DNA of 64,000 nt from Candidatus Parcubacteria bacterium (GTDB lineage Bacteria > Patescibacteriota > Minisyncoccia > UBA6257 > 2-01-FULL-56-20): positions 3,944-67,943 of the forward strand of contig QZIV01000007.1 of assembly GCA_003599135.1 (NCBI GenBank). The letters are read 5' to 3'. This document shows positions 1-64,000 of the stretch, in pieces. Each line of letters starts with the position of its first letter. Position 1 is the stretch's first letter. Made by a program: the position numbers and the translations under genes. Under the pieces are notes generated by a model. The model was not told the DNA's origin. It worked only from the letters and a program-made list of their open reading frames with translations, and searched no databases.

Positions 1-1355
1 TGTGGTTCGATTCCGGCGCGATGCCCTTTGCCCAGTGGCACTATCCTTTCGAAAACCGAGAAACGGTTGATAAAAAAAGAGCGTTCCCGGCCGACTACAT
101 CTCGGAAGCGGTTGACCAGACGCGCGGGTGGTTTTATACGCTCCTTTCGGTCTCGACCCTTCTCGGCAAGGGAGCTCCCTATAAGAACGTGATTTGTCTG
201 GGTCACATCAACGACAAGTTCGGCCAGAAGATGTCGAAGTCGAAAGGCAACATTGTCGATCCGTGGCTCACGATCCAGAAATACGGCGTCGATGCGGTCC
301 GATGGAACTTTTATTCCGCAGCGCCTCCCGGAGAGCCGAAAAACTTCGACGAGGCGGAAATTTTGAAAACGTCGAGGAAGCTCCACCTCATCCTCTATAA
401 TTCGCTCGTTTTCTATAGAACGTATGCCCTCGGAGGAAAACCGAAGGCGATTGAAAACTTGAAACCGAAGCACGTCCTTGATCGGTGGGTTGTTGCGCGG
501 CTCGGGGATACGATCCGTGTTGCGACGAGGCATCTCGACGCCTACGAAGTTCGCGAAGCCGCTCTCGCAATCGAGGCGTTCGTTGATGACCTCTCGCGGT
601 GGTACATCCGCCGCTCGCGCCGGAGATTCCAGCCTGCCCGCCGAAGTCTCAACGCAGGCGGGAAGCCAGAAAGTAAAAAAGATTTTGAGGCGGCCTCGGA
701 GATATTAGGAGGAGTGCTTCTCGAGACGGCAAAACTTCTTGCGCCGTTCACGCCGTTTTTCGCCGATGCTCTCTACGGCGCGCTTTCGAAAAGCGAGGCC
801 GAGTCAGTCCACCTAGCCGACTGGCCGGAGGCCCCAAAGAAGATGACCGACCTGAAGCTCGTTTCGGGAATGAGCGAAGTGCGCCGTCTCGCAAGCCTTG
901 CACTCGCAAAGCGGGAAGAAGCGAAAATAAAAGTTCGCCAACCCCTGCCGGTCCTTAAAATAAAGAGTGCCACCCTCAAGGGACAGCGTGAACTTTTGGA
1001 AATTCTCCGAGACGAAGTCAACGTGAAACAAGTTTCGGTTGATCCGAAGCTCAAAGAGGAATTGTGGCTCGATACAACAATTACGCCCGAGCTCCGCGAG
1101 GAGGGGATCGTTCGCGAGCTTATCCGCGCCGTTCAGGACCTCCGACAGAAAGCGGAGCTTCGACCGAAAGACAGAATTATTCTCATGCTCTCCTTGCCCG
1201 AGAATATTGCCGCCATGGCTCTACGGAACGAGGCGTTTCTCAAAAAAGAAGTGGGAGCGAAAGCGGTTCAATATAAAAAATCGGAGAAGTTCGGGGCGGA
1301 GACAGAGACGAAGATTGAGAATTGGGGCGTTTGGTTGGGAATTCGGAAAGCGTAA
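1..1355 (+). CDS. ileS: Isoleucyl-tRNA synthetase, C-terminal part (5' end lies outside the window)
   Basis: The ORF is open from the window edge. It carries the class I KMSKS motif (KMSKSKGN) and the EAVDQTRGWFYTL block typical of IleRS. The C-terminal coiled region has no Cys-rich zinc domain. Confidence 0.75.
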   Translation, partial: WFDSGAMPFAQWHYPFENRETVDKKRAFPADYISEAVDQTRGWFYTLLSVSTLLGKGAPYKNVICLGHINDKFGQKMSKSKGNIVDPWLTIQKYGVDAVRWNFYSAAPPGEPKNFDEAEILKTSRKLHLILYNSLVFYRTYALGGKPKAIENLKPKHVLDRWVVARLGDTIRVATRHLDAYEVREAALAIEAFVDDLSRWYIRRSRRRFQPARRSLNAGGKPESKKDFEAASEILGGVLLETAKLLAPFTPFFADALYGALSKSEAESVHLADWPEAPKKMTDLKLVSGMSEVRRLASLALAKREEAKIKVRQPLPVLKIKSATLKGQRELLEILRDEVNVKQVSVDPKLKEELWLDTTITPELREEGIVRELIRAVQDLRQKAELRPKDRIILMLSLPENIAAMALRNEAFLKKEVGAKAVQYKKSEKFGAETETKIENWGVWLGIRKA

Positions 1356-1361
1356 CGAAAA

Positions 1362-1391
1362 CGGCGCACGAGGATTTGGACCTGTGCGCCG
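1362..1391. terminator. Hairpin between convergent ileS and cupin genes; candidate bidirectional terminator
   Basis: An 8-bp GC-rich stem (cggcgcac/gtgcgccg) sits 7 nt after the ileS stop. On the minus strand the stem is followed by a TTTT run. Confidence 0.35.
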
Positions 1392-1414
1392 TGATTACTG
1401 TTTTGGACACTCAC

Positions 1415-1807
1415 CTAGCTGTTGGGCGAGTTCAGCAACTCGCCGTTCGATCCCATAATCTTATAGGGAAAAAGATCGCTAGGGTCGAAAGGTTTTGACG
1501 AGAGTGCCGTCATCGTGCTCCCTGGTTCGAAGATCAGGGCGTGGCCGATGCCGGCAGGAATGTGAATCCTAGTTCCGATTCCCAGATCTCGGAAGACTCT
1601 GCGGTTTTTCGTGACCACGTTCTCGAGGACAAGTATGCGGATCTTCCCCGAACTTACGAAGAAGATTTCTTCCTGTCGCAGGTGGACGTGATTGCCTACC
1701 GGGATGGAGGCCTTGAAAAAGAAGTGCCCCAGCCGCATCGCCGCGAACTCTCCGTTCATCGGCTCGAAGATGTCGCGCCGCTCGTCGGAGTTCGCCGGGG
1801 GGACCAT
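1415..1807 (-). CDS. Small cupin-fold protein, possibly a WxcM/FdtA-like sugar isomerase or epimerase
   Basis: The 130-aa ORF has a cupin-like His-containing core (PVGNHVHLRQEEIFFVSSGKIRI). Assigned by family resemblance only. Confidence 0.4.
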   Translation of the reverse strand: MVPPANSDERRDIFEPMNGEFAAMRLGHFFFKASIPVGNHVHLRQEEIFFVSSGKIRILVLENVVTKNRRVFRDLGIGTRIHIPAGIGHALIFEPGSTMTALSSKPFDPSDLFPYKIMGSNGELLNSPNS

Positions 1808-1847
1808 AGTGACAAGATCCCCAGGTTGATGTTGCCGTGCGGCTGAC

Positions 1848-2576
1848 TCATGAGGTGCACTCCGGAGTGAACTGCAACCTCAACCTCCCGAGCTTTTGCA
1901 GGGCGAGGAAGGTGGTGCTGATAGAGCAGTCTTCACGGACTTTACCTTCCTCAATGAGCTTCAGCCACTCGCCGAGCGGAATGGCAACTCCCTTCAAGAA
2001 CTCAGTCTCGTCGAGTTTGGCCCTGCGGCGGACGATTGGTTCCTTGGGGGTTCCGAGGAATGGAAAACAGCGTTGCGTTGACTGGCGTGTGCTCACGGGA
2101 ATGCCGACGCCGTTGCTCAACGAGATAACCTCGGCGAGTTCGATGCCGGTTTCATGGGTAAACTCACGTCTGGCGCAGGCTCCGTAGGGGTCGGTGGTTT
2201 TCATGTCGTCGTTGCTCGGCACGCCGGAAGGCGGTACGAGCGTGATGTCATTCGATCCCTGTTTCCACTCGCCGACAACGATGAGGAGATCTCCGGGAAG
2301 GAGTACGAAGGTCGTTGCCCAGTTCCGTCCGACGTGGCGAAAATAGCGTTCGATCCGGCCAGCCGGGTTTTTGAGGAATTGAACCTCGACCCGAGGCGCG
2401 AACTTAAGCTCGTGCAGCTGGTCGGGGGTAAGTGGTCCAGCGTTGCCAGCCAGATACTCTTGAATTGAAAGCGGCGGCCGCACCGTTTCCCACTCGCGGA
2501 CGCCGAGTTCGCCGAGCACTTGGTAAATCGTTTTTGCAGTTACAAGGGGAAAACCAAACCGTGTTTCCATGCTCAA
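1848..2576 (-). CDS. Nudix hydrolase
   Basis: A Nudix box-like segment is present (ARREFTHETGIELAEV, matching the REx2EExGU pattern). Confidence 0.5.
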   Translation of the reverse strand: MSMETRFGFPLVTAKTIYQVLGELGVREWETVRPPLSIQEYLAGNAGPLTPDQLHELKFAPRVEVQFLKNPAGRIERYFRHVGRNWATTFVLLPGDLLIVVGEWKQGSNDITLVPPSGVPSNDDMKTTDPYGACARREFTHETGIELAEVISLSNGVGIPVSTRQSTQRCFPFLGTPKEPIVRRRAKLDETEFLKGVAIPLGEWLKLIEEGKVREDCSISTTFLALQKLGRLRLQFTPECTS

Positions 2577-2667
2577 ACCTCCCTTTCACTTTGGGATATT
2601 TCTGGATATGAACCCGAAACGAGGGTTACTGCAAAAAACTGTACGATTTTGTTATGGGATTGTCAAG

Positions 2668-3681
2668 TCAGAGTGCAATACCGATCCGCTTTTTCGCCTC
2701 CTGAATTTTTTTGGAGGCGGCCACTGATGCCATTCCCGATCCTTTCACGAGCACCGCTCGGAGGGCGGACGTTTTATTTCTCAATTCCGCTTTTTTCGAT
2801 CTGAATTTCGCGAGCTTTTCCGATACTTCCTCCGCGACGGCGGCCTTGAACGTTGCATAGTTTTTGCCTCGAAACTTTTTCTCGAGCTGAAGAATCGGCT
2901 TTCCGGTAAAGGACGAAAGAATCTCAAGGAGATTACTTACCCCGGGTTTCTTCTCCCGGTCGTATTTTACTTCACTTCCGGAATCCGTAACCGCCCGGCC
3001 GATTTTCTTTTTTATCTCCTCAGGCGAGTCGTCGAGAAAGAGGCACCCTTCAGGCTGGGACTTGGACATTTTCTTTTCAGGGTTCATTAAACTCATCACG
3101 CGAGGCGTTTTCGTAAGAAGCGGCTGGGGCTCTACGAAGGTTCTTCCAAATTTCGAGTTGAATTTCCGGGCAAGAGTCCGAGTCAGTTCGAGATGCTGGA
3201 GCTGATCGTGTCCCACCGGAACAAATTTCGCATCGCAAAAAAGAATATCAGCTGCCATGAGCACCGGATAATAAAAGAGGCCGATGTTTGAAGTTTCTTT
3301 TTCACCTTCGGATTTTTCTTTAAACTGTGTCATGCGACGAAGATCGCCCATCGGAGTCAAGGTACCTAGAATCCATGCGAGTTCAGTGTGGCTCGGGCTT
3401 TGCGACTGTTGGAAGATGGTTGACTTCCTTGGGTTAAGCCCGGCGGCAAGAAAGTCGGCGACCAACTCCAAGATTTGTTTAGGTTTTTCTTTCGGGTCGA
3501 ATGCTTCGGTGAGCGAGTGGAGATCCGCGATAAAAAAATAGCACTCGTATTTGCCGGAGTCCTGAAGCTCCACGAAATTCTTGAGCGCTCCTAAGTAATT
3601 TCCAATATGCAACCGGCCGCTTGGCTGGATCCCCGAAACTAAAACTGGTTTTGCCATCCAATTATTATATCTCGATAACAA
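2668..3681 (-). CDS. trpS: Tryptophanyl-tRNA synthetase
   Basis: The N-terminal GIQPSGRLHIGNYLGA (HIGH region) and the KMSKS motif are in the correct spacing, and 337 aa is typical TrpRS length. Confidence 0.9.
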   Translation of the reverse strand: MLSRYNNWMAKPVLVSGIQPSGRLHIGNYLGALKNFVELQDSGKYECYFFIADLHSLTEAFDPKEKPKQILELVADFLAAGLNPRKSTIFQQSQSPSHTELAWILGTLTPMGDLRRMTQFKEKSEGEKETSNIGLFYYPVLMAADILFCDAKFVPVGHDQLQHLELTRTLARKFNSKFGRTFVEPQPLLTKTPRVMSLMNPEKKMSKSQPEGCLFLDDSPEEIKKKIGRAVTDSGSEVKYDREKKPGVSNLLEILSSFTGKPILQLEKKFRGKNYATFKAAVAEEVSEKLAKFRSKKAELRNKTSALRAVLVKGSGMASVAASKKIQEAKKRIGIAL

Positions 3682-3723
3682 CAGGAAGTATCACCCTTCG
3701 ACTGCGCTCAGGGCAAGTCGGCC

Positions 3724-5496
3724 TTATATCTCTATTACGACGGGCAAGATCATCGGTCGGCGGCGGGTTTTGTTATAGAGAAACTGCCCGATCTGGTCCC
3801 GGATGATCGTTTTTAAGTAATCGCTTTCAACGGATTGGGAGGTCGGGAGGCGCGAGATGAGGCCGCGGATGCGCTTCCGCACTTCCTCGAGCACCTCCTG
3901 ATTTTCTTTGAGGTAAATGAATCCGCGCGAGATGATGTCGGGGCTTTTCAAAAGCTTCGCCTTGTCCCGGGCGATCGTAACGATGATGACGACCATTCCC
4001 TCCTGAGCGAGTGTTCGCCTGTCGCGGAGCACGACCTCCTCGACGTCGCCGACGCCCAAGCCGTCCACCATTACGTAGAATGCAGGGACAGTTTCCTGGG
4101 TTACACGGAAGGAGTCTGGGGTAAGCTCCGCAACCTGGCCGTTGTCCATAAGGATAATGTTTTCCTTTTTGATCCCCGCCTCGCGGGCGTTTTGCGCGTT
4201 CGCGGCGCGCATGAAGTAGTACCCGTGCACCGGTACGAGGAATTTCGGTTTCAAGAGTTCCATCACCAGCTTTAAGTCTTCTTTGGGAGCGTGGCCGCTT
4301 GAGTGGATGTCAACAATTTTCGAGTGATAGACGATCGCGCCTTGCCGTGCGAGGTTGTCTTTCAAGACCTGTACACTCCGTTCGTTCCCCGGAATAATCG
4401 AAGACGAGAAGATGACCGTATCGCTCGGCTTTATCTTTATATGCCGGTGCTCTCCGGTTACGATTTTCATGAGACTCGCGTTTTCTTCCCCCTGTGCACC
4501 GGTTGAGAGCACCAATAATCTGTCGTCACGGATCTTGTGCATCTCTTCGAGGGAAATGATCGTTCCCTGCTTTGCCTTGATAAAGCCAAGACTCTGCGCG
4601 ATCTGGACGTTCGTCTTCATGGAATACCCCGAGAGCGCGACCCGTTTTCCGATTTTCTCGGCGATCTTCACTATCTCGGCGATGCGGGTGAGAAGCGACG
4701 CGAAGGTTGCGATGATGATCCTCCCCTCCGCTTTCTTAAAAATTTCTTCGAGATTTTTCTCGACAATGCGCTCGGAGAGCGAGTGGCCGGCCTCCTCGGC
4801 GTTTGTGCTGTCGACGAGGAACGTGTGCACCCCCATCCGTCCGATGCGCTCGAATTCTTCCAGGCCCTGCGGATTGTCATCGTCGTCGTAATCAATCTTG
4901 AAGTCCGCGAAGTGGACGATGTTTCCCGCCGGAGTTTTCAAAAGCACGCCGGTCGTCTCGGGGATGTTGTGCGCGACGCCGAAGAATTCGGCCTCGAAGG
5001 AATTGGAAACTTTTATCCGATCCCCGTTTTTTACTATGTGGATTTTGAGGCGCGGAGCGTTCGGGTGGTCTTCCTGACGTTTTTCGATAATCGCTTTGGT
5101 AAGCGATGTTGCGTAAATAATAGGGTTACCGAGTTTTTCGATGATATGCGGGATTGCCCCGATGTGATCGTAGTGAGCGTGCGTGAGGATGAGCGCCTGG
5201 ACATTCGATTTTTTGCTCTCGAGATATGTCATGTTCGGGATGATGTAGTCGATGCCAGGAGTCGCCTCTTCGGGGAATTGTAAACCGGCGTCAACGATGA
5301 CGATTTCGTTCTTGTATTCGAGGAACATACAGTTCCGTCCGACCTCTTCGAGGCCGCCCAGAGGCACGAGTCGAACCGCTCCGTCGGGAGACGAGGAAGT
5401 TGCCTGTCGATCTCGATCCATTGGGCGTGGATGAACTCCGGTTTTTGGGGGCCGGCTTGTCTCGGTTGTTCTAAAAGGAGTCCGTCGAGGAGTCAT
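3724..5496 (-). CDS. rnj: Ribonuclease J (metallo-beta-lactamase / beta-CASP family)
   Basis: The HAHYDHIGA metallo-beta-lactamase motif, the LGGLEEVGRNCMFLEY N-terminal region and a beta-CASP-like C-terminal half are present in a 590-aa ORF. The true start may be the internal Met near 5421. Confidence 0.85.
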   Translation of the reverse strand: MTPRRTPFRTTETSRPPKTGVHPRPMDRDRQATSSSPDGAVRLVPLGGLEEVGRNCMFLEYKNEIVIVDAGLQFPEEATPGIDYIIPNMTYLESKKSNVQALILTHAHYDHIGAIPHIIEKLGNPIIYATSLTKAIIEKRQEDHPNAPRLKIHIVKNGDRIKVSNSFEAEFFGVAHNIPETTGVLLKTPAGNIVHFADFKIDYDDDDNPQGLEEFERIGRMGVHTFLVDSTNAEEAGHSLSERIVEKNLEEIFKKAEGRIIIATFASLLTRIAEIVKIAEKIGKRVALSGYSMKTNVQIAQSLGFIKAKQGTIISLEEMHKIRDDRLLVLSTGAQGEENASLMKIVTGEHRHIKIKPSDTVIFSSSIIPGNERSVQVLKDNLARQGAIVYHSKIVDIHSSGHAPKEDLKLVMELLKPKFLVPVHGYYFMRAANAQNAREAGIKKENIILMDNGQVAELTPDSFRVTQETVPAFYVMVDGLGVGDVEEVVLRDRRTLAQEGMVVIIVTIARDKAKLLKSPDIISRGFIYLKENQEVLEEVRKRIRGLISRLPTSQSVESDYLKTIIRDQIGQFLYNKTRRRPMILPVVIEI

Positions 5497-5515
5497 ATAT
5501 TCTAAATATTCTGAG

Positions 5516-5597
5516 TGGGCAGGGAGGGATTTGAACCCTCAAGCCTTGCGGCATACGGCCCTGAACCGTACGTGTCTGCCAATTTCACCACCTGCCC
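5516..5597 (-). tRNA. tRNA-Leu, anticodon CAG, long variable arm, no encoded CCA
   Basis: The reverse complement folds as a type II cloverleaf: a 7-bp acceptor stem (GGGCAGG/CCTGCCC), D-arm, anticodon stem TACGG/CCGTA with loop TTCAGGG (anticodon CAG, G37), a 13-nt variable arm and a T-arm GAGGG-TTCAAAT-CCCTC. Confidence 0.85.
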
Positions 5598-5667
5598 TCG
5601 GAAAGACAAAATGTGCGCGATGTGCGTGGAAAGTAAGAGAGTATCCTAGCAAGAAAACGATTCGAAG

Positions 5668-7326
5668 TCAAGATTTGAACGCTCGCGCGGTTTTGAGGTA
5701 CCACAGGGATGCGTCTCGAAAGCGATCTGCCGGCTCGGCGATGTGTTGGGCTTCGATTCCCTGTAAGCCTTTCGGCACAAGATACAAATAGTCGGGTGAG
5801 TAAAGAAACACAGCCGGATAGTCCGCGATAATCGTGCTTTGAAGCTCCTCGAATTGCTCGTGCCGGTTGTCCGGAGCAAGGTTTTGACGGGTCGAAACGA
5901 TCAGCGAGTCGACTTTTTTATTGCTGTAGATGCTCAAGTTGAGTCCGGGGAAAAAACGCTCCGACGAGTGCCAGAAAGAGAAAAGGTCGGAGCTCGGCCC
6001 CAGAATGTTTCCGAAGAGAAGCATTTCGTAATCGCGGTTTTTAATGATGGTGTTCGTAACTTCTTCGGGCGACTGCGCGATCACATTTATCTTGAATCCC
6101 ACGCGTTCCCACATCGACCGGAGCTCGTTCGCGGTTTGGACAAGAAAGCCGATTTGAGGGACAACGAGGTTGAGTTCAAGTGGGATGGTGCTGCTTTTAA
6201 TCGCTTTCTCCCGGTAGCCTTTTTCTTCAACGAATTTCCAGCCCGCGCCCTCGAGAGTTTCCTTTGCAAGCTCCGGAGAGAACGACTCACCTCTGTCTTT
6301 GGAGATCGCGTATGGAGCTCCGGAGGGAATCGGACTCATGACTTCGGCGCCGCGGTTTTGGAGTATGTCGGCGAGGATGCGCGAGGTATCTGTTGCGAAC
6401 GTGAGAGCTCTCCGCACCTCGAGTTCCTTGAGTGCAAGATTCTTGCTCTGGTTCAAGAACACCGCGTAATAGCGGGGGAGCTGGAACGAGAGCATCGCGT
6501 GCGGCCGCTCCACTTGTTTCAGATCGCTTACGGGAAGGCCCGCCAACCCGTCAACTCGTCCGGCGTTGAATTCTTTTACAAGGTCCTCGCTTTGAGAGAA
6601 GAAACGGAAAACAATCTCGGAAATGAACGGGCGGCCGTTGTGATAGAGAGGGTTCGCGGCGAGGCGGTACGTTTCGACGAATCCGTCGGATCTCGCTTTA
6701 TAAGAAGCAAAGGCGTATGCTCCGCTCCCCACGGGCTGCAGATTGAATTCGGAAAGCCGCCAGTTGGGAGGCGCTACGTCGTCGAGGAGGTGTTTTGGTA
6801 CGACGTAGAGAGAGTCAAGGTTATACGAGAAAAAGGCGTACGGATTTGCGAGTACGAATTGAAGCTCGAGTTCGCTTAACCGGGTTGCGAGCACTCCTTG
6901 CCACGCGACCGCAAGCGGGGATTGGGTTTCGGGATCTTGGATTTTTTGAACCGTAAAAATGACGTCGTCGCTCGTGAGTTTTTCTCCGTCGTGCCACGTG
7001 AGGCGCTCTTTGAGGCGAACTTTCCAAGTCCGCCCGTCTTTGCTCGCTTCAACTTTTTCCGCGAGACTCGTCAGACTCGAGAAGACGAGGCGTGCTAGAT
7101 TTTTATCGGCCTCCGTTGTGGCGAGGAGAGGGTTTACATACGCAGGTTGGCCGATTACTCCTTCGATGAACTCCCCTCCTTCGGCCGCAACGACACGGGT
7201 CGACCCTTCGACCCAAAGCGCTGTAAGGACAATCGCACTTATGACCCCGATTGTTCCCGCGCCCACGAAGAAACGCCGCTCTTTGGGAGAAAACGAATCG
7301 TAGATGTGTTTGAGGTTAGCAAACAT
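5668..7326 (-). CDS. ABC transporter substrate-binding protein, family 5 (Opp/Dpp-like), with N-terminal membrane anchor
   Basis: The 552-aa ORF has an N-terminal hydrophobic helix and family-5 SBP-like conserved blocks. No permease or ATPase genes are adjacent. Confidence 0.6.
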   Translation of the reverse strand: MFANLKHIYDSFSPKERRFFVGAGTIGVISAIVLTALWVEGSTRVVAAEGGEFIEGVIGQPAYVNPLLATTEADKNLARLVFSSLTSLAEKVEASKDGRTWKVRLKERLTWHDGEKLTSDDVIFTVQKIQDPETQSPLAVAWQGVLATRLSELELQFVLANPYAFFSYNLDSLYVVPKHLLDDVAPPNWRLSEFNLQPVGSGAYAFASYKARSDGFVETYRLAANPLYHNGRPFISEIVFRFFSQSEDLVKEFNAGRVDGLAGLPVSDLKQVERPHAMLSFQLPRYYAVFLNQSKNLALKELEVRRALTFATDTSRILADILQNRGAEVMSPIPSGAPYAISKDRGESFSPELAKETLEGAGWKFVEEKGYREKAIKSSTIPLELNLVVPQIGFLVQTANELRSMWERVGFKINVIAQSPEEVTNTIIKNRDYEMLLFGNILGPSSDLFSFWHSSERFFPGLNLSIYSNKKVDSLIVSTRQNLAPDNRHEQFEELQSTIIADYPAVFLYSPDYLYLVPKGLQGIEAQHIAEPADRFRDASLWYLKTARAFKS

Positions 7327-7379
7327 AGGCGGTCAAAAATGCGGACGCGCGGAGGCCTTTGCGCCGCGTTCGGCCGATT

Positions 7380-7595
7380 TCAGTAAATAAGCTGAATTAT
7401 TGCAAGTCCCGCGAACACAATCGTGAGAGTGATGGTCGCTCTAAAAATTACTTTTTCGAGACCCCTCCGGGCCTGGTAGAATCCCCCTTCGCCTCCGCCC
7501 CCCAGGATTCCGGATATGCCGCCCGAGCGTTCTTGGAGGAGAATGAGAATCACGAGAACCACGGCGACTGCGATCTGAAGAATTGAGATAATCAT
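7380..7595 (-). CDS. secG: Preprotein translocase subunit SecG
   Basis: The 71-aa ORF has two TM segments and a glycine-rich loop (LLQERSGGISGILGGGGEGG), the characteristic SecG pattern. Confidence 0.75.
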   Translation of the reverse strand: MIISILQIAVAVVLVILILLQERSGGISGILGGGGEGGFYQARRGLEKVIFRATITLTIVFAGLAIIQLIY

Positions 7596-7957
7596 TAGTT
7601 TTTTCTTGCGGTTGCTTGATGGAACACGAAATTGATGGCCGTGAAAAGCAGAGTCCCGTAGATCAAGGCCGGAATCGTTTCAATCCTAAGGTCTTTCACG
7701 ACGGTGTCAAGAACGTAGAGCACAATCGCGTTCACAAGTATGAGTCCGAAGCCGAGCGTAAGGACGATGACGGGTCCGAGTACGAGTTTCAAAATCGGTT
7801 TGAGGACGAAATTGAAAACGGTAAGAATGAAGGCGATCGTTGCGATGCCTCTCACGTCTCCCGTGGCAAGCACGAAACCGGGAATATACGCCGCCGCGAC
7901 CCACAGGCCGAGGGCGTTGAGGAGCACTGCAACAACAATGCGCGAGATCCAGCGCAT
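7595..7957 (-). CDS. DUF360 / YvlD-like (phage holin 4_2 family) 4-TM membrane protein
   Basis: The 120-aa ORF has four predicted TM helices and the repeated GLWVAA..IPGF pattern typical of this family. Confidence 0.55.
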   Translation of the reverse strand: MRWISRIVVAVLLNALGLWVAAAYIPGFVLATGDVRGIATIAFILTVFNFVLKPILKLVLGPVIVLTLGFGLILVNAIVLYVLDTVVKDLRIETIPALIYGTLLFTAINFVFHQATARKN

Positions 7958-7986
7958 ACCTACATTATAACACGGGAGCAGTCCTC

Positions 7987-9522
7987 TCAGAGAAGCAGGT
8001 TCTCGAGGAGACTCCTTCCGGTCATTTCTTTTTGTTTTTCGATGCCCATGAGCTCCACGATCGTTGGTGCAACATCGGCGAGGGACCCAATACTCTCTCG
8101 TTTCATCGTTTTCCAGTTCGCGAACTTTCGCCCCTTGAACTCCGGAGCGATAAGGTAAAACGGAACCGGGTTCGGATCATGTTGGCTCTCCGGAAGCCCG
8201 GTTATCGGATTCAAAACTTCCTCCAGGTTTCCGTGATCGGACGTGATCGCGACGATATGCTCCTCGCTCACGGCGATCTTCATCAAGCGGGAAAGTTCGG
8301 AGTCAATAATCTCCGTGGCGCGGATCGCGGCTTGATAGTTGCTCGTGTGCGCCATCGTGTCCGGGTTCGCGTAGTTTACGAGGATAAAATCGAATGCGCG
8401 ACCCTGTAGCGACTGGATAAGCCGGTCGGTGATCGCTCCAGCCATCATTTCCGGATGTTCTTCTGGTTTCGGACCGGAAATCGAGGGAATAAGAACTCGA
8501 TATTCATTTTTGAAAGGCCGTTCCCGGTAGCCGTTGAAAAAATACGTGACGTGAGCGTACTTGTACGTTTCGGCCAGACGAAGCTGTGTTTTTCCGCTGT
8601 CACTCACGACTTTTCCTAGAGGGGTATCTACGTGATCCGGCGGGAACGCAACGGGAGTTTTAAAACCCTCTTCATATTGCGTCATTGTTGCGATGTGGAG
8701 GTTTTCGAATTTTTTCACCGGAAAGTGATTAAAGTCCTTCACGACGAAAGCTTCGCTTAGCTGCCGCATGCTGTCTTCTCTATAGTTAAAAAAGATAAGC
8801 GCGTCGTTGTCTTCTATGGCGGAGTCTTCTTTACAACGGATTGGCGGGAGATATTCCTCAGTGAGTCCCCGGCTATAGGTTTCTTCCATCGGTTGTGAGA
8901 AGTTTTCCATGACGGGAGCGACGGCTTTCGTCAGGTTTTCGTAACATGCCTGGGTAAGTTGCCAATTCGAGTTCCTGTCCATCGCGTAATAGCGGCCAGT
9001 GAGCGTCGCCACCCTGTCTTTCGGTACTTCTTCTAAGAACCCCTTCAGTGATTTCGGAGAACTGTCTTTCCCGTCGCTAAAGAGGTGAAGTCGTATGTTT
9101 TTTACCCCTTCTTTCTTCGCCATTTCGATGAGGGCTCCGAGGTGGTCAATGGAGGCGTGAACATTCCCTTTGCTCAAGAGCCCCGCGAGATTAAGAGAAG
9201 AATCGTGCTTCTTCGCGTGTTCGATAGCTCCGCGAAGCGCCGGGTTCTGGAAAAAACTTCGGTCTCGGATCGCAAGGGTGATTCTCGGATAATATTGGTA
9301 GATAATCTTTCCGGCCCCAAGAGTAAGGTGGCCAACTTCACTGTTTCCGACCTCTCCCCAAGGAAGCCCCACTCCGATGCCGGACGCCTGCAGGCTCGTC
9401 GAAGGGAAATTTTCTTCAATCCACGCAATGGTTTTCGGCTTGACCACATGAATCGGATTGGACTCGTTTTCATCCCCAATACCCCAACCGTCCAATACGA
9501 TGAGAGTCATGCACCGTTTCAT
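7987..9522 (-). CDS. gpmI: 2,3-bisphosphoglycerate-independent phosphoglycerate mutase
   Basis: The N-terminal LIVLDGWGIG motif, 511 aa and an alkaline-phosphatase-like core are characteristic of iPGM. Confidence 0.85.
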   Translation of the reverse strand: MKRCMTLIVLDGWGIGDENESNPIHVVKPKTIAWIEENFPSTSLQASGIGVGLPWGEVGNSEVGHLTLGAGKIIYQYYPRITLAIRDRSFFQNPALRGAIEHAKKHDSSLNLAGLLSKGNVHASIDHLGALIEMAKKEGVKNIRLHLFSDGKDSSPKSLKGFLEEVPKDRVATLTGRYYAMDRNSNWQLTQACYENLTKAVAPVMENFSQPMEETYSRGLTEEYLPPIRCKEDSAIEDNDALIFFNYREDSMRQLSEAFVVKDFNHFPVKKFENLHIATMTQYEEGFKTPVAFPPDHVDTPLGKVVSDSGKTQLRLAETYKYAHVTYFFNGYRERPFKNEYRVLIPSISGPKPEEHPEMMAGAITDRLIQSLQGRAFDFILVNYANPDTMAHTSNYQAAIRATEIIDSELSRLMKIAVSEEHIVAITSDHGNLEEVLNPITGLPESQHDPNPVPFYLIAPEFKGRKFANWKTMKRESIGSLADVAPTIVELMGIEKQKEMTGRSLLENLLL

Positions 9523-9551
9523 GCCTTACATTGTAAGGGATACTTGGAATG

Positions 9552-9579
9552 TTGACTAATTGGAACCGTACATTACAAT
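9552..9579 (+). promoter_or_regulatory. Sigma70-like promoter upstream of rny
   Basis: TTGACT (9552-9557), a 16-nt spacer and TACAAT (9574-9579) lie in the 150-bp divergent intergenic region. Confidence 0.4.
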
Positions 9580-9673
9580 ATGAAAGTAAGTAAAAAGTCA
9601 TCGACATTACACCCCCAAAGAATTCAGAAAACTAATCCTTTTAGTCCAATGAAGAATTTAGGGAATCACTTGT

Positions 9674-11203
9674 ATGGAAACGTTCGGTGGAGCGACGTTA
9701 GTCGCTCTTGGTTTGGTTTTGGGTTTTCTCGTCGGGTACTTCGGACGGCGGTACTGGGCGCTACGGCAAACTAGCTCTTCCGAAAAGCGAGCTCAGACGC
9801 GGCTCGAAGAAGCAGAAGAGCGCGCTCGGAAACTTCTCGTTGATGCGGAAACGAAAGCCGCGGGTATTTTGGCCGATATCAAAAGCGAGGAGCGGGAGCG
9901 TAAGACACAGATAAGCGCTCTTGAAACCCGCCTGCTTCACCGCGAAGAAGCGCTCGAAAAAAAGGAAGTGTCGTTACATGAAGGAGAGCGAGCTCTTCAG
10001 ACCCGAGCTGAAAACCTGAAACGCGAAGAGGAGGAGCTTACGAGATTAAAACAGGAAATCGGAACCCGACTTGAGCGTGCGAGTGGTCTTTCGCGCGAAG
10101 CTGCAAAGGAAGAATTACTCCGGCAAGTACGGGAAGAAGAAAAAGAAGGACTTGCTTCCGTACTCCAGAAAATCGAGAAGGAACGCAGAGACGAAATCGA
10201 GAAAAAAGGCCTCGAGATTATCACCACGGCTCTTCAAAGGTACGCTCGATCGCACGTTTCGGAAATTACAACCACAGTTTTTCACCTCGGCGACGAGGAG
10301 TTGAAGGGGAAGATCATCGGCAGGGAAGGGAGAAACATCAAAGCGCTGGAGCGGGCGACGGGCGTGGAGCTCGTCATCGACGAAACTCCGGATAGTCTCA
10401 TCATTTCTTCGTTCGATCCGTACCGCCGCGAGGTGACGCGCATGGCCCTCGAGAAGCTCATCAAGGACGGACGCATCCAGCCCGCGAAGATCGAAGAGAA
10501 AGTGGAGGAAGCGAAACAGGAACTTAACAAACGAATCGCGGAGATTGGAGAGACCGCCGTACAAGAAGTGGGAGTCTACGACCTTCCGAAGGAGATAGTG
10601 CAGTTTCTCGGCCGGCTCCACTTCCGCACGAGCTACGGGCAGAATGTTCTTACTCATTCGATCGAAATGACCTATCTTGCGGCAATGATTGCGGGAGAGC
10701 TCGGACTGAACGTCGAGGTGGCGAAGAAAGGGGCGCTCCTTCACGACATCGGAAAAGCGATCGATCACGAAGTGGAGGGAACACACGTCGAGCTTGGACG
10801 GAAGCTTCTTATGAAGTATGGCGTGAGCGATCTTGTGGTTCAGGCGATGCAGTCGCATCACGACGATTATCCCTACGCGATTCCGGAAGCCTATATCGTG
10901 ACCGCGGCGGACGCTCTTTCCGCCGCCCGTCCGGGAGCTCGGCGAGGGACCCTTGAGACATATATCAAGCGCTTGGCGGACCTCGAGAAACTCGCGCTCG
11001 ATTTCCAGGGAGTAAAGAACGCCTATGCGATTGCCGCAGGCCGCGAACTTCGGGTGTTCGTGGTTCCGGAGAAAATCGACGACTTCCGAGCCCTTGAACT
11101 TGCTCGAGAAATTGCCAACAAGATTCAATCCGAGTTAAAATACCCCGGCGAGATTAAAGTGAACGTGATCCGCGAAATGCGGGCGGTTGAATACGCCCGG
11201 TAA
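9674..11203 (+). CDS. rny: Ribonuclease Y
   Basis: An N-terminal TM helix, a coiled-coil, a KH domain (GKIIGREGRNIKALE) and an HD domain (LLHDIGK) occur in the canonical order in a 509-aa ORF. Confidence 0.9.
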   Translation: METFGGATLVALGLVLGFLVGYFGRRYWALRQTSSSEKRAQTRLEEAEERARKLLVDAETKAAGILADIKSEERERKTQISALETRLLHREEALEKKEVSLHEGERALQTRAENLKREEEELTRLKQEIGTRLERASGLSREAAKEELLRQVREEEKEGLASVLQKIEKERRDEIEKKGLEIITTALQRYARSHVSEITTTVFHLGDEELKGKIIGREGRNIKALERATGVELVIDETPDSLIISSFDPYRREVTRMALEKLIKDGRIQPAKIEEKVEEAKQELNKRIAEIGETAVQEVGVYDLPKEIVQFLGRLHFRTSYGQNVLTHSIEMTYLAAMIAGELGLNVEVAKKGALLHDIGKAIDHEVEGTHVELGRKLLMKYGVSDLVVQAMQSHHDDYPYAIPEAYIVTAADALSAARPGARRGTLETYIKRLADLEKLALDFQGVKNAYAIAAGRELRVFVVPEKIDDFRALELAREIANKIQSELKYPGEIKVNVIREMRAVEYAR

Positions 11204-11207
11204 CCCA

Positions 11208-12632
11208 ATGTTTCTCAAAGCATCCCGATTTTTTTTGTACCTTGCGCCGCTCTGCGTCGCGGTTGTGCTCGTGGGAACGTTTTTCCCATTCATCGGAGGG
11301 AAATATTTCTTCTTCCGTGTCGCGGTAGAGCTCTCGTTTATTTTCTTCGTTCTGTGGTGGGGATTTGGAGCAGCGGAAGGGGAGGTGTTCCGGAGAATGA
11401 AGTCGCTGTTTTCGAAACCCTTGGTGATCGCGGTTTCAGTGTTCGTTTTGGTTTTCCTTCTCGCGACGGTTTTCGCCGACAATCCTGGCGGGGCCTTCTG
11501 GTCTAATTACGAACGCGGCGACGGAGGGTTTCAGATGATTCACTATTACCTTTTCTTTTTACTCTCCGTCTTTCTTTTCAGGGAGTGGACTCATTGGCGG
11601 CTCCTGTTCCGAGTTTCTCTCGCGGCGGCGGCACTCATGATTCTTTACGGGCTATTTGGATACTTCGCAATCCTTTCGCCGAATCTTTTCTGTTCAGAAT
11701 CTTCCGGACCGCACCCAGTCCAGCAATGCATCAGTTTCATCACGCCGTACCAGGGGCAGGGGGCAACCATTCCCAAAACATTATGGGGGCTTTTCACGCA
11801 AAACCGATTCCAGGGATCTTTGGGAAATCCCGCGTACGTTGCTCCTTATCTAATGTTTTCGATGTTCTACGCTCTTTATCTCTGGGGACGGGAACGAGGA
11901 GGTCGCCAGTTAGTCCGAAACATTCTGTACGGATCTTCTCTTCTGGTATTTCTTTTCTTCTTTTTCATCAGTCAAACTAGAGGCGCCTTCCTCGGCTTGG
12001 GCGCCGCCATATTTTTCTTTTTTATTTATCTTGCTTTGGAGAAAAAAGAATGGCGCATAAAGATCGGAGCGACGGCCGCGATTCTCGTCGTTCTCACCTC
12101 AATCCTCGTTTACAACCGCAAGAGCGATTTCGTTACAAGTCTTCCCGGGGGTCGACTTTTCGATTTGTCGTTTTCGGAACAAACGGTGCAAACTCGTTTG
12201 TGGACGTGGGGATCGGCGTGGAAAGGATTTCTGGAGCGACCGATCTTGGGATGGGGGCCGGAGAATTTTAGCGCGGTTTTCGACAAGCATTTCGATCCAA
12301 GGCATTACGTTCCCGGGCAAAATACGGAAACTTGGTTCGATCGAGCCCACAGCGTCTTCTTCGATTATCTGGCGGAGACGGGTATTTTGGGAGCGCTAAG
12401 CTACCTTGCGATATTCATCATCTTTTACAGAGAATTTTTCCGTTTCCGTGGACGGTTGCTTGGAGAGAGAAACGCCGAGATTTCTCCTTCGCTGCTCCGA
12501 TCTTTTATATTTGCGCTTCCGATTGGTTATCTCGTGCAGGGCCTCGCTCTTTTCGACGTACTTCCCATCTACATCAACTTTTTTCTTTTCCTCGGTTTCG
12601 GCTCGTGGTTATTCTATAAAGAGGAAGCATGA
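11208..12632 (+). CDS. O-antigen ligase/polymerase family (Wzy_C-type) polytopic membrane protein
   Basis: Ten or more TM helices and the ISQTRGAFLGLG block resemble the O-antigen ligase signature. The start was chosen at the Met just after the rny stop. Confidence 0.6.
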   Translation: MFLKASRFFLYLAPLCVAVVLVGTFFPFIGGKYFFFRVAVELSFIFFVLWWGFGAAEGEVFRRMKSLFSKPLVIAVSVFVLVFLLATVFADNPGGAFWSNYERGDGGFQMIHYYLFFLLSVFLFREWTHWRLLFRVSLAAAALMILYGLFGYFAILSPNLFCSESSGPHPVQQCISFITPYQGQGATIPKTLWGLFTQNRFQGSLGNPAYVAPYLMFSMFYALYLWGRERGGRQLVRNILYGSSLLVFLFFFFISQTRGAFLGLGAAIFFFFIYLALEKKEWRIKIGATAAILVVLTSILVYNRKSDFVTSLPGGRLFDLSFSEQTVQTRLWTWGSAWKGFLERPILGWGPENFSAVFDKHFDPRHYVPGQNTETWFDRAHSVFFDYLAETGILGALSYLAIFIIFYREFFRFRGRLLGERNAEISPSLLRSFIFALPIGYLVQGLALFDVLPIYINFFLFLGFGSWLFYKEEA

Positions 12633-13261
12633 ACAAGACACTCAAAGGAGTAATCGCTGTTATTCTCTCTCTCATCACGCTGTGCGTGCTTTACTACGGT
12701 TCTTATCTGCCGTTTAAAAAATCACGCGCGTTTATCTCGACACTCCGAGAACTCGGAGCCGCAAAGTCGTTCCAGGAGTTTACGGAGAAGCTTTCGGTTC
12801 CGCTCGACATGCCCTCGCCCATCGGGCAGGAGGAGTTAGTGAGAAATGCGGGGAGCGCAGTTTTAAACATCGTAATCGGGAACGGCGCGAATAACCCCGC
12901 GCTTGTCGCGGCGGCCGTAAAGTACCTCGAAGACTACTACAGCCCCATCATCGAGAGTGGGAGCGGGATGAGTTTTGAGCAGAATCTTTACATCCTCGGT
13001 CTGGTCAATCAGGTTGCGTTCGAGCACACAAGGGATCCTCGGTATTTTGATGCCGCGAAACGCTATTACAGCCAGGGGCTGGCTCTTGGTCCCCGCCGAC
13101 CCCAGTTTTTGTACGGGATATTTGATATATACCGCGTTGAAGGAAACCTTGAGAAGGTCCGTGAAACGGCAAACCAGATCTTGGCGCAGTGGCCAGGGGA
13201 TGAAAAAATCCGGAAGTTTCTGGAAGAATTAGAAAAGGGTCAGGGTCAAAACACCGAGTAG
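12629..13261 (+). CDS. Hypothetical membrane-anchored helical protein
   Basis: The 210-aa ORF has an N-terminal TM helix and overlaps the upstream gene by 4 nt (ATGA). No recognizable motif. Confidence 0.45.
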
Positions 13262-13290
13262 GATCGACTTTCTGGAATTATAAGACGCGC

Positions 13291-14310
13291 ATGAAAAAAG
13301 CATTAATCACCGGCATTACTGGCCAAGACGGTTCGTATCTTGCGGAACTTCTCCTTCGGAAGGGGTACGAAGTGCACGGCGTCATGCGTCGGGCGTCAAC
13401 GTTCAACACGGGAAGAATCGATCACATCTACCAGGACCCGCATGAAGCGGGAAGACGCCTCGTGCTCCACTTCGGAGACTTGTCTGATGCGAACACAATC
13501 AGGAAACTTATTTACAAGATTCAGCCCGATGAGATCTACAATCTCGGAGCCCAATCCCACGTCCGCGTATCCTTCGACATTCCGGAATATACGGCGAACA
13601 TCACGGGGATAGGAGTTCTCCGAATTCTCGAGGCGATTAAAGATTACGAGGAACATACGGGTAAGAAAGTTAAATTCTACCAAGCCTCAAGTTCTGAGAT
13701 GTTCGGAGCGGCGCCCCCGCCGCAAAACGAGGAAACCAAGTTCTATCCGCGGAGTCCGTACGGAGTTGCGAAAGTTTTTGCGTTCGACACCGTGCGGAAC
13801 TACCGCGAGGCGTACGGTATTTTTGCGGTGAACGGGATTCTTTTTAACCACGAGTCAGAGCGTCGCGGGCAGACATTCCTCACAAGAAAAGTTACTCGCG
13901 GAGTCGCGCGGATCAAGGCAGGCCTCGACAAGAAAATCTATCTCGGCAACCTCGAAGCCAAAAGAGACTGGGGGTATGCCCCGGAATACGTCGAAGCAAT
14001 GTGGCTCATGCTCCAGCAAACCGAGCCGGATGATTTTGTGGCTGGGACCGGGAAAAGCCACACCGTTCGAGAGTTCGTTGAACTTGCGTTTCGGCACGCG
14101 GGATTGTCAAACTGGGAGGACTACGTTGGAGTGGATCCTCGGTACTATCGCCCGACCGAGGTTCAGCACCTAGTTGCTGATTCTCGGAAAGCGAAGGAGA
14201 AACTCGGCTGGGAAGCGAAAACCGATTTTGAGACGCTCGTAAAAATCATGCTGAAGCATGACCTCGAGGCGCACGGTCTCAAGGAAGACGCAGCGAACAT
14301 TAAGCTTTAA
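13291..14310 (+). CDS. gmd: GDP-mannose 4,6-dehydratase
   Basis: The start [29 protein letters not shown], the NLGAQSHV block and 339 aa give a classic Gmd signature. Confidence 0.9.
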
Positions 14311-14765
14311 TGGCACGAGAGCGGGTTATCGAGCGATCGCTCTATCGGCGGATTCTTGAAGTGATCCCGATACCCTGTGTCGACATGGTCATCATCCACG
14401 GCACGCGTTTTCTTCTTGGAAAACGGAAGAATAAACCTGCGCGGGGTAAGTGGTGGCTCATCGGAGGCCGAGTGTATAAGGGAGAACTTCTCCGCAACGC
14501 AGTGTCGCGGAAAGCGAAAGAAGAAGCGGGGCTTCGTGACATAAAAATCAAGAAGCTTATTGGCGCGCGGGAAACTATGTTCAAGAACAGCGCTCAGGGA
14601 CCTTCTGCTCACACTATCAATTCGGTATTCTTAGTGGAATCCAGATCGTCGCGCCACCTTCTGCCGAACGACAATCAAAATGTCGAACTTCGGTGGTTCT
14701 CTCGAGTAGACAAAAGATGGCCGCCATACGTAAAAGAAATGATCCGTCTGGCGGGGTTTAGATAG
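14310..14765 (+). CDS. Nudix hydrolase, GDP-mannose mannosyl hydrolase-like
   Basis: A Nudix box (GGRVYKGELLRNAVSRKAKEEAGL) is present. The start overlaps the gmd stop (TAATG), the same gmd-gmm context seen in colanic-acid clusters. Confidence 0.6.
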   Translation: MARERVIERSLYRRILEVIPIPCVDMVIIHGTRFLLGKRKNKPARGKWWLIGGRVYKGELLRNAVSRKAKEEAGLRDIKIKKLIGARETMFKNSAQGPSAHTINSVFLVESRSSRHLLPNDNQNVELRWFSRVDKRWPPYVKEMIRLAGFR

Positions 14766-14836
14766 AGATATAAACCCGGATCAGAGAAAATCTATTGATA
14801 GGGAAAGCCTGGTAGTGTTATGTTATTGGGGCATTG

Positions 14837-15760
14837 ATGAACCTTCGGAGCAAAAAGATTCTTGTCACGGGGGGTGCGGGGTTCTTGGGAAAGCATGTTG
14901 TCCGGAAACTCGTCGAACACGGAGTTCCGGAAGGCAATATTGCAGTACCTCAAGCAGAGGATTGCGATCTCCGCTTCGTCGAGAACTCCCGGCGCGCCGT
15001 CCGGGGGAACGACGTAGTCGTCCACCTCGCCGGAGTTACCGGAGGAATCGAATTTCACCGGCAACATCCCGCGAGCGTCTTTTACGATAACTTGATGATG
15101 GGCGTGCAGCTCATGGAAGCGGCGCGGGAAAAAGGAGTCGAAAAATTTGTCACCATCGGGAGCGCAACCGAGTACCCCGAACGAGCACCTCTCCCTTTTA
15201 AGGAGGAGACGCTCTGGGACGGGTTTCCGGAGAAACTGCACGCGCCGTACACAGTTGCGAAGAAGATGCTTCTTGTGCAGGCGCAAGCGTATCGGAAGCA
15301 GTACAACTTCAACGCTACTCATCTGCTTCTCACCAACATGTACGGCCCCGGAGAAAAGATTGAGGAAACCAGTTTTGTAATCCCGATGCTCATCAAGCGC
15401 ATCGGAGAGGCCAAGAAAACAGGAGCAAACTTCATCGACGTATGGGGCACCGGCAGGGCAACGCGTGATTTTCTCTATGTCGAGGACGCAGCGGAGGCCA
15501 TTTTTCTTGCCGCCGAGCGATATGACAAACCCGAACCGGTTAACATCGCCTCAGGGTGGGAGATCTCGATACAAGAGCTCGTGGAGCTCATCGCGAAACT
15601 CATGGGTTTCCAGGGCGAAATTCGATGGGATACCTCGAAGCCCGAAGGCCAGCTCCGCAGGATTCTCGATGCCTCGAAAGCCGAACGGGAATTTGGATTT
15701 CGTGCAAAGGTTGATTTTGAAACCGGATTGCAGAAGACGATTCATTCTCACGGGTATTGA
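14837..15760 (+). CDS. GDP-L-fucose synthase-like NAD(P)-dependent epimerase/reductase (paralog 1)
   Basis: It has a GGAGFLG Rossmann motif, Fcl-type length and a TNMYGPGE...FVIPMLIKRI block matching the Fcl NLYGP...SHVIPALL region. The ATG is 3 nt inside the track's TTG start. Confidence 0.6.
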   Translation: MNLRSKKILVTGGAGFLGKHVVRKLVEHGVPEGNIAVPQAEDCDLRFVENSRRAVRGNDVVVHLAGVTGGIEFHRQHPASVFYDNLMMGVQLMEAAREKGVEKFVTIGSATEYPERAPLPFKEETLWDGFPEKLHAPYTVAKKMLLVQAQAYRKQYNFNATHLLLTNMYGPGEKIEETSFVIPMLIKRIGEAKKTGANFIDVWGTGRATRDFLYVEDAAEAIFLAAERYDKPEPVNIASGWEISIQELVELIAKLMGFQGEIRWDTSKPEGQLRRILDASKAEREFGFRAKVDFETGLQKTIHSHGY

Positions 15761-16708
<948 letters not shown>

Positions 16709-16717
16709 ACTCTCGTC

Positions 16718-17947
16718 ATGAAAATTGCGATTGTATGCAACAATCTCTCCTTTATTACTGGCGGGCCGCGGCTTGCTTTTGAACTGGCGAGGCATCTTGG
16801 CAAGCTTGGGCACACTGTTGTGATATACGCCCCGGATTCGGGGGGGGCGCATTTCAGCGATGTTCTCGGAGACCTCGACATCCGGGTAGTGGAAGCAAAG
16901 CCAACGGTGTCGAGATCGGGAGGTTTTTTGGGGTGGATTACCGCAAAAATTCGCGAGGAGCGCCGGGACGTGGAGCTCGCGAAGACCATTGCGAAGACAA
17001 TGGATGACGACTTTGATGTCGTGAACGTGCACGATATCGCGTATCGCACCGGCTACTTTTATAAAAAGAGGAATCCGAATGCGAAGGTGATATGGCAAGA
17101 GAACATCCCCCTATTTGTCTACGTGAAGAGAAGAAAAATCTTTCACGATATTGTGGGCGCGCTGTACTGGATTCTGAAGCGATTCATCGACCGGAAATAC
17201 TACGCCGCCATCGACGGCGTTTCCGTACTCGATAAACTTACAAAAAAACTCAGAGAAGATCGTGGCGGGAGGAACGTCCGCATCATCCGCGCCGGGATAG
17301 ATTTCGAGAAATTCTATGCCCCGGTCAAAAGTTTCCGGAGGAAGGCGGCGAAGAAAGAAGTGCATCTGCTTGCAGTGGGGGCGCTGAACGAAGCGCGCCG
17401 GTTCGACAATATCATCGAAGCAGTCCGGCTTCTCAGGGAGTGGGGATATAATGCGCGGGCGCTTATCGTGGCACACAACACGTGGCGCCAGGATAAGTGT
17501 CGGGACGATCTCATGGCACTCATAAAACGCTATCACCTCGAACCTTATGTAGTATTCCGATTCGATGGTATGCCCGAATTGGAACTTGTTGCGGCGTTCC
17601 AGGGAGCCGATATTTTCGTCCAGGCGGTATACGCCCCGCCGCCATCACACCAAGGCTGGGGGCTCGTGAACTTCGAGGCGATGTCGGCAGGGGTGCCGGT
17701 TGTCCTCATTAAGTCGTCTACCGCGGCGGAAGTGCTTGCGGATGGGGAAAATGTTTTTCTCTTCGAGCCTCTCCACCCCGAGCAGATCGCTGAGAAGATC
17801 AAGTTTCTGGTTGATTACCCCGAGATCTACGACAGCGCAGCGCGGACGGGTCAGGCTTTCGTGCGGGACAATTTGTCCTGGAGGAAGTTTGCCGAGGAGA
17901 TGCTCAGCTTTTTCGAGGATATTCGGCGTTTGCCGGAGAGGCGATAG
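16718..17947 (+). CDS. Glycosyltransferase family 4 (GT-B fold)
   Basis: The C-terminal E-x7-E region (GWGLVNFEAMSAGVPVV) is typical of GT4 retaining enzymes. Confidence 0.75.
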   Translation: MKIAIVCNNLSFITGGPRLAFELARHLGKLGHTVVIYAPDSGGAHFSDVLGDLDIRVVEAKPTVSRSGGFLGWITAKIREERRDVELAKTIAKTMDDDFDVVNVHDIAYRTGYFYKKRNPNAKVIWQENIPLFVYVKRRKIFHDIVGALYWILKRFIDRKYYAAIDGVSVLDKLTKKLREDRGGRNVRIIRAGIDFEKFYAPVKSFRRKAAKKEVHLLAVGALNEARRFDNIIEAVRLLREWGYNARALIVAHNTWRQDKCRDDLMALIKRYHLEPYVVFRFDGMPELELVAAFQGADIFVQAVYAPPPSHQGWGLVNFEAMSAGVPVVLIKSSTAAEVLADGENVFLFEPLHPEQIAEKIKFLVDYPEIYDSAARTGQAFVRDNLSWRKFAEEMLSFFEDIRRLPERR

Positions 17948-20408
17948 TGTTCCGGAGCGCCGGATATGCAAAGGAGCCGATTGCGCCGATGAGGCAGGCG
18001 AGAGAAACCGCAATGCTTGGCCAGAACCACCAGGGTTTGTATCGGAAGACGACTATGTGTTCGCCGCGCGGCAGAAAAACTCCGCGGAAAAGGACATTCG
18101 CTGGGTAAATAGAAGTTCTCTCGCCGTCGATATAAGCGTTCCAGCCGGAGTAGAACGTATCGGTCAAGACGAGTACGCCATCCCGGTCCGTTTCGCTTCG
18201 CAGTACAACCTCGTTTTCTTTGTATTCTAGGACAGTTGCTGCCACGAGGTTTTCCGTCGCGGCTCGCGGGACGAGAGAGAGAACGTTCTCATCTTCGAGG
18301 ATGACGCTCACGCGTGGATCGAACGACGGTTCGTAGAATATGCGTCGAGCTTCGGAGGGCGACGAGGCAGATCGAGTGTTAAATACCACATACGCCTTAG
18401 GAAGCACTCCGAGGTTCTCATAGATTCGAAGGTCGCGGTCGTAGATGAGGCGAAAGTCACGCGAGGCAGGGAGTTCTTGTTCCGATATGAGATATCGGAT
18501 GTTGTATGCGTCAAGAAAGTTCTTCGGGATTTCGGATAGCCGTGATGCGGGCCAAAGTCCGTCGATGGGATTTTCCTCGAGAATCGGTTGGGGGAGGAAT
18601 GAGAAGTATCTCTGTGGTTTAATAACAGAATTGTTTTGAGATCGTTGTATGCGGTAGACATCGCCGAGGTGTCCCGCAAAGACGTTCCCCACCGAAAACG
18701 TCCTCGCCACGCCTTTCTTGGAGTATTCACTTTGGAGGAATTGAACGTACGGGGGGGTTTGGGCATACGGATCAAGATAGCGGAAACCGTCCCGTACCTT
18801 CGGCATATAGAACCATAGTTCGAACGCGGTGAGGATGAGCAATGCATGCACTGCGTACCGCTGTTTCTTTTGTGCGAGAAAAAAGATGGCGAGCGCGAGG
18901 CCGCCGAAGAAGATTGCTTCGGCGAACAGTACAAGGGTGAGGTATTCGCCGTGATCTTGCATGATTCCCAAGACGAATTCTTGGAGAACGCGTGGCCAGC
19001 TTTCCGTGAGTGCGACAACTTTTTTGATCATTTCAGGCCTCCGGTTAAAGAAATCGAAATTCGGAACGTAGGTGGCGAGAAATGCGCTTTTGAAAAACGC
19101 ATATGCTCCTGCGAAAAGGACTGGGATCGTCGCAATGAGGGTGTAAAACTTTCGCCATCGTACGAGTTCTCCGCGCTCGCGTTCGCGAAGCATGTGTTCG
19201 AACGCGATTGAAGCGCAGATAACGATCGCGAGAGCCAGAGATCCGTACGCTTTATACCAGCCGATTTGTTGGAGAATAGGCAGCGTCCCTATCCAGTGCA
19301 CAATTGGGAAGCCGGCGTTTTTGAGGATGATGAATCCGATCCACGCATAGAGCGGGAAGAGTGGGAAAGGTTTTTTCTTAAGGAACAGGCTCACAAGGAA
19401 CAGGAGGATGACGCTCACACCGACGTAGGGGATAATCACTTCGTATCGGTCGAAAAGATGACCGCTCGCGGCAACTTCCGGCATCATCGTCGGAGTGATG
19501 AGGAAATGAAGAAGCTGTATCGGAGCGAAACTTGTTAATCCCTTACTCACCCACGCGGCAATGGTTCCGCCCTGCTTCCAATTGATGAGGAAATCAATAA
19601 TAAAAGGAGATGCAATCGCGCAGGCGACCGCAATAACTATCGTTGCGTGACCCACGAGTATCCACCAGTCTTTTCGTGAGGCGGTCTGCCTCGTCGCTTT
19701 CCACCCGAAGTAGAGTAAGAGGAAAAGGAACGCGATGATTGCCGATTGCGGTTGACCAACGAGAATAATAAAAGAGAACAAGATACCTATGAGCGCTGCT
19801 CGTGCAGCACTCCGTGTACGAAAGAAGTATTCGATTGAGAGGAGGGTCCACGGGAGCAGACTTTCTATGTCGAGGAAAGAGAATGTAAGATACAGCATCA
19901 AGTATCCGCAGAACATGTACGCGATGCCACCCCACAGGGCTACACTCTTTCGTAGGTCCAAGAACCGCAGATAGAGAAATGTGCCCAGCCCGGTGATGAA
20001 AAATCTGAGCAGAAAATACCAGTCGAATGCGCGCGTGGAGTCCCACAGAAAAGAAAAAATAAACCGCAAAGGATAATAAATATTTACGGGATTGTTCGGG
20101 ATCGGCGCCTCGCCGCCTCCGGAGTACGGAGTCCACAACGGCGGCACGCCTTTCTTTACCATCGCAATCTCGCTTTTAACGAGCGGAATGACATCAAGCG
20201 TATGCCACCCGCCGTCAACCTGCCACAGTGTCTTTACGTTTGGGTCGGGCGAGGGCTGCGAGTAGAACGTCGGCACCGCTTCAGTAAGAGACTGCCATCC
20301 GATCACCACGGGAAAGAAGAACAGGAGAATGATAAGCGCAAGCCAAAAACTTCCGTAGAGAAGGTCGAAGGAGAACAAAGTGCGAATGCGGTTAAGGAGA
20401 TATTGCAT
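17904..20408 (-). CDS. YfhO-like / GT-C type large polytopic membrane glycosyltransferase
   Basis: The 834-aa ORF has about 14 TM helices in the first ~530 aa and then a ~300-aa soluble C-terminal domain. It sits next to a GtrB-like GT2. Confidence 0.5.
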   Translation of the reverse strand: MQYLLNRIRTLFSFDLLYGSFWLALIILLFFFPVVIGWQSLTEAVPTFYSQPSPDPNVKTLWQVDGGWHTLDVIPLVKSEIAMVKKGVPPLWTPYSGGGEAPIPNNPVNIYYPLRFIFSFLWDSTRAFDWYFLLRFFITGLGTFLYLRFLDLRKSVALWGGIAYMFCGYLMLYLTFSFLDIESLLPWTLLSIEYFFRTRSAARAALIGILFSFIILVGQPQSAIIAFLFLLLYFGWKATRQTASRKDWWILVGHATIVIAVACAIASPFIIDFLINWKQGGTIAAWVSKGLTSFAPIQLLHFLITPTMMPEVAASGHLFDRYEVIIPYVGVSVILLFLVSLFLKKKPFPLFPLYAWIGFIILKNAGFPIVHWIGTLPILQQIGWYKAYGSLALAIVICASIAFEHMLRERERGELVRWRKFYTLIATIPVLFAGAYAFFKSAFLATYVPNFDFFNRRPEMIKKVVALTESWPRVLQEFVLGIMQDHGEYLTLVLFAEAIFFGGLALAIFFLAQKKQRYAVHALLILTAFELWFYMPKVRDGFRYLDPYAQTPPYVQFLQSEYSKKGVARTFSVGNVFAGHLGDVYRIQRSQNNSVIKPQRYFSFLPQPILEENPIDGLWPASRLSEIPKNFLDAYNIRYLISEQELPASRDFRLIYDRDLRIYENLGVLPKAYVVFNTRSASSPSEARRIFYEPSFDPRVSVILEDENVLSLVPRAATENLVAATVLEYKENEVVLRSETDRDGVLVLTDTFYSGWNAYIDGERTSIYPANVLFRGVFLPRGEHIVVFRYKPWWFWPSIAVSLACLIGAIGSFAYPALRNTIASPANAEYPRKS

Positions 20409-20429
20409 ATCCTTCTCCGAGAACAGGTT

Positions 20430-21182
20430 CTACGTTGGCTGGTGTAATTGCACGCGGAGCGCTTCGAGTTTTTTCGCGAGATGAAACCTCATCTTAACCA
20501 TCTCTTGTATCGCTCGCAGACTGTCGCTTACCATCTTTACCGTGCTTTTCCTTTCCGGATAGCGATCGTGCCAAGTAATGGGAAGTTCTTTCACAGCGAT
20601 ACCGAGCCGTTCGACAAGAAGCAGAAACTCAAGTTCAGACCACCAGGTAGGATCCTCCGTTTCGAGCATGATCGGCGTCGTTCGTTCGTTCATCATTTTG
20701 AGAGGGCACTGCGAATCGCTTGCACGGAGACCGGTGATCATTCGTGCGAGCATAAGAAATATCATTGAACTTCCGTTGCGCAAGAACGATCGTTCTTGCG
20801 CCGCGCTTTTTACAGCGAAGCGCGTGCCAACGACTACCTCACATTCACTTCCAAGAATCATTCGGAGTCCCTGTACTATCTCCTCTGGGGAGATTGGGAG
20901 GTCTGCGTCGGTAAATGCGACGACGCCTCCTCCGGCCGAACGAAAAGCTTCGCGAATCGCCCTGCCGCGCCCTTTTTCTTTGAGGCGGACCGTGCTCACA
21001 CGAGAGTCATTCATGGCGTCGACGAGGTCCGCCGTATGGTCAGTTGATGCGTTATCGGCAACGATAACGTGCCATGGGCATGGGCATAGAGCGGCAAAAG
21101 CGTCGCAGATCGTTTTTATAGTTTCGCGGATAATTGAGGCCTCGTTATACGCAGGGATAACGAGCGTGAATTTCGTGGCCAT
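20430..21182 (-). CDS. GT2 polyprenyl-phosphate glycosyltransferase (GtrB/CsbB/DPM1-like)
   Basis: VIPAYNEASII, VADNASTDHT and TDADL motifs are present in a ~250-aa soluble GT-A ORF. The ATG at 21182 is preferred over the track's TTG. Confidence 0.7.
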   Translation of the reverse strand: MATKFTLVIPAYNEASIIRETIKTICDAFAALCPCPWHVIVADNASTDHTADLVDAMNDSRVSTVRLKEKGRGRAIREAFRSAGGGVVAFTDADLPISPEEIVQGLRMILGSECEVVVGTRFAVKSAAQERSFLRNGSSMIFLMLARMITGLRASDSQCPLKMMNERTTPIMLETEDPTWWSELEFLLLVERLGIAVKELPITWHDRYPERKSTVKMVSDSLRAIQEMVKMRFHLAKKLEALRVQLHQPT

Positions 21183-21225
21183 AGAGAACAATGGTTAGTA
21201 TAGCAACGAAACTATCGCGAGCAAA

Positions 21226-23220
21226 TTATGTGATAAGGCGGGTTATTTCTTTTGCCACGGATACGGAATTTATGATTTTCCCTCCCAAAATTGAAAAACA
21301 ACCGAAACCGTGTTCCGTGACGTCCGAGGTCCTGGCATCGTCATGCTCTCTGTAGGCGTTTACTCCCCTTAACACGTAATGAATACGCAAAAGTTTTAGG
21401 TTTTTTAAAAACGGGAACCATTCCATGCTCCGGTCGATGATTTTTTTGGCGCGTGAGCGTTTGGCGCTTAGGAAAATGTTTTTCGGCACCAGACCGTCCT
21501 TGGGAACGAACCGCCGCAACACGGATTCCTTGATGTGCACGAGCGTAAATACGCCGTCGTCGTGTGTCGGGACTATATTTGTGAATTTCCCGTCCATGAC
21601 TGCGAGAGAGATTCGGGGGATATTGAGTTTGACCCACAACACCTCGACGAGGTCGAGGCGTAGGGGTTTTCGGGGGAATCCGAGCCATTTGCAGAAATTG
21701 TTGTATCGCGCGTACGTGGCGTTGATAACAGAATCAAATTGTTCCTCGTGCACAGCACCATCTTTCCTGACCCGGATGACTTTTTGTCCTGAGGGGAGTA
21801 TGCGGGCGTCGAGCACTTCGGTGTTGCGCCTCAAAGTGGCTTTCGAGCGCTTCAGTAGTTGTTCTGTAATGCGCTTAAGTTTTTTATAGTCGTAAATGGG
21901 CTCGAATGTTTTAATACACACGTCCGTTTTTTCTCGGTTCAAAAAGTTCTCTGATGGATATTCTATGACGTACGGGAGATTGTTCCTGTCGCAGAAATTC
22001 AGATATGCATCGGCGCCTACTTTCGATCCTTTTTTCGCGACGCTGTAATATGTCGGAAACTTTCTGATAATTGCTTTTGCATAGCGCTGTTCGAATTCGT
22101 TGATTGCTGAAAAAATGTCATCGACTGTTTTTTGACTCCGCGGGTAATGATATCCCCAGTGGTGCCGATATTGGTTTATCTTAGAAGCCTCGGAGAAAAT
22201 ATCCCCATTCTTTTCAAAGATCGTTACGTCGCAGTAGGGAGCAAGTTCGATTGCGCAGTTTGTCCCGAAGATGCCGCCCCCGATTATCGCAACTTTCCTC
22301 TTTGTGGGAGCTCCGGAAACGGATTTGCGTCCCATCGTTGCGACACGTACGATGCGGTGGCCGACGTCTGCGTCGGGATATTCGACTTTTTTCGAACGCA
22401 TAGCGCGCACAAATGTGCGTAGTTCGGCCTCAAGAGGAGACATGGGATCACTGCAGTCAATACGTTCTGCCACCGATCCATTTTTGTAGATGTGGATAGC
22501 GTTTTTCTCAAGGTCGCAAACCATGGTTTTGCTAGGAAATTGCAGGGTAACTATCCTCTTCTTTTCTTTGCCGGACCAGCCGATTTTGAGCAACGCATGT
22601 ATTCCTCGTTTATATACTAGACTGACCACGTGCATCCGGCCTTTGTCGTCCACGTTTTTTCTGGTTGGCATGGCGTCGAAGACGTAGTCGAGCATATCGA
22701 AGGGATGGAGCATCTCCAGTTCAACATCTCTTCCGGTATCGGTAGCGGCGGGGTTGATGAATTCGATCTGTACGGAACTCGGACGTTCTTTGATGGACCG
22801 AAGCAGTTTTCGGAGACGGATTATTGTCGGGTTGAAGCGGAATATATGCCCCACCATAAGAATATGGGGAGACTCTGCGGCGCGCTTTTTGAGCATCGCC
22901 GTTTCGTGTACCGTCGAGGCGAGCGGTTTTTCGACAAAGACGTTCACCCTCGGAAGACATTGAGATACGAGAGAAAAATGCGTGTTGGGCGGCGTCGCGA
23001 TATCTACGGCGTCAACACCGTCAAGGAGTGGCGGATCGAGCGCGTGATAAATAGGAAGCCTGTATTTTTTCTTTAGACGCTGCTCCTCGGTGACTGTACG
23101 CACAACCACGCCAGCAACCACAAGGACACCTTTTTCCCCGAGACCGATCAATGTTTCGAGGTGTTTTATTCCGAATCTGCCCGCACCTATGAGGAGGATG
23201 CGGGGTTTTTTCATGGGCAT
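21226..23220 (-). CDS. Fusion protein: N-terminal Gfo/Idh/MocA NAD(P)-oxidoreductase plus C-terminal FAD-dependent (DAO-like) oxidoreductase
   Basis: The N-terminus has KPRILLIGAGRFGIKHL...EKPLA (Gfo/Idh/MocA). From about residue 340 a second dinucleotide fold begins with KVAIIGGGIFGTNCAIELA (FAD GxGxxG). It is one uninterrupted ORF. Confidence 0.6.
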   Translation of the reverse strand: MPMKKPRILLIGAGRFGIKHLETLIGLGEKGVLVVAGVVVRTVTEEQRLKKKYRLPIYHALDPPLLDGVDAVDIATPPNTHFSLVSQCLPRVNVFVEKPLASTVHETAMLKKRAAESPHILMVGHIFRFNPTIIRLRKLLRSIKERPSSVQIEFINPAATDTGRDVELEMLHPFDMLDYVFDAMPTRKNVDDKGRMHVVSLVYKRGIHALLKIGWSGKEKKRIVTLQFPSKTMVCDLEKNAIHIYKNGSVAERIDCSDPMSPLEAELRTFVRAMRSKKVEYPDADVGHRIVRVATMGRKSVSGAPTKRKVAIIGGGIFGTNCAIELAPYCDVTIFEKNGDIFSEASKINQYRHHWGYHYPRSQKTVDDIFSAINEFEQRYAKAIIRKFPTYYSVAKKGSKVGADAYLNFCDRNNLPYVIEYPSENFLNREKTDVCIKTFEPIYDYKKLKRITEQLLKRSKATLRRNTEVLDARILPSGQKVIRVRKDGAVHEEQFDSVINATYARYNNFCKWLGFPRKPLRLDLVEVLWVKLNIPRISLAVMDGKFTNIVPTHDDGVFTLVHIKESVLRRFVPKDGLVPKNIFLSAKRSRAKKIIDRSMEWFPFLKNLKLLRIHYVLRGVNAYREHDDARTSDVTEHGFGCFSILGGKIINSVSVAKEITRLIT

Positions 23221-23222
23221 GG

Positions 23223-24146
23223 ATGATAGTATACCAATACATATTCGGAAAGAAATATGACGGTTACGAGAACCTGTCGCGCATGTGGTATAGTGATTTC
23301 TATCGCAACAGGCGTTCGCGCAATGCGGCGCGACATTCACACGTGTTCAAGAGATATCTTATACGGTTATATACGATTCTTCGGCGCAGTATTTTCGGCG
23401 GCCGCGGTTTGTCGAGATACAGAATTCTTCGCGAGCTCAATTTTCGTCTGGAGCGTTTTCTGCGCGGCGGAAGGAGAGAATATGTGGACTGCAAGGGACT
23501 GCGTTTTTTTCTTGACCCGAGGGGATCGCTCTCTCAGCCGTTTCACGAATACGAACCCGAGACGACTTCTTTCATCGAAAAAAACCTGAAAAACGGAGAC
23601 TTTTTCGTGGACGTGGGAGCTTCAATAGGATGGTTTACACTCATTGCTTCAAGAATCGTTGGAAAAGGAGGAGTCATCGCCGTTGAACCGAATCCAGTGG
23701 AGGCAGCTCTGTTGCGGAAAAATGTTGAGTACAATGCTTGTACGAATGTCGAGGTTATTGAGAGAGCCGCTGGAAACACCCGCGAGCGTCGGATTCTCTA
23801 TGTTGTTTCCGATATGCACACGGGGGGATCTCTGGAAGACCCGCGCATCGATCCAAGGAGGGATCCATCAGCACACCTTCTGGATTCCGAGGATCATACG
23901 GTCTACGAATACCCGGTTGAGGTTATACCCCTCGACGCCGTTGTTTCCCGTGCTAGTATGATAAAAATTGACGTTGAGGGGGCGGAATTCGAAGTCGTGA
24001 AGGGAATGTCTCAGGTTTTGCGACAGTATAGACCAATAGTCATTCTCGAACATCCGTCGCCGAAAACCAGGAGATTGATAGGATCCCTTGGTTACAAGGA
24101 AAAGTTTTTTTTCGATAAACTGAACACGGTTTTCTTCGCGTCATAG
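23223..24146 (+). CDS. FkbM-family SAM-dependent methyltransferase
   Basis: The FVDVGASIGWFTLIAS glycine-rich SAM motif matches the FkbM domain architecture. Confidence 0.65.
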   Translation: MIVYQYIFGKKYDGYENLSRMWYSDFYRNRRSRNAARHSHVFKRYLIRLYTILRRSIFGGRGLSRYRILRELNFRLERFLRGGRREYVDCKGLRFFLDPRGSLSQPFHEYEPETTSFIEKNLKNGDFFVDVGASIGWFTLIASRIVGKGGVIAVEPNPVEAALLRKNVEYNACTNVEVIERAAGNTRERRILYVVSDMHTGGSLEDPRIDPRRDPSAHLLDSEDHTVYEYPVEVIPLDAVVSRASMIKIDVEGAEFEVVKGMSQVLRQYRPIVILEHPSPKTRRLIGSLGYKEKFFFDKLNTVFFAS

Positions 24147-24152
24147 AACAGA

Positions 24153-25124
24153 ATGATCTATAGCGATATTAAAAGCTTCAATAAACAGTTTGCGTGGGAC
24201 CGACATATCGAGAATGCCCGCGCGTTGAAGAAATTCAGGAACTATATTGTTATCGGCATGGGCGGTTCGCATTTTGCCGCCGATCTCATAAAAACCTGGC
24301 GACCGGATTTTCCAGTCGTCGTGTGGTCGAATTACGGCCTCCCTCCGTTGGCTCGTAAGGGGCTAAAAAAGAGCCTAGTTATCGCCACTTCTTATTCTGG
24401 GAACACGGAAGAAACAATTGACGCGCTCGAGTTAGCACTCAAGCGTAAGTTGAATATTGCTGTCATAGCGTCCGGCGGAAAACTGATTGCCATGGCCCGT
24501 AAATTTGGGATACCCTATGTCCTTGTTCCATCCGGCATCCAGCCGAGAGCGGCTCTGGGATACCTCCTCGTAGCGACGCTCACGGTCATGGGCGAGAAAC
24601 GGGCGCTGCGCGGTCTTCGCGAGCTTGCGGGAACGTTGCGCCCGGGTCGCTACGAGCAACAAGGGAAGAGTCTCGCGCGAAGACTGAGAAGAAGTGTACC
24701 CGTAATCTACGCTTCACCCAGAAATTATTCGGTCGCCTACAACTGGAAGATAAGACTCAACGAAACAGGAAAAATCCCAGCTTTCTATCACTTGGTGCCG
24801 GAGATGAATCACAATGAAATGATCGGTTTTGATGTGAACCGGAGCACGGTGTCTCTCTCCCGGCGTTTTCACTTCATTTTCCTTGAAGACCCCGACGACG
24901 ATCCGCGGATTCTGAAGAGAATGCGCGTGACGAGGAAACTCTTCGCAGGGCGTGGATTTCGGTCGGATGCAGTTCCACTCCGAGGCAGAAACGTTTGGGA
25001 GAAAGTGTTTTCCTCCATCGTTCTCGCGGATTGGGCATCGTACCATGTAGCAAGGCAATACCACTCCGAACCGGAAGCCGTAGCGATGATTGAAAAGTTC
25101 AAAAAACTGATTGCGAAGCAGTAA
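24153..25124 (+). CDS. Bifunctional phosphoglucose/phosphomannose isomerase family (SIS domain)
   Basis: IVIGMGGSHFAADL and a second SIS-like half occur in a ~320-aa ORF, as in archaeal-type PGI/PMI. Confidence 0.6.
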   Translation: MIYSDIKSFNKQFAWDRHIENARALKKFRNYIVIGMGGSHFAADLIKTWRPDFPVVVWSNYGLPPLARKGLKKSLVIATSYSGNTEETIDALELALKRKLNIAVIASGGKLIAMARKFGIPYVLVPSGIQPRAALGYLLVATLTVMGEKRALRGLRELAGTLRPGRYEQQGKSLARRLRRSVPVIYASPRNYSVAYNWKIRLNETGKIPAFYHLVPEMNHNEMIGFDVNRSTVSLSRRFHFIFLEDPDDDPRILKRMRVTRKLFAGRGFRSDAVPLRGRNVWEKVFSSIVLADWASYHVARQYHSEPEAVAMIEKFKKLIAKQ

Positions 25125-25146
25125 AGAGAAGAATCATTGCTCTATA

Positions 25147-25177
25147 TTCAGTATTCGAATAGTATCTCAATACTGAA
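25147..25177. promoter_or_regulatory. Perfect 9-bp inverted repeat ending 3 nt before the ADH start; candidate operator
   Basis: The sequence is TTCAGTATT-cgaatagtatctc-AATACTGAA with an internal ATTCGAAT palindrome. A TATATT box lies at 25143-25148. Confidence 0.35.
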
Positions 25178-25179
25178 CC

Positions 25180-26232
25180 ATGCGCGCCTTATTATTCCGG
25201 GGACCTAACGACTATCGCGTCGAAGAACGGCCATTGCCGCAGATTGTCGAGGGCGACGTGTTGCTTAAGATCATCGCTTGCGGGCTCTGCGGCACCGACG
25301 TGAAGGTTCTTGGCAACGGCCACCGTGCGGTAAAGCCCCCGATGACGACGGGACACGAGATCGTGGGAGAAGTTGAGGAATCGAAATCGAGTGCGGCAGG
25401 AGTCGCGAAGGGGGACAACGTTCTTGTCGTGGCTCCAATCGGCTGCATGAAATGTAATTTTTGCCTTCGGGGAGAGCAGAATATTTGCCCAGTTGTCGTA
25501 GAGAGCGTACATGCTTTTGGCTACGATACCGACGGAGGATTTGCCGAGTACATGCGCGTACCGAAGGAAGCCGCCGACCAAGGCGTGCTTATCAAGATCC
25601 CGGAAACTTCGATTCCGCTTGCGTCATTCGCGATCGCGGAGCCGTTGGCTTGCGTCTTGAATGGCCAGGAAAAACTTCATATCTGTCCCGATGACACTGT
25701 TGTCGTGATCGGCGCGGGACCCATCGGGGTTCTACATGTGGTCGCGGCCCGGGCCGAAGGTGCGAAGAAGGTTATTCTTGCAGATGTGAATCCCGCAAAG
25801 CTCTCGCTTGCTGCTGGTGTTTGTGCCGACGCGCTTGTCGACAGCTCGAAAGAAAACCTTGTCGAACGCGTCCGCAAGGAAACGGAGGGACGCGGAGCGG
25901 ATGTCGTAATCGTCGCGGCGCCGGCGCCGTCGCTTCAGACCGAAGCAATCGAAATGGCGGCAGTCCGTGGGCGCGTGTCATTCTTCGCGGGTCTTGCGAA
26001 AGGAACTACATCGCCGCCTATCGATACGAACGCCATCCATTACCGCGAGATCGAGGTCTACGGGGCCTTCGGCGCGTGCCGGAAGCAGTATGAAAAAGCG
26101 ATGCACCTCATTCTTGACGGGAAGGTTAACCCTGCGCAGCTTATCACGCACACATTGCCGCTCGAAGACATTGAAAAAGCCGTGGATCTCATGAAGGCGG
26201 GACAGACGATTAAGGTTGTGATCGTGCCGTGA
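25180..26232 (+). CDS. Zn-dependent medium-chain polyol(-phosphate) dehydrogenase (sorbitol/threonine/galactitol-1-P dehydrogenase family; TarJ-like context)
   Basis: It has the GLCGTDV catalytic-Zn motif, a Cys cluster (CMKCNFCLRGEQNIC) for structural Zn, a DGGFAEY block and a GAGPIG Rossmann motif. Confidence 0.75.
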   Translation: MRALLFRGPNDYRVEERPLPQIVEGDVLLKIIACGLCGTDVKVLGNGHRAVKPPMTTGHEIVGEVEESKSSAAGVAKGDNVLVVAPIGCMKCNFCLRGEQNICPVVVESVHAFGYDTDGGFAEYMRVPKEAADQGVLIKIPETSIPLASFAIAEPLACVLNGQEKLHICPDDTVVVIGAGPIGVLHVVAARAEGAKKVILADVNPAKLSLAAGVCADALVDSSKENLVERVRKETEGRGADVVIVAAPAPSLQTEAIEMAAVRGRVSFFAGLAKGTTSPPIDTNAIHYREIEVYGAFGACRKQYEKAMHLILDGKVNPAQLITHTLPLEDIEKAVDLMKAGQTIKVVIVP

Positions 26233-26954
26233 ATATTGTCATTCCTTTGGCCGGCAAGGATCCGCGGTTTGTGGACATGCCTAAGGCCCTCGTCGACGTT
26301 TGCGGCAAGCTTTTTATTGCTCACATTCTTAAGCAACTCCGCATTGAACCCGAAGATCGTTTGATTTTTGTCGTGTTGGAAGAAGATGTGAAGAAATTTA
26401 ATATTGACGAAACACTAAAGAATGTCACGGGGAAGCGCGCAATCATTCGGGTTCTTCCTCGTGCGACGCAGGGGTCGCCGTGCTCGATTTTAGAAGCCGC
26501 GCGGGACTTGATTGATAACGAGACAGATCTTTTAATAGAACTCGGCGACGTGTTGCGAGATGTCGGCAATCTCTATCAAGATATCGCGGATCGTCGCTCC
26601 GAGGTTTCAGGGATCATCCCTGTTGAGCGGCGAGATATGACAGGCCGTCTTTTCGGCTACGTGCGTGCCGACGAAGAAGGGTTTGCGGAGGCGCTCCTCG
26701 AAAAGGAAGCAACGTACGTCGCTCCGTGGGCGACGATGGGGCTGTATTATTTTTCTCGCGGCAAAGATTTTGTCTGGGCAGCCGAGGAGATGATACGGAA
26801 ACGCAGTTTCGTTCATAACGACATGTTTTTCGTCGGGCCGGTGTATAATGAGCTGGTGAAGCGAGGAGATAAGGTTATTCTTTCACAGAATACCGTCAAG
26901 GCAGTGTTGGGGAGTCCAGAAGAAGTCGAAGCGTTCCACAAACAATGTGTTTGA
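26229..26954 (+). CDS. IspD/MobA-like sugar- or polyol-phosphate nucleotidyl(cytidylyl)transferase
   Basis: The GTG start overlaps the ADH stop (GTGA). The N-terminal IPLAGK...KAL..V.GK.LI.H motif has an NTP_transferase-like fold and the arrangement parallels tarI-tarJ. Confidence 0.55.
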   Translation: MNIVIPLAGKDPRFVDMPKALVDVCGKLFIAHILKQLRIEPEDRLIFVVLEEDVKKFNIDETLKNVTGKRAIIRVLPRATQGSPCSILEAARDLIDNETDLLIELGDVLRDVGNLYQDIADRRSEVSGIIPVERRDMTGRLFGYVRADEEGFAEALLEKEATYVAPWATMGLYYFSRGKDFVWAAEEMIRKRSFVHNDMFFVGPVYNELVKRGDKVILSQNTVKAVLGSPEEVEAFHKQCV

Positions 26955-27714
26955 GATTTTCGCGCATCGGGGGTTGATCGACGAATACCCCGAAAACAGC
27001 CTTCCGGCGCTTCGGGAAAGTTTTCGACGCGGTTTTGGGGTGGAAACCGATCTGCGCCTTACGAAAGACGGGGACTTCCTGATCATTCACGACGATACGT
27101 CTCTTCGGCTTATAGGGATGCGCCGGCGAGTTGAGGATGCAACTTTAAAAGAAGCTGAAACAATGCAGTATGCTCATTCCGATGAGCACCTCATCTCATT
27201 TCGCACATTTCTTACGATGGCCGCAAAAGAAAATAAGGGACACCAGATGGCCATTCATCTTAAAGCAGATGCCCAAGATGAGGCGGGACTTACTCTACTT
27301 GCAAAGTATTGGCGGGAATTTGATCTCTATAAAACGGCCTTTACGTTCGATCTTACGAAAAAAGCTGCAGTGTGTCTCAAAGAAATCGATCCTAAAATAC
27401 AAATTGCGCTTATCATTTCAGAATTCAAATTTGAACCGACAATTTACACGTGGGAAGAGGTTAAGGATTTTAAGCCCATGGATATTGTCTGGGCTGCCGA
27501 ATATAAGAAACTCTACAGTAAAAAGTTTATTGATGAGGTAAAAGCAACGGGGAGAACATTTTATGCAATGTCTCCAGATGTGCATTGGATTTTGAATCAC
27601 CCCTTGGGCTATGAGGGATACGAGAAAACGTGGGATGATCTCATTGCATGGGGCGCGGATGGAATTTGTACGGATTATCCGGAAAAACTCGCTAAATGTC
27701 TTACTCGTGGTTAG
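26947..27714 (+). CDS. Glycerophosphodiester phosphodiesterase (GDPD) family protein
   Basis: FAHRG...ENS.PA and E.DL..TKDG...HD motifs of the GDPD TIM-barrel are present. A GTG start is inferred. Confidence 0.65.
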   Translation: MFEIFAHRGLIDEYPENSLPALRESFRRGFGVETDLRLTKDGDFLIIHDDTSLRLIGMRRRVEDATLKEAETMQYAHSDEHLISFRTFLTMAAKENKGHQMAIHLKADAQDEAGLTLLAKYWREFDLYKTAFTFDLTKKAAVCLKEIDPKIQIALIISEFKFEPTIYTWEEVKDFKPMDIVWAAEYKKLYSKKFIDEVKATGRTFYAMSPDVHWILNHPLGYEGYEKTWDDLIAWGADGICTDYPEKLAKCLTRG

Positions 27715-27729
27715 GATATACCCAAACGT

Positions 27730-28476
27730 ATGAAAATCGTTATGCCGATGGCTGGCCGGGGGTCAAGATTTGCGAAAGCGGGCATCACGCAACCAAAGCC
27801 CCTGATTGAAGTACTTGGGAAAACCTTGGTTCAGTGGTCGGTTGAAGGAATGAAGATTACAAATCCCGGACTTGAGGACAAAGATTTTGTGTTCGTCTGC
27901 CACGCGGATCACGAGCGAGATTTCAAAATCGGCGAGAAACTGAGAGAGATAGTAGGACCGGGTATTGCTGTTCTTTTCACCCCAGTTGTTACAGAAGGCG
28001 CGGCGTGCACCGTGCTTTTGGCGAAAAAAGTAATTGACCCTGACGAAGATATGCTTATGTGCGACTCGGATCACTTTGTGGTATGCCCAGCGTTTCGGAG
28101 CGCTCGCGAAGAATCTCGGAAGCACGACTGGGGCGGCATCATTCCAACAATCGAAAGAGACAAGCCGCACTATTCCTATGCGCGCCTTGACGATCGAGGT
28201 AATGTGGTTGAAACCCGCGAGAAGCAGATGATTTCGACGCATGCCGCCGCGCTGTACTACTTCACGAAATGGAAATATTTTGTCTCTGCAGCAGAAGCGA
28301 TGATCGCGAAGAACGAGCGGCACAACAACGAATTCTATATGTGTCCTGTATACAACCACATCATTGCACAGGGACGCGTTGTGCGCACGGTGCCGGTTGA
28401 ACTCGCAATGCACCTCGGAACGCCGGAAGAAATGCAGTACTTCGTCGAACATGTCCCTATGCAGTATCGGACCTGA
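27730..28476 (+). CDS. Sugar-phosphate nucleotidyltransferase
   Basis: The N-terminus has MPMAGRGSRF...KPL (G-x-G-x-R nucleotide-binding loop) in a 248-aa ORF. Confidence 0.65.
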   Translation: MKIVMPMAGRGSRFAKAGITQPKPLIEVLGKTLVQWSVEGMKITNPGLEDKDFVFVCHADHERDFKIGEKLREIVGPGIAVLFTPVVTEGAACTVLLAKKVIDPDEDMLMCDSDHFVVCPAFRSAREESRKHDWGGIIPTIERDKPHYSYARLDDRGNVVETREKQMISTHAAALYYFTKWKYFVSAAEAMIAKNERHNNEFYMCPVYNHIIAQGRVVRTVPVELAMHLGTPEEMQYFVEHVPMQYRT

Positions 28477-28512
28477 ATTTACAAAGTGTTGAGAGGGGTG
28501 TAAAGTTCTCGC

Positions 28513-29376
28513 ATGCGATTGGGACGGTTGGTACTCACACATCGCGAGAAGTACATCGAGAAGCTCAAAAAGTTCTATCTCGATGCGAAGCGCACAGAGT
28601 TTTTGGTGGTTGCGTATAACCAGAAGACCGTTGATGTTTCGCGGTTCACTTCAACGGATTCGTTCAAACTAGTGCCTTACTGTGCGGGGGCAGAAGGCGA
28701 GTGTAGCGCGACGGGCCGGCAGTACCGCGTGTGGCTTTCCCACATAAAGCAATTTCCGGAAATCGAAGGATGGGTGGTGCATGATTACGATCTCGTCTGC
28801 CGCGTGCCAGACCGAGAGATTTTCTCGCGCATCAAACCAGATGAATACGCAATGATCGGAAAGGCTTTCCCTGTCCGGCAGGAAGGCATGAAGGATGCGG
28901 GCGTTGATACTTTCCCGTTCGCGCAAGATCATCGCCATTGGCATAAATTGAATCCTCCGAATCCAGTTGACGAAGAGGTGGATGCATTGCTCATGCGCAG
29001 ATTTCCGCATACATTTCAAGGCATCAAGACGATTTTGGGAGGTTACAGCGATTTTATTGCTACGTCGCGCAAGAATTTTTTACTACTTGACGATCCTGCA
29101 GTTAAGGATTTCTCCGCTGGAGGCAACGAGCAGATTCCGCATAGCATTTGGGGCGCAAAAGGGATACAGCCCGTCGATCTCAGGCCATGGTATAAGATGA
29201 AAATATCGCTTGACGTGATGTACATGCCGATGGATGCCCGCTACGACATGATTCACCCTGTAAAAATATGGGAAGGTGAGAGTGTTCCGCCTCGAGAGCG
29301 CGCCGGCAACGTAAAGCGGAAGCTCAAAAACTTCGTGAAATGGCTTATTGGCTATCAGGGCTGGAAGCGGACATAG
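28513..29376 (+). CDS. Hypothetical protein; possible divergent GT-A-like transferase
   Basis: No clear family. LVVAYNQ followed about 50 aa later by HDYDL loosely recalls a GT-A beta-strand plus DxD arrangement. It lies inside the sugar cluster. Confidence 0.3.
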   Translation: MRLGRLVLTHREKYIEKLKKFYLDAKRTEFLVVAYNQKTVDVSRFTSTDSFKLVPYCAGAEGECSATGRQYRVWLSHIKQFPEIEGWVVHDYDLVCRVPDREIFSRIKPDEYAMIGKAFPVRQEGMKDAGVDTFPFAQDHRHWHKLNPPNPVDEEVDALLMRRFPHTFQGIKTILGGYSDFIATSRKNFLLLDDPAVKDFSAGGNEQIPHSIWGAKGIQPVDLRPWYKMKISLDVMYMPMDARYDMIHPVKIWEGESVPPRERAGNVKRKLKNFVKWLIGYQGWKRT

Positions 29377-29428
29377 ATTGTACAAGCGAGTCCTCCTGCG
29401 GTAGAGTTTCGGGACTCAATTTCTTTGT

Positions 29429-30589
29429 ATGAAGCACACCGATCGTCTTGACGTTCTCCTCAAAGCGCGGCAATGCACCTTATTGGGCATAGGTCCGATG
29501 AGCAAGCTTTGTGTCGATGCTACGATAGAAATTGCGAACGAGCTTGATATCCCGCTCATGCTCATCGCCTCAAGGCGCCAGATCGAGGCTGCATCCCACG
29601 GCGGAGGGTACGTCAACGGCTGGACTACAGAAACTTTTGCAGAGTACGTGCGCACGCATGACGCGAAGTCCAATGTGCTTTTGGCGCGCGATCACGGCGG
29701 CCCGTGGCAGAATTATTCTGAGGTGAAAGGGGGCTTGAATCTCCAAGAAGCGATGAAATCCGCGAAGCAGTCTTATGAAACCGACATCAAATCGGGTTTC
29801 GATATGATTCACATTGATCCCTCGATCGACATTCACAAGCGCCCGTCATTCGAGGAGGTGCTGGAGCGACTTTTCGAACTTTATCTTCATTGCGTGGAAT
29901 ACGCCCGCTCGTTGGGGAAAGAAGTGTTTTTCGAATTCGGTACCGATGAGCAGGGGGAAGGGCTACATGACCTGGAAGAGCTAGAAGCTCTCACGGAAGA
30001 AATTACGGATTTCTGCAGCAAACACCGCCTCCCAAAACCTTATTTTGTAGTGGCACAGACGGGAGCTAAAGTGAAAGAAACGAAAAACGTCGGCGTCATT
30101 GCCGACCCCGGTGAATCTGGGGCAGTCAAAGCACAGCTCAAAAAGCTTGTTGCTATCTGTAACCGCTATGGCGTACGACTCAAAGGTCATAATGGCGACT
30201 ATTTATCAGACGATACTCTTCGGTGGCATCCTGAAATCGGTATTCATGCCCTGAACGTTGCTCCGGAGTTCGGCGTTGCGGAGACAAAGGCGCTCATCAA
30301 GGTGTGCGATGATCTTGGCCTCAAAAGCGAGCGAGATCAATTTCTCACGCTTGCTCTCAATTCCCGCAAGTGGGACAAGTGGCTTCTCGCCGATACAAAA
30401 GCCACGGATTTCGATCGTGCAGTGATTGCCGGTCATTATGTGTTTGCGACGCCGGAGTTTACGAAGATTAAAGCTCGAATTGCCTTTGCAAGCCGCGCCC
30501 GAGGATTGGATCTCGATCAGTACTTGAAGGAAGCAATTAAGTCGTCTATCATGCGCTATGTGTCAAGTTTGAACTTATCTCATGGTTGA
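29429..30589 (+). CDS. GatZ/KbaZ-family protein (tagatose-6-phosphate 4-epimerase / tagatose-bisphosphate aldolase accessory family)
   Basis: Blocks IASRRQIEA...GGGYVNGWT.ETF.EYV, LLARDHGGPW and FDMIHIDPS align with GatZ blocks IEATSNQV..FGGYTGMTP.DFREFV, ILGGDHLGPNCW and FSKIHLDAS. Confidence 0.7.
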   Translation: MKHTDRLDVLLKARQCTLLGIGPMSKLCVDATIEIANELDIPLMLIASRRQIEAASHGGGYVNGWTTETFAEYVRTHDAKSNVLLARDHGGPWQNYSEVKGGLNLQEAMKSAKQSYETDIKSGFDMIHIDPSIDIHKRPSFEEVLERLFELYLHCVEYARSLGKEVFFEFGTDEQGEGLHDLEELEALTEEITDFCSKHRLPKPYFVVAQTGAKVKETKNVGVIADPGESGAVKAQLKKLVAICNRYGVRLKGHNGDYLSDDTLRWHPEIGIHALNVAPEFGVAETKALIKVCDDLGLKSERDQFLTLALNSRKWDKWLLADTKATDFDRAVIAGHYVFATPEFTKIKARIAFASRARGLDLDQYLKEAIKSSIMRYVSSLNLSHG

Positions 30590-31067
30590 TCTTGTTGAGT
30601 ATTTGAACGAACTGTTCAACGGAGAGGGGGCGGTGGGTACACCGAAAGACGCACCCCTGGGTTTTGTCGTCAGAAGCTTTTCCAACATTAAGAAAGTGGT
30701 GAAACCCTGGGGTTTTGAACTTTGGCTTTCTGATGCAACCGAGACTCCATACGCTCTGAAAGTCCTTTACGTCAAGAAAGGAACCAAAACCAGTTTGCAA
30801 GTTCATCGGAAGAAAGCTGAACATAATACTGTTTTTTCCGGCAGAGCGAGGTTTTATTACGAAGACAAGAGTAAAGAACTCAAGTCGGTTGACATGGGCC
30901 CGGGTCATGTAGTGATGGTTTTACCTGGTATGGTTCACCGCTTGGAGGCTCTTACCGACCTTGTCCTCTTCGAAGGTTCTACTTCAGAGCTCGACGACGT
31001 GATACGCCTTGCCGATGATTACAAGCGCCCCGACGGAAAGATTGCATCGGAGCATGGTGCGGCATGA
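30582..31067 (+). CDS. Cupin-domain protein (mannose-6-phosphate isomerase type II C-terminal-like / sugar-nucleotide epimerase-like)
   Basis: The KPWGFELWL motif and a cupin core with His (QVHRKK...H) are present. It overlaps the upstream gene by 8 nt. Confidence 0.5.
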   Translation: MVDLVEYLNELFNGEGAVGTPKDAPLGFVVRSFSNIKKVVKPWGFELWLSDATETPYALKVLYVKKGTKTSLQVHRKKAEHNTVFSGRARFYYEDKSKELKSVDMGPGHVVMVLPGMVHRLEALTDLVLFEGSTSELDDVIRLADDYKRPDGKIASEHGAA

Positions 31068-31160
31068 AAGTTCTCCGCACGACGCTCGATGCAAGATGAA
31101 GAAAGATGAAGAATTGTACGGCCCTCATGCATGTTTTAAGAGGAAGAAAAACGTGAATCC

Positions 31161-31898
31161 ATGAGTTATTCGCTCATTCTGGGAGGTACCAAGGGATTGG
31201 GATTTGCCCTGGCCCGGGAATCGGCGCTGAGGGGCATAGAGCCAATTGTAACCGGTCGGTCCGCGGCCGATCCGGGAGTCGCCGCTTCTCTTCCGCAAAA
31301 CGCAATCCGGATCGCGATGGATCTGACTGACGACGAAAGTATTGACGAGGCCTTGCGCAACCTGGATCAATACACAGTAGATTACTTTTTCTGGAACGCC
31401 GGCATCTGGCCAGGGAGGGTACCGTTTCGGCAACTTTCGGTGACAGATATAGACGACGTAATTGCCACGAATTTCACAGGACCTCTTAAACTGTTGCGGC
31501 GATTTCACGAAACGCGCGTTTCACAAGGACGTCCGTACCGTCTTGTCGCTATCTCGTCGGCGTCTGCATGGCTAGTCCGCAAAAACGAAACGGTATACTG
31601 CGCCTCGAAGGATGCACAAGCGGTGTTCGTTCTGAACTTCGCAGACGAGTTGGCGCAAGAGCTGCCCGGGTCTCAAGCCACCATTTTTTACCCGGGCGGC
31701 ATGAAAACAGAAATCTTCAAGGGCAATGTTCAGGACACAAGCGGCTACATGGAGCCCGCTTCAGTTGCGAAGGCTGTGTGGGACGAGGTAATGGGGCAGA
31801 AGGAAATTTGCCGCGAGGTGCACATCATTCGCAACAAAGAAAAAAATGACGGGTCGTTTACGATTGAGTACGGCCCGAGGCCGAGGGGGGTTCAATAG
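31161..31898 (+). CDS. Short-chain dehydrogenase/reductase (SDR)
   Basis: LILGGTKGLG Rossmann motif, NAG.W and YCASK catalytic motif (Y-x3-K). Confidence 0.7.
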   Translation: MSYSLILGGTKGLGFALARESALRGIEPIVTGRSAADPGVAASLPQNAIRIAMDLTDDESIDEALRNLDQYTVDYFFWNAGIWPGRVPFRQLSVTDIDDVIATNFTGPLKLLRRFHETRVSQGRPYRLVAISSASAWLVRKNETVYCASKDAQAVFVLNFADELAQELPGSQATIFYPGGMKTEIFKGNVQDTSGYMEPASVAKAVWDEVMGQKEICREVHIIRNKEKNDGSFTIEYGPRPRGVQ

Positions 31899-31942
31899 GA
31901 TTTCAAGAAAACAGGAATCTACGCATACGTTGATACAACTTC

Positions 31943-32905
31943 ATGAATAAATCTTTTTGGAACGGGAAACGAGTCGCAGTTCCGGGAGGGGGAGGATTTT
32001 TGGGATCGCGAATCGTAGAACGCCTGCAAGCCGCAGGAGCAGAAATTGCGGTACCGAGAACCTCGGAGGGAGTTGATTTCCGGCGCGAAGAGGACTGCCA
32101 TAACTATTTCAAGACTACGAAGCCCGAGATTGTCGTGAATTGCGCGGCGATTCAGGGAGGTATCGGATATCACAAGGGCAAGGAAGCGAGCCTCTTTTTG
32201 GATAACACGAAGATGGGCTTGTTCCTTATGGAAGCCGCGCAGGCGTCGGGAGCAAAAAAGTTCGTGAACATTGTTGCCGGGTGTTCGTACCCCGGTTATC
32301 TCGAGAAAGACGAACTGAACGAGGATGATTACTGGAACGGCGAAGTACACGAATCCATTTTCAGCTACGGATTCTCACGCAAGGCGAGTGTTGCCTACGG
32401 CACGGCCTTAAAACGCCAATATGGATGGAATTCGATCCATCTCATACTAGCGAATATGTACGGCCCCGGAGAGCATTTTAATCCCGAGCAGTCAAAAGCG
32501 CTCGCGGGGCTTACGAAAAAAATCTATGATGCCAAAAAGTCAGGCGCGCAAACGGTAGAAATCTGGGGGACCGGGAAACCGGTTCGCGATTGGCTGTACG
32601 TTGAGGACGGCGCCGAAGGGATCCTCCGAGCCGCCGAAGTGTACGACGACGTTTCGCCGTTGAATATCGCAAGCGGCGTCGGCGTCTCCGTGACTGAACT
32701 TGCCGAGATTATCAAGCGAATCGTCGGTTATGAAGGGAGCTTCGCATATAATACGAGCCGCCCGGATGGTGCGATAAAAAAAACCTTCGGTGTTCGGAAG
32801 ATGAAAGAAAAACTGCATTGGCTGCCGGAGACGCCCCTTGAAGAGGGCATTCGCTCAACACTCTCGTGGCTTGACGCAAACTACGAGCATGCCGTCACAC
32901 ACTAG
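31943..32905 (+). CDS. GDP-L-fucose synthase-like NAD(P)-dependent epimerase/reductase (paralog 3)
   Basis: PGGGGFLGS Rossmann motif, ANMYGPGEHFNPEQSKALAGL (Fcl-like block) and 320 aa. Confidence 0.55.
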   Translation: MNKSFWNGKRVAVPGGGGFLGSRIVERLQAAGAEIAVPRTSEGVDFRREEDCHNYFKTTKPEIVVNCAAIQGGIGYHKGKEASLFLDNTKMGLFLMEAAQASGAKKFVNIVAGCSYPGYLEKDELNEDDYWNGEVHESIFSYGFSRKASVAYGTALKRQYGWNSIHLILANMYGPGEHFNPEQSKALAGLTKKIYDAKKSGAQTVEIWGTGKPVRDWLYVEDGAEGILRAAEVYDDVSPLNIASGVGVSVTELAEIIKRIVGYEGSFAYNTSRPDGAIKKTFGVRKMKEKLHWLPETPLEEGIRSTLSWLDANYEHAVTH

Positions 32906-33692
32906 AACAGTGGGAATCATCGGCGGCAAAGGACTTCTGGGATCGGATCTTGTGGAGCATCTTGGGAAAGACTTTGAGTCTATTTCCATCGACAAGGACA
33001 ACTACGAAACTCATCGCGGCGCCTCATTCGACGTCCTCGTGAACGCAAACGGCAACAGCCGCCGGTTTTGGGCGAACGACAACCCCCGGGAAGATTTCTC
33101 CGCTTCCACGATATCGGTGTATAACAGTACCACCGACTTCCATTTTAAAAAATATGTTTACATTTCTTCAAGCGATGTGTATGAGAACCACGAAGAATCG
33201 GATGCGACAAAAGAAAATGTTTTAATCCGCCCGGAAGGGCTTTCTCCGTATGGATTACATAAATATCTTGCGGAGCAGGTTGTGAGGAATCGCACCGACA
33301 ATTTCCTTATTCTGCGATCTTCGATGATACTCGGTGCGAATTTGAAAAAGGGTCCGTTCTACGATATACTGCACGGGTCCCCGCTCTTTATCACCGCCGA
33401 CTCGCGCCTCCAGGCAATCTCTACCTCTGTCATCGCAGACGTCATTCGCCATCTCATCACGAGCGACCGGCGGAACGAAGTATTCAACATGGGCGGCCAA
33501 GAGACGTTCAATTTTCAAGATCTCTCTACATTCGTATCCCTACCCGTTTCTTTCAGGCAGGATGCCGAGCGCCAGATTTACGAGATGAATGTCGATAAAC
33601 TGAAATCAATCTATCCGCTCAAAACGTCAACCGAATACGTTGGAGAATTCCTCTCTCACTATGTCACCGAGAAAACACACCAAGAAAACTAA
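32889..33692 (+). CDS. RmlD-like NAD(P)-dependent sugar-nucleotide 4-reductase (paralog A)
   Basis: VGIIGGKGLLGSDL is followed by short-SDR YxxxK (YGLHKYLAE). The ATG is at 32889 inside a longer track ORF. It is a clear paralog of 37168..37941. Confidence 0.55.
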   Translation: MPSHTRTVGIIGGKGLLGSDLVEHLGKDFESISIDKDNYETHRGASFDVLVNANGNSRRFWANDNPREDFSASTISVYNSTTDFHFKKYVYISSSDVYENHEESDATKENVLIRPEGLSPYGLHKYLAEQVVRNRTDNFLILRSSMILGANLKKGPFYDILHGSPLFITADSRLQAISTSVIADVIRHLITSDRRNEVFNMGGQETFNFQDLSTFVSLPVSFRQDAERQIYEMNVDKLKSIYPLKTSTEYVGEFLSHYVTEKTHQEN

Positions 33693-34665
33693 ACCCGGAA
33701 AGCCGACGAAGGGTACTCAGAACTTTTCGCCGCCTTCCCGAGTTCTCATCACGGGAGGCGCGGGGTATGTTGGGTCCACGCTTGCGGGAGAGTTATTGCG
33801 GGAAGGGTATGGCGTGACCGTTCTCGACTCGCTCAAGTTCGGAGCCCAGGGGCTCATGCCGTATTTCGGAGACGCTCGATTTCGCTTTGTGAAAGGGGAT
33901 GTCCGCGACAGCCGTGCGGTGAAAGAAGCATTGAAAGATGTGAGTGTTGTCGTGCATCTCGCCGGAATCGTCGGGTTCCCGGCATGTCGGAAAGACCCCA
34001 AAGGATCCCAGGACATCAACGTTCGCGGCACGAAAGTAGTCGTGGACGCAACGCCGAAAAACGTCCCCGTCTTGTTCGCTTCGACCGGGTCGAGTTATGG
34101 CAAGATGATCGAGAAATTCTGTACGGAAACGACTCCGCTCAATCCCCTAAGCGACTACGCGCGACAAAAAGCCGAAGCCGAGGATATCGTGAAGCGTCAC
34201 AAAGAATTTGTGATCTATCGCTTCGCGACCGCTTTTGGAGTAAGTCCCCGCATGCGGCTCGACCTTTTGCCGAATGATTTTACATATCGCGCCGTAAAGG
34301 ATAAAACACTCATCGTCTATGAGAAGCATTTTATGCGGACATTCATCCACGTTCGCGACATGGCGCGAGCGTTTATTTTCGCTATCAAGAACTACCGGCG
34401 CATGCGGGGCGAAGTCTACAATGTAGGCAGTAACGATATGAACTACAGCAAAGAGGACATCTGTTTGATTATCAAAGAACGAGTCGATTACTACCTGCAC
34501 TTTGCGGACGTCGGTCACGACCTTGATCAGAGGGATTACATGGTGTCGTACGACAAGATTCACGGCGTTGGGTTTGCGCCATCTGTCTCGATGCATCAGG
34601 GAATCGAGGAGTTGATTAAGATGAGCGAAGCGATCGAAATACAGAACCCGCACTATAATGCATAA
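33661..34665 (+). CDS. NAD-dependent epimerase/dehydratase family protein
   Basis: VLITGGAGYVGS Rossmann motif and YxxxK (YARQK). A Lys-rich N-terminal tail is present and the ATG at 33661 is preferred over the track's TTG at 33640. Confidence 0.65.
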   Translation: MSPRKHTKKTKPGKPTKGTQNFSPPSRVLITGGAGYVGSTLAGELLREGYGVTVLDSLKFGAQGLMPYFGDARFRFVKGDVRDSRAVKEALKDVSVVVHLAGIVGFPACRKDPKGSQDINVRGTKVVVDATPKNVPVLFASTGSSYGKMIEKFCTETTPLNPLSDYARQKAEAEDIVKRHKEFVIYRFATAFGVSPRMRLDLLPNDFTYRAVKDKTLIVYEKHFMRTFIHVRDMARAFIFAIKNYRRMRGEVYNVGSNDMNYSKEDICLIIKERVDYYLHFADVGHDLDQRDYMVSYDKIHGVGFAPSVSMHQGIEELIKMSEAIEIQNPHYNA

Positions 34666-35944
34666 ATCCGAAACGGCCATCGCGCGCACCACGTGCAGGG
34701 TGTGCGGCTCAAACGCGCTCGTCCCGATTCTTTCTCTGGGCGAGCTCTACGTTTCAAATTTTGTTGACGAAGCAACGGAAGGCGCCGCGTTCAAGGCGCC
34801 GCTCGATGTAGTGTTGTGCGCTACGGAGAGCGGCGGGTGCGGACTTTTGCAGCTCAAGCACACCGTCTCGCATGAAGCGATGTATCGGAATTATTGGTAT
34901 CGGTCCGGGATGAATCTGACAATGACAGAGCAACTGAAAGACGTCGCGCAGGCCGTGGAGCGGATTGTCGACCTCCGTGTAGGGGACTATGTTGTCGACA
35001 TCGGCGCAAATGACGGCACGCTCCTTCGGAGCTACACGGCGCAGGGACTCAAGCGAACTGGTTTTGAGCCCGCGCACAACCTCGAGAAATGGAACGTGGT
35101 CGGAACGACAAAAGTGATAAACGACTTTTTCAGTTACGACTCGTGGACGCGCGAGTTTGGAGCCGCGCGCGCGAAAGCGGTGACTGCGATTGCAATGTTT
35201 TACGATCTCGAAGATCCGAACAAGTTTGTTGCCGACGTGAAGAAGTTGCTCCACGACGAAGGAATATTCGTGATTCAGATGAGTTATCTTCCGCTCATGC
35301 TTTCCCAAAATGCGTTTGATAACATTTGCCACGAGCACGTAGAGTACTATTCCCTGCTTTCCTTGGAAAATCTTTTAACACGGCATGGCCTCGAGGTATG
35401 CGACGTTGAACTCAACGATGTGAATGGGGGGAGTTTTAGAACGTACATTCGGCACAGCAGGAAAGGAGCGCAGCTCCGTATTCCTCAAGAAGCCGAAGCG
35501 AGAATCAAGTCGCTTCGAAAGGCAGAGCTCTCTCAAGGCATCCATCGCCGAGATGCGTACGGGGCATTTGTTGACAGGGTGCTCAAGATAAAAGATAGGT
35601 TGCGGAGTTTTATTGAAGAGGAGGCGGGACGCGGGAAAAAGGTGTACGTGTACGGCGCATCGACAAAGGGCAATACTCTTCTTCAATTTTTCGGTCTCGA
35701 TCACCGGCTCATAGAAGCCGCGGCGGAGCGCAATCCAGATAAATGGGGAAAAAAAACAGTAGGCACGAAAATACCGATTATTTCCGAAGAGCAGGCGCGC
35801 AAAGAGAAGCCGGATTATTTTCTTATCCTGCCTTGGCACTTCTTGAAAGAATTTAAGGAACGGGAAAGCGACTTTTTGCGGGCCGGCGGCAGGTTTATCG
35901 TCCCTCTCCCGAGCTTCAAGGTTATAGGAGCGGCGGAAGAGTAA
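34658..35944 (+). CDS. TylCIII-type NDP-sugar C-methyltransferase family (N-terminal Zn ribbon, SAM MTase, C-terminal domain)
   Basis: N-terminal CRVCGS...C (zinc finger), a DIGANDG SAM motif, ~428 aa and the characteristic C-terminal domain. Confidence 0.6.
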   Translation: MHKSETAIARTTCRVCGSNALVPILSLGELYVSNFVDEATEGAAFKAPLDVVLCATESGGCGLLQLKHTVSHEAMYRNYWYRSGMNLTMTEQLKDVAQAVERIVDLRVGDYVVDIGANDGTLLRSYTAQGLKRTGFEPAHNLEKWNVVGTTKVINDFFSYDSWTREFGAARAKAVTAIAMFYDLEDPNKFVADVKKLLHDEGIFVIQMSYLPLMLSQNAFDNICHEHVEYYSLLSLENLLTRHGLEVCDVELNDVNGGSFRTYIRHSRKGAQLRIPQEAEARIKSLRKAELSQGIHRRDAYGAFVDRVLKIKDRLRSFIEEEAGRGKKVYVYGASTKGNTLLQFFGLDHRLIEAAAERNPDKWGKKTVGTKIPIISEEQARKEKPDYFLILPWHFLKEFKERESDFLRAGGRFIVPLPSFKVIGAAEE

Positions 35945-35959
35945 GACCTCCTACTTGTT

Positions 35960-37162
35960 ATGAAGATAGGTTTAGTACATCTTAATCTCACCACAGAAAG
36001 CGGGGATCCCCGGATGTTTCTCCATATTTCCCGGGCTTTGTGGCTTATGGGCCACAAAGTTGTCATCTACACTGCCGAATTTGACCCGAGGTGCTTCCCG
36101 GACTTACATAAAGGCCTCCCCGTTGTCGTTGTCCCGCCGCCCGCGCCACTCGGATCGGTCACGGGGGCTCGGAGTTTTCTGTCAAAGATCGTAACGCGTT
36201 TGCGTCGGGAGAAGCTGTACCGAGAGACTGTCAGAAGACTTGCGGAGAAAATCGATACGACACTCGATGTTTTGATCTGCCAAAATGACGAATCGTATTA
36301 CCTGGGCCTCTCGTATAAGACAATGAATTCTCAAGCGGTGACCGTATGGATTATGAATAACGCCCCCTTTTATTACGTTCGCAGGAACAGTTTTTTTGTT
36401 GACCTGGTCGGGCGGTTAAAGGTGTTCCTCGAGAAGCAGCGAGCTAAGAAATATTTATCTGGGATAGATCTGGTTGTCGTGCACGACTTGGAACGCGAGA
36501 AAATGATCCGGGAATTTGGTAAGCCAGTCACCTTACTTCGCATCCCGGTTGATTTCAAAAGTTTTTATCAACCTGCAAAACGGATCTCCCTAAGAAAAGG
36601 TCAAGCAGTTCTTCTGGGTATCGGTTCGCTGAGTCCAAATCGGAAGTTCGAAGACATTATAGTGGCAGGCGGTCTGCTTCTTAAAAAAGGATATGACACA
36701 AAAGTAGTTCTGGTGTGCAAGGATTTCTGGAAGGACGATTCTTATAAACAGCGGCTTTTTGAGGTAACGCGCCGATCCGGCATGAGTGAGAGAGTCATAT
36801 TTCACTTTGAAGGGGTTGTCGAGAAAGAACTCAGAGAAATTCAGCGCCAGGCAACGATTTTCGTGTTCCCCAATCATATAAACATTTGGAGTATGGCCTC
36901 GTTCGAAGCGATGGCGGCAGGGCTTCCGCTCGTTGTCTCCCGAGCGACGAGCTTGGCGGAAGTGCTTCGCGATCGCGAACACGCACTTTTCTTCGGAGCG
37001 GGCGATACAGCTGAACTTGCTCTCCGGATCCAGGAGTTGATAAAATCCCCGCAACTTTATCACCGGATTGCCGGGAACGGCCAGAAATTCGTCAAAGAAC
37101 ATTTAAACTGGGATCGCTACGGCGACGAACTCATGGACGTTGTTCAGAAATTCAGCCATTAG
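35960..37162 (+). CDS. Glycosyltransferase family 4 (GT-B)
   Basis: Contains the C-terminal motif FEAMAAGLPLVVS. Confidence 0.75.
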   Translation: MKIGLVHLNLTTESGDPRMFLHISRALWLMGHKVVIYTAEFDPRCFPDLHKGLPVVVVPPPAPLGSVTGARSFLSKIVTRLRREKLYRETVRRLAEKIDTTLDVLICQNDESYYLGLSYKTMNSQAVTVWIMNNAPFYYVRRNSFFVDLVGRLKVFLEKQRAKKYLSGIDLVVVHDLEREKMIREFGKPVTLLRIPVDFKSFYQPAKRISLRKGQAVLLGIGSLSPNRKFEDIIVAGGLLLKKGYDTKVVLVCKDFWKDDSYKQRLFEVTRRSGMSERVIFHFEGVVEKELREIQRQATIFVFPNHINIWSMASFEAMAAGLPLVVSRATSLAEVLRDREHALFFGAGDTAELALRIQELIKSPQLYHRIAGNGQKFVKEHLNWDRYGDELMDVVQKFSH

Positions 37163-37167
37163 CAATC

Positions 37168-37941
37168 ATGAGCGAACGACTGACAATCGCGGTTCTTGGG
37201 GGGCACGGCATGCTGGGAGCGGATCTCGTGAAATTTTTAGGAACGCGCTATTCAGTCACTCCGATTACGCGCGAGAATTACTCGGCTCACAAAGGTGGCG
37301 AATTCGACGTTTTTATAAACGCCAACGGAAACAGCAAACGCTTTTGGGCAAACCAGCATCCCTACGAAGACTTCCTTGCTTCGACGGTTTCTGCATATGA
37401 CAGCGTCGTTGATTTCAAGTTCAGAAAATATGTTTATATTTCCTCTATCGTCGTGTACGAAGACCCCTCCGGCCTTTCCGGGACGATCGAGGAACGCGAG
37501 ATCAATCCGTCGAATCTCCAGCCCTACGGATTCCATAAATACCTAAGCGAGTTGATTGTTCGGCACGCGGCGAAGGATTATCTGATACTGCGCTGTCCCA
37601 TCGTATTGGGAAGCTCTCTCAAAAAGGGAACTTTTTACGATATTCTGAATGGGAGGCCTTTATTCGTAACGCTTGACTCGAAACTACAACTCATCACCAC
37701 GAGAGCGGTTGCCGAGATTATCGCCGTGCTTCTCGAGCGTGGTACGTCGCGTGCCGTTTTTAATGTCGGCGGCCTCGGCACATTTCCTTTAAAAGAAGCG
37801 TCTCGCTACTTCGGGAGGCCGGTTGTCGTATCCGAGAATGCAGAAAAACAAATCTATGAAATGGACGTATCTAAAGTGCGGGCGATTTATCCTCTCAAAA
37901 AGTCCGAGGAGTATTTACAGGAATTTCTAAAGAGCACGTAG
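37168..37941 (+). CDS. RmlD-like NAD(P)-dependent sugar-nucleotide 4-reductase (paralog B)
   Basis: It is collinear in sequence with 32889..33692, sharing blocks such as FDVxxNANGNSxRFWAN and QIYEMxV.KxxxIYPLK. Confidence 0.55.
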   Translation: MSERLTIAVLGGHGMLGADLVKFLGTRYSVTPITRENYSAHKGGEFDVFINANGNSKRFWANQHPYEDFLASTVSAYDSVVDFKFRKYVYISSIVVYEDPSGLSGTIEEREINPSNLQPYGFHKYLSELIVRHAAKDYLILRCPIVLGSSLKKGTFYDILNGRPLFVTLDSKLQLITTRAVAEIIAVLLERGTSRAVFNVGGLGTFPLKEASRYFGRPVVVSENAEKQIYEMDVSKVRAIYPLKKSEEYLQEFLKST

Positions 37942-38080
37942 CACACCAATTTTTTTATGGATTTCCATTCGGGCGTCTCTCTTTGATCTAACGACGCACT
38001 TACGGGCGAACAACCGTCAACACCTGGTTACAGCGGGAGACATGCACAAAAAAGTTTTTGACATCGTAGCGCGGTGATTG

Positions 38081-38109
38081 TTGACACTCTTTGTCCTCGG
38101 TCATAGAAT
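38081..38109 (+). promoter_or_regulatory. Strong sigma70-type promoter for rfbB, predicted leaderless
   Basis: TTGACA (38081-38086), an exact 17-nt spacer and TAGAAT (38104-38109). The rfbB ATG at 38117 lies 7 nt downstream of the -10. Confidence 0.5.
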
Positions 38110-38116
38110 ATCCATT

Positions 38117-39172
38117 ATGTCAAAATCAAAAACGATACTCATCACAGGTGGTGCTGGGTTCATCGGCTCGAACACGCTACTGCATCTCTTCGGCAAGTAT
38201 CCGGATTATCGCTACATCATCTTAGATGCCCTCACCTATGCGGGCGACATGCGGAGCATCCCGGCGCATATTCAAAAATCTCCGAATTTCACTTTTGTCC
38301 ACGGGGATGTACGGGACAGCAAGGTGGTAAGTGACTGTGTTTCGCGGGCGGACACGGTAATCCATTTTGCCGCAGAAACGCATGTTGCCCGCTCAATCTC
38401 CGACAACACGAACTTTTTCGAAACCGACGTGATCGGCACCCAGCGAGTGGCGAACGCGGTGTCAAACAATCGAGACAGAATCGACCGGTTCATTCATATT
38501 TCCACAAGTGAAGTGTATGGTACGGCGCGGAGCGAGTTGATAGACGAGAATCACCCCCTAAATCCCCAGAGCCCTTACGCGGCGGCAAAAACAGGCGCCG
38601 ACCGCTTGGTGTACGCGTACCACGCCTGCTACAAAATCCCGGCAGTTATCATCCGTCCATTCAATATGTATGGGCCGCGCCAGCATCCGGAGAAAGCAAT
38701 CCCGCGCTTCATCACGAGCTGTGTCTTAGGAGAACCGTTGACAATTCACGGAACGGGTCAGAGTCAGCGGGATTACACGTACGTTGAAGATTTAGTCCAA
38801 GCGATCGATCTTGTTTTGCATGCCCCAAAAAACGCGGTTATCGGCGAAGTTTTCAACGTCGGAAGCGGCAAAAGTTACGCAGTACGGGATATCGCCAATT
38901 TGATTCTTGAGATGATGCGTGCGGGCAGCCCCCAGAACCCGAGTTTGCCTCCCATGGTGAATACAAGCGACAGGCCCGGCCAGGTGCTCCGGCACGCCGC
39001 GGATGTTAAAAAAATTCAAAACGTTTTAGGCTGGCGACCGACAACGGATTTTGCAGATGGCATGAAGAAAACCATAGAATGGTACAAGGAAAATCAGGAT
39101 TGGTGGAAAGACAAATTGCACATGCGGCACGTTCCCATCGAAGTCGAAAGAGGACGAGTTGAACTGCATTAG
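38117..39172 (+). CDS. rfbB: dTDP-glucose 4,6-dehydratase
   Basis: ILITGGAGFIGSN, DALTYAGD and the YAAAK catalytic motif in ~350 aa. The ATG at 38117 is preferred over the track's upstream start. Confidence 0.85.
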   Translation: MSKSKTILITGGAGFIGSNTLLHLFGKYPDYRYIILDALTYAGDMRSIPAHIQKSPNFTFVHGDVRDSKVVSDCVSRADTVIHFAAETHVARSISDNTNFFETDVIGTQRVANAVSNNRDRIDRFIHISTSEVYGTARSELIDENHPLNPQSPYAAAKTGADRLVYAYHACYKIPAVIIRPFNMYGPRQHPEKAIPRFITSCVLGEPLTIHGTGQSQRDYTYVEDLVQAIDLVLHAPKNAVIGEVFNVGSGKSYAVRDIANLILEMMRAGSPQNPSLPPMVNTSDRPGQVLRHAADVKKIQNVLGWRPTTDFADGMKKTIEWYKENQDWWKDKLHMRHVPIEVERGRVELH

Positions 39173-40064
39173 GTGGATGAATGGAAAGCCTCTTGTGTCT
39201 ATCATCACCCCGGCTTATAACGCCGGGGCTTATCTAGGCGACACCATACGAAGTGTTCTTGCGCAGACGTACTCGAGCTTTGAGCACATCGTTGTTGACG
39301 ACGGCTCGACTGACGACACCGCAAAAGTCGTTCGTGCAATTTCAGATCCTCGTATAAAATATCTCTATCAGAAGAACAGCGGGCAGTCCAGTGCTCGCAA
39401 TGCCGGCATCGCGGCGGCGAAGGGCAAGTATATCGCTTTTCTTGACGCTGACGACCTATTTCTACCAGGGAAGCTTTCTGAGCAGGTGAATTATCTGGAA
39501 ACGAACCCGAACTGCGATTTCTGTTATTGCAAGATATATCATTTTTTCCACGACGAGCCGGATAGGCTTTATTATCTCAAAATGGAACATCCCTCAGGAT
39601 ATCTTTTCGGCAGACTGCTCATGACAAACTTTATCAATCCTCTGAGCGCGGTAGTGCGCAGAGACATTTTCGAAAAACATGGCGCTTTCGAACCTTCGTA
39701 TCGATGGGCCGATGAGCAATATGTATGGCTGAAATTGTCGTATCGAAAGGTGAGATTTTGCTACATAGACAAAGTGCTTGCGTACTATCGGCTTCATCGC
39801 CAAAGTTTCACCAATCGGCCGAGATATTTCCTAGAATCCCAGAAAGAGTGCTTACAAATCCTCAAGGTCGTCAAGACATGGATGAGCGAAGCAGAAGTGG
39901 AAGAATATCAGATAAACAAGCTGGAACGAAAACGAAGAATACGCATAGTGCTTGGGATGTTGATGGCGAGCGGGAACCTATTGACACGGCCTCTACTTGC
40001 CCTGTACCTGCTGAACCGAAGAAGAAAACTAAAATACGTTGGGAACGGAACAAGCACAACATGA
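39159..40064 (+). CDS. Glycosyltransferase family 2
   Basis: Contains VSIITPAYNAGAYL, VVDDGSTDDT and DADD motifs. Confidence 0.8.
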   Translation: MNCIRWMNGKPLVSIITPAYNAGAYLGDTIRSVLAQTYSSFEHIVVDDGSTDDTAKVVRAISDPRIKYLYQKNSGQSSARNAGIAAAKGKYIAFLDADDLFLPGKLSEQVNYLETNPNCDFCYCKIYHFFHDEPDRLYYLKMEHPSGYLFGRLLMTNFINPLSAVVRRDIFEKHGAFEPSYRWADEQYVWLKLSYRKVRFCYIDKVLAYYRLHRQSFTNRPRYFLESQKECLQILKVVKTWMSEAEVEEYQINKLERKRRIRIVLGMLMASGNLLTRPLLALYLLNRRRKLKYVGNGTSTT

Positions 40065-41068
40065 AAGTTCTGTGGCAAATTAACTACGAGACGGGTTTGG
40101 GTGCTGATCGCTGGATTGTGAGCGGTTATAAAGCCGCGTTTGAAGATCTTGGGCACGCGTTTTTCTTCTGGCAGAGCCACGAAGATTTGGACGAGAGACT
40201 TCGCGAGGTCAAGCCGGATATATTGGTGATTTCTCAACGGAGTATCAGGTACAAAGTCCTTCCCGTGTTGAAAACGGCCCGCGCAGACGGTACGAAAGTA
40301 TTCATTTGGGTTGATTCTCTCTTTTACCAGGAACCCGAAGCCGCCGACATTCTCACGCACGACGATCCCGGAGACGTGTACCATGGCGAAACCGAAGAGC
40401 CTTGGATGGAACGATTCCGGAAAGAGACCGGGAAACGGTATACGGTTACGCCAAACGCCGCCAATCATCGTCTCCACTTTCCGACAAAACCAGTAAAGAA
40501 GTATGAATGCGACATCGCATTCCTGGGAGCGAACTTGCCCTCGAAGCAAGAAGCCTTCAAAACACTCCTCTTCCCGCTCGTGAAGAGACATCGCGTGAGG
40601 ATCTACGGACCGGGCTGGACCTTTTCCGATCACGTTCTGCGGTCACTCGCGGGGATATGCCGGAAGGCGGGATGGATGAAGGGAAACGACTGGCTCAGCC
40701 GGAAACGCATCAGCGTCCCGCCGGAAGAGGAAAACCAGCTCTATTCGTCGGCGAAAGTGGCGATCAATTTCCATGAGCGAGGGGAAACACTGAAAACGCA
40801 CGTCATTTTGAACGAACGGACGTTCAAAATACCTGCGTGCGGAGGATTTGAGATTTGCGATTTCGTACCACCGCTCCGGAAATACTTCACGGAAGACGAA
40901 ATGGTTATGGCGGAAGACGACGGAGACTGGTTTGAAAAAATCGATTATTATTTACATCACGAAAACGAGAGAAAGAAAATTCAAGCCGCAGGAACAGCGA
41001 GAGCCAGACGGGACCATACCTATCTGAATCGAGCAGAACAGATGCTCAAATGCCTCAATCTCAAGTAA
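40061..41068 (+). CDS. CgeB-like (DUF3880 / Glyco_trans_1_2) glycosyltransferase-family protein
   Basis: The C-terminal NERTFKIPACGGF...YYLHHENERKKIQAAG..RRDHTY block is characteristic of the CgeB family. The ATG overlaps the GT2 stop (ATGA), and the track's upstream extension crosses GT2 in another frame. Confidence 0.55.
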   Translation: MKVLWQINYETGLGADRWIVSGYKAAFEDLGHAFFFWQSHEDLDERLREVKPDILVISQRSIRYKVLPVLKTARADGTKVFIWVDSLFYQEPEAADILTHDDPGDVYHGETEEPWMERFRKETGKRYTVTPNAANHRLHFPTKPVKKYECDIAFLGANLPSKQEAFKTLLFPLVKRHRVRIYGPGWTFSDHVLRSLAGICRKAGWMKGNDWLSRKRISVPPEEENQLYSSAKVAINFHERGETLKTHVILNERTFKIPACGGFEICDFVPPLRKYFTEDEMVMAEDDGDWFEKIDYYLHHENERKKIQAAGTARARRDHTYLNRAEQMLKCLNLK

Positions 41069-42537
41069 TTCAGCGCGAAAGTCGCACCGAAGTGACGGGT
41101 AATTTTTTCTACCGCGCTGCCTCTTTTTTGTTTTTACTCGCGATCGTATCGCTTGTGTGGCGGAGAAATCACTTCGTGAACTTCGGAGAATACACGCCTA
41201 CGGTAAAATTCACTGAAGTCTCCGCCTTTTTGGCACTCATTGCCGTGGTTCTCGCGTTGATTTTTTCTAAATCTTTGCGCCGGAACGAGGCGCGGAACGC
41301 CCTGCTTGCGTACTGGGGTAAATACTTTCTTCTCTTTTCCGTTTTTCTCGCCGTAGGATCGTTCTGGACTCTTTTGTTTTTGCATCGGGGCCTCGAAAGC
41401 ATCGATGTACTGCAGTACGGGCGGATATTCTTCGGTATGACGTTGTTCTTCCTCGCTCTTTTCCTTGGGTTTGGCAGGCCGTCGTACGCAAGACTCCTCG
41501 TGCTCTCTTTTTTGTCTGCGATCGCACTTCTTCCGGTTCTTTTTCTTTCTGAAGATGTCGTTGTGCGGAACTATCTGATCGTTTCTCCCAGTAGCTACAC
41601 GTTACTCGCGTCGCAACCGGGCACAATCGTTCTTGGATCATTTCTGATTTTCCCGGCTGTAATCCTTTTTTCACTTTTCGTGGCGGGAAAGGGTTTCAAA
41701 AAAGTCGTTTCTTACGTTGGCGCTATGTTACTGATGAGTCTGGTGCTTTGGACCGGCTCTCGCGCCGCTTGGCTGGGGACACTCTTCGGTTGTTTTGTTG
41801 TTGTGGGCGTTTATGCGTATTGGAAAAAGTCCCAAAAGGAAGTGTGGATATATTCGCTCGCCGTGATTCTCATGCTCATTTGCTCGTTCCTTATACTTCC
41901 GCGCCTTGCTCGCAATACTGTCCTCGTGAGGGTTTTCCCTGACTTGAGGGTTGACGTCCAGCTCGATAGAAAAGTTCTGGAAAAAATAGCGGCGTCGCCC
42001 GACGAGCTTACTTTGGATCGTATCGCTTTCCTCTGGCTTCGGTTGCCTACGCGGTACTATTTCACGGCACACCGGCCGAAACCCGAGCTTGGTTTTTACG
42101 ATGGGAGAGGGCAGATTTGGATCGAGCATGCGAAAGAAGCTGCCCTGAATCCGTTAGGCTTGGGACCTGCATATGCTGATGTGCTCTCGAGCGAGAAACC
42201 CGCTGGTTTTTCTGAAACATTAAGCTATGCGAGATCGGCGAACGCGCATAATCTGTGGTTGCAGGTTCTTTTGAGCGCCGGAGTCGGCGGGCTGGCAGTT
42301 TTTCTTTTCATGACGGTTGATATATTGCGGAAACTTTTCGTCCTCGTGAAGTCGAATTATGCCACAATAACCCTATGGCTCGCGGGTGGGGTCGTCGGCA
42401 TTTTGATTAATCTGTTCTTTATCGACGGCCTCGAACTTCGCTGGTTGTGGGTACTTTTTGCTCTGGTTGTCCTCGTGCATGAAAACTTCCTCCGTTTTCG
42501 CGGTCAAGGCGCGCAAGAGAGCATTTCTTCCGTATGA
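41050..42537 (+). CDS. O-antigen ligase/polymerase family (Wzy/WaaL-like) membrane protein
   Basis: Twelve or more TM helices and a LWTGSRAAWLG block resembling the Wzy_C signature. Confidence 0.6.
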   Translation: MPQSQVIQRESRTEVTGNFFYRAASFLFLLAIVSLVWRRNHFVNFGEYTPTVKFTEVSAFLALIAVVLALIFSKSLRRNEARNALLAYWGKYFLLFSVFLAVGSFWTLLFLHRGLESIDVLQYGRIFFGMTLFFLALFLGFGRPSYARLLVLSFLSAIALLPVLFLSEDVVVRNYLIVSPSSYTLLASQPGTIVLGSFLIFPAVILFSLFVAGKGFKKVVSYVGAMLLMSLVLWTGSRAAWLGTLFGCFVVVGVYAYWKKSQKEVWIYSLAVILMLICSFLILPRLARNTVLVRVFPDLRVDVQLDRKVLEKIAASPDELTLDRIAFLWLRLPTRYYFTAHRPKPELGFYDGRGQIWIEHAKEAALNPLGLGPAYADVLSSEKPAGFSETLSYARSANAHNLWLQVLLSAGVGGLAVFLFMTVDILRKLFVLVKSNYATITLWLAGGVVGILINLFFIDGLELRWLWVLFALVVLVHENFLRFRGQGAQESISSV

Positions 42538-43577
42538 AAGTTTTTTACGCCGGATTGCGCTACAACTACTATGACTCGAAACGCGGGGTAAGCTTCGAAC
42601 ATGAAAATTTCTATGAGAGTTTACACGCCTTCCCCGGCGCGGAAGTGAGATACTTTCCTTTCGAGCGGATTCTCGAAGTGGGCAAAACAAGATTTAACGA
42701 GGAGATCCTCGAGGCTGCGAAAAAAGAGAGGCCGGATATCCTTTTCGTATTCACATACTCCGATGAGTTCGACTTTACAATCCTCGACGAAATTCGGAAA
42801 TACACAATAAGTGTTGCGTGGTTCGCCGATGACAGCTGGCGCTTCCACAACTACTCGAAGTTCTTAGCTCCGCATTTCAGCTGGGCGGTGACAACGTACT
42901 CTTGGATGCCGGAACTTTACAGGCGAGCCGGACAAAAAAACGTCGTCAGATCCCAGTGGGCCGCGAGCACGAACATTTACAAACGCGACGAGAAAGATGG
43001 CGGAGAAGAGGTGTTGTTCATAGGCGGCTGGACAAAGGGTCGAGAAAAAATAGTAGAAAAACTAAAAGCGTCGAATATCTCTGTTGCGGTGTACGGTCAA
43101 GGATGGAGCACGAGGCGTGTGAGCAGGGAAGAGATGATCAGGCTTTTTTCTACGAGCAATATCAATTTGGGTCTTAACCCTCCGCCGGGATACTGGGCGA
43201 TAAATTCTCTCGGCCGCCTGTTTTCCCGAGCGTCAATCGACAGAATCGTTCCGGACTTCCACATCGTGCGTAACATCCAATCATGGCTGTCGAGAGGCAT
43301 TCCCCAAATTAAGGCACGCCACTTTGAGATTCCAGCCTGTGGCGGTTTCTTGATGACCGAAATGGCTGACGATCTTGATTCTTTCTACGTGCCTGGCAAA
43401 GAAATCGTGATTTATAAAGGAATGGATGACATGATCAAAAAAATCCGTTATTATCTAACGCACGATGCGGAAAGGAGTGAAATCGCGGAGCGCGGATACA
43501 AACGAACACTCCGTGATCATACCTATGAAAAGCGTTTTCGAGAAATTTTTCGTACCGTCGGTGTCTTGCGAGAGTGA
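42534..43577 (+). CDS. CgeB-like glycosyltransferase-family protein (paralog 2)
   Basis: ARHFEIPACGGF...YYLTHDAERSEIAERGYKRTLRDHTY matches the same C-terminal family block as 40061..41068. It overlaps the upstream gene by 4 nt. Confidence 0.55.
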   Translation: MKVFYAGLRYNYYDSKRGVSFEHENFYESLHAFPGAEVRYFPFERILEVGKTRFNEEILEAAKKERPDILFVFTYSDEFDFTILDEIRKYTISVAWFADDSWRFHNYSKFLAPHFSWAVTTYSWMPELYRRAGQKNVVRSQWAASTNIYKRDEKDGGEEVLFIGGWTKGREKIVEKLKASNISVAVYGQGWSTRRVSREEMIRLFSTSNINLGLNPPPGYWAINSLGRLFSRASIDRIVPDFHIVRNIQSWLSRGIPQIKARHFEIPACGGFLMTEMADDLDSFYVPGKEIVIYKGMDDMIKKIRYYLTHDAERSEIAERGYKRTLRDHTYEKRFREIFRTVGVLRE

Positions 43578-43609
43578 CCGATTTTGCCCCCGAGGCTTCC
43601 TAACATAAC

Positions 43610-44716
43610 GTGGACAGAATACTCATCACCGGCGGAGCCGGCTTCATCGGGAGCCACACCGCGGACGCGCTCGCTACAAGGGGATACCGCATCCGTATTT
43701 TGGATAACCTTGCACCTCCGGTACACACTGGAAAATGGCCCAAATACGTTTTGGGCAAAGGATACGAACTTCTGAGGGGTGATGTGAGGAAAAAGGGATC
43801 TTGGAGGCGGGCGTTGCGAGGAGTTTCGTTCGTGTATCACCTTGCGGCGTACCAGGATCAGCGACTGGATTTCAGCACGTTTTTCGAGACGAATACGGTA
43901 AGTACAGCAATACTTTACGAGCTTATCGTCGGCGAAAGATTGCCGGTGCGGAAAGTAATTTTGGCAAGCTCCCAGTTTGTCTACGGCGATGGGGAGTATC
44001 GATGTGCTCACTCGCGAGGCACAACATTCTATCCGGAATTGAGGTCGCTCGGGCAGTTGAAAAACAAACAATGGAATATTCTTTGTCCTCACGGGAAAAA
44101 AGCAAGAAACATTCCGTTCCGAGAAGATCAGCGGGTTCTGCCTACAAACTCTTACGGTCTATCAAAGTTTGCCCTCGAGAATGCCGGTTTGAGACTCGGT
44201 AAGACGTACAACATACCCACCGTTGCCTTGCGATACTCGATCGTTCAGGGTCCCCGTCAATCCCCTCGAAATCTTTATTCGGGAGCACTGCGGATTTTCG
44301 TGAGCCAGGCTGTGGCCGGAGTTCCGATTACTGTTTACGAAGATGGGCACGCGACGCGCGATTTTGTGAACATCGACGATGTTGTCAAAGCGAATTTGGC
44401 TGTCCTCAAAAACTCGAAAGCCGACTTTCAAATCTTTAATGTCGGAGGAGGCAGAGCATACGATGTGCTCGATTTTGCGAGAGAGGTAAAAGAAATTACA
44501 GGATCCCCTTCTGAAATTATTGTAGGAGGATTCCGTCGAACGGATACTCGCCACGCGGTTTCAGATATTTCGAAATTAAAAAAACTCGGTTGGAGGCCGC
44601 GCTTTGATACGGAGCGATCGATTAAAACCTACGCGAAGTGGTTTCTCAAAGAGGGATTCGAAAAAACCTTAGATCGAAAAAACCTGCTCGGTCTAAGAAA
44701 AGGGATTCCTCGGTAA
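43610..44716 (+). CDS. NAD-dependent epimerase/dehydratase family protein with a Cys/His-containing insertion
   Basis: ILITGGAGFIGSH and YxxxK (YGLSK). A ~40-aa insert (YRCAHSRG...NILCPHGKK) is absent from canonical extended SDRs. A GTG start is inferred. Confidence 0.6.
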   Translation: MDRILITGGAGFIGSHTADALATRGYRIRILDNLAPPVHTGKWPKYVLGKGYELLRGDVRKKGSWRRALRGVSFVYHLAAYQDQRLDFSTFFETNTVSTAILYELIVGERLPVRKVILASSQFVYGDGEYRCAHSRGTTFYPELRSLGQLKNKQWNILCPHGKKARNIPFREDQRVLPTNSYGLSKFALENAGLRLGKTYNIPTVALRYSIVQGPRQSPRNLYSGALRIFVSQAVAGVPITVYEDGHATRDFVNIDDVVKANLAVLKNSKADFQIFNVGGGRAYDVLDFAREVKEITGSPSEIIVGGFRRTDTRHAVSDISKLKKLGWRPRFDTERSIKTYAKWFLKEGFEKTLDRKNLLGLRKGIPR

Positions 44717-44756
44717 TTTTGTTGACAATACCCTTCGCTCGTTTTACGCTTCTTGC

Positions 44757-45779
44757 ATGATCGTTGTCCGCGCACCAATGCGCATCAGTTTCGTGGGAGG
44801 CGGCACCGACCTCCCCGATTTTTACCGTCGTTCTCCGGGACGGGTGATTTCCACCGCGATCGACAAGTTTGTCTACGTAGTCATCAATCGGACCCCGCTC
44901 TTGGATCAAGTTTCTGCGCGGTACTCCGTGTCGGAAACCGTTCCCCACGCGAAAGATTTGAAACATACGCGAATCAAAGCGGCGCTTCTCGATCTTGGAA
45001 TCGAAAAGGGTATCGAGATCGCGTCATTCGCAACGCTCCCTTCGAAAACGGGCCTCGGATCTTCTTCGAGTTTTTCCGTAGCCCTCATGAAGGGGCTACA
45101 CGCGTACCTGGGGCGGAAACTCGACAAAGGAGAGACAGCGGAGGCCGCGAGCCGCCTTGAAATAGAGCTCGTCGGAGAGCCGATAGGCAAACAGGATCAA
45201 TACGCCGCCTCGTTCGGAGGATTGAACGTAATCCAGTTCAACTCGGATGAGTCAGTCGATGTCGATCCGGTGCTTATGGATTACAAGCTGCGCCTCGCCC
45301 TCGAAAACCATCTCCTTGTATTCTTTACCGGCGTGACCCGCGCGGCTTCGAGCGTTCTTACCGAGCAGAAATCGAATATAGATAAGAAATTCGACACGCT
45401 CCGCGAGATGGCGGACACGGTAGAGGAGTTTAGGGATCGCCTGCTCCGGGGCGACTTTAAGGGGCTTGGGGAGGTACTCCATAAAGCCTGGCTCAAGAAA
45501 AAAACACTCGCCTCGAACGTTTCGAATCCGGTGATTGATGAACTCTATGAAACGGGGATAAGTCACGGTGCGTGGGGCGGTAAGATTTTAGGGGCGGGAA
45601 GCGGCGGTTGTATAATGTTCCTTGTACCTCCGGAGAAACACGCCGAAATTAGGAAAACAATTCAAGCCGTCGCAAAGAAGCACAACCTGACAGATTTTCG
45701 GGAAATCCCGATTAAGTTTGTACAATCCGGCGCCGAAGTTCTTTTCAATGGCGACCATTTTCATAGGCTAAGCATGTAA
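44757..45779 (+). CDS. hddA: D-glycero-alpha-D-manno-heptose 7-phosphate kinase (GHMP kinase)
   Basis: PMRISFVGGGTDLPDFY and PSKTGLGSSSSFSVAL (GHMP motif 2). The adjacent gmhA, gmhB and hddC genes support the assignment. Confidence 0.7.
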   Translation: MIVVRAPMRISFVGGGTDLPDFYRRSPGRVISTAIDKFVYVVINRTPLLDQVSARYSVSETVPHAKDLKHTRIKAALLDLGIEKGIEIASFATLPSKTGLGSSSSFSVALMKGLHAYLGRKLDKGETAEAASRLEIELVGEPIGKQDQYAASFGGLNVIQFNSDESVDVDPVLMDYKLRLALENHLLVFFTGVTRAASSVLTEQKSNIDKKFDTLREMADTVEEFRDRLLRGDFKGLGEVLHKAWLKKKTLASNVSNPVIDELYETGISHGAWGGKILGAGSGGCIMFLVPPEKHAEIRKTIQAVAKKHNLTDFREIPIKFVQSGAEVLFNGDHFHRLSM

Positions 45780-45785
45780 AAAAGA

Positions 45786-46394
45786 ATGGAAGAGTTCATC
45801 AAAAGTTTTGCCGATAAAGTGAGAGCGTCTCTCGAAAATCTCCCCTCGAAGGAGATTGCAAAAGCCCTAAACATTCTTCAAGCCGTCTATGAGCGCGACG
45901 GAAGGATCTACGTTTTCGGGAATGGCGGGTCGCTCGCAATTGCAACCCACTGGGTGAGTGATTTCAATAAAACTGTTTTCAGCCACCACCTCGACAAACC
46001 CGCGCGCCGGTTTCAGGCAATCCGACTTCCGACGACCGAGGCGGAACTCACTGCATGGGCAAACGATGTCGGATTCGATATGGTCTTTGTCGGCCCACTC
46101 AAGAATTATCTTCAGGACTCCGATGTCGTTGTTGGAATCTCAAGTTCCGGCAACTCTCCGAATGTTGTGAAAGCAGTTGAGTTTGCGAAAGAGCACAAAG
46201 TCCCCGTGATCGGCCTCTCGGGATTCGACGGAGGGAAACTGAACGATCTTGCGGACGCAAAGATCCTTGTCCCCACCCCGAAAGACGAGTACGAACTTGT
46301 AGAAGTGGTTCACACGGCCATTTTTCACCTTATGACGGTATATTTTAAGGATTATTTCGATCATCTCGTTGAGCGCGAAGCGGCTCAAAAATAG
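45786..46394 (+). CDS. gmhA: Sedoheptulose-7-phosphate isomerase (SIS domain)
   Basis: IYVFGNGGSLAIATH in a ~200-aa SIS fold. Confidence 0.75.
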   Translation: MEEFIKSFADKVRASLENLPSKEIAKALNILQAVYERDGRIYVFGNGGSLAIATHWVSDFNKTVFSHHLDKPARRFQAIRLPTTEAELTAWANDVGFDMVFVGPLKNYLQDSDVVVGISSSGNSPNVVKAVEFAKEHKVPVIGLSGFDGGKLNDLADAKILVPTPKDEYELVEVVHTAIFHLMTVYFKDYFDHLVEREAAQK

Positions 46395-46397
46395 CGC

Positions 46398-46961
46398 ATG
46401 AGGAGAGCGGTGTTTTTGGATCGGGATGGAGTCATCAACCGCGAGGTTGATGTCCTCCGGAGCGTAAAACAACTCCGCCTTCTTCCGAGGGTCGCCGAAG
46501 CGATCCAGAGACTGAACGAAGCCGGCTTTCTCGTCGTTATCGTAACCAATCAGCCCGTTGTTGCCCGAGGATGGCTTACCGAAAAAGAGGTTGATGGGAT
46601 CCACGAGATTCTCCTCCGAAGGCTCCAGGGGAAGGGCGCGAGAGTCGATGCTGTCTACTATTGTCCGCATCACCCGAACGCAAATCTCAAACGGTACCGC
46701 AGGAAGTGCAGCTGCCGGAAGCCGAATCCCGGACTTTTTATAAAGGCGGCAAAGAAGTTCAAGATAGGCCTTAAGAAAAGTTTCTCCGTGGGTGATATGA
46801 TGTGGGATATTTTGGCGGGAAAGCGTGCGGGGACCACGACTATTCTTGTGGAAACCGGGTATGGAGGAAAAGATAAGAAGCTCGCAATCGAAGTGAGTCC
46901 GGACTATACTGCGAAAAACCTCTACGAAGCGGTTCGAATCATTAAGCGCTATGCAAAATAA
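46398..46961 (+). CDS. gmhB: D,D-heptose 1,7-bisphosphate phosphatase (HAD, HisB-like)
   Basis: AVFLDRDGVIN, VVIVTNQP and YYCPHHP (Zn-binding motif of GmhB). Confidence 0.8.
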   Translation: MRRAVFLDRDGVINREVDVLRSVKQLRLLPRVAEAIQRLNEAGFLVVIVTNQPVVARGWLTEKEVDGIHEILLRRLQGKGARVDAVYYCPHHPNANLKRYRRKCSCRKPNPGLFIKAAKKFKIGLKKSFSVGDMMWDILAGKRAGTTTILVETGYGGKDKKLAIEVSPDYTAKNLYEAVRIIKRYAK

Positions 46962-47688
46962 AATTACTCAAGCAGTGCTTCTCTCTGCGGGCCTTGGCAC
47001 GCGCTTGAGGCCTCTCACCGACACGGTTCCCAAAGTGATGGTGCCTTTGGCCGGAAAGCCCCTCCTTCTGCACCACATGGATCAGCTGAAGCGCTTCGGC
47101 GTGAACGAGTTTTTCATAAATTTGTTCTACTTACCCGATGTTATCACAAGCTACTTCGGTGACGGATCAAAGTTCGGGTTTAAGGTCCACTACTTCCTTG
47201 AAAAACCTGAGATTTTAGGAACCGCTGGCGGAGTCAAGAACTTTGAGGAACTCCTGGGCGACAACTTCCTCGTTCTTTACGGGGATACGTTCTATGAAAT
47301 TGATTATGGACGACTCTTCGAGTTTTATTTGTCTCACCCCGACGCATTTGGGATGGGAACGGCTCGGAAGACCGATCATCCGTGGGATTCCGATCTCGGT
47401 GTTTTGGGCGACGACGGAAAAGTTCTGAAGTTTCTTATTAAGCCGCACAAGGAGCTCCCCGAGAACTACTGGGGGATGTCCGCGCCGTATGTGTTCGAAA
47501 AGAAAGTACTGGAGTATGTTCCGGCTGGGGCGTATTACGAAATTGCCCACAACCTCGTGCCGGATCTTCTGGCTCGTGGGTACCATTACTACGCGTATAC
47601 GCTCCGAGAGGGCGAATTCCGAAAAGACATTGGCACGATAGAGCGATACAGGGAAGTTGAAGAATATTTAGAACGGAAACGGGGCTGA
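46951..47688 (+). CDS. hddC: D-glycero-alpha-D-manno-heptose 1-phosphate guanylyltransferase
   Basis: LSAGLGTRLRPLT...PK.MVPLAGKP (NTP-transferase) in ~245 aa. It overlaps gmhB by 11 nt. Confidence 0.65.
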   Translation: MQNKITQAVLLSAGLGTRLRPLTDTVPKVMVPLAGKPLLLHHMDQLKRFGVNEFFINLFYLPDVITSYFGDGSKFGFKVHYFLEKPEILGTAGGVKNFEELLGDNFLVLYGDTFYEIDYGRLFEFYLSHPDAFGMGTARKTDHPWDSDLGVLGDDGKVLKFLIKPHKELPENYWGMSAPYVFEKKVLEYVPAGAYYEIAHNLVPDLLARGYHYYAYTLREGEFRKDIGTIERYREVEEYLERKRG

Positions 47689-47691
47689 CGC

Positions 47692-48414
47692 TTATGCGTG
47701 AGCCCCGTGTTGATTGTTGAGGTTTTGGATCAGTGCGCGAATATTGATTTCGCGCCAATCAGTGAAAACTCTTTTTGCACCCGCCTGGAGGAGAGGAACG
47801 ACGGTTTCATACCGATTGAGAACTGGTATGCCGATCGCCCTTGATCCGGCCCTGATGGCTGCGGTGACGCCGCGCGGAGAGTCCTCGAAGACTAGCTGAT
47901 GTTCTGGTGGAATGTCCATTCGCCGTGCCGTTTCCAAGAATACATCCGGCGCTGGTTTTACTTCCTTCACGGCTTCCCGGAGTACGATGGTGCCGCGTTG
48001 GAAGTGGTTGATCAAACCGGATTGCTCAAGAAGAAACATAGCTTCTTCCGTCCGAGTGAGCGACCCGATCGCAAAGGGGAGACAGAGTATCCGTAGTTCG
48101 GTGAGAACATCGAGAAGACCTGGACGAGGCTCGATCTTGGTGGTGTTGAGAATTAACTTGTAGTGAAATTTGTCTCGTTCGAGGAATTGGCGGCAGAACT
48201 CTTCTTCCGGTACGAGTTTGTCGCTCAAGGCCCAGATGTCCCGAGCCACTGCTTCGTCGGGTCCACCGATGAAGTGCAGAACGCTCGTGAGCGCGGATTC
48301 GATTGTGAGCGACACGCCGAGTTCCTTTGCTGACAAGATATGCCCTTCGAAATGAGCCCGCTCCACATCGACGACTGGCCCCTCGAGATCAAAAGCGACA
48401 CCGAGGATCTTCAA
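47692..48414 (-). CDS. HAD-IA family hydrolase (beta-phosphoglucomutase / sugar-phosphatase-like)
   Basis: An N-terminal FDLEG (DxD-type nucleophile motif) and a C-terminal FEDSPRGVTAAIRAG. Confidence 0.65.
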   Translation of the reverse strand: MKILGVAFDLEGPVVDVERAHFEGHILSAKELGVSLTIESALTSVLHFIGGPDEAVARDIWALSDKLVPEEEFCRQFLERDKFHYKLILNTTKIEPRPGLLDVLTELRILCLPFAIGSLTRTEEAMFLLEQSGLINHFQRGTIVLREAVKEVKPAPDVFLETARRMDIPPEHQLVFEDSPRGVTAAIRAGSRAIGIPVLNRYETVVPLLQAGAKRVFTDWREINIRALIQNLNNQHGAHA

Positions 48415-48426
48415 GTAACACCTCCT

Positions 48427-48846
48427 TCAGAGAAGAAACTTTAAGCCGATGGCGACAATGATCGCCCCGATGATTTTCTTCTGTGGGAAAGGTTCTCCAA
48501 ACAGCCAGGCCGACCCCACAGCTGTTGAAAGCAATTGGACCGAAAGGACGAGGAAAACCAGGCGTCCCAGGTCGGTTTTCTCGGAGATTATCTTTGTGAA
48601 AGCAAGAGTGCCGAAACCGTTGACGAGCCCAGCAGCGAGTGGAATGAGGAGAAGCTGCCATCGGATCCCGGTCGTGTGGTGCGTAGTTTCGGGAATCATC
48701 GTCACGAAGGCCACCCCCGCCGTTGTGATGGAGAGAAGAAATGCCCTCATCGGCGGCGTGAGTTCGCTCGCTTTCATGATCACCGGCCAGGCTCCGAAAC
48801 AGAGCCCGGCGAAAATGCAGGACAAGTACAACCAGTGTGTTTTCAA
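48427..48846 (-). CDS. Small EamA/DMT-like 4-TM membrane protein (ArnE/ArnF- or GtrA-like candidate flippase subunit)
   Basis: 139 aa with four TM helices. The TTG start is preceded by GGAGG at a 6-nt spacing. Confidence 0.45.
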   Translation of the reverse strand: MKTHWLYLSCIFAGLCFGAWPVIMKASELTPPMRAFLLSITTAGVAFVTMIPETTHHTTGIRWQLLLIPLAAGLVNGFGTLAFTKIISEKTDLGRLVFLVLSVQLLSTAVGSAWLFGEPFPQKKIIGAIIVAIGLKFLL

Positions 48847-49036
48847 TTCATGCCTCCAGAGTGAGACTTTGATGCCGTTTTAACTGTATAATCTTTTAAC
48901 TTTTTTGTCAATAAGTAGAAACGAAAACGCCGCAGGTGTAAAACTTTTTTCCTGCGGCGTGCTGTGACGCTCACGATACGGTAATGAATTCGGAGTGATT
49001 TGTCAAACGAAACCGCTGTCTGCTATTTTTATACCC

Positions 49037-49867
49037 ATGACCGGAAAACCGAAAGTTTCTGTTCTTCTTGCGACTTGGAATCGCGCCGGGATGATTTCGC
49101 GCACGATTGAGAGCGTGCGGAATCAGGCGTTCAAGGATTGGGAGCTCGTGATTACGGACGACGGCTCGACCGATGATACGCCGAGTGTTGCGAGGGATTG
49201 GCAGAAAAAAGAGCCGAGGATCGTCTACGTACGAAGTGAGGTAAACCAGGGTATCTCGAAAAACTACAACCAAGGATTCCGCGCGGCGAAGGGGGAGTAT
49301 GTTGCGATGATTGACGACGACGATCCGTGGATTACCCCGGAGAAGCTTGCGAAACAAGTCAGATTTCTCGACGAGCACCCCGACTACGTCGGTTGCGGCG
49401 GAGGGGTAATCGTTGTCGATGACAAAGGAAAAAACATGTACCGATATTTCAAACCCGAAACCGATCGAGAAATCAGAAAGTACATGCTTTTTTCAAACCC
49501 GATGGCGAACTCGACGACGATGTTCCGCTTCGACGTCGCGAAAAAAATCGGTCTCTACGACGAGTCAAACCGCTACGCCGGCGACCGTGATTTTTGGATG
49601 AAGATGGGACTCGAGGGGAAGCTCTATAACTTCCAAGAATATTTCTCCCATTACACGATGGGAGACCAGAACACCTCGATCCTCCGCATGCGCCCGCATC
49701 TCAAGTCATCGCTCACCTTTATGAAGCGTTATCGAGACAAGTATCCGTATTATCCTCTGGCGCTCGTCTTCAACACCGTGCAGTACTGGTACTCGTTTCT
49801 TCCCTTGGCGGTGAAACGCCCTATCCACGCACTGTTGGCTCGCTTGAAACGTCTCGTCGTAAAATAA
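49037..49867 (+). CDS. Glycosyltransferase family 2
   Basis: VSVLLATWNRAGMI, ITDDGSTDDT and DDDD motifs. The ATG at 49037 is preferred over the track's GTG at 48995. Confidence 0.75.
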   Translation: MTGKPKVSVLLATWNRAGMISRTIESVRNQAFKDWELVITDDGSTDDTPSVARDWQKKEPRIVYVRSEVNQGISKNYNQGFRAAKGEYVAMIDDDDPWITPEKLAKQVRFLDEHPDYVGCGGGVIVVDDKGKNMYRYFKPETDREIRKYMLFSNPMANSTTMFRFDVAKKIGLYDESNRYAGDRDFWMKMGLEGKLYNFQEYFSHYTMGDQNTSILRMRPHLKSSLTFMKRYRDKYPYYPLALVFNTVQYWYSFLPLAVKRPIHALLARLKRLVVK

Positions 49868-51323
49868 GGAACAGTTCGCGAAGCAGGGGATCCCGAAGTT
49901 TGAGGAGTAACGAGAGATATGCGATAGCTGCAATCGCCACGATTGCTACGAAGTGCAGGTGAAGCGCGGCGAAAAGTGCCGTGAGGATTCCCACGCCGAG
50001 AGTCGCGAACACCGCGATTTTAAGGTGAGGGAGTACCTCGAATTGGATCAAGCTTCGCGCGGTATGCCATAGATACACGTTGCTTACGAACTGGGCGATA
50101 AGTGTAGCAACGGAGGACCCCGCGATGCCGAAGCGGGGGATGAGGAGAAAGTCCAGGAGAACATTCAGTCCGCCACCGATCGCGGCATACACGATAAGGT
50201 TCTTCTGGCGGTCGTAGGCCACAAGAGCGGAGCTTAATATCACGGCAGGAAAATCAATGAGGATGGTAAGAAGAAGTACTTGGAACGCAATCGTCCCCGG
50301 TGAGAAACTCTCGCCGAAAAGGCCTGCCATAATCGGTTGTCCCAGAATAATTCCCCCGACTGCGGCAGGTAACGCGATTATGAATACGAGACTCACAACT
50401 CGCTCAAGCGCTTCGCGCATTTTGATAGGATCTTTCACGGCGAGGCGCGCGAATGCGGGCAAGGCGCTTGCCGCAACGATACTTGGGATGATGTAGAGAA
50501 GCTGAATGATGCGGTTCGCAGCGGAATAAATACCGACATCCGTTGCGGATTTGAGCCAGCCGATGACGAGTATGTCGGTGTTGATCATAAACATTCCAAG
50601 AAGGCTCGAGATAGCGAACGGCCAACAGGCGCCGAGTATCGGTTTGATGAGGGATGGGTTGAAGTAGGTAAAGACTTTTTTAAAACTGTCGCGGAGAGCG
50701 TAGAACGTTGCCATCATTCCAATTCCGGTTCCTATCGCATACGCGTATGAGAACGACTCTACGGTCCGAGAAAATTGGAGGAACGCAAGGCCGAACGCGA
50801 CAATCCCGAGGTTCGTGAGGAAATACAGGCCCGCCTCCCGCTCCATCTTCTCTGTTGCCTGGATAATTGAGAATCCGAACTGACGAAGTGTGTCGAAGAC
50901 GAGAATGGCGGCAACAATCGGAAAGATCGTTTTTGCCGCAGAGAGCGTGGTAAATCGGGGGACTATAAAGAGCACGATTGCAACCCCGATGACTAGAAGA
51001 CCTAGTTTTAGGAAAAACGAGGTCGAAGTGATTTCAAGGCGCCGCTGTTTTTCGGGAGTTCGCGCTGCTTCCCGGATGAGAATTGCGTTGATGCCGAAGT
51101 CGATAAAGAGCGTGAGTACCGCCACGATGGTTATCGCGTACGAAAATATTCCCCACTGTTCGGCGCCGAGCACTCTTGCGGCATAGATAATAACAATGGC
51201 GCGAAGGAGCCTTCCCCCGACGTTTGAGACCGTGAGCCAAAACGTGTTTTTCGCAACCGTCTGTCGAGTCGTCCGGTTTGTGAGAAGAAATTCCTTTATT
51301 TTCTTAAACATTCGTTTTATCAT
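49821..51323 (-). CDS. wzx: Wzx-type oligosaccharide flippase (MOP/PST superfamily)
   Basis: About 12-14 TM helices and an N-terminal TNRTTRQTVAKNTFWL...IARVLGAEQWG region typical of PST flippases. The start was chosen at Met-100 of the track ORF (MIKRMFKK). Confidence 0.7.
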   Translation of the reverse strand: MIKRMFKKIKEFLLTNRTTRQTVAKNTFWLTVSNVGGRLLRAIVIIYAARVLGAEQWGIFSYAITIVAVLTLFIDFGINAILIREAARTPEKQRRLEITSTSFFLKLGLLVIGVAIVLFIVPRFTTLSAAKTIFPIVAAILVFDTLRQFGFSIIQATEKMEREAGLYFLTNLGIVAFGLAFLQFSRTVESFSYAYAIGTGIGMMATFYALRDSFKKVFTYFNPSLIKPILGACWPFAISSLLGMFMINTDILVIGWLKSATDVGIYSAANRIIQLLYIIPSIVAASALPAFARLAVKDPIKMREALERVVSLVFIIALPAAVGGIILGQPIMAGLFGESFSPGTIAFQVLLLTILIDFPAVILSSALVAYDRQKNLIVYAAIGGGLNVLLDFLLIPRFGIAGSSVATLIAQFVSNVYLWHTARSLIQFEVLPHLKIAVFATLGVGILTALFAALHLHFVAIVAIAAIAYLSLLLKLRDPLLRELFLILRRDVSSEPTVRG

Positions 51324-51365
51324 ATCAGTACCTCGTACGATGTGTAAAATGTTCGCTATCACAGC

Positions 51366-51863
51366 ATGAGAACAAAAAGGGATTTCAAAAAGAAAAGGAA
51401 AAAAGTTGTTGTCGCGGTAAGCGGCGGGTTCGATCCTATTCACGTGGGGCATGTGCGCCTCTTTGAGGCAGCGAAGCGTCTCGGAGACATTCTCGTTGTG
51501 ATTTTGAATAACGACAACTGGCTTAGGAAGAAAAAGAGTCACGTTTTTATGCCGCAAGAAGAGCGGAAGGAGATCATCGAGGGCCTTCGGGCAGTTGACG
51601 GGGTAGTCCTCACGGCTCACCGGCCCAATCCGGCCGATATGAGCGTTTGCCGCGAGCTTCGGAAAATCAAACCGGACGTTTTTGCGCAGGGGGGCGATCG
51701 GAACACGGCTAACATCCCGCCCTGCGAGGTTGAGCTCCAGAGAGATCTCGGATTCCGGATAGTTGAGAACGTCGGCCGAGGAGGAAAGGTTCAGTCAAGC
51801 TCCTGGCTTCTCAGAAAGTATTCCGAGACCGTTTCGAAACGGCGTTCGTCCGGGAAGGCCTAA
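51366..51863 (+). CDS. Cytidylyltransferase-like nucleotidyltransferase (TagD / HldE domain II-like)
   Basis: VSGGFDPIHVGHVRLFEAAKRLGD, an HxGH-type motif of the cytidylyltransferase superfamily, in 165 aa. Confidence 0.55.
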   Translation: MRTKRDFKKKRKKVVVAVSGGFDPIHVGHVRLFEAAKRLGDILVVILNNDNWLRKKKSHVFMPQEERKEIIEGLRAVDGVVLTAHRPNPADMSVCRELRKIKPDVFAQGGDRNTANIPPCEVELQRDLGFRIVENVGRGGKVQSSSWLLRKYSETVSKRRSSGKA

Positions 51864-51865
51864 CC

Positions 51866-52768
51866 TTACCGGGTTATCGCCTCGAGAATTCCTTTACTGA
51901 GACTGACTTTTGGGATCCAACCTAAAGCTTTTCGAGCTCGATTGGCATCAAGCGTTATGTGTTCGACTTCTCCCTCTCGTCGTGGAGCGTAAACGGGAGA
52001 TTGCTTGAACCCTAGGTTTTTTGCGACTTCTTCAAATACCTCCTGATCGCTCGTGTTTTTTCCCGAACCGATGTTATAAATTTCTCTGTTGCCTTTTGAG
52101 AGAGCCTTGAGAGTTGCGCGTGCGACGTCACTTACGTGCACATAATCTCGCGTTTTACTTCCATCCCCGAAAATGGTCGGGCGTTTCTCTCTCCGCATAA
52201 GGCTGGCGAACACCGACACGACCCCCGCTTTCTGCCTCGATCCATATACGTTTGCGTAGCGAAGGATCGTATAGTCGAGCTTATCGACTGTTCCGTGAAA
52301 TCGTACGGCTTCTTCTCCCATGAGTTTTGAAAGGGCGTAAGGGGAAAGCGGGTTGGGAGCAGCATTTTCTTTTACGGGTAGGAGTTTTGGATTCCCGTAA
52401 ATGGAGCCACCGCTCGAGGCGAAGATAATTTTTTTCCGTTTTTCTTTGGACTCTCTGAACGCCACGAGGACGTTTATAGTTCCCAGAACGTTGACGTTGA
52501 ACGTGGGGATCGGATTTCGCATGGATTCGGCTACGTGAACGAGCGCCGCATAATGGCTTACAACGCGGGGACGTTCTTTCTTAAAAATCTTTTTGATGGC
52601 CGTAAGACTTCGGACATCCGCCCGGTAAAACTTCGCTCGAGGATCGAGATTTTTGCGGGAGCCCGTGGAGAGATTGTCGACGACAACAACGCGGTGACCT
52701 GCTCGGAGATAGGCGTCGACAACATGGGAACCGATGAATCCTGCTCCCCCTGTTACTAAAATTTTCAC
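51866..52768 (-). CDS. NAD-dependent epimerase (UDP-hexose 4-epimerase-like)
   Basis: ILVTGGAGFIGSH, YxxxK (YALSK) and ~300 aa (short GalE/WcaG-like). Confidence 0.7.
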   Translation of the reverse strand: MKILVTGGAGFIGSHVVDAYLRAGHRVVVVDNLSTGSRKNLDPRAKFYRADVRSLTAIKKIFKKERPRVVSHYAALVHVAESMRNPIPTFNVNVLGTINVLVAFRESKEKRKKIIFASSGGSIYGNPKLLPVKENAAPNPLSPYALSKLMGEEAVRFHGTVDKLDYTILRYANVYGSRQKAGVVSVFASLMRREKRPTIFGDGSKTRDYVHVSDVARATLKALSKGNREIYNIGSGKNTSDQEVFEEVAKNLGFKQSPVYAPRREGEVEHITLDANRARKALGWIPKVSLSKGILEAITR

Positions 52769-54102
52769 GTTTGATTCACGAAAAACGACTTGAGTGTTTT
52801 GAGAAAAATAGAGATATCGAGTACGACGGAACGGTTTTTTAAGTAATAAATGTCGTGCTGGAGTTTTTCGTACGCATCTTCAACCGATGCTCCGTAGCGA
52901 TAGTTGATTTGAGCCCATCCAGTCACCCCTGGCTTTACGAGATGGCGGATGTCGTAGTAGGGGATTTTCTCTTCGAGGAGTTTTACGAACTCCGGGCGTT
53001 CCGGCCTCGGACCCACAAAAGAAAGCTCATTCTTTATTATGTTAATCAATTGCGGGAGTTCATCGAGGTGGGTGTAGCGCAAGAATCGCCCGAAAGGAGT
53101 TGCTCGCGCGTCATTTGGATCGGCCCATTGAGCCCCGTTTTTTTCGGCATTCATATCCATGGTCCGGAATTTGTAGAGCATGAAACTCCGCCCGCCTCTC
53201 CCGACACGTTCTTGTTTGTAAACTGCCGGCCCGGGGGAAGCGATTTTGACTCCGAGCGCGATGAGAATTTCGAGAGGGAGGAGAGCGATGAAGAGAAAGA
53301 AGGCGATGACGAATTCCAGAGCTCGCTTGAGTTGGTCATAAAACTTTTGCTGTCCGACGAGGTTTTCGAGAAACCACGCTTCCTCAAGGTCGGCGAGGGG
53401 GATTTTTCTAAACACGACTTCGTAGAAATTCGGGAGATCTCGGGCTTCCACTCCGTGGCTCAAGAGTCCATAGAGAGCGCCGGTGAGCCGAGTATCTTTC
53501 TTAAGGTGTCTCGGTATGACGATGAGGTTGATGCCGTGTTCTTTGACGAGTGCGTGAAGATTTGCTTTCCGGGTGTTCGCCGAGTCCTCCTTGAGCCACG
53601 CTTTTATTTCATAGCCAAGCTGGGGATTGAGATTCACGGCGCGCACAACCTCTTCGGCAGTAGGGCCGTTTCCGATGAGAAGGACTTTGTTCGGCGGCTC
53701 GCTCGATCCGATATGTGAATTGAAAAATCGCCGCCATAGGGTTTCGATGACCGCGAAGATGATGATGAAGAGAAACAAGTTTCTCCGAGGGGCGATTCCG
53801 AAGGTCGGGATGAGGTAAAAGAGCGTAATAGTGAGTAAGCCGTTCGTAAAGAGCGCAAGCCACAGCGTTTTTATAAAGTCGATGCCGTTGCGGAGACGCC
53901 GGAGATCGTAAAGGCCGGCAACATAGAAGACAACGACCCAGATGCCGAAAATGACGGTGAACGGCGTTGCATGTGTTTCCGTGAATCCGCGGTACGCATC
54001 GTCTCCGTACCGGATAAATAGGGCGGCAAAAAGAGAGAGATACAACGCCGCAACGTCTCCAGTGAAAAGCACAAGCAACCTTATTTTACTTTGATGCTGC
54101 AT
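52765..54102 (-). CDS. Polyprenyl-phosphate sugar phosphotransferase (WbaP/CpsE-like initiating enzyme)
   Basis: Four N-terminal TM helices and a C-terminal bacterial sugar-transferase domain with LDELPQLINIIKNELSFVGPRPERPEF. Confidence 0.85.
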   Translation of the reverse strand: MQHQSKIRLLVLFTGDVAALYLSLFAALFIRYGDDAYRGFTETHATPFTVIFGIWVVVFYVAGLYDLRRLRNGIDFIKTLWLALFTNGLLTITLFYLIPTFGIAPRRNLFLFIIIFAVIETLWRRFFNSHIGSSEPPNKVLLIGNGPTAEEVVRAVNLNPQLGYEIKAWLKEDSANTRKANLHALVKEHGINLIVIPRHLKKDTRLTGALYGLLSHGVEARDLPNFYEVVFRKIPLADLEEAWFLENLVGQQKFYDQLKRALEFVIAFFLFIALLPLEILIALGVKIASPGPAVYKQERVGRGGRSFMLYKFRTMDMNAEKNGAQWADPNDARATPFGRFLRYTHLDELPQLINIIKNELSFVGPRPERPEFVKLLEEKIPYYDIRHLVKPGVTGWAQINYRYGASVEDAYEKLQHDIYYLKNRSVVLDISIFLKTLKSFFVNQT

Positions 54103-55285
54103 TTCCGGTTTTGTATTTTTTCAATCCTATCGTGCTTTCATAAAAAGACAAGAGTTGGTTAGTGGTGTTCTCTATAGAGTACTCCCGCGCCTTCTCAAGT
54201 GCCTCGAGGTGTTTCTTCTGCCGCAACCGATCGCTTCCGAGAAGTTCGCTTACGCTATGAACGAACGACTCCGTGTTATTTACCATAACTCCTCCGCGGT
54301 TTTTACCGAGCACGTCTTCTACTCCCATTCCCTGTAAGGCGACGACAGGCAAGCCCATCGCCATCGCTTCGAGTATAACAAGGCCCTGTGTTTCTGTAAG
54401 CGACCCGAAGACGAAGATGGAAGCCGCCTTGTAAATCGCAAGAAGTTTTGCTTGGTGTAAAAACCCAAGAAAGATGACGTCCCGACCGATACCGAGTTTT
54501 TGAGTTTTGCTTTCGAGGCGGCCGCGTTCCGGTCCGTCTCCCGCGATGAGGAGTTTTACCGAAGAATGTTTTTTTCGGAGAACGGCAAAGGACTCAATAA
54601 TAAAATCTAGATTCTTTTCTTTGCCAAGTCTGCCTGTGGTTATGAGGAACGGTGCGCCTGGGGCAATCCCGAAGGCTTTTAAAATCGATTCTGGATCTTC
54701 TTGCGCCGCGAGCGCGCGTATCTTTTCCGTACTTACGCCAGTTGGGATTACGGCAATTGGAGTCGCGATACCGTAGCCCTCCAATTTTTCTTTCATTCCG
54801 TGAGACGGGACGACGACGCCGTCATGTTTCGGAACGAACTTTCGCGTTCCCCATATGACGAGTTTCTTGAGTAATTGGGCAGGAAGAAAGGGGACATAGT
54901 GAACGTACTCTTCGAAGAACGTGTGATAGGTATGCACCAGAGGTATGTGGAACTTTTTCCCGACGTGGATGCCCCACAAGCCGAGCGTGGAAGGCGTCTG
55001 GGTATGGATGATGTCGAGTGAAAGCTCAGGGATCATCGCCGTCGAGAAAAAGGGGAGAACCAATCTTGTCTGCTTATCGAAACCGAAGCGGACGGAGGGG
55101 AACTGCCAGATGCCCTCCGAGGGGTTGTGAGTGGAATGAATACTGTGGTTTGGAGCGAAAATAGAGACGAGATGACCTCTTCTTCGGAATTCCGAAGCGA
55201 ATGAGGTGAGAGAAGTGACGACGCCGTTTATCTCGGGCGTGTAGGTATCCGTGAAAATCCCGATATTCATCTCACGACTCTCCAC
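54086..55285 (-). CDS. Glycosyltransferase family 4 (GT-B)
   Basis: Contains the E-x7-E region LEAMAMGLPVVA. Confidence 0.75.
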   Translation of the reverse strand: MESREMNIGIFTDTYTPEINGVVTSLTSFASEFRRRGHLVSIFAPNHSIHSTHNPSEGIWQFPSVRFGFDKQTRLVLPFFSTAMIPELSLDIIHTQTPSTLGLWGIHVGKKFHIPLVHTYHTFFEEYVHYVPFLPAQLLKKLVIWGTRKFVPKHDGVVVPSHGMKEKLEGYGIATPIAVIPTGVSTEKIRALAAQEDPESILKAFGIAPGAPFLITTGRLGKEKNLDFIIESFAVLRKKHSSVKLLIAGDGPERGRLESKTQKLGIGRDVIFLGFLHQAKLLAIYKAASIFVFGSLTETQGLVILEAMAMGLPVVALQGMGVEDVLGKNRGGVMVNNTESFVHSVSELLGSDRLRQKKHLEALEKAREYSIENTTNQLLSFYESTIGLKKYKTGNAASK

Positions 55286-55989
55286 TTTTTAAACGGCGAC
55301 TTGCCGAAAATGAAAACACAGACCCCGCTTACAATCCACTGGAACAGTAATTTCATCCAGCCGGTTGCGCGGGCTCTTCTTCCGCTATGCAAAACACAGA
55401 GAGACGTCTCGACGAGTGTCCGCCCGATTCGCGAGAGTCTATAGAAAAGATCGTTATCCTCCCCCGTTACCAAATCTTCGCGGTATCCGCGGACATTCTT
55501 GAACGCGGCGGCTCGTACGGCCTGGAACTCGCCTGAAGCGTTCCCGACGCGGAGCACGTTGTTCGAGAATACATAGAGTCCGTTTAAGAGTCCGAAAATG
55601 ATTTTGTCTCCGAAGGTTTCAGCTTCTGGGCGTACGCGTATCGGTACTGTAAGCGCCGCTAGTCGTTGGTTAGACTGGAACATTTCCGCTAACTTGCGGA
55701 AAAACTTTTCTGTATCCGGAATCTCAACGTCCGCGTCTATAAATACCAAGAGGTCGCCGCGAGCCTCCGCGGCTCCAAGATTTTTTCCGCGAGCGATATT
55801 CTTTTTTTCCGGCTCCGGGTCAACGACGATCCGGTCCGCGAAGGGTTTTGCCAGTTCGACCGTCTTATCAGAACTTTTTCCGTCGGACACGATGATCTCG
55901 TGCCCGAGTTTTCGGAGCGGCTGGAGACGCCGAAGTGTCTCTTCGATGACCTTTTCTTCGTTCAGGGTGGGAACAATGATCGAGATCAT
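55267..55989 (-). CDS. Glycosyltransferase family 2
   Basis: Contains ISIIVPTLNEEKVI, VSDGKSSDKT and DADV motifs. Confidence 0.75.
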   Translation of the reverse strand: MISIIVPTLNEEKVIEETLRRLQPLRKLGHEIIVSDGKSSDKTVELAKPFADRIVVDPEPEKKNIARGKNLGAAEARGDLLVFIDADVEIPDTEKFFRKLAEMFQSNQRLAALTVPIRVRPEAETFGDKIIFGLLNGLYVFSNNVLRVGNASGEFQAVRAAAFKNVRGYREDLVTGEDNDLFYRLSRIGRTLVETSLCVLHSGRRARATGWMKLLFQWIVSGVCVFIFGKSPFKKWRVVR

Positions 55990-56606
55990 AGTCTTCGCTC
56001 CAAATCTTTTTTCTTGAGGTATCGGCTTATTCCCCAGAATGCTGCGGCGACAATGATAACGAAGGCGATAAGCGATGCAGTCTGCAGTCCCTCGTTGATC
56101 ACGAGATAAAGATTCCCGAAGGAGTACCCTATAAACATAAGAAAGCCGGTCCAGAAAAACTGCCCAACCGCGTTGAAAGCGAGATATTTTTTAAAAGGGA
56201 CCTTCGCTATTCCCGCGGTGATAAGAATGACAAGCGCGAATCCGAGCCCCATCGTGATTTTGGAGAGAAAAAGGATTTTATTTTGATGCTTGTGAAACGC
56301 AGCCTCTGTTTTTAAAACGAGCTCCTCGGTGATGTTGAAATAGCGGCCGTATTTTTTGACAAGGGGGTGGGCGCCGAAGTACCCCACAGCGTACCAGATG
56401 GCGTCGGCGGCAAGATCACCTGCCATAAGAGTAAGGTAGAGGGGCCAGAACTCGAAGTGACCGAGTTTCAAGAAAAATCCGGAGATGGTCATAATCACCG
56501 GCCCCTCGACGATAGCAAGGACAAACGTGAGAACATATTTGTACGGCAAGAGCCACAGAAGGAAAGAAGGAGCCCCGATCATGAATGCCCTCATTATACC
56601 CGACAT
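55986..56606 (-). CDS. DedA-family membrane protein
   Basis: About 200 aa with a TM core and the characteristic G..KF..F...L.G glycine-rich block. Confidence 0.6.
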   Translation of the reverse strand: MSGIMRAFMIGAPSFLLWLLPYKYVLTFVLAIVEGPVIMTISGFFLKLGHFEFWPLYLTLMAGDLAADAIWYAVGYFGAHPLVKKYGRYFNITEELVLKTEAAFHKHQNKILFLSKITMGLGFALVILITAGIAKVPFKKYLAFNAVGQFFWTGFLMFIGYSFGNLYLVINEGLQTASLIAFVIIVAAAFWGISRYLKKKDLERRL

Positions 56607-56657
56607 TCTCCCTCATTTGACAGGCCGAACATTCTTTTGATACGCTTGTAGGAATTT

Positions 56658-57371
56658 GTGATGGAAGAAACCGAATCGATTGTTGAAAAGAAAGGGCGCG
56701 ACAATTTTCTGCCGATAAGCATTCTGGTCGCGGCCGTTTTAATTTCGGGATCGATTCTCTATGCAATCGGGAGAACAGACACCCCTTCTCCTCGGGTGAT
56801 ACCTCCGCCAAACCCGAACGACGCCGCATCTCTCAAGGTTTCAGAGCGAGATGTTATTTTGGGAGACCCGAACGCACCCGTTACCCTCATTGAGTACGGC
56901 GACTATCAGTGCCCGTTCTGCGGTCAGTTTTTCAGTCAGGTGGAAGAACCGCTGCGCGAGGAATACATCAAGACCGGAAAGGTTAAGATGGTCTTCAGGA
57001 ACTTCCAATTTCTGGGGCCGGAGTCCGTTGCCGCGGCAGAAGCGGCCGAGTGCGCGAAAGATCAGAAGCAGTATTGGGCCTATCATGACTCGCTGTATCG
57101 AGAGGAAATTCGCGACGGAGAGGAGCACAACGGAAACTTGAATCGGGATCTCTTTTTGAGCATCGCCGCCGACCTCAAGCTCAATGTATCGGAATTTGTA
57201 AATTGCGTTGATAGCCGGAAGTACGGGGGTCTTATTGAAGAAGATCTCTCCGCTGCGAAGGGCATTGGAGTAAATTCGACGCCGACCACGTTTATAAACG
57301 GCGAAGAGGTGAGAGGTGCTCAGCCGTACAGCGTATTCAAGGCCGTTATCGAAAGGCTGCTTCAGGGATAG
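56658..57371 (+). CDS. DsbA-family thiol:disulfide oxidoreductase with N-terminal membrane anchor
   Basis: An N-terminal TM helix and a thioredoxin-fold CPFC active site. Confidence 0.7.
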   Translation: MMEETESIVEKKGRDNFLPISILVAAVLISGSILYAIGRTDTPSPRVIPPPNPNDAASLKVSERDVILGDPNAPVTLIEYGDYQCPFCGQFFSQVEEPLREEYIKTGKVKMVFRNFQFLGPESVAAAEAAECAKDQKQYWAYHDSLYREEIRDGEEHNGNLNRDLFLSIAADLKLNVSEFVNCVDSRKYGGLIEEDLSAAKGIGVNSTPTTFINGEEVRGAQPYSVFKAVIERLLQG

Positions 57372-57434
57372 TTTCTTCGTTACTTTAGAGAGAGTAGACG
57401 AAAAAAGGGCGATACACATTATTTAAGAAAACAA

Positions 57435-57611
57435 ATGGCATTTACCCAAGACGGCGGGAGTTTCCAGCCACGGAAGATGTTTGACGTCAACGTGCAGTGC
57501 GGCCAGTGCGGTGCGAAGATCGACAAACTTCCTTTTGAGCCGGATCCGAGTCGCTTAAGCAATATTTTGTGCCGAGATTGCTACCGCTCAAAGCGGCAAG
57601 GCCAGCGCTAG
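57435..57611 (+). CDS. Small (58 aa) zinc-ribbon protein, absent from the ORF track because it is under 60 aa
   Basis: ATG...TAG with CGQC and CRDC pairs about 27 aa apart. A strong intrinsic terminator follows immediately. Confidence 0.4.
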   Translation: MAFTQDGGSFQPRKMFDVNVQCGQCGAKIDKLPFEPDPSRLSNILCRDCYRSKRQGQR

Positions 57612-57637
57612 AGGCAAAAGTTATTAGAAGAATGCGG

Positions 57638-57670
57638 GTCAAGCGGCGCTAGCCGCTTGACTTTGTTTTT
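57638..57670 (+). terminator. Rho-independent terminator
   Basis: A perfect 10-bp stem (GTCAAGCGGC/GCCGCTTGAC) with a 4-nt loop is followed by TTTGTTTTT. Confidence 0.65.
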
Positions 57671-57704
57671 GCGAGGAGAGAAAATGAGATAACATACTGA
57701 ATAC

Positions 57705-57890
57705 ATGACCACTCGTTGGATCGAAATCGGGCTGGGAGTTTGGATTATTGTTTCGCCCTGGATCCTCGGGTTTTCGAGCATCTCGATTATGAAGTGGAGC
57801 AACGTGATTGTAGGAATGTGTCTCGTTCTTCTCCATGTTTGGATGATTTTCGGAGAGAAAGGCGATCGGAGTCAGGGAAGCGTACAATAA
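57705..57890 (+). CDS. SPW-repeat small membrane protein
   Basis: 61 aa, two TM helices and a VSPWILGF (SPW) motif. Confidence 0.5.
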   Translation: MTTRWIEIGLGVWIIVSPWILGFSSISIMKWSNVIVGMCLVLLHVWMIFGEKGDRSQGSVQ

Positions 57891-57927
57891 CGAAGGTCGA
57901 AAAACATCGGAAAACAAGCAATATACT

Positions 57928-58164
57928 ATGGCAAACGTTAAAATCTACAGCACCCCAACCTGCGTTTACTGCAAAATGACGAAAGAGTTCTTTGCGAAGA
58001 ACAATATCCAATATCAGGAATTCAACGTTGCAGAAGACGCCAAAGCTCGCGAGGAGATGGTGCAAAAATCGCGTCAGCTCGGCGTGCCGGTGATCGATAT
58101 TGACGGTGCAATCTACGTAGGGTACGACCGGAACGCTCTGGCGAAAGCCCTGAATATTCAGTAG
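57928..58164 (+). CDS. Glutaredoxin / NrdH-like redoxin
   Basis: 78 aa with a CVYC active site near the N-terminus and a thioredoxin-fold pattern. Confidence 0.75.
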   Translation: MANVKIYSTPTCVYCKMTKEFFAKNNIQYQEFNVAEDAKAREEMVQKSRQLGVPVIDIDGAIYVGYDRNALAKALNIQ

Positions 58165-58180
58165 GGAGGATATTTTCGAC

Positions 58181-59107
58181 ATGTACGACCTCATTATCGT
58201 TGGCGGCGGCCCCGGCGGAGTTGCCGCGGGCGTCTATGCCGCCCGGAAAAGAATAAAAGTGCTTCTTGTGACCGACACCTTCGGTGGGCAGTCTTTGGTT
58301 TCCGCCGACGTCCAGAACTGGATTGGCACAAAGTCCGTCTCGGGTTTTGATCTCGGGAAAATGCTCGAGGAGCACCTCCGAGCGCAGGAAGGAATCGAAA
58401 TCATCGACGGCGATCTCGTGGAAGAAGTGGGGAAAATTGAAGGGGGGTTTCAGGTGAAGACGAAATCGGGGAAATCTTTTGAGACAAAGTACGTACTTAT
58501 TACGTCGGGAAGCCGCCGGAGGAAGCTCCAGGTGCCCGGCGAGAAAGAATTTGAAAGCAAGGGAGTGTTTTACTGCTCGATCTGCGATGCGCCCGTTATG
58601 AAAGACAAAGTTTCCGTAGTTGTTGGCGGCGGGAACGCGGGCCTCGAAGCGGTGCTCGACCTTCTGCCCTACGCCACGAAGATTTACCTTCTTGAGCGCG
58701 GAGAGCACATCAAGGGAGACCCGGTAACGTTCGAGAAGATTAAAAAGGATCCGAAAGTCGAAGTTTTGACGCAGACAGAGACCCTGGAGATCAAAGGTAA
58801 AGATTTCGTAACGGGTCTTGTCTATAAAGATCTCCAAACCGGGAAATCGGCGGAACTTGCGCTCGACGGCGTTTTCGTCGAGATCGGGGCGGTCCCGAAT
58901 TCCGAGTTCGTAAAAGATCTCGTGGAACGGAATCCGTTCGGGGAGATTGTCGTCGACCACAAGACCCAGGCGACGTCCTGCCCGGGCATCTGGGCGGTGG
59001 GAGATGCAACCGACGTTCTCTATAAGCAGAACAATATCTCGGCGGGAGACGCCGTAAAGGCAGTTTTGAACATCTACGAGCGTATTTCAAAGGGAAAAGG
59101 GGCTTGA
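58181..59107 (+). CDS. trxB: Thioredoxin reductase
   Basis: IIVGGGPGGVAAGVYAA (FAD), redox-active CSICDA and VVGGGNAGLE (NADPH) motifs. Confidence 0.85.
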   Translation: MYDLIIVGGGPGGVAAGVYAARKRIKVLLVTDTFGGQSLVSADVQNWIGTKSVSGFDLGKMLEEHLRAQEGIEIIDGDLVEEVGKIEGGFQVKTKSGKSFETKYVLITSGSRRRKLQVPGEKEFESKGVFYCSICDAPVMKDKVSVVVGGGNAGLEAVLDLLPYATKIYLLERGEHIKGDPVTFEKIKKDPKVEVLTQTETLEIKGKDFVTGLVYKDLQTGKSAELALDGVFVEIGAVPNSEFVKDLVERNPFGEIVVDHKTQATSCPGIWAVGDATDVLYKQNNISAGDAVKAVLNIYERISKGKGA

Positions 59108-59133
59108 CAGGGTTTCGGATCCTGCGCTAAACT
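59104..59133 (+). promoter_or_regulatory. Sigma70-like promoter of groES-groEL
   Basis: TTGACA (59104-59109) overlaps the trxB stop, followed by an 18-nt spacer and TAAACT (59128-59133). Confidence 0.4.
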
Positions 59134-59136
59134 CTC

Positions 59137-59163
59137 TTGGCACTCTACGGTCGAGAGTGCCAA
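59137..59163. promoter_or_regulatory. CIRCE-like inverted repeat (candidate HrcA operator), variant TTGGCACTC-N9-GAGTGCCAA
   Basis: A perfect 9-bp inverted repeat with a 9-nt spacer lies between the -10 and the groES ATG. It differs from canonical CIRCE (TTAGCACTC-N9-GAGTGCTAA) at one symmetric position per arm. Confidence 0.6.
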
Positions 59164-59176
59164 TCTTTTATTCAGT

Positions 59177-59467
59177 ATGACGTTTCAACCATTATCAAAC
59201 CACGTTTTTCTCGAACCGCTCGAGGAGGAGAAGACCACGAAGTCTGGTATTGTTCTCCCCGACACGGCGGAGCGTGAAAAACCGATTAAGGGCAAGGTGC
59301 TCGCCACGGGCCCCGGGAAAGTGAACGAGAAGGGCGAGCGGGTGCAGATGTCGGTCAAGGTCGGCGACATGGTTCTCTTCAAGAAGTACGGCCCCGATGA
59401 AATCGAAATCGAGGGGAAGAAGTATCTTGTTGGAGACGAGGACGATATCCTAGCGATTCTCAAATAA
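59177..59467 (+). CDS. groES: Co-chaperonin GroES
   Basis: 96 aa with the typical GroES mobile loop and core. Confidence 0.9.
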   Translation: MTFQPLSNHVFLEPLEEEKTTKSGIVLPDTAEREKPIKGKVLATGPGKVNEKGERVQMSVKVGDMVLFKKYGPDEIEIEGKKYLVGDEDDILAILK

Positions 59468-59471
59468 GAAG

Positions 59472-61115
59472 ATGGCAAAACAAATTTTATTCCACGAAAA
59501 CGCCCGAAGCGCGATCAAAAAAGGGATCGATAAACTCGCGGAGGCGGTCCGGATGACGCTCGGTCCCCGCGGCCGCGCGGTTATCATAGAAAAGAGCTAC
59601 GGCGCGCCCCAGGTAACCTTCGACGGCGTGACCGTCGCGAAAGAAATCGAGCTTGAAGGAAAGTACGAAAATATCGGCGCGGAGTTCATTAAACAGGCGG
59701 CCGAGAAGACGAACGACAACGTCGGAGATGGAACGACAACCTCCGTCGTTTTGGCTCACGCGATGATCGATGAGGGAGAGAAAGTCATCCGCGAGAAGGC
59801 GTTTAACGTCATTCACCTCGCGGAGGAGCTCAAAAAATACAGCCAGACTGTTTTGAAGAATCTCGAAGGGCAGAAAGAACTTATTAACGACAACAAAAAA
59901 ATCGAAGAGGTGGCGACGCTCTCTTCAAAGGACGAAAATATCGGCAAGCTCATCGCCGAAGTGATGGTAAAGGTGGGCCGGGACGGAGTCGTAACCGTCG
60001 AGGACTCAAACACGATCGGCAATTCCTACGAGATGGTGGAAGGAATGCAGTTCGATCGCGGCTACGTCTCGCCGTATATGGTTACAAATCAGGAACGAAT
60101 GGACGCGGTCCTCGAAGACCCCTACATTCTCGTGACCGAAGAAAAAATCTCGGCGATTAGCGACCTTCTCCCGGTTCTCGAAAAGATCGTCCAGGGCGGG
60201 AAGAAGGAACTTGTGATTATTGCCGAAGAAGTCGAGGGCGAAGCGCTTGCGACCTTAATCGTAAACAAACTTCGCGGCGTCTTCAGTGTCCTCGCGGTAA
60301 AAGCTCCCGGCTTCGGCGACAGGCGGAAAGAGATGCTCCAGGATATCGCGATCGTGACCGGGGCGCAGTTCGTCTCAAAGGATCTCGGCAAGAAACTGGA
60401 GAACGTTGAACTTGCGGATCTCGGCCACGCGCACCGGGTCGTTTCGAACAAAGATAATACAACGATCGTAGGAGGAAAAGGGGATAAGAAGGAAATCGAG
60501 AATCGCATCTCACAGCTCAAGGCCCAGATTAAAAAGACGGATTCCGATTTCGACAAAGAAAAACTCCAGGAGCGGCTTGGGAAGCTTGCGGGCGGCGTTG
60601 CGGTGATCAAAGTTGGTGCCCCGACCGAATCCGCGCAGAAAGAGTTGAAACAGCGCGTCGAGGACGCGGTTGCCGCGACTCGCGCCGCAATGGAAGAGGG
60701 AATCGTTCCCGGCGGCGGCGTTGCGCTCTTCAATGCGAATCTCGGAGAGTCTTCCGACGCTCCGGCGAGCGAAGCCGTGATGATACTCCAGAGAACGCTC
60801 GAGGCGCCCCTCCGCGCGATTATCTCAAACAGCGGCGAATCTCCCGAGCGCATCATCGATCAGATCAAGCGTGAACGCGCGAAGGGCAACAAATGGGTCG
60901 GTTTCAACGCGGTAACGAATAAGGTGGGAGACTTAAAAGAAGCGGGCATCATCGATCCTTTGAAAGTCACGAAGACCGCGTTCGTAAATGCGGTATCAGT
61001 TGCAAGCAACTACTTGATGGTAGGCGCCGCTGTCGCGAACATCCCCGAAAAGAAAAGTCCTCCGTCGGGCGGAGGCGGCATGGGAATGCCGGGCGGAATG
61101 GGTGAAGACTACTAA
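59472..61115 (+). CDS. groEL: Chaperonin GroEL
   Basis: 547 aa with a GDGTTT ATP-binding motif and a C-terminal GGM repeat tail (GGGGMGMPGGMGEDY). Confidence 0.95.
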   Translation: MAKQILFHENARSAIKKGIDKLAEAVRMTLGPRGRAVIIEKSYGAPQVTFDGVTVAKEIELEGKYENIGAEFIKQAAEKTNDNVGDGTTTSVVLAHAMIDEGEKVIREKAFNVIHLAEELKKYSQTVLKNLEGQKELINDNKKIEEVATLSSKDENIGKLIAEVMVKVGRDGVVTVEDSNTIGNSYEMVEGMQFDRGYVSPYMVTNQERMDAVLEDPYILVTEEKISAISDLLPVLEKIVQGGKKELVIIAEEVEGEALATLIVNKLRGVFSVLAVKAPGFGDRRKEMLQDIAIVTGAQFVSKDLGKKLENVELADLGHAHRVVSNKDNTTIVGGKGDKKEIENRISQLKAQIKKTDSDFDKEKLQERLGKLAGGVAVIKVGAPTESAQKELKQRVEDAVAATRAAMEEGIVPGGGVALFNANLGESSDAPASEAVMILQRTLEAPLRAIISNSGESPERIIDQIKRERAKGNKWVGFNAVTNKVGDLKEAGIIDPLKVTKTAFVNAVSVASNYLMVGAAVANIPEKKSPPSGGGGMGMPGGMGEDY

Positions 61116-61130
61116 TCCGGTTTTGGACTA

Positions 61131-61160
61131 AAAATCCCCAGCGTCACGCTGGGGATTTTT
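61131..61160. terminator. Bidirectional intrinsic terminator between groEL (+) and folA (-)
   Basis: A perfect 13-bp stem (AAAATCCCCAGCG/CGCTGGGGATTTT) with loop TCAC. A/T runs on both sides give U-tracts in either orientation. The folA stop codon lies in the 3' arm. Confidence 0.7.
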
Positions 61161-61635
61161 AGTTTCTGCGCTTGTACGTTGTGAACCGAAAACCTTCGTG
61201 AAGTTCTTCTTCTGCGGTCGCCCAGTCGCCGTTCTTGATTTCCGGAAAGAATACATCGCCCTCAACGTCTTTTTCGACGTGCGTGATGTAGAGCACATCG
61301 GCTTTGTCGATCGTTTGCTTAAAAACTTCTCCGCCGCCGATTACGTACACATCTTTCCCTTCGAGGCTTTTGAACGCCTCTTCAATCGATGTGAAATGCA
61401 AAACTCCCGGCGCAACCTCATAGTCGGCATGCCTCGTTATGACGACGTTCGTCCGGTCGGGCAGGGGCTTTCCGTTCCGCTTCAAAATCGACTCAAAAGT
61501 TTTCCGGCCCATAAGCACGGTTTTACCTTTTGTAAGAGTGCGGAAGCGCTTCAAATCCTCCGGCAAGTACCACGGCAGGTCGTTTTTGGCACCAATGACG
61601 CCGTTTTGGGCAACCGCGGCGACGAGCGCAATCAT
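61159..61635 (-). CDS. folA: Dihydrofolate reductase
   Basis: N-terminal MIALVAAVAQNGVIGAKNDLPWYLPEDLKRF and 158 aa. Confidence 0.9.
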   Translation of the reverse strand: MIALVAAVAQNGVIGAKNDLPWYLPEDLKRFRTLTKGKTVLMGRKTFESILKRNGKPLPDRTNVVITRHADYEVAPGVLHFTSIEEAFKSLEGKDVYVIGGGEVFKQTIDKADVLYITHVEKDVEGDVFFPEIKNGDWATAEEELHEGFRFTTYKRRN

Positions 61636-61638
61636 GGG

Positions 61639-62481
61639 TTACACCGCAACCGGGAACTTGATCGCCGGATGGGGGTTATAGTTTTCAAGCTTAAAATCTT
61701 CAAACATTAGTTCCCAAAACGGCTTTTTGGCGATGGCAAGAGTCGGCTTTTCTTTCGGTGTTCGGGAAAGCTGTTCTTTCGCTCCCTCGACGTGATTCGC
61801 GTAGATATGGCAGTCGTTCAAGTAATGGCTGAACTCCCCGATCTTGAAACCGCACTCTTGGGCGAGCATTTGTGTGAGGGTTGCGTAGCAGGCGATGTTG
61901 AAGGGAACGCCGATCATAAGGTCCGCAGAGCGCTGGGTGAGGTGACAGTTTAGGCGGCCGTCCGCGCTTACGTGAAACATGAAGAGGAGATGACACGAAG
62001 GGAGAATGGGCCGCTTCGGGTCGTCCTTCGGCCGGTGGAGATCGGATGGGTTCCAGGCGGTTACGATCATCCGTCTGTCGTTCGGGTCGGTTTTGAGCTT
62101 GTCGATCACGTTCTGAACTTGGTTGATATGGTTCAGCGTGATTTTCCCCGTCTCCGGATCTTCGAGATACTGTTCCCACTTGACCCACTGGTAGCCGTAG
62201 AGGTTCCCGACCTCCCAATTTTTTTCTTCGGAGGTCCACGGGTCCCAGATCTTCGTATGCTGACGGAGATTTCGTATGTGAGTCTCGCCCGTTAAATACC
62301 AGAGGAGTTCCCGGATCACGGCATCAAAATTCACCTTTTTCGTGGTGAGGAGCGGGAATCCCTCGGCGAGGTTGATTTTGTAGTGGACGCCGAAATACGA
62401 AATCGCATCGACGCCGGTGCGGTTTGTTTTTCGCTGGCCCTTTTCGAGCACAAGCCGTACTGCGTCCAAATACTCTTTCAT
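61639..62481 (-). CDS. thyA: Thymidylate synthase (ThyA type)
   Basis: ThyA-specific blocks (RRMIVTAWNP, PCH active-site Cys) in 280 aa, directly upstream of folA. Confidence 0.9.
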   Translation of the reverse strand: MKEYLDAVRLVLEKGQRKTNRTGVDAISYFGVHYKINLAEGFPLLTTKKVNFDAVIRELLWYLTGETHIRNLRQHTKIWDPWTSEEKNWEVGNLYGYQWVKWEQYLEDPETGKITLNHINQVQNVIDKLKTDPNDRRMIVTAWNPSDLHRPKDDPKRPILPSCHLLFMFHVSADGRLNCHLTQRSADLMIGVPFNIACYATLTQMLAQECGFKIGEFSHYLNDCHIYANHVEGAKEQLSRTPKEKPTLAIAKKPFWELMFEDFKLENYNPHPAIKFPVAV

Positions 62482-62512
62482 CGTTGCAGTAACTATATCA
62501 AAGAGGTTTCGC

Positions 62513-62540
62513 TTGCGCTACTTTTCGATTGAGGTATAAT
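62513..62540 (+). promoter_or_regulatory. Promoter of lemA, predicted leaderless
   Basis: TTGCGC (62513-62518), a 16-nt spacer and a consensus TATAAT (62535-62540). The lemA ATG at 62550 is 9 nt downstream. Confidence 0.4.
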
Positions 62541-62549
62541 CTTCCTCAC

Positions 62550-63092
62550 ATGGAATACCTTCTGATAATTCTCGCGGTTATCGTTGTCTGGGTTATTTTA
62601 GTTTACAACCGCCTCGTAACGCTCCGGAACCGCGTTAAGGAAGCGTGGTCTGATATCGACGTGCAGTTGAAGCGCCGATACGACCTCATCCCGAACCTTG
62701 TCGAAACCGTAAAAGGATATATGACTCACGAGCGCGGCGTGTTTGAAAAAGTGACGGAAGCTCGCGCAAAGGCGATGGGCGCGACTCCGGGCCACGAAAA
62801 AGCGGGAGCGGAGAACATGCTCACGGGCGCCTTGAAGAGTTTGTTCGCGGTTGCCGAAAATTACCCCCAGCTCAAAGCGAATGAGAACTTCGGAAAACTC
62901 CAGGACGAGCTTTCGGACACCGAGAATAAAATCCAGGCAGCGCGGAGGTTCTATAACGGGAACGTACTGGCCTTGAACACGAAAGTAGAAACCTTCCCGT
63001 CGAACCTCATCGCTGGCGCGTTCGGATTCAAGAAACAGGAGTTTTTCGAGGCGGAAGGGGAAGCAGGACGGCCCGTTAAAGTCGGCTTTTAG
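62550..63092 (+). CDS. lemA: LemA-family protein
   Basis: An N-terminal TM helix and conserved LemA blocks ([22 protein letters not shown]). The ATG at 62550 is preferred over the track's TTG. Confidence 0.75.
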
Positions 63093-63095
63093 AAC

Positions 63096-63989
63096 TTGCG
63101 TTCGATGGCGTCTCTCTACGACCACAAAGAGTCTAATATTCGGCGCACATGGGCGCTCTTTACGGGGTTCCTGATACTCGTCATCGGTTTGGGGTTCGCG
63201 TTCTCGTATGTCTTCCAAAGCCGTGCCATTCTCGCGTTTGCAATACTCTTCAGCGTCATCACGAGCTTCATCGGCTACTGGTCGTCCGACAAGATCGCCC
63301 TGGCGATCTCCGGCGCCCGGCCTACCGAGAAAAAGGAAAACCCTTATCTTTGGAACATAGTCGAGAACCTCTCGATTACTGCGGGGCTTCCGATGCCGAA
63401 GCTCTACATTACGCCGGAGAAGCAGATCAACGCCTTTGCGACGGGGCGGAACCCCGAGAACGCGGTGATCGCGGTGACGCAGGGCGCGTTGGAGAAACTC
63501 GAAAACGAAGAACTTGAAGGAGTACTCGCCCATGAGCTGTCACATGTCGGCAACCGCGACATTTTGGTCTCGACCGTTGCGGTTGTGCTTGCGGGCGTGA
63601 TTTCCATGCTTGCGGATTTCTTCCTGCGCTCGATGCTTTGGGGCGGCCGGAGCCGCGACAACCGGGGAGCGGGAGGGATTCTTATCGTTCTTGGAATTGC
63701 CCTTGCGATCCTCGCGCCCTTGGGAGCCATGCTCATGCGGCTTGCGATCTCGCGGAAGCGGGAGTTTCTTGCGGACGCCTCGGGGTCGCTCCTTACGCGT
63801 TATCCCGAAGGCCTAGCCCGCGCACTCGAGAAAATCGGCCGTGATGCCGCTCCCATGCGGGCGGCGCACGACTCAACCGCGCATCTCTGGATTTCGAATC
63901 CCTTCAAGGGGAAAGGGTTTCACAAGTTATTCATGACCCATCCTCCGCTCGAGGATCGCGTGAAAGCGCTTCGCGGAATGTCTCTATGA
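63096..63989 (+). CDS. htpX: Zinc metalloprotease HtpX (M48 family)
   Basis: TM helices and an HELSHV (HExxH) motif. Close linkage to lemA is a commonly observed pairing. Confidence 0.8.
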   Translation: MRSMASLYDHKESNIRRTWALFTGFLILVIGLGFAFSYVFQSRAILAFAILFSVITSFIGYWSSDKIALAISGARPTEKKENPYLWNIVENLSITAGLPMPKLYITPEKQINAFATGRNPENAVIAVTQGALEKLENEELEGVLAHELSHVGNRDILVSTVAVVLAGVISMLADFFLRSMLWGGRSRDNRGAGGILIVLGIALAILAPLGAMLMRLAISRKREFLADASGSLLTRYPEGLARALEKIGRDAAPMRAAHDSTAHLWISNPFKGKGFHKLFMTHPPLEDRVKALRGMSL

Positions 63990-64000
63990 CCTACCGCTTC

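Follow-up and report, generated by a model that had tools for sequence, protein, structure and literature searches.

A putative heptose-activating operon headed by a WbiB/Tle-family SDR in a patescibacterial surface-glycan locus

On balance, we favor the interpretation that five tightly packed genes on the + strand (43610-47688) form one operon-like module within a Wzx/Wzy-type locus of ~33 kb for a surface glycan, in a Liptonbacteria-like genome of the Patescibacteria, that this operon makes an NDP-heptose, and that its first product, an extended SDR, is a C4-epimerase feeding the glycan. If true, a seven-carbon activated sugar would be made for the surface glycan of a Patescibacteria bacterium. 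Positions refer to the window, the whole 64-kb stretch of DNA analyzed.

30582-31067: cupin, in the glycan locus
34658-35944: sugar C-methyltransferase, in the glycan locus
38078-39172: RmlB-like gene (331 bits; cut-off 365)
39159..40064, +: GT2 glycosyltransferase (Pfam; tblastn homologues in related loci)
42534..43577, +: Glyco_trans_1_2-family glycosyltransferase directly upstream of the SDR (Pfam; recurs in related loci)
43610..44716, +: extended SDR assigned to the insert-bearing WbiB/Tle family of NDP-sugar 4-epimerases, heptose-linked subclade (368 aa, GTG start)
43994..44104, +: SDR insert, approximately residues 129-165, EYRCAHSRGTTFYPELRSLGQLKNKQWNILCPHGKKAR (from the gap against GalE-type structures, conservation, and the predicted model)
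44757..45779, +: HddA-like GHMP kinase (340 aa, RISFVGGGTDL; NCBIfam and PDB matches)
45786..46394, +: GmhA-like SIS-domain sedoheptulose-7-phosphate isomerase (202 aa, GNGGS; NCBIfam and PDB matches)
46398..46961, +: GmhB-like HAD-IIIA heptose 1,7-bisphosphate 7-phosphatase (187 aa, DRDGV, YYCPHHP...CSCRKP)
46951..47688, +: sugar-1-phosphate nucleotidyltransferase in the HddC slot (245 aa; ManC/MurU/HddC-like lineage)
48995..49867, +: second GT2 glycosyltransferase, downstream of the module in a recurrent neighborhood (Pfam; homologues in related loci)
49821..51620, -: Wzx-type flippase (Polysacc_synt) that recurs beside the module (Pfam; long ORF, true start probably internal)

The gaps between successive genes, from the SDR to the nucleotidyltransferase (NTase), are 40, 6, 3, and -11 nt, and 32 nt separate the SDR from the upstream glycosyltransferase. 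The first-pass annotation had described four consecutive packed genes downstream of the SDR, and all five open reading frames are indeed present on the + strand. The locus also holds a Bac_transf priming transferase, Wzx, a Wzy_C-like protein, many glycosyltransferases, and at least six SDRs besides that of the operon.

A GHMP-type kinase marks the α-anomer route of heptose activation, for which GmhA, GmhB, a GHMP kinase, and an NTase are the defining set. The kinase, isomerase, and phosphatase match characterized HddA/WcbL, GmhA, and GmhB enzymes best, respectively. HddA is the top NCBIfam match of the GHMP kinase (157 bits, cut-off 600), and in the PDB this protein groups with heptose-7-P kinases (WcbL 4usm at 3e-44, also 3k85 and 4n3o), its best structural relatives being WcbL and the C. 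jejuni and Bacteroides heptose kinases; galacto- and fucokinases score 3e-21 (fucokinase) and weaker. These matches make it most likely a D-glycero-D-manno-heptose 7-phosphate 1-kinase yielding the α-1,7-bisphosphate. The SIS protein scores ~101 bits with the NCBIfam GmhA models (cut-offs 209-276), and its best 13 PDB matches are all phosphoheptose isomerases, with DiaA weaker. The HAD protein reaches 164 bits with PRK08942 (cut-off 178) and 132 bits with the HisB-N domain (cut-off 84). E. coli GmhB (3l8e/2gmw) is its top match at 3e-31, with YYCPHHP...C-x-C-RKP aligned and the GmhB zinc loop (C-x-H...C-x-C) retained. All four proteins, the NTase included, fall below the NCBIfam equivalog cut-offs, and their assignments are best matches rather than passes of a curated threshold.

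The initial proposal of a complete GDP-heptose pathway (hddA-gmhA-gmhB-hddC) stood for these three enzymes and failed for the NTase. HddC orthology was ruled out, as the HddC model covers the N-terminal half of the NTase alone, at 76 bits against a cut-off of 300. A mannose-1-P guanylyltransferase model (118 bits) and MurU match the NTase best, placing it by sequence in the ManC/MurU/HddC group; it groups with neither RmlA nor GalU. Because the NTase falls in this group and is not an HddC orthologue, GDP is a tentative designation, and since its best PDB match is by name a UDP-glucose pyrophosphorylase and the HddC match is confined to the N-terminal half, the nucleotide could differ from GDP. 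The NTase is syntenic in all modules compared, and in one locus (L098) it is fused to GmhB, which ties it to the heptose pathway. The operon resembles known α-heptose clusters in its four enzyme classes, location in a glycan locus, GHMP-type kinase, and GmhB zinc loop, but differs in the divergence of all four proteins, the ManC/MurU-like lineage of the NTase, and its Patescibacteria/CPR host. A further difference is the SDR fixed at the operon head, which is of another family than the Campylobacter tailoring enzymes.

The SDR contains GGAGFIGS and the catalytic residues S120/S121, Y182, and K186, and by sequence belongs to the NAD(P)-dependent NDP-sugar C4-epimerases of the WbiB/Tle family, although seemingly retuned to heptose. 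Members of this family include Burkholderia thailandensis WbiB (UniProt Q2SYH7) and Mycobacterium abscessus MAB_4111c, and Tle has been shown by experiment to be a 4-epimerase (PMC11549994). Alignment with a Tle orthologue that matched 8/8 published Tle residue positions gave 34% identity (E 3e-54), colinear through the insert. The S/Y/K triad (S121/Y181/K185 in Tle, S121/Y182/K186 here), R249/R250, and a ~37-residue extra element in the same place are shared. In contrast, the wall motif RLQNVYG of Tle, normally RxxN[VI]YG in the family, reads RYSIVQG here, with Ile replacing the essential Asn210, and the SDR has heptose genes as its genomic partners where Tle has a GPL or rhamnose locus. The best Foldseek matches (including 4zrm, 6wjb, and 8rdh) are all C4-epimerases of the GalE type, whose fold and catalytic machinery the SDR shares at 24-32% identity. 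TM is ~0.9 relative to these targets and ~0.75 relative to the query, the targets being ~310 aa long and lacking the insert. The GDP-sugar 4-epimerase subgroup represented by PhGal4E_1 (8rdg/8rdh) shows that the GalE fold can accept GDP-sugars (PMC12171764). Of the two activities suggested earlier for the SDR, epimerization is supported and 4,6-dehydration is unlikely, as S-S-Q-F follows the catalytic Ser and the Asp/Glu general acid-base pair (TDE/TSE) is missing.

GalE-type epimerases of ~310 aa cover the SDR in two segments, query 2-128 and 164-325, and ~36 residues between these have no counterpart. The ~40-aa insert noted in the first-pass annotation is therefore real, at ~36-37 residues, but the description "Cys/His-rich" overstates its two Cys and two His (C132, H134, C159, and H161). 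A frameshift artefact is contradicted by the insert being in frame and kept in >100 homologues of 64-74% identity. It was said to be foreign to standard GalE/RmlB-like enzymes, which holds for solved structures (absent from all top 50 Foldseek hits) but not for the WbiB/Tle epimerases, of which it is a hallmark. By alignment it is homologous to the "extended element 128-165" of the dTDP-L-rhamnose 4-epimerase Tle/WbiB, and is thus the family's own, already known extra element. The predicted structure (pLDDT ~78-83; strands 130-131 and 139-140, helix 147-151) suggests a β-hairpin, a short helix, and a β segment carrying the four Cys/His residues as putative metal ligands. Each of the four is kept by at least 90% of 20 sampled sequences, and C-x-H...C-x-H occurs in 92/114 close homologues. 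Family-wide the signature is C-x2-[CH]...C-x2-C with C-P-x-C as second knuckle, of the two-knuckle zinc-ribbon type, and the two knuckles are correlated in presence and lost together. In most family members the insert has the look of a structural zinc ribbon with four ligands. This pattern and the co-loss make a zinc ribbon plausible, but the C-x-H...C-x-H variant of our SDR is atypical; the Tle insert contains neither Cys nor His. The ligands vary within the heptose-linked clade, and one member (L095) has none.

The first-pass annotation placed the SDR to act on the product of the heptose genes, and this linkage recurs across lineages. SDRs at least 50% identical to that of the operon adjoin heptose genes in 12/12 informative loci (the window, L001, L003, L005, L086-L089, L092, L095, L096, and L098), whereas none of about 27 loci with distant insert-bearing SDRs has heptose genes within 7 kb. 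Module gene order is kept in independent Patescibacteria contigs with differing flanks, and the adjacency persists despite rearrangements; in the L090/L093 lineage, a GT2 instead of HddA directly follows the SDR, after which the contig ends. The linked SDRs all read RY[SA]IV[QH]G, with Ile for the Asn210 essential in Tle, while unlinked SDRs retain this Asn. The linkage and the Asn-to-Ile signature appear to be new.

The KEGG-style label that JGI applies across the SDR family is dTDP-L-rhamnose 4-epimerase, which would imply that the SDR makes dTDP-6-deoxy-L-talose and has no biochemical tie to the heptose genes, both sugars entering the same glycan. We consider this unlikely. Membership of the insert-bearing family of characterized WbiB/Tle, the RmlB-like gene, and the reported widespread dTDP-L-rhamnose synthesis in CPR (PMC9166423) would fit, and rmlB/C/D-like genes at a distance of 3-5 kb from the SDR make a rhamnose role conceivable in L003. 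However, the SDR is only 34% identical to Tle and its clade has lost Asn210, RmlC, which would help to supply dTDP-L-rhamnose, is absent from the entire 64-kb window and within 8 kb in L001 and L005, and the constant partner of the clade, never found with distant members, is the heptose module. Equally doubtful is an HldD analogue, an NDP-heptose C6 epimerase converting D-glycero- to L-glycero-manno-heptose on an α-linked nucleotide sugar. L-glycero-D-manno-heptose is the usual heptose in bacterial glycans, H. pylori HldD (3sxp) matches at 9e-16, and among NCBIfam models the ADP-glyceromanno-heptose 6-epimerase reaches 94 bits, a little less than GalE with 114 bits. Nevertheless, neither model comes anywhere near its cut-off (274.6 and 262.3), the insert is missing from HldD-type enzymes, and the closest characterized and structural relatives of the SDR are all C4-epimerases.

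Slightly less probable again is a Cj1427-like C4-dehydrogenase releasing NDP-4-keto-heptose for tailoring by other SDRs, the cupin, and the C-methyltransferase. These enzymes would require keto-sugar substrates, and heptose diversification in C. jejuni begins with such an oxidation at C4 (PMC10680097). Yet the top 60 PDB sequence matches of the SDR do not include Cj1427, this SDR is the only one kept with the module from locus to locus, unaccompanied by any partner reductase or epimerase, and characterized family members are complete epimerases. The C. jejuni GDP-heptose tailoring enzymes (Cj1427, 4,6-dehydratase, C3/C5 epimerases, and C4 reductases) share the predicted substrate but have no close sequence relationship to the SDR; there, inversion of centers proceeds by release of a 4-keto intermediate and the action of separate reductases, and no single-enzyme C4-epimerase is listed. 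At 34% identity, Tle is not a confident guide to whether the SDR attacks C4, attacks C6, or only oxidizes. It is very improbable that the four downstream genes make another activated sugar, for example by a hexose-1-P kinase and NTase beside an unrelated SIS protein and phosphatase. The sub-threshold scores would allow it, but three independent proteins match heptose-specific enzymes best by wide margins, the α-heptose set is complete in its four classes, and the NTase-GmhB fusion argues against it.

In the favored NDP-heptose pathway, GmhA would convert sedoheptulose-7-P to D-glycero-D-manno-heptose-7-P, the HddA-like kinase would phosphorylate C1 to give the α-1,7-bisphosphate, and GmhB would remove the 7-phosphate. 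With S120/S121, Y182, and K186 as catalytic residues, the SDR would then invert C4 of the NDP-heptose by transient oxidation to a 4-keto sugar that rotates and is reduced again, and the resulting talo-configured NDP-heptose would pass to neighboring glycosyltransferases. The GT2 at 39159..40064 is a candidate transferase for this product: tblastn found homologues beside the SDR in L005, L086, L087, L088, L089, L093, and L095, immediately upstream of it in most related loci. The glycosyltransferase at 42534..43577 has homologues of 45-60% identity in L003, L005, L086, L087, L088, and L090, and the downstream GT2 at 48995..49867 has homologues of 59-67% identity in L003, L005, L086, L093, and L095. 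Homologues of the Wzx-type flippase occur in L003, L005, L086, and L095.

The five ORFs of the module lie at the positions and on the strand that the first-pass annotation had given, and the motifs it had named (RISFVGGGTDL, GNGGS, DRDGV and YYCPHHP) were all found in them:

43610-44716, plus strand, extended SDR (368 aa)
44757-45779, plus strand, HddA-like GHMP kinase
45786-46394, plus strand, GmhA-like SIS protein
46398-46961, plus strand, GmhB-like HAD-IIIA phosphatase
46951-47688, plus strand, sugar-1-phosphate nucleotidyltransferase (NTase)

The gaps between these genes are 40, 6, 3 and -11 nt, and the upstream glycosyltransferase is 32 nt away. Promoter and terminator consensus scans at the module gave no excess over shuffled expectation.

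The kinase matches Pfam GHMP_kinases_N and GHMP_kinases_C, and HddA is its top NCBIfam model (157 bits, equivalog cut-off 600). Among PDB entries, WcbL (4usm, 3e-44), 3k85 and 4n3o (1e-38 to 3e-44) are well ahead of fucokinase (3e-21) and galactokinase. Both searches place the kinase among the heptose-7-phosphate kinases, as had been proposed, and not among the fuco- and galactokinases, whose matches are far weaker. Judged by its sequence, the enzyme is assigned to the HddA type of the GHMP family and not to the PfkB-type HldE/HldA; use of a GHMP kinase marks the alpha-anomer heptose route (HddA as opposed to HldE). For the SIS protein, 13 of the 13 top PDB matches are phosphoheptose isomerases (4e-24 to 5e-16), and GmhA models score best in NCBIfam, yet under their cut-offs; its identification as GmhA is borne out by the best matches in both databases. 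For the HAD protein, E. coli GmhB scores 3e-31, and the alignment covers both the DxDG motif and the C-x-H...C-x-C zinc loop, in agreement with its earlier assignment; HisB is much weaker. In NCBIfam it reaches 164 bits against PRK08942 (cut-off 178) and passes the HisB-N domain model. Since their scores fall under the NCBIfam equivalog cut-offs, the three proteins are divergent members of their families.

The NTase had been taken for HddC, an assignment that did not hold. It scores 76 bits against the HddC equivalog (cut-off 300), over its N-terminal half only. The NCBIfam models for ManC-like mannose-1-phosphate guanylyltransferase (118 bits) and MurU (107 bits) score higher and, with a PDB entry named UDP-glucose pyrophosphorylase, are the best full-length matches. 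The HddC structures 5xhw and 6jq8 align to residues 7-128 only, and 8x7s and 7whr are among the best PDB relatives. RmlA and GalU, the other groupings considered at the outset, are weaker still, and the NTase groups with neither. On these comparisons and by synteny, the NTase takes the place of HddC without being its orthologue. The NTases of rearranged modules in other genomes have the same ambiguous NCBIfam profile. At one such locus, L098, a single 395-aa ORF (3119-4306) consists of an NTase (residues 6-216) fused to GmhB (235-381), and the gene order is NTase-GmhB, HddA, GmhA, SDR, with the SDR last instead of first. This fusion ties the NTase lineage to the heptose pathway. The NTase would use GTP and release a GDP-sugar, by analogy to characterised alpha-route systems and with a guanylyltransferase as the best NCBIfam match. 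Of the GDP-heptose pathway originally proposed, the sugar is thus supported by homology of the kinase, GmhA and GmhB, and the GDP part is suggested by analogy.

In a 20-sequence homologue alignment (A1), the GGAGFIGS motif, S120/S121, Y182 and K186 of the SDR are invariant, and the sequence at the catalytic Ser is A-S-S-Q-F-V-Y-G, with Q122 nearly invariant. Against GalE-type C4-epimerases of ~310 aa the protein aligns in two blocks, 2-128 and 164-325, separated by an insert of ~37 residues. A confident AlphaFold2 model has a mean pLDDT of 88.5 (~78-83 in the insert). Foldseek comparison of this model with the PDB returned only C4-epimerases and their relatives, with TM-scores of ~0.9 (target) and ~0.75 (query), and no solved structure bearing the insert was among these matches. 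When 1.84 billion cluster representatives were searched exhaustively, 1027 relatives emerged at E<1e-30, the best 150 of which align through the insert, down to ~33% identity.

The insert is modelled as a short hairpin, a helix at 147-151 and further beta segments. Its reading frame is intact, and over 100 homologues at 64-74% identity, belonging to Liptonbacteria, Ryanbacteria, Magasanikbacteria and further Patescibacteria, conserve it; a frameshift artefact was rejected on these grounds. For each of C132, H134, C159 and H161, conservation in alignment A1 is 90% or more. The wider family carries the signature C-x2-[H/C] ... R ... W-[D/E] ... C-P-x-C-G, in which C-x2-[H/C] forms knuckle 1 and C-x2-C knuckle 2. 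The knuckles co-occur (both present, 79; neither, 31; mixed, 18; Fisher 1e-14, uncorrected for phylogeny), and such co-retention and co-loss is the pattern expected of one four-ligand structural metal site. The clade of the window's SDR has an atypical C-x-H ... C-x-H arrangement in 92 of 114 close homologues, and the ligands have been lost at L095, a locus of this clade. Ligand loss in some members argues that any metal bound in the clade is structural and not catalytic. The insert is plausibly a zinc ribbon.

Many insert-bearing family members carry the JGI label 'dTDP-L-rhamnose 4-epimerase', and distant representatives have only this label or generic names. The characterised enzyme of that name, Tle (M. 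abscessus MAB_4111c), has 353 aa, is 54% identical to Burkholderia WbiB, uses the triad S121/Y181/K185 and is inactive as the Y181A, S121A, N210A or R249A mutant (PMC11549994). By its published residue numbering Tle was not recovered among the 150 representatives. A genome scan with a generic N-terminal pattern, from which the lower 50 loci (ordinary short SDRs) were left out, identified L030:7001-8062 of Mycobacterium sp. 4858, which encodes 353 aa and matches 8/8 published Tle positions. BLASTP aligns the window's SDR with this Tle orthologue at 34% identity (E 3e-54), colinear through the Tle 128-165 element between Ser strand and Tyr helix, with one 3-residue gap. This identity, colinear through the insert, makes the SDR a member of the WbiB/Tle family by descent. 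The Cys/His insert of the first-pass annotation is real and conserved; its supposed novelty has to be given up, since it matches the Tle 128-165 element and is a known hallmark of the WbiB/Tle family. In contrast to the ligand-bearing insert of the window's SDR, that of Tle has no Cys/His, and this loss of ligands would account for a Tle paper without any mention of zinc or cysteines (PMC11549994).

One rival reading takes the SDR to be a dTDP-L-rhamnose 4-epimerase, as labelled, and Tle R249 is indeed kept as R250. Against this, the essential Asn210 of Tle is replaced by Ile211, so that the two enzymes are probably not isofunctional, and RmlC is absent from the whole 64-kb window, which disfavours activity on dTDP-L-rhamnose. 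Judged from its residues and gene neighbours, the window's SDR is probably not a dTDP-L-rhamnose 4-epimerase by function.

Of the two reactions first suggested for the SDR, epimerisation is supported by family and folds, and 4,6-dehydration was rejected on the active site, where the S-S-Q-F motif lacks the Asp/Glu pair (T-D-E or T/S-x-E). Against the NCBIfam dTDP-glucose dehydratase model the SDR scores 102 bits (cut-off 365). Two further rivals would make it an HldD-like C6 epimerase or a Cj1427-like 4-dehydrogenase. The heptose enzymes of C. jejuni comprise a C4-dehydrogenase, a 4,6-dehydratase, C3/C5 epimerases, a C3-dehydratase, C4-reductases and mutases, with no single-enzyme C4-epimerase, and the talo isomer is unseen in the 6-deoxy series (PMC10680097). 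Some GalE-type 4-epimerases accept GDP-sugars (PMC12171764).

Heptose genes adjoin the SDR in the window and, among loci whose SDR shares 50% identity or more with it, at L001/2, L003/4, L005, L086-L089, L092, L095, L096 and L098, and the linkage is kept despite reordering, inserted genes and the L098 fusion. Not one of the four heptose genes lies within 7 kb of a distant insert-bearing SDR (32-40% identity) at any of ~27 loci, drawn from Actinomycetota, Alphaproteobacteria, Acidobacteriota, Bacteroidota and others. When motif was compared with context for the SDRs of 25 loci, every heptose-adjacent SDR read R-Y-[S/A]-I-V-[Q/H]-G and every unlinked one R-x-x-N-[V/I]-Y-G; RYSIVQG occurs in 100 of 114 close homologues. 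The SDR of L025 (46% identity) also shows the Ile form of the motif; the sole heptose-type gene near it is GmhA-like and 6 kb distant. What is new is a subclade of the WbiB/Tle family, linked to heptose genes and with Ile in place of the Asn, which databases at present mis-label.

We propose that GmhA would convert sedoheptulose-7-phosphate to D-glycero-D-manno-heptose-7-phosphate, from which the HddA-like kinase would form the alpha-1,7-bisphosphate and GmhB the alpha-1-phosphate; homology for these three steps is strong. Synteny and the fusion suggest the sugar specificity of the NTase step, and analogy its nucleotide. The SDR would then generate the C4 epimer (talo), passing transiently through a 4-keto form with NAD(P) tightly bound, as family membership, clade-specific linkage and an altered substrate wall suggest, and glycosyltransferases, Wzx and Wzy would carry the sugar into a surface glycan. 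The joint reading, in which the SDR yields NDP-D-glycero-D-talo-heptose as a conserved surface-glycan building block of Paceibacteria/CPR and the insert is, family-wide, a structural zinc ribbon, is tentative, and we consider it somewhat more likely to fail than to hold in full. If true, NDP-D-glycero-D-talo-heptose would be a nucleotide sugar outside the characterised Campylobacter repertoire.

CPR/Patescibacteria are uncultivated and mostly host-attached, and to our knowledge almost nothing has been established about their cell-surface chemistry. Heptose genes are not new in these organisms, the four-gene heptose pathway is textbook chemistry, and no major concept is altered by the present findings. 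The module is conserved, readily recognised and predicts a specific unusual heptose in a CPR surface glycan, a target for glycan analysis, antibody or lectin probes and enzymology. A systematic annotation error is also corrected, namely the rhamnose epimerase label, given to the whole insert-bearing family, on a clade that lacks the essential residue and has another genomic partner, and a plausible structural zinc ribbon is flagged in a family of sugar-nucleotide SDRs.

A glycan locus of ~33 kb encloses the module. It also holds a Wzx flippase, many GT2, GT4 and Glyco_trans_1_2 transferases, a sugar C-methyltransferase, at least six further SDRs and the following:

41050-42537, Wzy_C/O-antigen-ligase-like membrane protein
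52765-54102, minus strand, Bac_transf priming transferase

In most related loci (L005, L086-L089, L093 and L095) a homologue of the GT2 at 39159-40064 abuts the SDR on its upstream side. In the window three genes stand between the two: a Glyco_trans_1_2 glycosyltransferase, the Wzy_C-like gene and another Glyco_trans_1_2 glycosyltransferase. ORF 39725-41068 overlaps this GT2 by ~340 nt, and its true start is therefore probably near 40100. The Glyco_trans_1_2 protein next to the SDR, a second GT2 (48995-49867) and Wzx recur in related loci too; we infer that the recurrent glycosyltransferases may use the module's product and that Wzx may export it. At L090 and L093 (SDR 71% identical) the SDR is followed by a homologue of the second GT2, not by the kinase, and the contigs end before any heptose genes would come into view, so that this lineage counts neither for nor against the linkage.

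Convergent with the module is a beta-phosphoglucomutase-family HAD-IA hydrolase (47692-48414, minus strand), whose homologues (51-53% identity) follow the NTase in the same way at L086 and L089, which makes it a possible additional conserved partner of the module. A 165-aa cytidylyltransferase-like protein (51366-51863, plus strand) has RfaE/HldE domain II, a heptose-1-phosphate adenylyltransferase, as its best NCBIfam match (75 bits, cut-off 181). Because the gene runs into the 5' end of the long Wzx ORF (49821-51620, minus strand), an internal codon is the probable start of the flippase; in L003 a homologue (59% identity) likewise adjoins Wzx. No beta-route heptose pathway (PfkB heptokinase, GT9) was found in the 64 kb of the window. 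At L005 the contig with the module also carries, 6-8 kb upstream of it (1-2303), another SIS gene together with genes for a PfkB-family kinase and for a GT9 heptosyltransferase, and by sequence this is a beta-route-like heptose set beside an alpha-route module in one Patescibacteria genome.

A second sugar-tailoring block (31943-39172, plus strand) contains four SDR/RmlD-like genes and a GT4, with no RmlA or RmlC nearby, and includes:

34658-35944, plus strand, sugar C-methyltransferase with a Zn-binding N-domain
38078-39172, plus strand, RmlB-like 4,6-dehydratase (331 bits, cut-off 365)

The content of this block points to a sugar of the branched or deoxy type as part of the same glycan. Further upstream, the run at 24153-31067 (plus strand) encodes a bacterial-PGI-like SIS protein, a Zn-dependent alcohol dehydrogenase, two weak NTP_transferase proteins, a glycerophosphodiester phosphodiesterase, a GatZ/KbaZ-like aldolase, a cupin and a 287-aa ORF (28513-29376) with no Pfam match. 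This run may represent a polyol- or ketose-phosphate activation pathway.
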